This document shows, in pieces, positions 1 through 35,221 of a DNA stretch of 35,221 nucleotides. Each line of letters starts with the position of its first letter. Position 1 is the stretch's first letter. The stretch comes from Candidatus Eiseniibacteriota bacterium (GTDB lineage Bacteria; Eisenbacteria; RBG-16-71-46). Location of the stretch: contig JANMQY010000069.1 of the NCBI GenBank assembly GCA_031370785.1, forward strand, positions 1 to 35,221. The letters run 5' to 3'. Made by a program: the position numbers and the translations under genes. The notes under the pieces are model-generated. The model was not told the DNA's origin, searched no databases, and worked only from the letters and a program-made list of their open reading frames with translations.

Positions 1-1
1 C

Positions 2-151
2 GCCGGCATCCGCGACTGGGATCACGCGCTGGAGACGCTGGACCGCTCGATCGAAGCGACGCGCGCCATTGGTTGGACGTACGACCTGCCGCGCCTCGCG
101 GAGAAGCGCGCGGAGTATGTGCGCGAGGCTGGAGCGGCAAAAGCGCGGTGA
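2..151 (+). CDS. 3' end of a hypothetical, possibly TPR-like helical protein (truncated by window start)
   Basis: Open frame from position 2 to TGA at 149-151 (AGIRDWDHALETLDRSIEATRAIGWTYDLPRLAEKRAEYVREAGAAKAR*), mostly G/C third positions. Confidence 0.6.
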   Translation, partial: AGIRDWDHALETLDRSIEATRAIGWTYDLPRLAEKRAEYVREAGAAKAR

Positions 152-207
152 ACGATGGAGACGGCGCCTGTCGCGCGGGAGCGAGGCGCAGGGGTGTGAT
201 AGACGTC

Positions 208-290
208 GCCGGGATGGCGGAATGGCAGACGCAACGGACTTAAAATCCGTTGGGCGAAAGCCCGTGCAGGTTCGAGTCCTGCTCCCGGCA
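208..290 (+). tRNA. tRNA-Leu, anticodon TAA (reads UUA); CCA not encoded
   Basis: Acceptor GCCGGGA/TCCCGGC+A; D arm GGCGGAATGGCAGACGC; anticodon stem ACGGA/TCCGT with loop CT-TAA-AA (TAA at 241-243); long variable arm GGGCGAAAGCCC; T arm GCAGG-TTCGAGT-CCTGC. Confidence 0.97.
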
Positions 291-334
291 TGTTGTCTGG
301 CGAAGACTCCTGATTGTCGGCGGCGCCCTGCGCC

Positions 335-2161
335 TCACTCGATGCCAGAGTCCCGGCAGGCGCTCGCAAATTCGGCCAGCAGCCGATTTCGATCCGCCCG
401 CCCGGCGCTCCCCAGGATCGCCTGAGCGACTGCCTCGGCTCTCGCCGCAGTCGCGGCTTGACCTTCGCGACGCAATGCTTCGGCAGCGCCGGCGTAGGCG
501 CGCCCGAAGCGCCGCGAGTAGAAGCGCGTGAACGCGTGACCGCGCGATGGCAGGTCCGGAAGCCGCTCCGCGAGCGGCACCAGGCGCAGCGCCGCCGCAA
601 CCGACTCGCGCGTCAGGTCCGTGGTCGCGCCGGGTCGCGCGAGAAAGATCAGGCCGCGCAACTCGGGCACCGCCAGCGGGGTCGCGATCAACGCATCGCT
701 CGAGCTGGCCGCCGGCCTGCCCCGGGCGAGGCACGAGCGCATCATGTCACCCCATCCACCGCGCGACCCTCCCCCCGCCAGCATGGGGTCGAGACGGGGG
801 ATCACCTCACGCCGGTACCACTCGAGCGGGAATGCCGCCGCGGAGATCGGGTAGCGCGTGCCCTCCGGGCCATGGGCGCCGAGGAATACCTCGATGTCGC
901 TCATGGTCACGAAGGCTGCATCGCGCGGAAGCTCTAGCGCGATCCCACGCGCATAGAGGTCGAGCGTGCGATCGTGCGATGCATCGGCCTCGGCCCAGCC
1001 GGCGAGCAGCCATGCGGCCGCGGCCAACACCACCAGCGCATCGAGGGCGCGGCGCGCGCGCGGGCCGCGAAGCTGGTCGCACAGTGACTCGCACCCGATT
1101 CCCAGCAGCACGGCGGCCGCAAACGTCGCCGGTCCCTGCAGGTGCTCGAGCACTTCGCGGCTGTACGACTGCTCCGGGAGCCGGCCGGCGACGAGGATGG
1201 CGGCACCCGCAGCGAGCGTTCCCAGAACCGGGAAGAGCGCAGGACGCAGTTCACGACGGCGCATCAGTGTGAACGCGCCGAGCGCCACGAGCAGTAGTCC
1301 CACATTCCAGACCCGAGCCAGGTCTCCAAGCCAGATCGGCAACGCCCAGCTTGCCGCCGCGCCGGTCTCGGCCGAGAGCGCGTAGGTCCCGTAGTCCGCA
1401 CGCAACGCGTGGTGCACGACATCACCTGCGCTGCGCAGCGCACCCCAGTCGGGCCACGGTGAGCCGCTGCGCAGCGCGGGCAGACTGAGGTACAACGCCA
1501 CGCCCGGAAGCACGAGCGATGTGGCCAGCAGCGCGGCGCGCACGAATCGGCTGGCCGGAGACCGAAGGCATGTCCACGCGCCCGCGGCGATCGCGGGCAG
1601 CGCGGCGAGGAACACCGGGTGCTGCGCGAGGCCGAGCGATCCGATCAGGCCGAGTCCGGCGGTGGCGCGCGCGGACGGGCGCTGCACCGCGCCGAGCCGC
1701 ACCGCCGCAAGCAGCGCCGCGGCGACCAGCAGGTGCGCCAGGGCGAACACCTCGGGCTGGACGGCCAGCGCCCACAACGGTGGGAAGCAGGCGTATGCGA
1801 AGGAGGCCAGCACGCGCCCGGCCGCGCGCACGCCCAGGCGCCGCAACGTCTCCGCCAGGAGTGCCGCGGTGACAGCGTGCGCGAGCAGTCCCAGCGCAGC
1901 GATCGCGAGGGCGGGCTCGAGTCCGGGCAGGTGCGCCAGCACGCGGTCCAGCCAGGCCTGCAGCGGGAAGCCCGGTGGGTGGGGCACGCCTCCGCGAAGC
2001 GCGATCGCCACCAGCTCGGCGCCGTCACCGGACTGGGGCGAGCGCGCGAGCGTGGGGAGGAGCAGCGCGAAGACCGCGGCGCCGATGCCCCAGGAGACCA
2101 TCGGGCTCCCCGCGGATGCGAAGGCCGCGCCACGAGCTGGTGCGGTAGCGCGCGGTGTCAC
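335..2161 (-). CDS. DUF2723 / TMEM260-like multi-pass membrane glycosyltransferase (GT-C type)
   Basis: N-terminal motif GDGAELVAIALRGGVPHPPGFP resembles the DUF2723 signature; AVQPEVFAL motif; many TM helices. Start is GTG 2161 or ATG 2101. Confidence 0.8.
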   Translation of the reverse strand: MTPRATAPARGAAFASAGSPMVSWGIGAAVFALLLPTLARSPQSGDGAELVAIALRGGVPHPPGFPLQAWLDRVLAHLPGLEPALAIAALGLLAHAVTAALLAETLRRLGVRAAGRVLASFAYACFPPLWALAVQPEVFALAHLLVAAALLAAVRLGAVQRPSARATAGLGLIGSLGLAQHPVFLAALPAIAAGAWTCLRSPASRFVRAALLATSLVLPGVALYLSLPALRSGSPWPDWGALRSAGDVVHHALRADYGTYALSAETGAAASWALPIWLGDLARVWNVGLLLVALGAFTLMRRRELRPALFPVLGTLAAGAAILVAGRLPEQSYSREVLEHLQGPATFAAAVLLGIGCESLCDQLRGPRARRALDALVVLAAAAWLLAGWAEADASHDRTLDLYARGIALELPRDAAFVTMSDIEVFLGAHGPEGTRYPISAAAFPLEWYRREVIPRLDPMLAGGGSRGGWGDMMRSCLARGRPAASSSDALIATPLAVPELRGLIFLARPGATTDLTRESVAAALRLVPLAERLPDLPSRGHAFTRFYSRRFGRAYAGAAEALRREGQAATAARAEAVAQAILGSAGRADRNRLLAEFASACRDSGIE

Positions 2162-2631
2162 AGACTCAGCAACCTCGAGGCTTCGCCTGCTTCATGCTGG
2201 TGCACAGTATCCCCCGACTTTGTATGGCAGCGTCACCCGACACGCCGCTCGCCGATCTTAGCGGTCCGGAAGCCGGGATGCCGCCCGTGCAGATCGACAG
2301 GCTCCGCGTACGCCTTCGCCGTGTCACACGCGTCCGCATTCTCACGCGAGGAGCCTCGCTTCTCGCCTGGGCTGGCCGGCACTATCCGTGAGCGTTCCGC
2401 GCGCGACCCTCACGCATCGATGTGCTGAGCCGTCGAACGCCGCGTCCGCGAACACAAACGCAGCATGTTTGGTCCTCTCAAAGTTTCAGCGTTGCTAAAC
2501 CGCGCGTCGGCTGCATAAAGTTCTCCGCTTCATCGCGCGATTTCATTCGCTCTGCCCGCGCGCGCGTGCGAAGCTTCGTTCGCATTTCCCCCTGCCGTGG
2601 TATTCCGGTGCTTTCGAACAGGAGAACGATC

Positions 2632-3498
2632 ATGACTTCGCGCCCTGACCTCCCGCGGTCGACCCGAATTCGCAACGGCTCACGTCCGCTCGCACTGGTC
2701 CTGCTCGGTGTAGTCGTGTGCGCCGTGCTCGCGCTTTCTGCGGAGCGTGCACCTTCAGATCCGCACTCGATGCACATGATGAAAGGGTCCGCGAGCGGTC
2801 CGATGACGGACGAATCGATGGCGCGCTGGGTTCGCGAGTGGTACGCGGCGCATCCCGCGAAGGGTCAGAGCGCGAATGCGACTGCGGCCGACACTTTCAC
2901 GGTGGGCAACTTCCAGTTCGACACCGATGGAAACCTGGCGACTCAGGTGGACACCGCGAAGATTCAGACCGGCCAGACCATCCTGTGGGTTCTGACGGCG
3001 GGTGTGCACACGACGACCAATGGGGATGGAGCGGCGGATCCGGCTGTCGGCACGCTGTGGGACCAGCCCATGACCACTGCGGGCGCGCAGTTCTCCTTCA
3101 CGTTCGCGGATGCGGGGACCTACCCGTTCTTCTGTCGGCCGCACGAAGGATTCGTTATGAAAGGCGTGGTCGTAGTGTCCGCTCCTTTGTCGGTGCCGGC
3201 TCCGACGCACGGCGGCGCACGGCTCGCGTTCGTCGCAGATCCCGCGCCCAATCCGACTGGAGCGGGAGTGCGTTTCCAGTTCTCACTCGCGCGTGGGGGT
3301 CGCGTTCGCGCGCAGCTGTTCGATCTCTCGGGTCAGTTGATCGCGAGGATTCTGGACCGTGATCTCGAGCCGGGCGTTCATGGCGCGGGATGGGATGGTC
3401 GGACGGTCTCGGGCTCCTCCGCTGCGCCGGGCATGTACTACCTGAGCCTCAGCGCCGACGGCACGCGGCTGACCCGCCAGGTGACGGTCGTCAGGTAG
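2632..3498 (+). CDS. Secreted plastocyanin/azurin-family cupredoxin with C-terminal FlgD-Ig/T9SS-type sorting domain
   Basis: SD AGGAG 2620-2624 before ATG 2632; hydrophobic leader; type-1 Cu ligands H(TTT)...YPFFCRPHEGFVM; tail PAPNP...LFDLSG...WDG...PGMYYL...VTVVR. Confidence 0.88.
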   Translation: MTSRPDLPRSTRIRNGSRPLALVLLGVVVCAVLALSAERAPSDPHSMHMMKGSASGPMTDESMARWVREWYAAHPAKGQSANATAADTFTVGNFQFDTDGNLATQVDTAKIQTGQTILWVLTAGVHTTTNGDGAADPAVGTLWDQPMTTAGAQFSFTFADAGTYPFFCRPHEGFVMKGVVVVSAPLSVPAPTHGGARLAFVADPAPNPTGAGVRFQFSLARGGRVRAQLFDLSGQLIARILDRDLEPGVHGAGWDGRTVSGSSAAPGMYYLSLSADGTRLTRQVTVVR

Positions 3499-3553
3499 GG
3501 CGCGGGACCGAGCATCGCAGGTCGCCGCTGGCGACCCGACATCGCTGAAATGC

Positions 3554-3588
3554 CGACGCGCGCAGTGCAGCGAGCACTGCGCGCGTCG
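3554..3588. terminator. Perfect 15-bp inverted repeat between convergent genes; probable bidirectional terminator
   Basis: CGACGCGCGCAGTGC-agcga-GCACTGCGCGCGTCG; a second 7-bp hairpin GGTCGCC-gct-GGCGACC lies at 3520-3536. U-tracts are weak. Confidence 0.65.
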
Positions 3589-3592
3589 CGCT

Positions 3593-3754
3593 TTAGTGGC
3601 TGATCTTGTACGCCGCCCAGATGCCGGCGACGCCGCCGATCGTGCTCAACAGGATCGACCACATCGAGAACATGCCGGCGTGCCACAGCATCGGCACGAG
3701 GCCGCCGAGCGTGGAACCGACCACCATTCCGAACCAGATCATTTTCTTGCTCAT
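3593..3754 (-). CDS. Small 53-aa two-TM glycine-rich membrane protein
   Basis: SD GGGGAGG before ATG 3754; MSKKMIWFGMVVGSTLGGLVPMLWHAGMFSMWSILLSTIGGVAGIWAAYKISH; good codon bias. Confidence 0.8.
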   Translation of the reverse strand: MSKKMIWFGMVVGSTLGGLVPMLWHAGMFSMWSILLSTIGGVAGIWAAYKISH

Positions 3755-4076
3755 GTTCGCCTCCCCGGCTTGGGGCCCGGCCCACGTGGGTGTGGGTCGA
3801 AAACAGGGCGAACAGGTTATCGGCCCGCTCGGTCTCGAAGTTGAGCGCGGCCCAGATCCCGGCAGACTGCCGCGCCTCGGGCTTCCTGTCAGAGCGATGC
3901 CAAGATCCCGCCCCGCAAACCACAAATCACCTCCTTCTCGCATCGGAACGTGGCGCTCGCGGTGTATCAGCGCTCGCGAGCCATTGGCGCCGATCGCAAG
4001 GCGCCGATTCATCCAGCAGCCGGCGTGAGCTTTTTGAATTCCGGACCGTCGCCGGCAACATCCCACGGGAGGAACC

Positions 4077-4958
4077 ATGCGAAGACCCGTTCAAGTCGGC
4101 CTGGTTGCGGCAATCGTTCTTCTGCTCGGTGCCACCGGCGTGCTTTTCGTGAAGTACCGCAATACTTCCGCCAGTTACGCGGAGACCAAAGCCGCGGAAA
4201 AGACCGCGCGCTCGCACTACGCGGAGGCCTTCAACGCCATCGCTGAGATTCAGGACAGTCTCAGTGCGATCAGCGTGGGAGAAGAGGCGGTGCGGCTGCG
4301 CTCGCAGAACGATCGTGCCGAGCAACGGCTGACGGAGCCAAACCGGCGCGAAGCACTCGAGCGCATTGCCCTCGTGAACGCGAGCATTCAGCGCACACGA
4401 GAGAAGATCAACCGCCTCGAAAGCGACCTGAGAAGGAGTGGCACCAGGGTCGCGGGCCTCAATCGGATGATCACGAATCTCAAGCAGACGGTGTCCGAGA
4501 AGGAGGGCCAGGTCGCCCAGCTGACGAGCGAGGTCGACGTCCTGCAGACGAGGGTCGCAGGTCTGGAGATCACCGTGCAGCAGGATCAGGACTCGCTGAT
4601 CGCCAAGAACCAGAACATCGAAGAGAAGCGGCGCGAGCTGGGGACGATCTACTACATCGTGGGCAGCAAGAAGGATCTCGCCAATTCAGGGGTGATCGTG
4701 ACCAAGGGCGGCGTGCTCGGCCTTGGCAAGACCGTGCAGCTCTCGGGTCGCTTCGACGAGAGCAAGTTCACTTCGATCGATACCGACGAGCAGACGGTCG
4801 TGCTGGCTCCGGCAAGCAAGCTGGACAAGGTCAAGATCCTGAGCCCGCAGCCGACCTCGAGCTATCGGTTGGTAATGGCGGGCAACCAGGTGGAGATCCA
4901 TATCCTCGATCCGAGGGAGTTCCGCAAGGTCAAGCACCTGGTCATCATGACGGCATAG
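4077..4958 (+). CDS. Membrane-anchored coiled-coil protein resembling the Bacteroidota Cbp1 family
   Basis: SD GGGAGG; N-terminal TM helix; long heptad region; C-terminal domain YYIVGSKKDL..GVIVTKGGVLGLG...KILSPQPTSSY...DPREF..KHLVI. Confidence 0.72.
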   Translation: MRRPVQVGLVAAIVLLLGATGVLFVKYRNTSASYAETKAAEKTARSHYAEAFNAIAEIQDSLSAISVGEEAVRLRSQNDRAEQRLTEPNRREALERIALVNASIQRTREKINRLESDLRRSGTRVAGLNRMITNLKQTVSEKEGQVAQLTSEVDVLQTRVAGLEITVQQDQDSLIAKNQNIEEKRRELGTIYYIVGSKKDLANSGVIVTKGGVLGLGKTVQLSGRFDESKFTSIDTDEQTVVLAPASKLDKVKILSPQPTSSYRLVMAGNQVEIHILDPREFRKVKHLVIMTA

Positions 4959-5952
4959 TCAGCGTTGCGCCGCTGCGCCACACCTCGGCGCAGCGGCGCA
5001 CGATTTCGCCGGCGTCTTCGATCGCATCGATGCCGGCCACGCTCTTTCCCGCCTGCCAGTACTCCTCGGCGCCTGTGGGGTCGAGCGCCGCGCGCTTGAG
5101 CTGCCACAGTGCGCGCATGGTGTAGAGCCCGCGCATCAAGTGCTTGGTGCGTCGATTGCGCAGCAGCAGCCGCGCGATCGGACCGGCGGTGAGGCCCATG
5201 CGCTCGATGTATGGGGTGCGGATCAGCGAGACCGGGACGCCCGTCAGCCGCTCGCTCAGCACGATGTCGTCCTCGCCGGCACGCACGATCGCGGCCTTGT
5301 AGGCGTCGCTCGCCCGGCACTGAGGGGTGGCGATGAAGCGCGTGCCCATCTGAACGCCGGCGTAGCCCATGCTCAGCCCACGCGCGAAGTCGCCCGCGGT
5401 GCTGATGCCGCCCGCGCACACCGCGGGCAGCCCGAACGGGGCCAGCTCCTCGAGCAGCGCGGCGGCGCCGCGCGTCCCGGCATGTCCGCCGGCGCGATTG
5501 TTCACCGCGATCAATCCGTCCACGCCGCCATCGCGGCCCTTCGCGGCCCACTTCGCCTCGGTGACGTCGTGATATACGACCGCGCTGTACGGTTTCACGC
5601 GCTCGACCACCCAGCGCGGATCGCCGAGCGAGGTCACGAAGAAGCGCACGCCTTCTTCGAGCGAGATGTCGATCCAGCGTCGCATCCGATCGAGGTAGTG
5701 GCTCGAGGAGCGCTCGATCAGCGCGTTCATCCCGATCGGCCGATCGGTGAGGCGTCGGATCAGGCGCAGTCCTTCGCGAAAGTCGTGACCGTGGACGAAG
5801 GTCATCGAGACCGGCTGGACGACGCCGATGCCGCCGGCCGCGCTCGCGGCTGCGACCAGCTCGGGGTTGCTGCAGGGATACATCGCGCCGCAGATCAATG
5901 GCACCTCGATGCCGAGCTGCCGGGTCAGTGGCGTCTCGGGAGTCGCGATCAT
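4945..5952 (-). CDS. Nitronate monooxygenase / FabK-like FMN-dependent oxidoreductase
   Basis: PLICGAM, LVAAASAAGGIG, AGGHAG, AGGI, GVQMGTRFIAT, WQAGKSV motifs; ATG 5952 overlaps upstream stop (ATGA). Confidence 0.9.
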   Translation of the reverse strand: MIATPETPLTRQLGIEVPLICGAMYPCSNPELVAAASAAGGIGVVQPVSMTFVHGHDFREGLRLIRRLTDRPIGMNALIERSSSHYLDRMRRWIDISLEEGVRFFVTSLGDPRWVVERVKPYSAVVYHDVTEAKWAAKGRDGGVDGLIAVNNRAGGHAGTRGAAALLEELAPFGLPAVCAGGISTAGDFARGLSMGYAGVQMGTRFIATPQCRASDAYKAAIVRAGEDDIVLSERLTGVPVSLIRTPYIERMGLTAGPIARLLLRNRRTKHLMRGLYTMRALWQLKRAALDPTGAEEYWQAGKSVAGIDAIEDAGEIVRRCAEVWRSGATLTMPS

Positions 5953-6428
5953 CCGCGCTCCGGCGCGAGGCGCCAACGCACCGTGATCCGTGCGACCGTG
6001 TCGCCGGCCCGATCGGTGAGCAGGGTGTGCACTTCAAAATCGGTCGCGGCGATCACCTCGGGCGGCGCGCAGGTGCATTCGGCGCGGATCACACCACGCG
6101 CCTTCTTCAGATAATCGACGGTGAGCGCGGTCACGATCCCGCGCACGCCGGCCGGGAGCGCCACGGTGGTCGCGAGCCCGCTGGTCAGCTCGCCGAGGTT
6201 GGCGAGCGCGAGCGCGTGGATCGAGTGCAGGTGATTGCGCAGGCCGCGGCGCTCGCGCATCAAGAGCCGGGCGTGCCCGGGCTCGAGGGACACCACCCGC
6301 GCGCCGAGCGTTTCCGAGTAGGGCACGGTCCAGCCCAGCATCCGGCTGAACAGCCACGCACCGCCGGGAAGCGGGGCGAGCCGCCGCCACAGGCGAAGCA
6401 GGCGAGTGCCCGATGCCGCCGCGCTCAC
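5949..6428 (-). CDS. PaaI-like hotdog-fold thioesterase (DUF4442-like)
   Basis: SD GGAGGGGG before GTG 6428; NHLHSIHALALANLGE and VDYLKKARG motifs. Confidence 0.85.
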   Translation of the reverse strand: MSAAASGTRLLRLWRRLAPLPGGAWLFSRMLGWTVPYSETLGARVVSLEPGHARLLMRERRGLRNHLHSIHALALANLGELTSGLATTVALPAGVRGIVTALTVDYLKKARGVIRAECTCAPPEVIAATDFEVHTLLTDRAGDTVARITVRWRLAPERG

Positions 6429-6486
6429 GCCCCCTCCACGGAACCTGCGTGAGCGGCCGGCGCGGCGTCCGTCATCGGGTTCCGGC

Positions 6487-8172
6487 TCAGCGTGCCGCCG
6501 GGCTGCCCATGGCCAGAGAAACGTCGGCGCCTTTCCAGGCATCACTGAAGCGACGCGACATGGTCGACGCCTCGGCGCTCTTCTGCTGCGCGCGCAGGCT
6601 CTCGGCCAGCCCATGCAGCGACCATCCACTGTCCGGATGGCGCACCAGATCGGCGCGGTACACGGCCTCGGCCTCGGCCGGCCGTTTCGCGCGCAGCAGC
6701 AGCGCGCCGAGCATCGGGCGCACCGGGCAGAACCAGTCGGGCGGCTCTGCGTAGCGCGTCGAATCATCCCCCGCGACCGCACGGGTCAGCGAGGTCACCG
6801 CGCCCTCGACGTCGCCGCGCTTCTCGGCGATGTGTCCATCGAGCACAGAGAGCGCGATCCCGAGCAGGAGCCTGCTGGAGTTCAAGTCCTCGAACGCTTC
6901 GGGCGGCACCGAGGCGGTGATGGCCGCCACGCTGTCGCGCTCGGCCGCGGCGTGCGCGCGGTCGCCCCTGGCTGTGAATGCGAGCCCACGCGCGTAGTGC
7001 CAGATCGCGTTCAGATAGGCGAGGTCGGCGGGCGGGGCAGGTTCCTTCAGCATCTCGTCCCAGCGCTCGAACTGCGTGAGCACAAGGTAGGGCGTGGTGA
7101 AGAAGAAGTCGCTGCCGGGCATCTGGCGTGACATCTCGACCGGGATCTGCTCGGTGCTGGTGCGGGCCGCGGCAATCGCCTCGGCACTCCGCCCGAGCAT
7201 CATCGCCGAGTTCGCGAGGAACTGCCGGTTGTGCGCCGCATACATGGAGAAGAAACCCTGCGGGTTCGCGACGCTCCTGAACCAGTCGTCACTTTTGATC
7301 GCGTCCCGGTTCGACTGCGCGGCTGCCTCGTAGCGCCCGAGCCGCTGATAGGTGTGCGACGGCATGTGCACCATGTGGCCCACGCCCGGGACCAGCGTCT
7401 GGAGACGTTTGGCCGAGGCCAGCGCGCGCTCGGGATGCGGCGAGGCTTCGATCGCGTGGATGTAGTAGTGGTTCGCCCCCGGGTGTTCGGGATGCTTCGC
7501 GATCACGCCCTCGAGCAGCCAGACGATCTCATCGGTGCCGGGCTGCGGCTTGCCGTCGGGGGTCCAGTAATCCCATGGTCTCAGGTCGAGCAGAGCCTCG
7601 GCGTACAGGGTCGCGATGTCGGGATCGTCCGGATGCTGCCGATGGAGGTCGCGCATCGCCTCGGCATACGCGGTCTCGGCGGCCAGCTCGTCTTTGGGGT
7701 CGGCGGGCTGGGGATCGACGTAACGCCTGCTCAGCGCGTCGATCAGCGCGCGCTCGACCGGGGTCGCGCCCGCGGCCAGCACCTTGGCCTTCTGAATCGC
7801 TTCGTACGCCGCGTGCGTGCGTGGCGCCAGGGCTGGCACGTTGATGTGCGGCCCCAGGCTCAGTGCCACGCCCCACCAACATGCGGCGCTCGCCGGATCG
7901 AGCCGGGCGCCTTCGCGAAAGGCACGCTCGGCCTCTTCGTGATTGAAGGAGTAGATGAGGGTCAGGCCCTGATCGAAGTAGCGCTGGGCCCGCGCGGACC
8001 TGGTGTGGATCGCGCGGTGCCAGCGACCCATGTTGGTGTAGAGCGGGACCTGGGATGAGTCGGCGGCCGTCATGTGATGGCCCGCATGCGGATCGTCTGC
8101 CGCGTGCGAGAGACTGCACCAGGCGGCCGGCAGGAGCACGATCGCCAGGGAAACTCCGAGCGCTCTTCTCAT
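6487..8172 (-). CDS. Secreted TPR-repeat protein of unknown function
   Basis: Signal peptide; TPR-like helices; His-rich motifs HPGANHYYIHAIE and GHMVHMPSHTY. Confidence 0.85.
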   Translation of the reverse strand: MRRALGVSLAIVLLPAAWCSLSHAADDPHAGHHMTAADSSQVPLYTNMGRWHRAIHTRSARAQRYFDQGLTLIYSFNHEEAERAFREGARLDPASAACWWGVALSLGPHINVPALAPRTHAAYEAIQKAKVLAAGATPVERALIDALSRRYVDPQPADPKDELAAETAYAEAMRDLHRQHPDDPDIATLYAEALLDLRPWDYWTPDGKPQPGTDEIVWLLEGVIAKHPEHPGANHYYIHAIEASPHPERALASAKRLQTLVPGVGHMVHMPSHTYQRLGRYEAAAQSNRDAIKSDDWFRSVANPQGFFSMYAAHNRQFLANSAMMLGRSAEAIAAARTSTEQIPVEMSRQMPGSDFFFTTPYLVLTQFERWDEMLKEPAPPADLAYLNAIWHYARGLAFTARGDRAHAAAERDSVAAITASVPPEAFEDLNSSRLLLGIALSVLDGHIAEKRGDVEGAVTSLTRAVAGDDSTRYAEPPDWFCPVRPMLGALLLRAKRPAEAEAVYRADLVRHPDSGWSLHGLAESLRAQQKSAEASTMSRRFSDAWKGADVSLAMGSPAAR

Positions 8173-8178
8173 GCCGGC

Positions 8179-8207
8179 ATGCTAGAGACCGCAAGCGGAG
8201 CGGTCAA
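8179..8207 (-). promoter_or_regulatory. Sigma70-type promoter positioned for a leaderless transcript of the TPR gene
   Basis: Minus strand: TTGACC (8207-8202), 17 nt, TAGCAT (8184-8179), 6 nt, ATG (8172); no SD. Confidence 0.7.
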
Positions 8208-8227
8208 CGCCATGCGATCGGGGCGGA

Positions 8228-9757
8228 CTACGGGGTGTGTACCAGTCGCGTGGTGCGCGTGCCCCACGGGGTGACCAGACGCACGAGATAGAGCCCGGCG
8301 CGTGCGCCGCGCGGCTCCCAGCGCATCTCGTGACGCCCGGCGTCGAGCGTCGCGGGCGCGCTCCACACCCGGCGCCCGGCGAGGTCGAGCACCTCGAGCC
8401 GCACCGGGCCGGCCCGCGGAAGCGCGAAGCGCAGGACCACGCCACCCGAGCTGGGATTGGGCGAGGGAATCGCGAGGGTGAGCCCTGGGTTCGTCGCGGG
8501 GCCGACCGCGGTCGATGAGACGATGCGGAACAGATCGTCGCTCGAGTCCACGGCGCTGTTGAGCGCGTGATCGAAGGCAGTGACCCGTACCAGAGCGCTG
8601 TCCGAAACGCCCGAGGACGTAGGCCATGCCAGCTCCAGAGAGTCGCGGCCGGTCACGCCGTGCTGGATCGTGTACCACGGCCCGGCACCGCCGTTCAGCG
8701 AGAGATCCACGTTGACCGAGTCGAGCGCGACGTCATCCGATGCCGTCCAGCGGATCACCGAAGGCTGGTCGGCGCCCCACACCTCGCCGCCATTGGGCGA
8801 GATCACGTGCACCACGGGCGGAATCGCATCGACCGCGTCGCGCCGCGTCGCCCACAGCGTGGCGTTGAGGAAGACCAGGCTGTCGCGTCCAGTGGCCTCG
8901 GCCCATCCGTTGAAGACGTTGTCGCTTCCGGAGGCGGTGCCATCGTCGGGGGGAGAGCTGTCGCCGCAGAAGACGATCCGCCCGTTTCCATACAATGAGT
9001 GCGCAACCATCACGCCAGGGTTGCCGTGAGCGAGCCCGTTCTTCCAGATGTCGCCGCGCACCGTCGGATTGATGGCCGGCAGGAGCAGCATCGAGGTGCC
9101 GTTGTGGAACGAGATGCTGTCGGCGAGGCCGGCCGGGCCGTGGATGATGGAGTCGCTCGGCGAGGTTTCGACGTTGCCCGAGTTCTGCGTGAAGTTGCTG
9201 TTCGCGAGGGTCGAGGTCGTGTCGAACACCACACCCCACGCGCGCAGGTTGTCGAGCCGGTTCCAGATGCGCGGGGAATCGACTCCGTCGTTGTTGCGAT
9301 CCGAGATCATGTGGTCGGCGATCGCGATCAGTCCGCCGCCGTCACGCACGTAGTTGAAGATCGCGGTCGACTCGGCCGAGGTGAATCGGGTGTTGGGCTC
9401 GTCCACGATGAAGATGTCGAAGTTGGCGAGGTCGTAGGGATTGCCGGTATTGCCGTAGGTCAGCGGGTTGGGCGTGGACAGAGTGGTCACGGTGAAGCCG
9501 CGCTTGACCAGCGCGACGCCCCACGCCGAGATCGCGCCCTGCCAGTAGGTCTCGCTGGTCGCCCAGGTGATGGCGCTCTGGGCCGGAGAGGGGACCGGCT
9601 GATTGTTGTCGATGATCCAGTCGGCGTTGCCCGCGGTCTGGGCGTGCAGGTTGTCGAACAGCGCCCGCTTCTGGGCGGAAGAGGCCGGGGCCGCGAGCGT
9701 GGCGAGGAGGGAAGGGGCGACCAGCAGGGCGGCGACGGCGGCGTTGCGGAAGCGCAT
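8228..9757 (-). CDS. Secreted multidomain protein: class I GATase-like/DUF4350-like domain, Ig-like domain and T9SS-type CTD
   Basis: Signal peptide MRFRNAAVAALLVAP...; ALFDNLHAQTAGNADW, EPNTRFT..E..AIFNYVRDGGGL, DRNNDG; SPNGGEVW Ig-like module; tail PSPNP...VLDLAGR...AGLYLVRL. Confidence 0.75.
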   Translation of the reverse strand: MRFRNAAVAALLVAPSLLATLAAPASSAQKRALFDNLHAQTAGNADWIIDNNQPVPSPAQSAITWATSETYWQGAISAWGVALVKRGFTVTTLSTPNPLTYGNTGNPYDLANFDIFIVDEPNTRFTSAESTAIFNYVRDGGGLIAIADHMISDRNNDGVDSPRIWNRLDNLRAWGVVFDTTSTLANSNFTQNSGNVETSPSDSIIHGPAGLADSISFHNGTSMLLLPAINPTVRGDIWKNGLAHGNPGVMVAHSLYGNGRIVFCGDSSPPDDGTASGSDNVFNGWAEATGRDSLVFLNATLWATRRDAVDAIPPVVHVISPNGGEVWGADQPSVIRWTASDDVALDSVNVDLSLNGGAGPWYTIQHGVTGRDSLELAWPTSSGVSDSALVRVTAFDHALNSAVDSSDDLFRIVSSTAVGPATNPGLTLAIPSPNPSSGGVVLRFALPRAGPVRLEVLDLAGRRVWSAPATLDAGRHEMRWEPRGARAGLYLVRLVTPWGTRTTRLVHTP

Positions 9758-9842
9758 TCGGGGGGCCTTTCGAGGCGCAAGGGTGCGGTGCAGGATGGGT
9801 TCGGCGCTGCAATCGGGCGAAGAGTATAGCCTGCCGGCGGGG

Positions 9843-9878
9843 GGTCGCGCACAGCGGCGTGGTCGCGCACAACGGCGC
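9843..9878. repeat. Tandem 18-bp direct repeat (2 copies, 2 mismatches)
   Basis: GGTCGCGCACAGCGGCGT / GGTCGCGCACAACGGCGC in the divergent intergenic region. Confidence 0.7.
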
Positions 9879-9988
9879 GGGCCTGGACCGGCGGTGGTGC
9901 GGATCGGGGGGCGATCGGCTAACGTGCGCGCCAAGCGTGCCCGCGCGTTTCGCGGGGGTGAATCTCGGACATCAATCGGGAGGCCGCG

Positions 9989-10390
9989 ATGCTCAAGGAA
10001 TTCAAGTCGTTCCTGCTGCAGACGAATGCGCTCGCCCTGGCCGTCGGCGTCATCATCGGCGCCGCGGTCGGCAAGGTCGTCGCCTCGCTGGTGAGCGACA
10101 TCCTGATGCCGATCGTCGGCGTCGCCATTCCGGGCGGCGCGTGGCGCGACCTCAAGATCGTGCTCACGACCAAGCCCGATGGCTCGCCGCTCAACGCGAT
10201 CACCTACGGAGCGTTCATCGGAGCGCTGGTGGATTTCGTGATCATCGGGCTGTGCGTCTTCCTGCTCACGAAGATGCTGCTCAAGCCTGCGCCTTCGGCC
10301 CCGGCCCCGCCGACCAAGGCATGCCCGGCGTGCCTCGAGATCATTCCGCAGGCAGCTTCGAAGTGCCGCGCGTGCTGCACGCCGGTGTAG
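9989..10390 (+). CDS. mscL: Large-conductance mechanosensitive channel with C-terminal CxxC..CxxC zinc-ribbon-like tail
   Basis: MLKEFKSFLLQTNALALAVGVIIGAA..KVVASLVSDILMP; YGAFI..VDFVI; SD GGGAGG. Confidence 0.95.
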   Translation: MLKEFKSFLLQTNALALAVGVIIGAAVGKVVASLVSDILMPIVGVAIPGGAWRDLKIVLTTKPDGSPLNAITYGAFIGALVDFVIIGLCVFLLTKMLLKPAPSAPAPPTKACPACLEIIPQAASKCRACCTPV

Positions 10391-10466
10391 CGCGCCAGTG
10401 ACTTAGGATCGTAGCGCCCGCCACCCGCCGGGGCCGGCCCGCCCGACTGCACCGCCCAGGAATTCG

Positions 10467-10475
10467 TGCTAACCT
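10467..10475 (+). promoter_or_regulatory. Possible extended -10 promoter element for sucAB
   Basis: TG-c-TAACCT about 70 nt upstream of the sucA ATG. Confidence 0.35.
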
Positions 10476-10547
10476 GCGCGAGCCCATGCGATCCGCCAGC
10501 GTGACCCTCGCGGGCCGGGCCGCGGGCGCCCACTCTAAGGACACGGG

Positions 10548-13343
10548 ATGCCCCAACGGCTGGACTTCATTCAGCGCGCCAACGCCGCGTACATCGAGCA
10601 GCAGTATCAGCGCTACCGGCAGGACCCGACGTCGGTGCCCGAGGACTGGGCGCTGTTCTTCGCCGGGTTCGACCTGGCGGAGAATCCGGCGCGGGCCCCG
10701 CACAGCGCGCAGCCGAGCGGCGGGATCTTCGCCCTGGTGCACGCCTACCGCGAGTTCGGTCATCTGGCCGCCTCGCTCGATCCGCTCGGCGACAGCCCGC
10801 AGGACCATCCGTTGCTCGATCCCGCGAAGTACGGACTGACCGCGTCGGATCTCGACCGCCCGCTGGACGCGCAGCCATTCCGGGGCGTCACCGGCGTCGG
10901 CGGAGCGCAGCGCGGTACGCTGCGCGAGCTGATCGCGGCGCTGCGTGAGACCTATTGCGGCACGCTTGGGGTCGAGTACATGGACATTCCCGATCCGCAG
11001 CGGCGCGAATGGCTCGCCGAGCGCATCGAGGCCGGGCACAACCGCCCGACGCTGAGCGCGGCGCAGCGCGTGCGCATCCTCGAGCAGCTGTTGACCGCCG
11101 ATGCCTTCGAGCATTTCCTGCACGTCAAGTACGTCGGGCAGAAGCGCTTTTCGCTCGAGGGCGCCGCCTCGCTCATTCCGATGCTCGACACCCTGCTCGC
11201 GCGAGCTGCCGCGCTCGGAGTGCAGCAGATCGTGATCGGCATGCCGCACCGCGGGCGCATCAACGTGCTCGCGAACGTGATGAACAAGCCGCTCGAGATG
11301 ATCTTCAGCGAGTTCGAATCGAATTTCGCGCCCGAGGACGTTCAGGGGCACGGCGACGTGAAATACCACCTGGGCTATTCGTCCACCTACGAGGCGAAGG
11401 ACGGCCAGCCGGTGCACCTCGACCTCAACTTCAACCCCAGTCACCTCGAGTTCGTGAATCCGGTGGTGCTCGGCTCGATGCGCGCGCGACAGGACCTGAT
11501 GCGCGACCTCGAGCGCGACCGCGGAATTCCGCTCCTGATTCACGGCGATGCGGCTTTCTCGGGCGAGGGCATCGTGCCCGAGACCCTGGCGCTGGCCCAG
11601 CTCCCGGCGTATCAGACCGGCGGCACGGTTCACGTCATCGTGAACAACCAGATCGGCTTCACCACCTCGCCTTCGGACGCACGGGTCTCGCGCTATTGCA
11701 CGGATATCGCGCGGGTGATCGAAGCGCCGGTCTTCCACGCGAATGGCGACGATCCCGAGGCGTGCGTGCACGCGGTTGCGCTCGCGCTCGAGTACCGCAT
11801 GACGTTCAAGCGTGATGCGTTCGTGGATCTGGTGTGCTACCGCAAGTATGGGCACAACGAGCTCGACGACCCGACCTTCACCCAGCCGGTGATGTACGCG
11901 AAGATCGCGGCGCACGAGCCCGCCTCGCGCCGCTACGCCGCGCGCCTGGAATCGGAGGGTGTGCTCGACGAGGTCCGCCTCGCGACGCTCGAAGCGTCGA
12001 TCCAGGAGAAGCTGACCGCGGCGCACGCGCGGGCCAGGCAGGAGCCGCCGAAGAATCCCGATGAGCCGCTCGGCGGCGCATGGAACGGACTCGAGTGGGC
12101 CGGCGAGGACTGGGACGCCGACACGCGCGTGACGCGCGAGGCGCTCGAGCGCATCGTGCGCGCGAGCGCACGCATTCCGGAGGGCTTTCACCCGCATTCC
12201 AAGGTCGCGAAGCTCTACGAGACGCGCGTCCAGATGGTCGACAACGACCGAATCGACTGGGGCTGCGGCGAAGCGCTCGCGATCGGTTCGCTATTGCTCG
12301 AAGGGCGCGGCGTGCGCCTGAGCGGGCAGGACACGGGACGCGGCACGTTCAGCCATCGCCACGCCGTGCTGCACGACACCGCGAACGGTGCGCGCCACGT
12401 GCCGCTCCAGCATCTCGCGCCCGATCAGGGCACGTTTCAGATCATCGACACCATGCTCAGCGAGGCGGCGGTGCTGGGCTTCGAGTACGGCTACAGCACG
12501 GCGGACCCGCGCCCGCTGGCGATCTGGGAGGCGCAGTTCGGCGATTTTGCGAACGTGGCCCAGGTCTACATCGACCAGTTCCTCGCGAGCGCCGAGTCCA
12601 AGTGGCGGCGCATGTCGGGCTTGACCCTGCTGCTTCCGCACGGCTACGAAGGGCAGGGACCGGAGCACTCGAGCGCGCGGATGGAGCGCTTTCTCGAGCT
12701 GTGCGCCAACGGCAACATGCAGGTGATCAACCCGACCACGCCCGCCCAGCTGTTCCATGCGCTGCGCCGCCAGGTGCGCCGCAAGTTCCGCAAGCCGCTG
12801 GTCGTGATGAGCCCGAAGAGCCTGCTCCGCCACCGGCTCGTGATCTCCGCCCGCTCCGAGTTCACCGACGGCCGCTTCCAGACCGTGATCGACGATGCGT
12901 CGGCGGTCGAGCCGCAGACCGTGGATCGCGTGCTGCTGGTCTCGGGCAAGTTCTACTTCACCCTGCTCGAGGCACGCGCCGCGCACAAAGGCGCGGCAGG
13001 GGTCGCCCTCGTGCGCTTCGAACAGCTCTATCCGTTTCCAAACAAGGAGCTGGCCGCGGTCCTCGCCCGCTACCCCCAGGCGCGCGACGTGCGCTGGGTG
13101 CAGGAGGAGCCGGCCAACATGGGCGCGTGGCGCCAGCTCCGCGACCGCATCCAGGCGGTGCTGCCCGAAGGCGCCACGCTGACCATGGTCGCGCGCAAGG
13201 CCGCTCCGACGCCGGCGACCGGCTACTACAAGATGCACGTCGAGCAGGAGCGCGAGCTGATCGAGAAGGCGTTCCGCGCTTCGGCCGCGCCGGCGCGCGT
13301 TGCCGGCCCGTCCGAGAACGTTCCGCGCGGGGGTTCGCGATGA
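10548..13343 (+). CDS. sucA: 2-oxoglutarate dehydrogenase E1
   Basis: [31 protein letters not shown] motif [10 protein letters not shown]...[33 protein letters not shown]. Confidence 0.98.
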
Positions 13344-14761
13344 GCGGCGAGATCAAGGTGCCGCGCCTCGCCGAATCGATCTCGGAAGCGGTGCTGGCGG
13401 AATGGCTGCGTCCCGAGGGCGTGACCGTCAAAATGGACGAGCCGATCGCGACGCTCGAGACCGACAAGGCGGCGGTCGAGATCGCCGCCGATGCCGCGGG
13501 CGTGCTGCACCACGCGGTCGAGGCGGGAGAGACGGTGACCGTCGGCCAGGTGATCGCGCGCATCGAACCCGGCGCCGCTGCGGCGGGCGGCGCTCAGCCG
13601 GGCGCATCCGCGAAGGCCGCCTCCGCGTCGTCGCCGGCCGCATCGTCCGGCGCGGGCACGGCAGTGACCGCCACGCGCGCCCCGGTCGCTTCGGCAGCGG
13701 CACCGGCCGCGACATCCGCGCCGGCACCGGGGAAGATGCCGGCGGCCACGGCGACGGCGAGCGCACCGGCAAAGGCTCCCGCCAGCGCGCCCGAGGCGCC
13801 GGACGCGCCGCTCAGCCCGGCGGTGCGCAAGCTCGTGGTCGAGCACAGGCTCGATCCCGCCGGGATCACTCCGAGCGGTCGCGGCGGGCGGCTCCTCAAG
13901 GAGGACGTGATCCGCCACATCGAGAGCACGCCCGAGGAAGCCGCGACAGCGGCGTCGGCGACTGACACATCGGCGAGCGCCGCGTCCGCGACCGCCGGGT
14001 CTTCGGGCGCGAAGCCGGCCGAGTCGGACCGCGGGCCGCGACCGGCCGCCGCTGCCGGCGAGGAGGAAGAGCGCATCGTTCCGATGTCGCGCATCCGCCA
14101 GCGCATCGCCGAGCGACTGGTGCAGGCGCAGCGCACCGCCGCGATCCTGACCACGTTCAACGAGATCGACATGAGTGCGACGCTCGAGCTGCGCGCGCGG
14201 CACAAGGACGCCTTCGAGAAGCGCCACGGTGTGAAGCTCGGGTTCATGAGCCTGTTCGGTCGCGCCGTGATCGCGGCGCTCGAGGAAATCCCGGAGCTGA
14301 ACGCCGAGATCCGCGGCACCGACATCGTCTACCGCCGGCACGTGAACCTCGGGGTCGCGGTCGGCACGCCGCGCGGGCTCGTGGTGCCGGTGGTGCGCCA
14401 CGCGGATGCACTCGACTTTGCCGGCCTCGAGCGCGAGATCGCGCGCCTTGCCGGCCGCGCGCGCGACGGTACCGTGTCGCTCGATGAGCTGATGGGCGGC
14501 ACCTTCACGATTTCCAACGGCGGCGTGTACGGCAGCCTGCTCTCGACGCCGATCCTCAATCCGCCGCAGAGCGGGATTCTCGGCATGCACAAGATCGAGA
14601 AGCGTCCGATCGCGCTGGACGATCAGGTCGTGATCCGTCCGATGATGTACGTCGCGCTCTCTTACGATCACCGGATCGTCGACGGCGAGCAGGCGGTCAC
14701 GTTCCTGGTGCACGTCAAGGAGCGCCTCGAGGATCCCGAGCGCATGCTGCTGGCGATATGA
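13340..14761 (+). CDS. sucB: Dihydrolipoyllysine-residue succinyltransferase (E2)
   Basis: Lipoyl domain ETDKA; E3-binding SPAVRKL...[11 protein letters not shown]; catalytic [12 protein letters not shown] overlap with sucA. Confidence 0.97.
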
Positions 14762-15369
14762 GCGCGGCCGGAATCATCGGGGAGGCGCGGGTCCCGCCCG
14801 GCCGGCGGAGCTGGCACTGGCGCGAGCTCGCGCTCGGGCTGATCTGGGCGCTTCTGGCCGCGCTGGTTGCGCTCCATCTACTCGGCGTGTTCGGTCAGCA
14901 GATCGAGGAGAAGACGCACTGGATCGATCATGGCCGCAACGTAACGGTGCGTGACTACGTGGTGGGGCTGGGCAGCGTTTCCATTCCACAGGCGCTCTCG
15001 CGGGTCTCCATCTGGCTGATGCTTCGCATCGTCTGCTTCGCGTGGCTCGCGGTCCGGCTGTTCGGTCCGAGCGCGGCCGTCCGCCGCCCGGGGCTCGCGC
15101 TTGCGTCATGGCTGGCCTTCGACGCGGTGCAGTTGCTCACGGTGGGGATCGACGGCCGGCACTCTCCTCCCGGGTGGGGCCTGCTCGAATGGGCGCGCGC
15201 CTGGCCTCTCTCGAACGGCATCGACGGCGCGATGTTCGGCGAGGACTGGTTCAGCTGGGCGGCGTCCGATCTCCTGCTCGCGATCTCGCTGCGCGGGACG
15301 GTGGGCGTCGGGTTCTACTGGCTCAGGCACCGGCTGATCCGGCGGGCAGTGCCTGCTCCGGTGGTCTGA
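14758..15369 (+). CDS. Hypothetical membrane protein (about 4 hydrophobic segments)
   Basis: ATGA overlap with the sucB stop; fills the sucB-lpdA gap; Trp-rich hydrophobic segments. Confidence 0.7.
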
Positions 15370-15445
15370 GCCGCATGCACCATCGCCGCCCGCCTTCGCC
15401 GGCCGCCGCGACATCCGTATTCGGCGCCAACCTCTCGGGAACCCC

Positions 15446-16843
15446 ATGACTGACGCTCCATTCGATCTGACGATCATCGGCTCCGGGCCAGGCGGCTATG
15501 TCGCGGCGATCCGCGCCGCGCAACTCGGGTTCCGCACCGCATGCATCGAGAAATACGAGACGCTGGGCGGCACCTGCCTGAACGTGGGCTGCATTCCGAG
15601 CAAGGCACTGCTCGATTCGAGCGAACATTTCGCGAACGCCCGGGATCATCTCGGCGAACACGGCGTGAAGGTCTCGGTCTCGCTCGACCTTCCCACCATG
15701 ATGAAGCGCAAGGACGCGGTGGTGTGCGACCTGACGCGGGGGGTCGAGGGCCTGTTCAAGAAGAACGGTGTCACCCGCTTTCAGGGCACGGGCCGCATTG
15801 CGAGTGCCGGGGAAGTCGAAGTCACCGGGAAGAGCGGGCGTGAGACGCTGCGCACCAGACGCATCCTGATCGCCACCGGCAGCAAGCCTTCGGCGCTTCC
15901 CGGCATCGCTTACGACGGCCGGCGCATCGTCCACTCGACCGACGCGCTCAACCTGGCCGAGGTGCCCGGCCGGCTGATCGTGATCGGAGCCGGGGCGATC
16001 GGGCTCGAGCTTGGCTCGGTATGGCGACGCCTCGGGAGCGAAGTGACCGTGGTCGAATTCCTCGACCGCGCCGCTCCCGGCATGGATCTCCAGAGCGCGA
16101 AGCTCCTGCAGCGCTCGCTCGAGAAGCAGGGCATCCGCTTCATATTTAAAGCTTCTGCAAAGTCCGCTCGGGTGGAGGGTGGGCATGTGGTGGTCGGCAT
16201 CGCGGGGAGCGAGGGGACGCGCGAGGGAACCTGCGACGTCCTGCTGGTCGCGGTCGGACGGCGCGCCTTCACCGAGGGCCTGGGCGCCCGCGAGGCGGGA
16301 GTCGAGCTGGACGAGCGCGGCCGGGTGGTGGTGGACGACCAGTATGCGACCCGGGTGAGCGGCATCTTCGCGATCGGCGATGTGATTCGCGGGCCGATGC
16401 TTGCGCACAAGGCCGAGGAGGAGGGCATCGCCGCGGTCGAATGCATGGCCGGTCAGGCCGGGCACGTCGCCTACGACTGCGTGCCGAGCATCATCTATAC
16501 ATGGCCCGAGCTGGCGAGTGTCGGCCTGTCGGAACAGGACGCGAAGGCCCAGGGGCGGGAGGTCGCGGTCGGGGTATTTCCATTCCTCGCCAATGGCCGG
16601 GCGCGCGCCATGAACGAGCGCGAAGGGCAGGTCAAGATCGTCGCCGATGCGAAGACCGACCGCATTCTGGGCGCCCATGTGCTGGGTCCGCGGGCCAGCG
16701 ACCTGATCGCCGAGCTGTCCCTGGCAATGGAATTCGGAGCCAGCGCCGAGGATGTGGCGCGCTCGGTCCACGCCCATCCCACGCTGTCCGAGGCGGTCAA
16801 GGAAGCGGCTCTGGCGGTGGGCCGCCGTGCACTGCACATCTAG
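15446..16843 (+). CDS. lpdA: Dihydrolipoyl dehydrogenase (E3)
   Basis: GSGPGGYVAAIRAAQLG, GGTCLNVGCIPSK, GAGAIGLE, HAHPTLSEA. Confidence 0.98.
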   Translation: MTDAPFDLTIIGSGPGGYVAAIRAAQLGFRTACIEKYETLGGTCLNVGCIPSKALLDSSEHFANARDHLGEHGVKVSVSLDLPTMMKRKDAVVCDLTRGVEGLFKKNGVTRFQGTGRIASAGEVEVTGKSGRETLRTRRILIATGSKPSALPGIAYDGRRIVHSTDALNLAEVPGRLIVIGAGAIGLELGSVWRRLGSEVTVVEFLDRAAPGMDLQSAKLLQRSLEKQGIRFIFKASAKSARVEGGHVVVGIAGSEGTREGTCDVLLVAVGRRAFTEGLGAREAGVELDERGRVVVDDQYATRVSGIFAIGDVIRGPMLAHKAEEEGIAAVECMAGQAGHVAYDCVPSIIYTWPELASVGLSEQDAKAQGREVAVGVFPFLANGRARAMNEREGQVKIVADAKTDRILGAHVLGPRASDLIAELSLAMEFGASAEDVARSVHAHPTLSEAVKEAALAVGRRALHI

Positions 16844-17177
16844 TTTACAATCCGGGAATATCCCGGGGCCGATGGTGCATATTGCACGAATGATGCAGCC
16901 AGGTTTCGGAAACCGATCCCGGAATCGTTTACATGCGGGTAGCGAGTCACTCGGTCCCACACCGATGACAACGCGCTTCGAATCGGTCGGCAAGAGTCAG
17001 TATTTGTCCTATTTCTCCTTGTATCGACCACGCTTCAGCAGATAGAATTCGTGCGCAGTAAAAACGCCACGCGGACCCTTTTTCCCCTCCCTAGTGCGCG
17101 TGGTCGGCGGCCGAGCGTCGGCCGCTCCCCCCCCAGGCAGGATCGTGTCGTGCTCTGCACGTAGGAGGAGTTTCCCC

Positions 17178-17960
17178 ATGTCTTGGCGTACGCATGTCGT
17201 GGCAGGACTGTGTCTGGTTGGGCTCGCTGGGCTTGCAGCACCGGCCGCAGCGGCGGTCGCGGTCACATTCGGTACTTCCTGGGATGCGCCGAGTTCGTCA
17301 CTTCAGGCGATCATCGACGCAAGGTATGGCGCCGGGAATATCAACGTGCAGACCGACTACATCGGTGCGAAACCCACCGATCACGACCCGTGGTTCTGGG
17401 TCGACAGTCACTTCAGCACGTATCTCATCCGCGAGGTTGCGGGCAACTCGGATCGCAACACGATCGGCTGGTATCTCGACACGGGCGCGTCATCGGCCAC
17501 CGCGCCGCCTGTGATCCTCAACGACAACATTCATGATGGGGTCGTGTTCGACGGAGCAGCGACCGACGGCAAGACCGTCGCGATCACCTTTCCGCTGCCC
17601 CGCACGAAGTTCGGGTTCTACCTCAACCCCAACGGTCCGCTCGGTGTCGAGAATGCGCCCGAGCCCGAGAAGTTCTTCAGCAACCGCTTCTACAATGACA
17701 TCGGTCCCGATGGGACGGGCGCATCGCATACGCCCACCAACGGCGATGTGCAGGCGCTGGTGTTCGACGTCTCGAAGTACGACGGTCCCAATACCTGGCT
17801 GGTCGCCTTCGAGGATCTGGACAGCGGCGCGAATCCGGCCGCGTGCTGCAGCGGCACCGACAACGATTTCAATGATGTGGTCTTCGAGGTCACGGCGTTC
17901 GGCGCGACGCCCGTCATTCCGATGACGTTCGGCGCTCTGAAGTCCAAGTACCTCCACTAG
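17178..17960 (+). CDS. Secreted protein with DUF4114-like C-terminal region and short TFGALKSKY tail
   Basis: SD AGGAGGAG before ATG 17178; signal peptide; FGFYL, VAFEDL...DNDFNDVVFEV; ends ATPVIPMTFGALKSKYLH. Confidence 0.8.
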   Translation: MSWRTHVVAGLCLVGLAGLAAPAAAAVAVTFGTSWDAPSSSLQAIIDARYGAGNINVQTDYIGAKPTDHDPWFWVDSHFSTYLIREVAGNSDRNTIGWYLDTGASSATAPPVILNDNIHDGVVFDGAATDGKTVAITFPLPRTKFGFYLNPNGPLGVENAPEPEKFFSNRFYNDIGPDGTGASHTPTNGDVQALVFDVSKYDGPNTWLVAFEDLDSGANPAACCSGTDNDFNDVVFEVTAFGATPVIPMTFGALKSKYLH

Positions 17961-17999
17961 ACGCTGCGCTCCCCCCTCCAGTAGTGAACGCAGCGCAGG

Positions 18000-18038
18000 C
18001 GCGCTCCGGCGAGTTCCGCGGAGCGCGTCCTGACTTTT
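18000..18038 (+). terminator. Possible intrinsic terminator
   Basis: 9-bp stem CGCGCTCCG (18000-18008) / CGGAGCGCG (18019-18027) followed by TCCTGACTTTT. Confidence 0.4.
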
Positions 18039-18048
18039 GTGCCGGGAT

Positions 18049-18077
18049 TTGACCGTTGCAGAGGATTCGGCCATTCT
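18049..18077 (+). promoter_or_regulatory. Sigma70-type promoter positioned for a leaderless transcript of the MBL gene
   Basis: TTGACC (18049-18054), 17 nt, CATTCT (18072-18077), 6 nt, ATG (18084); no SD. Confidence 0.6.
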
Positions 18078-18083
18078 GCCGCC

Positions 18084-18971
18084 ATGCCATTTCTGACCCT
18101 CGGCGGCTGGCGCATCCACACGCTCGAGACCGGATTTCTATGGCTCGATGGCGGCTCGATGTTCGGCTCGGTGCCGAAGGCGCTGTGGAGCCGCCTGCAC
18201 GCTTCCGACCCGCAGAACCGCATCCGGCTCGCGATGCGATGCCTGCTGCTCGTGCGCGAGCAACGCCGGGTGCTGGTGGACGTCGGGGTCGGCGACAAGC
18301 TCTCGCCCAAGCTCATGGAGATCTACCGGGTGGAGCTGGGCGAGCACACGCTCGAGCGCGCTCTGTCGGCGCTCGACCTCGGAGTCGACGACGTGACCGA
18401 CGTCGTGCTCACTCATCTGCACTTCGATCACGCGGCCGGCGCCACCCGGATCACGGGCGGCTCGCTGCGCCCGCGATTGCCGAAGGCCCGATACCACGTT
18501 CAGCGCCGTAACCTCGAGAATGCGCGTCACCCCAATCCACGGGAGCGCGTGTCCTACATGTCTGAGAACTTCGAGCCGCTGGCCGAAGCCGGAGTGCTCG
18601 ATCTGGTGGACGGCGCGCAGACGCTGTGGCCGGGCTTCGAAGTGTTCACGGCCGAGGGACACACCCGCGGGCAGCAGCTGGTGCGGGTGAGTGGCCCCGA
18701 GGGCGCGCTGTACTACGTCGCCGATCTGATCCCGACCGCGGCCCACGTGCGGATTCCGTTCGTCATGGGCTACGACGTCGCCGCGATCGAAACCATGGAG
18801 GAGAAACGCGCCCTGCTCTCGCGGGCGACTGCGGAGCGGGCGTGGGTGTGCCTCGAGCACGATCCGGAGGTGGCGCTTGCCCGGCCGGTGGCCGAAGGCG
18901 ACGATTTCGCGTGGGAAGAAACCGTACCGGCATCGCAGCGCGAGATCTCCCCGGCGGCCGGTCCGCGCTGA
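18084..18971 (+). CDS. MBL-fold metallo-hydrolase, YtnP-like
   Basis: LDGGSMFGSVPKALW, THLHFDHA (HxHxDH), GHTRG, ADLIP, MGYD, EHDP. Confidence 0.92.
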   Translation: MPFLTLGGWRIHTLETGFLWLDGGSMFGSVPKALWSRLHASDPQNRIRLAMRCLLLVREQRRVLVDVGVGDKLSPKLMEIYRVELGEHTLERALSALDLGVDDVTDVVLTHLHFDHAAGATRITGGSLRPRLPKARYHVQRRNLENARHPNPRERVSYMSENFEPLAEAGVLDLVDGAQTLWPGFEVFTAEGHTRGQQLVRVSGPEGALYYVADLIPTAAHVRIPFVMGYDVAAIETMEEKRALLSRATAERAWVCLEHDPEVALARPVAEGDDFAWEETVPASQREISPAAGPR

Positions 18972-18972
18972 C

Positions 18973-19632
18973 ATGTTTCACTCCCTGCTCGCCACCTGGT
19001 TCCGGCTCTCGCTCGAGTGGGGCTACCTCGGGGTGTTCCTGCTCATGGCGCTCGAGTCGACGGTGTTCCCGCTCCCGAGCGAGGTCGTCATCCCGCCTGC
19101 GGCATACTGGGCGTCGCAGGGGCATCTGCACTTCTGGGGCGTGGTCGTCGCCGGGGCGCTCGGCTCGTGGTTCGGCTCGGCGCTCTCCTATTGGGTGGCG
19201 CGTGCGGTGGGACGGCCGCTCATTCTGAAATATGGGCGCTACGTTTTCGTGCCCGAGCACAAGTGGCTGCTCGCCGAGCGCTGGATCCAGAACTATTCGG
19301 CCGGCGGAATCTTCTTCGCGCGCATGCTGCCGGTGGTGCGCCATCTGGTGTCGCTGCCGGCCGGCGCGGCGCGCATGCGATTCTCGACGTTCTCGATCAT
19401 GACCCTGCTCGGCTCGTTCGTATGGTGCGCGGTGCTGGCGTGGTTCGGCGTGCAGGTGTTGTCCGGGCAGCCCGATCTGATGAACGATCCGGCGGCGCTG
19501 GTGCACGTGCTCAAGACGAAGCTGCTGTGGTTCGTCGCCGCGGTCGTGGTCATGCTTGCGCTCTACCTGGCGGTAGGCATGATCGGTCGACGGCTCGGAG
19601 CCGCATCCACCCAGGAATCCGAGACACCCTGA
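18973..19632 (+). CDS. DedA family membrane protein
   Basis: GYLGVFLLMALESTVFPLPSEVVIPPA; FFARMLPVVRHLVSLPAG. Confidence 0.93.
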   Translation: MFHSLLATWFRLSLEWGYLGVFLLMALESTVFPLPSEVVIPPAAYWASQGHLHFWGVVVAGALGSWFGSALSYWVARAVGRPLILKYGRYVFVPEHKWLLAERWIQNYSAGGIFFARMLPVVRHLVSLPAGAARMRFSTFSIMTLLGSFVWCAVLAWFGVQVLSGQPDLMNDPAALVHVLKTKLLWFVAAVVVMLALYLAVGMIGRRLGAASTQESETP

Positions 19633-19669
19633 GCGCCTGCGCGGGCGCAAACTCGATAGGATCCCGGTC

Positions 19670-20761
19670 ATGCCGCAACTCGAACTCGATCAGGTGACCA
19701 AGTCGTTCGGCCCGGGCGCTCCGGCGGTGGATCGCCTGAGCCTGCGCGTCGCAGATGGCGAATTCCTCGTGATGGTCGGACCTTCGGGCTGCGGCAAGTC
19801 CACCGCGCTGCGGATGATCGCCGGGCTCGAAGAGGTGACGTCGGGCACCATCCGCATCGGAGAGCGCGTGGTGAACGAAGTTCCGCCGCGCGACCGGGAC
19901 ATCGCGATGGTGTTCCAGAACTACGCGCTCTATCCGCATCTCACCGTATTCGAGAACCTGGCGTTCGGCCTCCGCCGGCGCAAGGTGCCCGAGGCCGAAG
20001 TCACGCGGCGGGTGCGCGAGACCGCGGCCACGCTCGGCCTCGAGCGCTACCTCGACCGGCGGCCACGCGCGCTGTCGGGCGGAGAGCGCCAGCGCGTCGC
20101 GCTCGGCCGCGCCATGGTGCGCGAGCCGCTGGTGTTCCTGTTCGACGAGCCGCTCTCCAACCTCGACGCGCGGCTGCGCGTGCAGATGCGCGGCGAGATC
20201 AAGCGTCTGCACCAGCGCGTGCGTGCGACCATGGTCTACGTGACCCACGATCAGGTGGAGGCGATGACGCTCGGCGACCGGATCGCGGTGTTGAAAAGCG
20301 GCGTACTCCAGCAGGTGGCGGATCCATTCACCCTGTACCGCGAGCCAGTCAACACCTTCGTCGCCGGCTTCATCGGCAGCCCACCGATTAACCTGGTGAC
20401 CGGGTCGGTCTCGGCGGATGGCGAGCCTGCGCTCCTCTTCGATGGCCATCGAGTGCGCCTGAGCGACCCGATCGCTGCCCGGCTCGCATCGCAACGGGGC
20501 GGAAATGTGATCGTCGGCGTGCGACCCGAGGACCTCTCGATCGCGAGCGCCGCGGGCGACATGTTCAGTCTGCCCGCTGTAGTGGATGTGTGCGAGCCGC
20601 TCGGCAACGAGACCCTGGTCTACTGGAAGACCGCGGGAGGGCCGGTGGTGTCGCGCCAGCCGGGCCTCGATGTCCCGCGCATGGGCGATCGGGCCATGCT
20701 GGTTGCCCCCTTTACCGCCTTGCGCTTCTTCGACTTGGCGACCGAGGGCGCCATTCCCTAG
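19670..20761 (+). CDS. Carbohydrate ABC transporter ATP-binding subunit (MalK/UgpC family)
   Basis: Walker A GPSGCGKS; VFQNYALYPH; LSGGERQR; FDEPLSNLD; YVTHDQVEAM; C-terminal TOBE-like region. Confidence 0.95.
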   Translation: MPQLELDQVTKSFGPGAPAVDRLSLRVADGEFLVMVGPSGCGKSTALRMIAGLEEVTSGTIRIGERVVNEVPPRDRDIAMVFQNYALYPHLTVFENLAFGLRRRKVPEAEVTRRVRETAATLGLERYLDRRPRALSGGERQRVALGRAMVREPLVFLFDEPLSNLDARLRVQMRGEIKRLHQRVRATMVYVTHDQVEAMTLGDRIAVLKSGVLQQVADPFTLYREPVNTFVAGFIGSPPINLVTGSVSADGEPALLFDGHRVRLSDPIAARLASQRGGNVIVGVRPEDLSIASAAGDMFSLPAVVDVCEPLGNETLVYWKTAGGPVVSRQPGLDVPRMGDRAMLVAPFTALRFFDLATEGAIP

Positions 20762-20965
20762 GCCGCCGCGCCCCTCCGGTTCGCGGCCCGGGAACACATC
20801 CATCAACACTCGCTGCGCGCCTGACAGGGCGGCGGAATGAGGGACACTTTCGCGGCATGTCGGTCAGGCGCGCGCCTCGCGCCCCGATCCTGCGATGCGA
20901 CGGCTAGGGACCCTCACCTTTCTCTCCGGCGCGGCTCTCTCCAACGCCCGCGCGCGGTTTAAATC

Positions 20966-21000
20966 TTGACAGTACGCGCGTCGTTTGTAATCGTTTACAT
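20966..21000 (+). promoter_or_regulatory. Promoter of the glycan utilisation locus with overlapping LacI-family operator
   Basis: Perfect -35 TTGACA (20966-20971) in an AT-rich patch; near-palindrome TGTAATCGTTTACA (20986-20999) with central CG, typical of LacI-family operators, covers the expected -10 position. Confidence 0.8.
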
Positions 21001-21155
21001 CACAACAAATCGAGCGCGAAGGCTCGTGATTGGCGAAGCAGATCGCGGTGCGATCCGTACGCCCCTCCCTGCACGTCCAGCCTCTCGAATGTCCATCCTT
21101 GCCGTGCCCGTCGCCGAGACCGGCGATGTGCCCTCGAACTCCAGGAGGCCCAGCC

Positions 21156-23054
21156 ATGAGAGCAGGATTCACCGCCACCCTGATCGTAGGCGCGCTCGCG
21201 TCCACGGCGCTCAACGCCTTTGCGTATCCGCCACGCCAGGACCTGATCTGGGCACGCTCGACCCTGGGCGCCCCGATCACCCTCGACGGCAAGCTCGACG
21301 AGGCCGCCTGGGCCTCTGCCGAATCCCACGTGATCCAGTACAGGGTGGACAGCGGAATCCCCGGCAGCGGCTGGCAGGAAGAAGGCGGGCTCCTCGCGAC
21401 CGACAGGACCAACGCCGTGCTCAAGTTCCTGGTGGTCGGCAATCAGCTGTACATGGGCGCGGTCATCAACGACAAGTCCATCGGCGGTTCGACCCAGTTC
21501 AACCGCTTCGACGGGCTCCTGATGGCGATCAAGGATCACTCGCTCGGGGCTCATCCGGCACCGCCCGCCGAGTATCTCTACTCGTGGTGGAACGATCAGG
21601 ACCCCAACGCGACGGATCCCGGCAAGATGCCGATCTTCATCGGCGCGTGGGCGAACCTGCCTCACGGCAGCCCGCGCTCGCAGGAGCAGATCGACAACTG
21701 GGACGCGGTCACGGTCGTGCACGGCACCACCAACACCGATGCGGTCGACGATACCAGCTACGTGGTCGAGATGCGCTTCAACCTGACGCCGATGGGCTAC
21801 GACGTGACCCAGCCGAGCGGCGATACCGTCGAGTGGAACGGCTCGATCTACGACTGTGACTGGATCTGGCCGACGCTCAACCCGACCAAGTTCAGCGTGA
21901 ATCGCACCTGGTGGCAGAGCCCGTGGGGCAACGATCACTGGTACCACGAGGTGCGCATCCGCGCGCGGCCCGACGTGACCATCAGCTCCGGTCCCGCTCC
22001 CGAGGTTCCGCCCGAGCTGATCATTCCGAATGCCGCGGGGTACCTGCCGCCGGCGGTCGACGGCTCGCTGACCGAGCCGGTCTGGGCCGCCGCGCCTTCC
22101 TTCGACATCCGCTACGGCGATGACGTGCTGCGCGCCTCCTACCCGGGCGTGGCCCAGTGGCGCGCCGGCCAGTTCCAGCCGACGGTCAACGGCGCCGTCG
22201 CGGCGGTGCTCGATCCGGGCAATTGCACCGTGAAGTACTTCTTCAAGGAGGACACGCTCTACCTGGGATTCGACGTGCGGGATCAGGTCGTCCAGTACCA
22301 CAGCCTGTTCGATCGCTGGGACGGCTTCCTCGTCTCGATCAATGACCGTGGCTCGGTCAATCGCGATCATGTCCTGAATCCCCGGCGGCTGACGTTCCAG
22401 GTCGGACCGACAGGGCAGGCGCTCGCGCGCGACTACCTGCCGTACCTGCGTGACACCCTGTTCGGGGCGAAGGTCGCGATCCATCTCAATCCGGGCACGG
22501 TCGTGGACACGATCGGCGACACCGCCGACAACGGCTACACCGCCGAACTGGCCCTCGATCTGACCAAGCTGGGATATCCACACGGGCGGGGCGACGGACT
22601 GGTGTTCCTCGGGATCGATCTTCTCGATGGCGACTCCTTCCAGCCCATCACCGACAGCTATGGGACCCGCACCTGGTGGTTCCGCGAGTACGAGGGCGAG
22701 GCGAGCTCCAGCTGGGCGTACATGGATGTGGGCACGGGGGTGACTGCGGTCGGCGACCTGGCGAAACCGGGCACGGTCGCGCTGCGCGGCAACTATCCGA
22801 ATCCGTTCGGCCGGTTCACGACCCTGCGCTTCTCGCTCACCCGGCCGAGCCGGGTCGGGCTCGAGGTGTACGATGTCCAGGGTCGAATGGTGTCGCAACA
22901 GGACCTGGGGATCATGACGGCCGGCGATCATCAAAGGGCCTTCGGTGCGCCGGGCCTCGTGACCGGTCTCTACCTGTACCGTCTCAAGGTGGCCGATCCC
23001 ACCGGCGGTTCGCCCGGCTCAGTCCTGACGGGCAAGATGATGTTCGTGAAGTGA
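21156..23054 (+). CDS. Secreted protein with two CBM9/DOMON-like sugar-binding modules and T9SS-type CTD
   Basis: SD AGGAGG before ATG 21156; internal duplication (ITLDGKLDEAAWASA / AVDGSLTEPVWAAA; YVVEMRFNLTPMGY / YTAELALDLTKLGY); tail NYPNPF...VYDVQGR...GLYLYRL...GKMMFVK. Confidence 0.8.
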   Translation: MRAGFTATLIVGALASTALNAFAYPPRQDLIWARSTLGAPITLDGKLDEAAWASAESHVIQYRVDSGIPGSGWQEEGGLLATDRTNAVLKFLVVGNQLYMGAVINDKSIGGSTQFNRFDGLLMAIKDHSLGAHPAPPAEYLYSWWNDQDPNATDPGKMPIFIGAWANLPHGSPRSQEQIDNWDAVTVVHGTTNTDAVDDTSYVVEMRFNLTPMGYDVTQPSGDTVEWNGSIYDCDWIWPTLNPTKFSVNRTWWQSPWGNDHWYHEVRIRARPDVTISSGPAPEVPPELIIPNAAGYLPPAVDGSLTEPVWAAAPSFDIRYGDDVLRASYPGVAQWRAGQFQPTVNGAVAAVLDPGNCTVKYFFKEDTLYLGFDVRDQVVQYHSLFDRWDGFLVSINDRGSVNRDHVLNPRRLTFQVGPTGQALARDYLPYLRDTLFGAKVAIHLNPGTVVDTIGDTADNGYTAELALDLTKLGYPHGRGDGLVFLGIDLLDGDSFQPITDSYGTRTWWFREYEGEASSSWAYMDVGTGVTAVGDLAKPGTVALRGNYPNPFGRFTTLRFSLTRPSRVGLEVYDVQGRMVSQQDLGIMTAGDHQRAFGAPGLVTGLYLYRLKVADPTGGSPGSVLTGKMMFVK

Positions 23055-23169
23055 GCCGTTCGGCAGCGTTCCTGAACTAGGCTGCTTGCGGTCGCACCTC
23101 GAGGCCGGGCGGGAGACGAATCCGCCCGGCTCGCGGTTGCAAGGCCGGCGAGACAGCCAGAGGGCGGGC

Positions 23170-25830
23170 GTGAGGGCGAGCACACGCGTGCGTGGATGGA
23201 GACGGTCGCTCGCCGGAGTCGCCTGCGCGATTCCCTTGCTCGCTGCATCCGCGAGCGCCGGCACCACCGGCCGCCTGAGCGGCCGGGTGGTGGATGCGAA
23301 GAACCAGCCGCTCGTCGCGGTCAACGTGGCGATTCCCGCGGCCCGCCTCGGCGCGATCACCGATTCCGACGGCGGCTACACCATCATGAATCTGCCCGCC
23401 GGGACCTACAACGTGCGCGTCAGCCTGCTGGGCTACGGTCCCAAGATGATCCAGGGCGTCGATGTGACCTCGGACAACACCACGCGGCTGGACGTGTCCC
23501 TCGTGGAAGCGCCGGTCGAGATGAAGGAGGTCGTGGTCAACGCGAAGCGGCCGGTGGTGAACGTGAACCTGACCAGCAACCTCGCCACCGTGAGCCGCGC
23601 CGAGATCCAGAAGCTGCCGGTGCAGGAGCTGAGCCAGCTGGTGGAGCTGCAGGCCGGCGTGGTGAGCCAGGGCGGGGACCTGCACTTCCGTGGCGGCCGG
23701 GGCGGCGAGGTGCAGTACCAGGTCGACGGAGTGTCGGTGAACAACAGCTTCGACAACAAGTCCATCCTTCACCTCGACCGATCGATCCTGCAGGAAGTGC
23801 AGGTGATCACCGGGACCTTCGACGCCGAATACGGACAGGCGATGAGCGGTGTGGTCAACGCGGTGCTGCGGCGCGGCACCGACCAGTTCGAGTGGGACGC
23901 CGAGAGCATGGTCGGCGGCTGGATGGCGCCGCGCGCGCACGGGCGCATCGACGTTCCGCGCGCCTACCCCGGCGACGTGCTGAATTTCCAGATCAGCGCG
24001 AGTGGCCCCACGCGGATGCCCGCGACCACCTACCTGGTGAACCTGCGGCGCGGCGTGAACAAAGACTGGGCGCGCAGCATGCGCGTATTCCAGCCGACGC
24101 GCGATCTGTCCCTCACCGGAACCAAGTACCTGCGGCCCGATGGCGACAAGGAGCGCGAGCCGCTCGGCTTCTCGGGTGAGTGGTCCGGGGTGCTCAAGCT
24201 ATCCAATCGTTCGCTGAAAAACGTCGAGCTCAACTACCAGGCGGTCCCGAACTACATCAACGGACAGCGCGGGCAGTGGGTCTGGCACGTGAATCCCGAC
24301 GGAATGACCGAACAGCGCACGATCTCGGTGGCACACGGCGTGGATGGGACCTGGACCCTGGGTAAATCGAGCTACCTCAACTTCATCGCCCGCGAAAACT
24401 ACTTCAACTATCGGGACATGAAGTACACGGACCTCTACGATCCGCGCTACGACGTCGCGGGGGGTGCGGTCGGCTCCCCGAATTACGCCGACGGCGCCAA
24501 CTACGCAGGTGTCGATCTGGGTCGCTTCACGCAGACCACCAACGCGCTGGTGCTCAAGAGTTCCTACGCCAATGACCTGAATCGCAAGAATCATCTGAAG
24601 GTCGGCGCCGAAACCCAGTGGTCGGTGATTCGCTTCGGCCATCCCGGATACCTCATCTATACGACGGTCGACAATGCGCAGCAGCTGGTGCGTTTCCAGT
24701 CCCGGCCTGATCTGCCGGCGGTCAGCGAGTACCAACCGGTGATGGGCGCGGCCTTCGTGCAGGACGAGATCGAGTGGGAGGACCTGCACGTGCGCGCGGG
24801 CTTCCGCTTCGACTTCTTCGACGCGCGCTCGACGTTGCCGAGCGATCTTGCGAATCCGGCGAATTCGATCGCCGGGGCTCCCGCATCCGTGCCGGTCCCG
24901 ACCACGGTCAAGTCCACCATCTCGCCTCGGATCGGAGTTTCGTATCCGGTCACGAAGGAATCGTCGCTGTACTTCGCGTACGGTCACTTCTACCAGATGC
25001 CGGCGCTGCGCGACATCTTCGACAACGCCGACTACTCGACGTTGAAAGATCTGCAGGCGCGGGTCAGCTACAGGGTCATGGGCAATCCGGACATTCGTCC
25101 GGAGCGCACCGTGCAGTACCAGTTCGGATACAAGCAGGCGATCACCGAGAATCTGGGACTGGACGTAAACGCCTTCTACAAGGACGTCCGCGACCTGCTC
25201 GGGACCGAGTTCATCTCGACCTACAACGATGCCGAGTACGCTCGGCTCGCGAATACGGATTTTGGAAGCGTTATCGGTGTGACCGTGGCGGTAGACCAGC
25301 GCAAGCTCGGGCCGATCAGCCTCGCATTGGACTACACCTGGCAGCTCGCGCAGGGCGATGCCAGCGATCCGCGCGAGACCGCGACGCGCGCGTCTCAGGG
25401 GCTCGACGCGAGGCCGCGGCAGATCCCGTTCAACTGGGATCAACGCCATACGCTCAACCTCACCACGTCGCTCGCGAAACCCGACGGGTATTCGGTGAGC
25501 AGTGTGCTGCGAGTCGCGAGCGGCCAGCCCTACACGCCGAGCAACTCGCTCGGTTACGGCCTCGAGGACAACTCGGGACGCAAGCCGCTCTCGTGGGTGC
25601 TCGATCTGCGCGGCGAGTCTCCGCTGCGCTTCTCGAGTCTCGCGATGCGAGGTTTCGCACGCGTGTTCAACGTGTTCGACACACGGTTCTTCAACGGCAG
25701 CGTGTTCGGGAGCTCTGGAAATCCGTATCAGTCCAGCAGTATCTCGGACCGAACCGCGCTCGGCGACCCGACCCGCTTCTACCCGCCGCGCCGGATCGAG
25801 ATCGGCGTGACCATGGGAGACGCGAAATGA
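23170..25830 (+). CDS. TonB-dependent receptor with N-terminal carboxypeptidase-regulatory-like domain
   Basis: Signal peptide then GTTGRLSGRVVD; plug HFRGGRGGEVQYQVDG and GTFDAEYGQAMSGVVN; barrel motifs SPRIGVSYPV, GNPDIRPERT. Start uncertain (GTG 23170 or 23188; ORF open from 23086). Confidence 0.92.
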   Translation: MRASTRVRGWRRSLAGVACAIPLLAASASAGTTGRLSGRVVDAKNQPLVAVNVAIPAARLGAITDSDGGYTIMNLPAGTYNVRVSLLGYGPKMIQGVDVTSDNTTRLDVSLVEAPVEMKEVVVNAKRPVVNVNLTSNLATVSRAEIQKLPVQELSQLVELQAGVVSQGGDLHFRGGRGGEVQYQVDGVSVNNSFDNKSILHLDRSILQEVQVITGTFDAEYGQAMSGVVNAVLRRGTDQFEWDAESMVGGWMAPRAHGRIDVPRAYPGDVLNFQISASGPTRMPATTYLVNLRRGVNKDWARSMRVFQPTRDLSLTGTKYLRPDGDKEREPLGFSGEWSGVLKLSNRSLKNVELNYQAVPNYINGQRGQWVWHVNPDGMTEQRTISVAHGVDGTWTLGKSSYLNFIARENYFNYRDMKYTDLYDPRYDVAGGAVGSPNYADGANYAGVDLGRFTQTTNALVLKSSYANDLNRKNHLKVGAETQWSVIRFGHPGYLIYTTVDNAQQLVRFQSRPDLPAVSEYQPVMGAAFVQDEIEWEDLHVRAGFRFDFFDARSTLPSDLANPANSIAGAPASVPVPTTVKSTISPRIGVSYPVTKESSLYFAYGHFYQMPALRDIFDNADYSTLKDLQARVSYRVMGNPDIRPERTVQYQFGYKQAITENLGLDVNAFYKDVRDLLGTEFISTYNDAEYARLANTDFGSVIGVTVAVDQRKLGPISLALDYTWQLAQGDASDPRETATRASQGLDARPRQIPFNWDQRHTLNLTTSLAKPDGYSVSSVLRVASGQPYTPSNSLGYGLEDNSGRKPLSWVLDLRGESPLRFSSLAMRGFARVFNVFDTRFFNGSVFGSSGNPYQSSSISDRTALGDPTRFYPPRRIEIGVTMGDAK

Positions 25831-28800
25831 GCGGCCGCATGCTCCGCCTTTCTGCTTTCGCGTCGCTAAGCGTGGCGCTTCTCGCGCTGGCGGCCTCGCG
25901 CGGTGCGGCGCAGCCCCTGCCGGTGGTCCCGAAGGCTCAGCGCAGCCAGATCGGCTCCGAGCGCAGCGGACTCCATGACGCCGCGAACATCCGCACCGTG
26001 TTCTGGAATTTCGGAATGGTCGGCGACTATCCGTCCGACCCGGGCAACGTGGACCTCAGCGTCTTCCACTCGGTCGAAGTGCCGAAAGGCTCGGGCATGA
26101 ACTATTCGGACGGAACCACGCCTTTCGTGCTCGCAAGGCGCGTGCAGCCCGACTCGAGCGTGTTCTTCATCATGGAGACCGGCTTCCGCGAGCGACAGGG
26201 GATCAGTCCGTACACCAATCGTCAGATGCGCTTCGAGCCGCGTCCCGGCTTCTTTCAGGCCGATCCCACGATCAACCAGGGCAGATCCCCGGCGGTAAGC
26301 AGCGATCCGCGCACCTGGCCGGACTTCTGGCCGGATCGGGTGAACGATCCCGACGATTCGGGCTGGCGCGGATCGTGGAACGGCTACTTCGGCAAGCGCC
26401 CGGCGGCGGACCAGGAAAGCTACTCGGTCATGGACGACGATGCGTTCGACGCGTGGCCTTCGTTCCTTCCCGACAGTCGCGATGCCACCCGGCGTGGCCT
26501 GGCGCTCCGTGTCGAGGTGCGTGGCTTCCAATGGTCCAATCCACAGGCCGGAAACGTGATCTTCTGGCACTACGACATCACCAACGAAGGCACCACCGAC
26601 TACGACGACGACATCATCTTCGGCATGTACATGGACTCGGGCGTCGGCGGCTCCTCGATCTCGTGCGACGGGATCTTCGAGTCCGATGACGACAATGCCA
26701 ACTTCGACCGGACCCAGGGCCTGAATCTGGTCTACACCTGGGACAAGAACGGCCACGGCCGCGATCTCTCGGGCCCGTGCGGAAAGACCGGCTACCTTGG
26801 GTACGCCTATCTCGAGACCCCGGGCAATTCGAGCGACGGTGTCGACAACGATCGCGACGGAATCAAGGACGAGCGGCGCGACGGGGGTCCCGGCATCCAG
26901 ATCTTCGGGCAGGCCGCGATCCTCGCGTATCTCGCGGCCAACTACGACACCGCGGCATTCATCGGCCACTATGGACCGCTCGCGGACCGGCCGGCCTACC
27001 GCGCGGGCGTGTGGTGGACCGGGGATGAGGACCTGGACTGGCGCGCCGACCTCAACGACGTGGGCACCGACGGCGTCAAGGACACGGGCGACACCGGCGA
27101 GGGAGACGGCATACCCACCGAAGGCGAGCCCAACTTCGACCGGACCGACATCGATGAGTCCGATCAGATCGGCCTGACCGGCTTCAAGATGAACCGCATC
27201 CGCGCCGGGCAGGGCAATCCGGATCCGACCGCCGACGACATCGTGTTCTACGACAACCCGAAGCACTGGCCCGAGACGCTGTGGGAACAGTTCACCAATT
27301 CGAACCCGGCAGCACGCTTCGACCCGCCCCTGCAGGAGAACTACAACATCGGGTTCCTCTTTGCCTCCGGGCCTTTCAAGCTCAAGGCCGGAAAGCGCGA
27401 GCGCTTCAGTCTCGCTCTCGCCTACGGCGCCGATCTGACCGAGCTGCGCGACAACGTGAAGACGGTCCAGCTGATCTACAACGCGAACTACCAGTTCGCG
27501 ACGCCCCCGGTGATCCCCACCGTGAGCGCCGAGGCCGGTGACCACTACGTGCGCCTGAGCTGGGATGACGTCGCCGAGCGCTCGTTCGACCCGGTAACCA
27601 ATGCTTACGACTTCGAGGGTTATCGTATCTATCGATCGACCGATCCGGACTTCCTCGATCCCAAGGTGATGGTGTCGGGGCGCGGAAACCCGCTGAATCA
27701 GCTCAACGGAAAGCCAATGGCGCAGATCGACCTGGCGGACGGACGGCGCGGCTATTCGAACATCGCGATCGAGGGCCTCGCATACTGGCTCGGCGATGAC
27801 ACCGGCCTCACGCACACCTGGGTCGACACCACGGCGGTGAATGGGCAGCAGTACTACTACGCGGTGTGCGCGTACGACTACGGGTTCGATCCCGCGATCG
27901 ACTCGACTGCGGCGCTCAACGGCTTCAAGCTGCCGGCGATCTATCCGAGCGAGGACCCGATCTCGATCTCGCGCACCCCGCGCGGGGGAATCATCTACCC
28001 GCCCAACGCGGTCGCGGTGCGTCCCAATCCACGGGTGCCAGGCTTCGAAAAGGCGAGCGTGGGACCGATCGCCCACGTTGCGGGCGACGGCACCGGACAG
28101 GTGGAAGTGCGGGTGGTGAACACCGACGAGGTCCCCGACGGTCACCTGTTCAAGATCGAGTTCACCGCGCCAGCGCCGGAGAGCATCCGGGCCACCGCAT
28201 ACTCGTTTACCGACAGCACCACCGGGCGGGTCCTGTTCACGACCGGCGCCGATCTGGACGGCGAGGGCACCGGGCCCGCGGCCTCGGGGCTGCTGCCGGT
28301 GATCTCGACCGGACCGTACGTGACGGTGGATTCGGCGAGTGCGTTCCGGCAGGGATATGTGACCAACACCCTGCTCAAGGCGGCCTACCAGACCACAGGC
28401 CGCCCGATCAACCAGCGACGCGACGGATTTCCCAACGACATGCGTATCGACTTCGACGACGTGGTGCAGGATACCGGAATCGCGCTCGGGGTCGGGTTCA
28501 CGGTCCCCCGGCCGGCGAAGTTCCGGGTCTACGCGCTGACGCCGCAGGGCGACCGGCAGCTCGACTTCCGATTCCGTGATCTCGACGCCAGCACCACTCT
28601 GAATCGCGCCGACGAGTGGATCGACATCTTGACCGGTCCCGGGCCCCCGTGGACGACGACCGACGTGACCTGGCGCGTCCAGCTCGACACGCTGGGCCAG
28701 GGGGTGCGCGGCCCGATTCGGGCGCCGGGCCTGGGCGATGTCTACGACCTCAAGATCCGCCGTCCGCTCAATGCGTCCGATGTGTTCGTGTTCCGGACCG

Positions 28801-29156
28801 ACAGCTCGCGCGTCAATGCCGCCGCCGGCAGGAACGCCGCGGCCGCTCAGAAGCCCTACGTCGTGCCCAATCCGTACGTGGGGGCGGCGAGCTTCGAGCC
28901 CGGGCGATTCGCCACTTCCGGGCGCGGCGAGAGACGCATCGAATTCCGCTCGATCCCGCTGGGCGCGACGATTCGCATCTACACCGTGCGCGGAGATCTG
29001 GTGCAGACGCTGCGCCAGGACGGATCGAGCGCGGGGTTCGTGGCGTGGAATCTGAGGAGCAAGGATAACCTCGACGTGGCGCCCGGACTCTATGTGTACG
29101 CAGTCGAGGCGCCGGGGTATTCGAGCACGGTCGGAAAGTTCGCGGTGATCAAATGA
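25827..29156 (+). CDS. Large (1109 aa) secreted protein of unknown function with acidic loops, FN3-like module and variant T9SS-type CTD
   Basis: ATGA overlaps at both ends; signal peptide; DGVDNDRDG and DVGTDG..DTGEGDG loops; VRLSWD..FEGYRIYRS..YYYAVCAYD; tail YVVPNPY...IRIYTVRGDLV...WNL...PGLYVYAV...GKFAVIK. Confidence 0.88.
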   Translation: MSGRMLRLSAFASLSVALLALAASRGAAQPLPVVPKAQRSQIGSERSGLHDAANIRTVFWNFGMVGDYPSDPGNVDLSVFHSVEVPKGSGMNYSDGTTPFVLARRVQPDSSVFFIMETGFRERQGISPYTNRQMRFEPRPGFFQADPTINQGRSPAVSSDPRTWPDFWPDRVNDPDDSGWRGSWNGYFGKRPAADQESYSVMDDDAFDAWPSFLPDSRDATRRGLALRVEVRGFQWSNPQAGNVIFWHYDITNEGTTDYDDDIIFGMYMDSGVGGSSISCDGIFESDDDNANFDRTQGLNLVYTWDKNGHGRDLSGPCGKTGYLGYAYLETPGNSSDGVDNDRDGIKDERRDGGPGIQIFGQAAILAYLAANYDTAAFIGHYGPLADRPAYRAGVWWTGDEDLDWRADLNDVGTDGVKDTGDTGEGDGIPTEGEPNFDRTDIDESDQIGLTGFKMNRIRAGQGNPDPTADDIVFYDNPKHWPETLWEQFTNSNPAARFDPPLQENYNIGFLFASGPFKLKAGKRERFSLALAYGADLTELRDNVKTVQLIYNANYQFATPPVIPTVSAEAGDHYVRLSWDDVAERSFDPVTNAYDFEGYRIYRSTDPDFLDPKVMVSGRGNPLNQLNGKPMAQIDLADGRRGYSNIAIEGLAYWLGDDTGLTHTWVDTTAVNGQQYYYAVCAYDYGFDPAIDSTAALNGFKLPAIYPSEDPISISRTPRGGIIYPPNAVAVRPNPRVPGFEKASVGPIAHVAGDGTGQVEVRVVNTDEVPDGHLFKIEFTAPAPESIRATAYSFTDSTTGRVLFTTGADLDGEGTGPAASGLLPVISTGPYVTVDSASAFRQGYVTNTLLKAAYQTTGRPINQRRDGFPNDMRIDFDDVVQDTGIALGVGFTVPRPAKFRVYALTPQGDRQLDFRFRDLDASTTLNRADEWIDILTGPGPPWTTTDVTWRVQLDTLGQGVRGPIRAPGLGDVYDLKIRRPLNASDVFVFRTDSSRVNAAAGRNAAAAQKPYVVPNPYVGAASFEPGRFATSGRGERRIEFRSIPLGATIRIYTVRGDLVQTLRQDGSSAGFVAWNLRSKDNLDVAPGLYVYAVEAPGYSSTVGKFAVIK

Positions 29157-30190
29157 ACGCCGTTCGACAGAGTATCCGTGTGGCGAGTGTGGGTCTGACG
29201 CTGGCGCTCGCGACCTTATGCGTTCCGGCCGACTCGGCTGCTCAGAGCAAGAGTGGCACTTCGTTCGGGAGCTTCCTCCAGATCGAACCGAGCGCGCGGG
29301 TCGCCGGCATGGGCAACGCCGGCGTCTCGATCGACGGCGGGCTGGAGACTGCCTATTACAACCCGGCCGCGGTCGGACGGCTCGATCGCTGGACGTTCAC
29401 GTTCAATCACGCGGCCTGGTTCGCCGACATCACCTACGACTACGCGGCGCTCGGCGCGCCCATGGGCAAATGGGGAAACGCATTCCTGACCCTGACCATG
29501 CTCGGCTCCGGCCAGATGGACGTGCGCACCGTCCAGAGCCCGCTCGGCACCGGTGAGACGTTCACCGTCAGCGATGCCGCGCTCGGACTCGGATACGCGC
29601 TGGAAGTGACCGACCGCTTCTCGGCCGGCGGGCAGATCAGCTGGGTGCAGGAGCGCATCTGGCACAGCACCGCGGGCACCGTCACCTTCAACCTCGGCAC
29701 GCTGTACCGGACCTCGGTGAACGGGCTTCGCATCGGAGCGAGCCTCGCCAACTTCGGGACGCAGTCGCGCTTCGATGGGCGCGACCTGCGCATCCTGTTC
29801 GACCAGGATCCCTCGATTCATGGCGACAACGGCACGCTACCCGGGTCGATGTTCACCGACGCGTTCTCGGTCCCGGTGATGTTCCGCGCCGGCATCGGCC
29901 AGGCGTTCCAGGTCGCGAATGATGCGCGGCTCGACGTCGTGCTGGATGCGTTCCATCCGGGCGACAACACCGAGAGCATCAGCGCGGGCACCGAGCTCGA
30001 GCTGCGCAAGACGCTCGCGCTCCGCGCCGGCTATCAGAATCTTTTTCTGCAGGACTCCGAGCTGGGGCCGACTCTGGGCGCCGGCATACTCGGAGAGCGT
30101 CCTTCCTTCCACTACCGTGTGGACTACGCGTGGGCCGATCAGGGGCGTCTGGGAAGTTCCCACCGCTTCTCGCTCGGGCTGCGCTTCTGA
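29153..30190 (+). CDS. PorV/PorQ-family outer-membrane beta-barrel (FadL-like)
   Basis: FLQIEPSARVAGMGNA, AYYNPAA, LRAGY, VDYAW, HRFSLGLRF ending in a C-terminal Phe. Confidence 0.88.
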   Translation: MNAVRQSIRVASVGLTLALATLCVPADSAAQSKSGTSFGSFLQIEPSARVAGMGNAGVSIDGGLETAYYNPAAVGRLDRWTFTFNHAAWFADITYDYAALGAPMGKWGNAFLTLTMLGSGQMDVRTVQSPLGTGETFTVSDAALGLGYALEVTDRFSAGGQISWVQERIWHSTAGTVTFNLGTLYRTSVNGLRIGASLANFGTQSRFDGRDLRILFDQDPSIHGDNGTLPGSMFTDAFSVPVMFRAGIGQAFQVANDARLDVVLDAFHPGDNTESISAGTELELRKTLALRAGYQNLFLQDSELGPTLGAGILGERPSFHYRVDYAWADQGRLGSSHRFSLGLRF

Positions 30191-30203
30191 TTCTGGAGAC
30201 CTG

Positions 30204-31778
30204 ATGACCCGCCATGCACCCTTGCTCATGCTCCTCGCCGCGCTATCCCTCGGGCCCGCTCCGGCCCGCGCCCAGACCACGGACGCGGTCCTCGACACGC
30301 TCCAGCACACCGCCTTCGATTACTTCTGGGCCGAGGCCAATGCCTCGAACGGGCTGGTCAAGGACCGCAGCACCGGGACTTCTCCTGCCAGCATCGCCGC
30401 GGTGGGCTTCGGACTCTCGGCGATCTGCATCGGCACGGATCACGGCTGGGTGAGCCGGGCGACGGCGCGCGACCGGGTGCTGACCACGCTTCAGACCTTC
30501 TGGAACGGACCGCAGGGGAACGCCGCGTCCGGGATGATCGGCTACAAGGGGCTCTTCTACCACTTCCTCGACATGAACACCGCGACCCGCACCTGGGATT
30601 CGGAGCTGTCGACCATCGACACCGCGCTCCTGTTCGCGGGAATCCTCGACGCGAAGCAGTACTTCGACGGCGGTGACGCAGGTGAAATCCAGATTCGCGC
30701 ACTGGCCGACTCGATCACGCGGCGCGCGGACTGGACCTTCACGCGGAATTTCAGTCCGGGCATTTACATGGGGTACAAACCGGGCACGGCCTTCGGGGGA
30801 TTCGGGAAGTGGGTCGGATACAACGAGGCCATGATCATGTACATCATCGCGATGGGCTCGCCGACTCACCCGGTGCCCGGCACCGACTGGAGCAAGTGGA
30901 CCAGCGGCTACAGCTGGGGCACGCAGTATGGTTACACCTACCTCATCTTCCCGCCGTTGTTCGGGCACCAGTACTCGCACTGCTGGATCGATTTCCGCTC
31001 GATACAGGACAGCTACATGCGGACCAAGGGGAGCACGTACTTCATCAACTCGCGCAGCGCCACGCTCGCGCAGCAGGCCTATTGCATCGCCAACCCCGGG
31101 GCATGGACCGGCTACAGCTCGACGCTGTGGGGCCTGACCGCCGGGGATGGTCCGTTCGGCTACAACGCGCGGGGCGCGCCTCCCGCGCAGAACGACGACG
31201 GCACGATCGCGCCGACCGCGGCCATCAGCAGCCTGCCGTTCGCGCCCGAGATCGTGTTGCCCACCATCGACAACTTCTGGAACAACTATCGGGCTCCGCT
31301 GTTCGGGCCCTACGGATTTCGCGACGGGTTCAACCTGACCTACTCGTGGTATGACACGGACGTCCTCGGCATCGATCAGGGTCCAATCATCCTGATGATC
31401 GAGAACTACCGCACCGGATCGGTGTGGAACCGGATCAAGCAGAACCCGGACATCCAGGCCGGACTGGCTCAGGCGGGATTCAGCGCGGTCCTCGCGGTTT
31501 CACCTCCCGTGGCACCGGTGGACCTCTCGTTCTCGTCCTTCCCGAACCCGTGGACGCACTCGACGTCGCTGCGCTTCCGCCTGCCTTCGGCCGGGCCGGT
31601 TCGACTCTCGGTCTACGATCTGGCCGGGCGCGAGGAGCTTCGTCTGGTGGACGGCGTGATGTCGGCGGGGGATCACGCGATTCCGCTCGTGAACGGAACG
31701 CTCGGCGCGGGCCTGCACCTGTATCGACTCGAATGGAACGGCAAGCACCGCACGCTCAAGGGAATCCGCCTCCCGTGA
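30204..31778 (+). CDS. GH144-like ('glucoamylase family') glycoside hydrolase, putative beta-1,2-glucanase, with T9SS-type CTD
   Basis: SD GGAG; signal peptide; SIAAVGFGL, KGLFYHFLD, ELSTIDTALL, GYNEA, PLFGHQYSH, WGLTA, DGTIAPTAA, GIDQGPI; tail FPNPW...VYDLAGR...GLHLYRL. Confidence 0.88.
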   Translation: MTRHAPLLMLLAALSLGPAPARAQTTDAVLDTLQHTAFDYFWAEANASNGLVKDRSTGTSPASIAAVGFGLSAICIGTDHGWVSRATARDRVLTTLQTFWNGPQGNAASGMIGYKGLFYHFLDMNTATRTWDSELSTIDTALLFAGILDAKQYFDGGDAGEIQIRALADSITRRADWTFTRNFSPGIYMGYKPGTAFGGFGKWVGYNEAMIMYIIAMGSPTHPVPGTDWSKWTSGYSWGTQYGYTYLIFPPLFGHQYSHCWIDFRSIQDSYMRTKGSTYFINSRSATLAQQAYCIANPGAWTGYSSTLWGLTAGDGPFGYNARGAPPAQNDDGTIAPTAAISSLPFAPEIVLPTIDNFWNNYRAPLFGPYGFRDGFNLTYSWYDTDVLGIDQGPIILMIENYRTGSVWNRIKQNPDIQAGLAQAGFSAVLAVSPPVAPVDLSFSSFPNPWTHSTSLRFRLPSAGPVRLSVYDLAGREELRLVDGVMSAGDHAIPLVNGTLGAGLHLYRLEWNGKHRTLKGIRLP

Positions 31779-32908
31779 TGCCCGAGAGACGCAGTCGCCG
31801 CAGGAGCGCGGGGCCGGTTCCCGCGACCATCCGCGACGTGGCCCGCGTGAGCAAGGTGAGCATCGCGACGGTCTCGCGCGTGTTCAACGACAGCACGCTG
31901 GTGAGCGGGACCACGCGGCAGCGCGTGCTCGCGTCGGCCTCGCGTCTCGGCTACTGGCCGAACGGCATCGCGCGCAGCCTCATCACCAACCGCACGCACA
32001 CGCTCGGCGTACTCATGCCCGACCTGCACGGCGAGTTCTTCTCCGAGGTCATTCATGGGCTGGACCTGAAGGCGCGCGAGCGCGGATTCCACATCCTGGT
32101 CTCGCGTTCCAGCTCGACCGCCGAAGAGCTGACCGCGGCGCTGCGTTCCATGCGCGGGCGCGTGGATGGCCTGATCGTGATGGCGCCGGCGCTGGATCAG
32201 GCAGAGGCGATCGGACCGTTGCTAGGAGACCTGCCGACGGTGCTTCTCAATCCGGAGGGCGGTAGCGCCGGCTGCGACTCGATCGCGATCGCCAACCGGG
32301 ACGGCGCGCGCGCCATGGTGCGGCATCTGATCCGCGTCGGCCACCGCCACATCGCGCTGATCACCGGACCCACCGACAACATCGACTCGCGGCAGCGGCT
32401 CGAGGGCTACCAGGCCGCGATCCGCGAGTCGGACGCCGAGGCGGCCGAGGACCTGGTTTCCGTCGGAGATTTCGGCGAGCGCTCGGGATACGATGCGGCG
32501 GTGAAGATCCTGGAGCGCACGCCCCGACCTACCGCTGTGTTCGCCGCAAACGACTACATGGCGGTGGGTGTGATCGGGGCGCTTGCAGATGCCGGGCTCA
32601 GCGTGCCCGAGGATATGGCGGTGGTGGGGTTTGATGACATCCCGCTGGCGCGCTATCTGACTCCGCCGCTCACGACCGTACACGTCGACATGCTGCGGCT
32701 CGGCGAGCGAGCGGTGGATCTGCTGCTCGAGCGTCACAGCCCGGGCGCGACGGACGGCGCGACTCATGGCACTTCTGATGGCCCGCGACAGGAGATCCTG
32801 CCGACCACGCTCGTGGTCCGCGGCTCGTGCGGGTCACGCCCTCCGGGTGCGGGAGAGAGCGGCGGCCGCTGGAATCGCATTCACCCGGCGCGCGGTTCCC
32901 GCCACTAG
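31778..32908 (+). CDS. LacI-family transcriptional regulator
   Basis: HTH ATIRDVARVSKVSIATVSRVFN; hinge ARSL; AVFAANDYMA; VPEDMAVVGFDD; PPLTTV; TGATG overlap with the upstream gene. Confidence 0.96.
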   Translation: MPERRSRRRSAGPVPATIRDVARVSKVSIATVSRVFNDSTLVSGTTRQRVLASASRLGYWPNGIARSLITNRTHTLGVLMPDLHGEFFSEVIHGLDLKARERGFHILVSRSSSTAEELTAALRSMRGRVDGLIVMAPALDQAEAIGPLLGDLPTVLLNPEGGSAGCDSIAIANRDGARAMVRHLIRVGHRHIALITGPTDNIDSRQRLEGYQAAIRESDAEAAEDLVSVGDFGERSGYDAAVKILERTPRPTAVFAANDYMAVGVIGALADAGLSVPEDMAVVGFDDIPLARYLTPPLTTVHVDMLRLGERAVDLLLERHSPGATDGATHGTSDGPRQEILPTTLVVRGSCGSRPPGAGESGGRWNRIHPARGSRH

Positions 32909-32915
32909 ACCGACC

Positions 32916-34445
32916 GTGCCGCCCTCGACCGCAGGGAAGGGGGGTTGCCTGGACGCATCGCGCCATGGCGAGCCGCTTCGCCGCGCCCTCCGGGGCCTGC
33001 TCGTGCTCGCGATCGCCTTCGCCGGCACGACGTGCCACAGCGCGGCGCTTCGCGCACCGCAGGGGCTTGCGAGTCGGACGCCGGACGCTTTGGCCGGCAC
33101 GCTCGCGCCGCACGAGATCGCGTTTCTCGACACGCTCGAGCAGCGCACCTTCCTCTGGTTCTGGGATCTGAGCGATTCGCTGACCGGGCTCACGCCTGAT
33201 CGCGCGCCGACCCCCTCGTTCGTCAGCGTCGGTGCGATCGGCTTCGCGCTCACGGCGTATCCGATCGGCGCCGAGCGTGGCTGGATCACGCGCTCCCAGG
33301 CTGCGACGCGGACGCGAAGGACGCTCGAGTTCCTGTGGCGCGCACGTCAGGACAGCGCCTCCTCGGGCTCGGCCGGCTACCGCGGGTTCTTCTATCACTT
33401 TCTCGATCCCCGGACCGGAACGCGATTCGAGCGCGTAGAGCTTTCCACCATGGACACTGCGCTGCTCATCGCCGGCGCGTTGTTCTGCGGCTCGTGGTTC
33501 GACCACGTCGACCCGGACGAGTTCCGCATCCGCGCGCTTGCCGAATCGCTCTACGCCCGCGTGGACTGGGCGTGGACGGTGGTGCGTCCGCCCACCCTGT
33601 CGCTGGGCTGGAGTCCCGAGAACGGACACCTGCCCTATGACTGGCGCGGCTACAACGAGGCCATGCTGCTCCACATCCTGGCGCTCGGCTCGCCGACACA
33701 CCCGGTCGACCCCGCGGTGTGGAGCGCCTACACCTCGCGCTATCGCTGGGGCACCTTCTACGGCTATCCGCATCTTGGATTTGCGCCGCTGTTCGGGCAC
33801 CAGTACACCCACGTGTGGGTCGACTTCCGCGGAGTGTCCGACGCATGGATGCGCGGGCGCGGGCTCGATTACTTCGAGAATTCGCGGCGCGCGACGCTCG
33901 CGCAGCGCGCCTACGCCATCGCGAATCCCGGCTCGTTCCGTGGCTATGGAGCGGAGTTATGGGGGCTGACCGCATGCGACGGGCCGCTGGACGCGAAGCT
34001 CGAGATCGCGGGGCGGACGCGCGAGTTCCGCACCTACGCCGCGCGCGGCGCCTCGTTCACCGAGATCGTCGACGATGGCACGATCGCACCCACCGCGGCT
34101 GGCGGGTCGGTTCCGTTCGCGCCCAGGGAGTGCGTCGCGGTGCTGCGCGCGATGCGCGCGAACTACGGGGAAATGGCCTTCAACCGCTACGGCTTCGTCG
34201 ATGCGCTGAATCCGACGCTCGACCGCATGGTCGACGTGCACCACGGCCGGATCGCAGGCGGCGTCGGATGGTTCGACACCGATCAGCTCGGGATCGATCA
34301 GGGTCCGATACTGGCGATGATCGAGAACGCGCGCAGCGGCCTGGTGTGGCGGGTCATGCGCCAGAATCCGCATGTGGTGCGCGGGCTGCGCCGCGCAGGA
34401 TTCGCGGGCGGATGGCTCGACTCCGCGGGGACGGGGGCGCGATGA
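32916..34445 (+). CDS. Second GH144-like glycoside hydrolase, no CTD, possibly a lipoprotein
   Basis: GFFYHFLD, ELSTMDTALL, GYNEA, PLFGHQYTH, WGLTACDGP, DGTIAPTAA, GIDQGPI; leader LRGLLVLAIAFAGTTC. Start uncertain (GTG 32916 chosen as first in-frame start after the lacI stop). Confidence 0.88.
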   Translation: MPPSTAGKGGCLDASRHGEPLRRALRGLLVLAIAFAGTTCHSAALRAPQGLASRTPDALAGTLAPHEIAFLDTLEQRTFLWFWDLSDSLTGLTPDRAPTPSFVSVGAIGFALTAYPIGAERGWITRSQAATRTRRTLEFLWRARQDSASSGSAGYRGFFYHFLDPRTGTRFERVELSTMDTALLIAGALFCGSWFDHVDPDEFRIRALAESLYARVDWAWTVVRPPTLSLGWSPENGHLPYDWRGYNEAMLLHILALGSPTHPVDPAVWSAYTSRYRWGTFYGYPHLGFAPLFGHQYTHVWVDFRGVSDAWMRGRGLDYFENSRRATLAQRAYAIANPGSFRGYGAELWGLTACDGPLDAKLEIAGRTREFRTYAARGASFTEIVDDGTIAPTAAGGSVPFAPRECVAVLRAMRANYGEMAFNRYGFVDALNPTLDRMVDVHHGRIAGGVGWFDTDQLGIDQGPILAMIENARSGLVWRVMRQNPHVVRGLRRAGFAGGWLDSAGTGAR

Positions 34446-35221
34446 CTCGCATGCTCCGCACGGCGCTCGTCCTGGCCGTTGCCTGCGCCACTGCCGGCTG
34501 CCGTGACGACGCACGCGCTCCGCTTCGCTTCTGGGCGATGGGGCGCGAGGGCGAGGTCGTGCGCGATCTGGTCAGGGACTTCGAGCGCGAGACCGGCATC
34601 CGCGTCGAAGTGCAGCAGATCCCGTGGTCGGCGGCGCACGAGAAGCTGCTCACCGCCTACGTCGGGCGCTCGACCCCGGACGTGGCGCAGCTCGGGAACA
34701 CCTGGATCTCCGAGTTCACCGCGCTACATGCGCTCGATCCGCTCGATGCGCGGGTCGCATCGTCCGCGACTCTGACCCGCGAGTCGTTCTTCCCCGGAAT
34801 CTGGGACACCAACGTGCTCGACGGCACGACCTGGGGGATCCCGTGGTACGTCGACACGCGGGTGCTGTTCTACCGCCGCGACCTGCTCGCCCGCGCTGGA
34901 TACGATTCGATACCGGGCACGTGGGAGGCATGGCGCACGTGCATGCGCGCGATCAAGCGCCAGGCGGGCGATCAGAAGTACGCGATCTTCCTGCCGACCA
35001 ACGAATGGACCGTGCCGGTGCTGCTCGGGCTGCAGGCCGGTTCGCCCTTGCTGGCCGACGAAGGTACGCGCGGCGCGTTTGCCGCGCCCGAATTCCGCCG
35101 GGCGTTCGATTTCTACATCGGGCTGTTCCGCGAATCGCTCGCGCCACCTCTCTCGGGCACGCAGATCGCGAATCTCTACCAGGAGTTCGAGCGCGGCTAC
35201 TTCTCGATGTACGTGACCGGC
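34442..35221 (+). CDS. Sugar ABC transporter substrate-binding lipoprotein (truncated by window end; absent from the ORF track)
   Basis: ATGA overlap with the upstream stop; MTRMLRTALVLAVACATAGC lipobox; LRFWAMGREGE, QQIPWSAAHEKLLTA, PDVAQLGNTW, GIPWYVDTRVLFYR. Confidence 0.92.
   Translation, partial: MTRMLRTALVLAVACATAGCRDDARAPLRFWAMGREGEVVRDLVRDFERETGIRVEVQQIPWSAAHEKLLTAYVGRSTPDVAQLGNTWISEFTALHALDPLDARVASSATLTRESFFPGIWDTNVLDGTTWGIPWYVDTRVLFYRRDLLARAGYDSIPGTWEAWRTCMRAIKRQAGDQKYAIFLPTNEWTVPVLLGLQAGSPLLADEGTRGAFAAPEFRRAFDFYIGLFRESLAPPLSGTQIANLYQEFERGYFSMYVTG

Follow-up and report, generated by a model that had tools for sequence, protein, structure and literature searches.

A TonB-dependent receptor, a large surface protein and a PorV/PorQ-family barrel as a likely counterpart of the SusC/SusD glycan-uptake pair in FCB bacteria

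Three overlapping genes of the window (the whole stretch of 35,221 nucleotides that was analysed) encode a TonB-dependent receptor (TBDR), an 1109-residue surface protein of an unnamed family and an outer-membrane barrel of the PorV/PorQ family, and this trio is likely a counterpart, so far undescribed, of the glycan-uptake pair SusC/SusD. To our knowledge, nearly everything that is understood of how glycans are captured at the outer membrane comes from SusC/SusD of Bacteroidia. The results point to a widespread, uncharacterised alternative, as the large-protein family is found in at least nine FCB lineages, with a trio arrangement that is far from chance. In the reading that we favour with moderate confidence, the large protein would be exported by the T9SS (type IX secretion system), docked through its C-terminus on the barrel, and would capture beta-1,2-glucan fragments for the TBDR. 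The genes of the locus are as follows.

21156..23054, + strand: secreted CBM9-like protein that ends in a canonical T9SS type-A C-terminal domain (CTD) (weak CBM9_1 match; TIGR04183, 26.2 bits, cut-off 23 bits)
23170..25830, + strand: TBDR (GTG start; CarboxypepD_reg, plug and beta-barrel)
25827..29156, + strand: large surface protein, 1109 aa, unnamed family, without Pfam family
29153..30190, + strand: PorV/PorQ-family outer-membrane barrel, cassette paralogue (NF033709, 169.3 bits)
30204..31778, + strand: GH144-family glycoside hydrolase with signal peptide and canonical type-A CTD (PF10091, 267 bits; TIGR04183, 23.6 bits)
31778..32908, + strand: LacI-family regulator (PF00356, PF13377)
33003..34445, + strand: second GH144-family enzyme (PF10091, 263 bits)
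34442..35221, + strand: ABC-transporter solute-binding lipoprotein, cut by the window end (PF01547, 88.7 bits)

A preliminary description of this DNA had reported a trio joined by ATGA overlaps inside a sugar locus, and both points are confirmed. At 25827-25830, the TGA stop of the TBDR gene and the ATG of the large gene share an ATGA, as do the stop of the large gene and the ATG of the barrel gene at 29153-29156. The same-strand run includes the CBM9-like cargo, two GH144 enzymes, the LacI regulator and the ABC binding protein, and no terminator-like site was found on the + strand between 20700 and 33000. The first GH144 gene starts 13 nt downstream of the barrel stop, its own stop overlaps the LacI ATG by one base, and the stop of the second GH144 gene shares an ATGA with the ATG of the ABC binding protein, which exhibits a lipobox-like N-terminus. 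Judged by sequence similarity, the flanking enzymes are members of GH144, the endo-beta-1,2-glucanase family; the first one matches the endo-beta-1,2-glucanase of PDB entry 5gzh (E 3e-57) and 8xul (E 1e-116). The second has two candidate starts, 32916 or 33003, and showed no NCBIfam match at E up to 0.1, and therefore no match to TIGR04183 (Por_Secre_tail). The GTG at 23170 that starts the TBDR is in frame with a longer ORF beginning at 23086. The CBM9-like gene, whose probable ATG start at 21156 is preceded by AGGAGG, is the first gene of the conserved locus.

According to its profile matches, the product of 23170..25830 is a TBDR, with a plug followed by a TonB-dependent beta-barrel (PF00593, 90.2 bits; PF13620, 67.0; PF07715, 37.7; PF07715 and PF00593 above their Pfam cut-offs). 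No close solved relative was found by sequence. Assignment to the SusC/RagA family was rejected, as the match to TIGR04056 reaches 68.8 bits of the 368 required and spans residues 64-186 only, i.e., the CarboxypepD_reg domain plus the first part of the plug. The lack of a SusD-like gene after the receptor, noted from the sequence, was borne out at a larger scale: SusD_RagB and SusD-like_3 gave no match in the whole genome (100% complete), and SusD was found in none of 101 sampled genomes of the phylum. A canonical polysaccharide utilisation locus (PUL) in the CAZy PULDB sense comprises adjacent susC-like and susD-like genes; this locus lacks a susD and has a receptor that is not susC-like, so it works like a PUL but lies outside the PUL definition.

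The large protein gave no family match in Pfam or NCBIfam searches, and no CAZyme family was detected on it; its own family comprises 3482 representative clusters and has no Pfam model. It exhibits a predicted signal peptide (residues 1-28) without lipobox cysteine, and its AF2 model (pLDDT 82.8, pTM 0.77) is almost all beta. The model comprises a predicted galactose-mutarotase-like supersandwich with Asp-rich insertions (40-556, the N-domain), a predicted FN3 domain (560-690), two predicted beta-sandwiches (725-995) and a predicted C-terminal sorting-type domain (1010-1109). Modelled separately (pLDDT 85.6), the N-domain matches the N-terminal domains of GH15/GH94/GH116-type enzymes (VIA: Z 19.8, 255 residues aligned, rmsd 3.1), and the N-terminal half is predicted to be a non-catalytic supersandwich. 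This fold accompanies glycan-active catalytic domains, but the fold alone does not demonstrate glycan binding. A SusD/RagB identity was discarded given the absence of a Pfam family and of a lipobox and the almost all-beta model, and structure comparison of the models indicates no fold of SusD or of a catalytic hydrolase, either of which would have spoken against the initial proposal.

The barrel is, at the level of profile matching, a member of the PorV/PorQ family: it scores 169.3 bits against NF033709 (cut-off 90) over residues 40-345 and profile positions 5-326, and a profile of 53 barrel orthologues matches the solved PorV of F. johnsoniae (6h3i_F) with E 1.1e-24. The name PorV given to it at first was too narrow, the barrel being below both equivalog cut-offs. 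It is neither the T9SS shuttle PorV proper (NF033710, 42.6 bits for a cut-off of 250) nor a PorQ equivalog (NF033711, 85.9 bits for a cut-off of 220, over the N-terminal 190 residues); as the PorQ score is above the PorV score, it leans towards PorQ. Nine genes of the genome exceed the PorV_fam cut-off, and other family barrels among them likewise adjoin CTD-bearing proteins. The housekeeping porV, with the best PorV score of the genome (NF033710, 133 bits), adjoins porU (466 bits) on another contig (C142), so the barrel of the window is a different gene, as had been supposed. It groups with the cassette barrels from other phyla in a clade of 100% SH-aLRT support, separate from its paralogues in the same genome. 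This clade, the separate porV, the co-location and the docking model described below all support the suggestion of a paralogue private to the cassette.

The C-terminal domain of the large protein, modelled as a beta-sandwich at the extreme C-terminus, is by sequence nearer to type A. In the family, the C-end of the PorZ model is matched by 53 of 56 C-terminal domains and the C-end of the PorU model by 37; TIGR04183 is reached by 27 (E of 0.01 or below), and the only PDB matches of the domain profile are PorZ 5m11 and PorU 6za2. The domain of the window itself showed no TIGR04183 match at E up to 0.1, and the large protein is not among the approximately 89 type-A CTD matches of the genome; its matches to PorZ and PorU are weak (E 1e-4 to 1e-8), and the PorZ C-end is also matched by many ordinary CTDs of the same genome. 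Conservation across 54 orthologues is highest in the C-terminal domain (0.65) and the N-domain (0.63) of the large protein (0.54 overall), whereas the CTDs of the neighbouring cargos are less conserved than their bodies (0.36 vs 0.45 and 0.24 vs 0.57). CTDs retained on cognate barrels have been described in passages of a review (PMC10202324), and by analogy with PorZ-PorQ and PorU-PorV we infer that the present domain is retained rather than cleaved.

In structural models, the C-terminal domain is predicted to dock on the barrel, as had been anticipated for a cargo and its private partner, with a confident interface (ipSAE 0.88-0.89 in three runs; 0.89 against 0.00 for the best of three controls). 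The docking mark is reached by 116 of 157 solved complexes and by 2 of 215 mismatched pairs; since solved PorV-cargo complexes exist (6h3i, 8gl6 and others), reaching it may reflect likeness to these structures. The runs share at least 92% of their contacts, and the partner pLDDT is at least 78. Residues at the predicted interface are more conserved than the rest of the chain, both on the barrel (0.66 vs 0.45, p 7e-5) and on the C-terminal domain (0.72 vs 0.56, p 0.008). The model would suit a private anchor and a shuttle alike, and it says nothing on specificity relative to the housekeeping PorV.

The co-location of the three genes, on which the proposal depended, was found in a set of 80 related loci, which come from at least nine FCB lineages. 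A TBDR match is present in 74 of the 80 loci, the six misses having at most 210 nt upstream of the match, and a barrel match in 73, the seven misses having at most 148 nt downstream. All misses thus lie at contig ends, and every locus with room carries the full trio; gene order differs in one locus (L099). The junctions inferred for 54 complete cassettes are, for the most part, -4 overlaps or shorter than 30 nt. The three FastTree gene trees, for which congruence had been proposed as a check, proved largely congruent, with 31, 37 and 33 of 52 splits in common (approximately 0 with shuffled labels) and patristic r of 0.81-0.92, as is expected of any operon inherited as a unit. CBM9-like relatives are directly upstream of the TBDR in 61 of the 80 loci (50 with alignments of at least 500 residues), GH144 relatives downstream of the barrel in 52, and LacI relatives, mostly at the upstream end, in 28. 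Distant cassettes adjoin GH94 and GH144, GH16 and GH3, or GH13, SSF and TrmB. The paralogous cassettes of the same genome (C133 and C16) have no recognisable CAZyme neighbours, so the cassette may not be glycan-specific.

Based on these observations, the system could operate in the following way. The large protein would be exported by the type IX pathway and kept on the adjacent barrel through its C-terminal domain, and the tethered protein would lie beside or over the TBDR as a glycan-binding partner, which is the role of SusD in Bacteroidia. Outside the cell, the polymer would be cut and held by the secreted GH144 and the CBM9-like cargo, both of which carry ordinary type-A domains. Oligosaccharides would then pass through the TBDR, undergo trimming by the second GH144 and be taken up via the ABC system, under LacI control. 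Of the core T9SS genes sought, SprA (387+116 bits), PorU and PorV are present in the genome, but GldK, GldL, GldM and GldM_1st gave no match, so the export route is only partly documented. As the GldL, GldM and GldM_1st models gave no match in T9SS-bearing controls either, divergence is inseparable from absence for these three. The PorP/SprF family likewise had no match in the genome or in the control genomes.

Other explanations can be weighed against this docked-capture reading. The barrel might be a dedicated shuttle from SprA to PorU, with the CTD cleaved and the protein LPS-linked or released, leaving no lasting complex. This would correspond to the general role of PorV for type-A cargo, which is established knowledge and is covered in parts of PMC10202324; PorU and SprA are present, 27 of the 56 family domains reach TIGR04183, and the docking model is equally compatible with a transient contact. 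Nevertheless, we regard it as rather unlikely. A single porU-linked PorV presumably serves the approximately 89 type-A CTDs, so it would have to be explained why one cargo needs a shuttle of its own; conservation within the large protein peaks in its C-terminal domain, which sets that domain apart from the CTDs of the neighbours, and the pairing of protein and barrel is strictly one-to-one across phyla. It is very unlikely that the large protein is instead an enzyme or processing factor, e.g., a glycanase or lyase of non-canonical type with the supersandwich as its scaffold. Its best structural matches are all domains of glycan-active enzymes, galactose mutarotases (ranks 22-50 of the structural matches) use the supersandwich catalytically, and the highly conserved N-domain exhibits invariant acidic residues. 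However, the matches are limited to accessory N-terminal domains, the catalytic (alpha/alpha)6 barrel is absent, no CAZyme or other Pfam family was detected, and a family located beside GH144, GH16/GH3 and GH13 fits generic capture better than one chemistry.

The PorV family is related to FadL, and the barrel could act as a general porin or a passive channel like FadL that is co-regulated with the locus and merely co-transcribed with the other two genes, having no physical tie to the large protein. This is highly improbable, as the Toluene_X (FadL) match is weak (19.4 bits, below the cut-off) whereas the matches to the PorV/PorQ family and to solved PorV are much stronger, the predicted docking engages the most conserved residues of both chains, and other such barrels in the genome adjoin CTD-bearing proteins. 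Oar of Myxococcus is a precedent for an outward-acting receptor, and a TBDR of this kind would help to secrete or assemble the large protein rather than import glycans. The CarboxypepD_reg-type architecture is indeed common to Oar-like proteins, and one paralogue matches PF25183. In contrast, glycanases, LacI and a sugar ABC binding protein are encoded in the locus, and the cargo exhibits a T9SS-type C-terminal domain in a genome that has SprA, which makes outward transport extremely improbable.

With regard to known systems, the trio shares with SusC/SusD (RagA/RagB) and the 'utilisomes' a CarboxypepD_reg-type TonB transporter beside a surface non-catalytic partner (here predicted), and the locus shares with SusC/SusD PULs a regulator, secreted and periplasmic glycanases and an inner-membrane importer. 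The differences are that the trio receptor is outside the SusC/RagA family, that SusD is an alpha-helical lipoprotein whereas the partner is all-beta, carries a signal peptide without lipobox and ends in a T9SS-type domain, and that a third gene, the PorV-like barrel, is obligatory. The PorZ-PorQ and PorU-PorV pairs of the P. gingivalis T9SS attachment complex similarly comprise a barrel and a protein whose C-terminal domain is bound, as is probably the case here; the trio domain matches the C-ends of both, and PorZ 5m11 is the best Foldseek match of the whole large-protein model. In contrast, these pairs sit in secretion machinery, whereas the trio sits in a nutrient-uptake operon beside a TBDR, and the body of its large protein is related neither to the PorZ beta-propellers nor to the PorU peptidase. 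In the SprB-SprF arrangement of Flavobacterium (type-B cargo, PorP-SprF; parts of PMC10202324), the cargo is also encoded beside its own PorV-like barrel, but the trio domain is nearer type A and there is no link to gliding.

More tentatively, and with less than even probability, the trio could be a stable machine of TBDR, T9SS-exported capture protein and private barrel that forms the general architecture for glycan uptake in non-Bacteroidia FCB phyla (Eisenbacteria, Krumholzibacteriota, Ignavibacteriota, Calditrichota, KSB1, Rhodothermota, Fibrobacterota, Marinimicrobia, Stahlbacteria). Different polymers would call for different enzymes around the same machine, which would be an evolutionary alternative or forerunner to SusC/SusD, with a protein-protein anchor replacing lipidation. 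If the docked-capture model holds, it would explain polysaccharide harvest by SusD-less phyla, many of which are abundant in soils and sediments, provide an annotation marker for PUL-like loci outside Bacteroidota, and carry the PorZ-PorQ principle, in which a cognate barrel retains a C-terminal domain, over from secretion machinery to nutrient uptake.

In the literature, we found the cassette only as unremarked annotation. In the alginate locus of Rhodothermus marinus (tonB-hypA-hypB; legend of Fig. 2 in PMC9530828), genes for a TonB-dependent receptor (2805 nt), for a protein with a T9SS type-A sorting domain (2181 nt) and for a PorV/PorQ family protein (1056 nt) are in a row beside alginate lyases; the middle protein (approximately 726 aa) is shorter than the 1109-residue protein, the likeness being one of annotation alone. 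The beta-1,2-glucanase cluster of Ignavibacterium album comprises GH144, GH94, an ABC binding protein and a TonB-dependent transporter presented, in the relevant passage, as 'without biochemical evidence' (PMC8861115). The trio is not discussed in the main-text passages and supplement text of these two papers. An Ignavibacterium album MAG is among our loci with the full trio (L049). With Rhodothermus marinus and Ignavibacterium album, carriers are available in culture, so the model can be tested directly.

Three consecutive forward-strand genes of the window, encoding a TonB-dependent receptor, a large protein of 1109 residues and a barrel of the PorV/PorQ family, are partly supported as an undescribed and widespread PUL-type variant of glycan uptake. 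The preliminary description had placed ATGA overlaps at both junctions of this trio, and both were confirmed as 4-base overlaps, at 25827-25830 between receptor and large protein and at 29153-29156 between large protein and barrel. The window has a high GC content (0.64-0.72), and the trio lies in the following gene run:

21156-23054, + strand: CBM9-like protein with a canonical type-A T9SS C-terminal sorting domain (CTD), upstream of the receptor
GTG 23170 to 25830, + strand: TonB-dependent receptor with N-terminal CarboxypepD_reg, plug and barrel (Pfam)
25827-29156, + strand: large protein, 1109 aa, with a signal peptide without lipobox cysteine
29153-30190, + strand: barrel, 345 aa, 169.3 bits on the PorV_fam model NF033709 (cut-off 90)
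30204-31778, + strand: GH144-family enzyme with a CTD, beginning 13 nt past the barrel
next after this GH144 gene, + strand: LacI, whose own ATG overlaps the GH144 stop
after LacI, + strand: second GH144
after the second GH144, + strand: ABC solute-binding lipoprotein, with an ATGA overlap with the preceding gene

As this run is on one strand, tightly spaced and longer than the trio, it is likely an operon; a promoter and terminator scan of the locus was uninformative. PF10091 underlies the GH144 assignment, as do PDB matches to the endo-beta-1,2-glucanase 5gzh, XCC2207 (8xul) and BDI_3064 (5z06). Sequence searches against the PDB found nothing for the CBM9-like protein and no useful match for the receptor, and no Pfam family matched the large protein, even with E relaxed to 10. 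Among runs X9/X10/X12, two metatranscriptome libraries from a single study contain contigs of 18-20 kb that are ~93% identical across the whole locus (window 20925-32000), at a depth of 19-52 versus ~3 in the larger DNA run of the same sample. Since contigs are no proof of transcription and could derive from carried-over DNA, this is only a hint that the locus is expressed in a close relative.

The barrel stays under both equivalog cut-offs, with 85.9 of 220 bits for PorQ and 42.6 of 250 bits for PorV. The genome (100% complete, 3.44 Mb, 147 contigs) exhibits 12 PorV_fam matches, corresponding to nine genes above the cut-off. Its best PorV score, 133 bits, belongs to a barrel gene located on contig C142 immediately after porU (466 bits on NF033707, Peptidase_C25). 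With the porU-linked porV on C142, the window trio was rejected as the housekeeping porU-porV pair, and its barrel is indeed a PorV/PorQ-family paralogue and not the only, housekeeping porV of the genome. Paralogous barrels on contigs C7 and C84 adjoin proteins ending in a FlgD-Ig/CTD-like domain. Three more barrel copies are linked to a receptor:

contig C133, L013:5056-12077: paralogous full trio of 969, 1010 and 358 aa
contig C16, L014:4478-11235: paralogous full trio of 937, 991 and 317 aa
contig C32, L015:5029-8830: receptor-barrel pair

In tblastn, the receptors and barrels of these copies and of the window are mutual best paralogues, which suggests that the cassette was duplicated as a unit. 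The barrel tree, whose deep branches are long and unresolved, is too poor at depth to prove such a duplication. A single clade of all receptor-linked barrels is only suggested by the tblastn ranking, and the tree makes no such case. As GWxTD-domain proteins (PF20094) and housekeeping genes, not CAZymes, surround the C133 and C16 trios, the cassette may serve further substrates too.

Relatives of the large protein were found in 3482 representative clusters at E <= 0.001 and in 505 at E <= 1e-30. Among 3301 matches in the annotated collection, the best 120 all lack Pfam domains and are either unnamed or labelled "hypothetical protein"; an ESM Atlas search returned unnamed clusters only, the nearest named clusters carrying Por_Secre_tail. 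Scanning one genome per species gave 597 relatives, and 48 of 101 genomes of the phylum have a match at E <= 1e-20. According to their titles, the best 80 loci belong to Eisenbacteria, Krumholzibacteriia, Ignavibacteria, Calditrichia, KSB1, Rhodothermales, Fibrobacteraceae, Neomarinimicrobiota and Stahlbacteria. In the genomes G031 (4 TGA), G036 (three pieces), G096 and G003 of the phylum, the large gene seems to be broken up or interrupted by in-frame stop codons, which may reflect pseudogenes or faulty assembly.

The gene neighbourhoods of the 80 loci bear out the proposed co-location. The receptor is present in 74 of them and the barrel in 73; the 6 loci without receptor offer no more than 210 nt before the large-protein match, and the 7 without barrel no more than 148 nt after it. 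Receptor, large protein and barrel follow one another in this order on one strand in every locus except that of a Calditrichia MAG (L099:736-9677), where two tandem large-protein paralogues (36% and 28% identical to the copy in the window) precede the receptor and the barrel. Junctions are short in the 54 loci with three complete genes, and a -4 overlap occurs at 19 receptor/large-protein and 18 large-protein/barrel junctions, counts that are approximate because starts were inferred by script. The wider locus is also recurrent, with the CBM9-like protein in 61/80 (50 of these with alignments of at least 500 residues), GH144 in 52/80 and LacI in 28/80. The three gene trees (FastTree, 55 rows) proved largely congruent as well: they share 31-37 of 52 splits, versus essentially none with shuffled labels, and their patristic distances correlate at 0.81-0.92. 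At the level of gene trees, this shows the trio to be inherited as a unit, which is not proof of physical contact. Cassettes in which the large protein is only 34-41% identical adjoin other enzymes, namely GH94 and GH144-CBM30 (L087), GH16-malectin and GH3 (L090 and L092), or GH13, an SSF transporter and TrmB (L094); L098 is flanked by CBM20 and LamG cargo.

The lack of a SusD gene near the receptor, noted in the preliminary description, was confirmed by profile searches of the whole genome, where neither SusD_RagB nor SusD-like_3 had a match, and of a sample of 101 genomes from the phylum (90 of high quality), with 0 matches for SusD_RagB. Of the core T9SS genes, SprA, PorU and PorV are present, together with 89 matches to the type-A CTD model (TIGR04183). 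The GldK, GldL and GldM models (TIGRFAM) and GldM_1st (Pfam) match nothing in this complete genome, and are silent in most control genomes too; the motor/ring part is thus either undetected, very divergent or replaced. PorP/SprF searches also gave no match in this genome or in most controls, and neither these nor the Gld searches are evidence of absence.

The AF2 model of the large protein, built on a 56-row alignment (pLDDT 82.8, pTM 0.77), comprises a signal helix, an N-domain (40-556), FN3 (560-690), a pair of beta-sandwiches (725-995) and, after a short helix, a beta-sandwich at the C-terminus (1010-1109). With the whole model, Foldseek returned PorZ (5m11) first (E 1.5e-6), followed by FN3 arrays and PorU (6za2), each with low TM (~0.1), and no SusD-like structure. 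As these matches were multi-domain beta-sandwich noise, the N-domain was folded separately. Its model (pLDDT 85.6, pTM 0.86) is a galactose-mutarotase-like supersandwich, with further structural matches to GH94, GH116 and GH65 enzymes and to the 1,2-beta-oligoglucan phosphorylase 5h3z (Z 15.4). Insertions make up about half of its 517 residues and contain many invariant Asp and Gly motifs. The supersandwich fold suggests that the N-domain is probably a non-catalytic, glycan-binding head. An enzymatic role of the large protein would agree with the enzymes among these matches, but the similarity is to their N-terminal accessory domains (chain ranges ~15-320) and never to the catalytic barrel, so a catalytic GH fold was rejected and we consider such a role very doubtful. 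A SusD-like fold was likewise rejected, no such structure having been matched; the model of the large protein thus shows no SusD fold and no catalytic hydrolase fold.

The C-terminal domain was compared across 56 family members, each represented by its final 130 residues. These match the C-terminal end of the PorZ model in 53/56 cases, that of PorU in 37/56 and TIGR04183 in 27/56, and their profile finds only PorZ (E 0.004) and PorU (E 0.012) in the PDB. This signal is weak; ordinary CTDs of the genome match the PorZ end as well. PorZ and PorU are described as the two T9SS components that retain their CTD and are seated on PorQ and PorV (PMC10202324). Conservation provides the stronger argument: among 54 orthologues, identity to the window is highest in the C-terminal domain (0.65) and the N-domain (0.63), and falls to 0.36-0.44 in the stalk. 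For the canonical CTDs of the same loci, conservation is 0.36 versus 0.45 for the body in the CBM9-like protein, and 0.24 versus 0.57 in GH144, where orthologues without CTD depress the 0.24. When barrel residues 31-345 were modelled with residues 1005-1109 of the large protein, the predicted CTD-barrel interface reached an ipSAE of 0.88-0.89 in three runs, the best control being 0.00; 116/157 solved complexes and 2/215 mismatched pairs attain such a mark. The runs have at least 92% of contacts in common, with a partner pLDDT of at least 78, and the interface corresponds to the most conserved residues of both partners. As solved PorV-cargo complexes exist, this result may stem from likeness to them. 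The prediction supports docking of the C-terminal domain on the barrel as a CTD docks on PorV, and has no bearing on privacy or permanence. A barrel acting as a transient private shuttle of the large protein would fit the same docking, but the high conservation of the C-terminal domain leads us to regard it as unlikely. With the conserved predicted interface, a barrel that is an unrelated channel is less credible still than an enzymatic large protein, and a receptor working outward, next to glycanases, LacI and an ABC solute-binding lipoprotein, is the least likely of these readings.

The mechanism we propose for glycan uptake builds on the observed co-location, coupling, paralogy, enzyme context and SusD-negative searches; the folds and the docking on which it draws are predicted. 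The large protein would cross the outer membrane via the SprA pathway and keep its C-terminal domain, held by its own barrel beside the receptor. The supersandwich head would bind beta-1,2-glucan chains that the secreted GH144 has cut, passing them to the receptor, while the periplasmic GH144 and the ABC system would complete glycan use under LacI. The trio would thereby borrow the T9SS principle of a CTD on a cognate barrel for PUL-type glycan uptake. The preliminary description had pictured a SusD-independent machine in which the barrel is a private shuttle or anchor of the large protein, itself a lid or binding partner of the receptor: the dedicated paralogue, the co-location and the docking were retained, whereas the docking shows neither privacy nor permanence.

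No description of the trio was found in the open full texts searched. It appears as a bare annotation in PMC9530828, where the figure legend of the Rhodothermus marinus alginate locus names a TonB-dependent receptor, a T9SS type-A sorting-domain protein and a PorV/PorQ family protein consecutively, and is implied by the Ignavibacterium album cluster in PMC8861115. In Table 1 of PMC6987092, Rmar_1070-1073 of the R. marinus xylan locus are a receptor followed by three hypothetical proteins, with predicted Por-CTD cell attachment, and a SusC/SusD pair belongs to the locus as well. Should these genes prove to be the trio described here, the cassette can coexist with SusCD. The trio has cultured carriers.

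Other genes of the window were also annotated. The plastocyanin/azurin-like copper protein at 2422-3498 (+) has a terminal T9SS type-A CTD (FlgD_ig and TIGR04183) and would be a secreted or surface cupredoxin. The region 6487-9934 (-) encodes a 561-aa TPR protein and, adjoining it, a protein of 568 aa that weakly resembles ABC_transp_aux/DUF4350 and carries a type-A CTD (8240-8461). A 608-aa membrane protein at 335-2161 (-) has a TMEM260-like protein O-mannosyltransferase domain (PF11028, 51 bits). The 2-oxoglutarate dehydrogenase complex is encoded at 10548-16843 (+), with E1 at 10548-13343, E2 ending at 14761 and the E3 dihydrolipoyl dehydrogenase at 15446-16843; a 203-aa ORF without family lies between E2 and E3.
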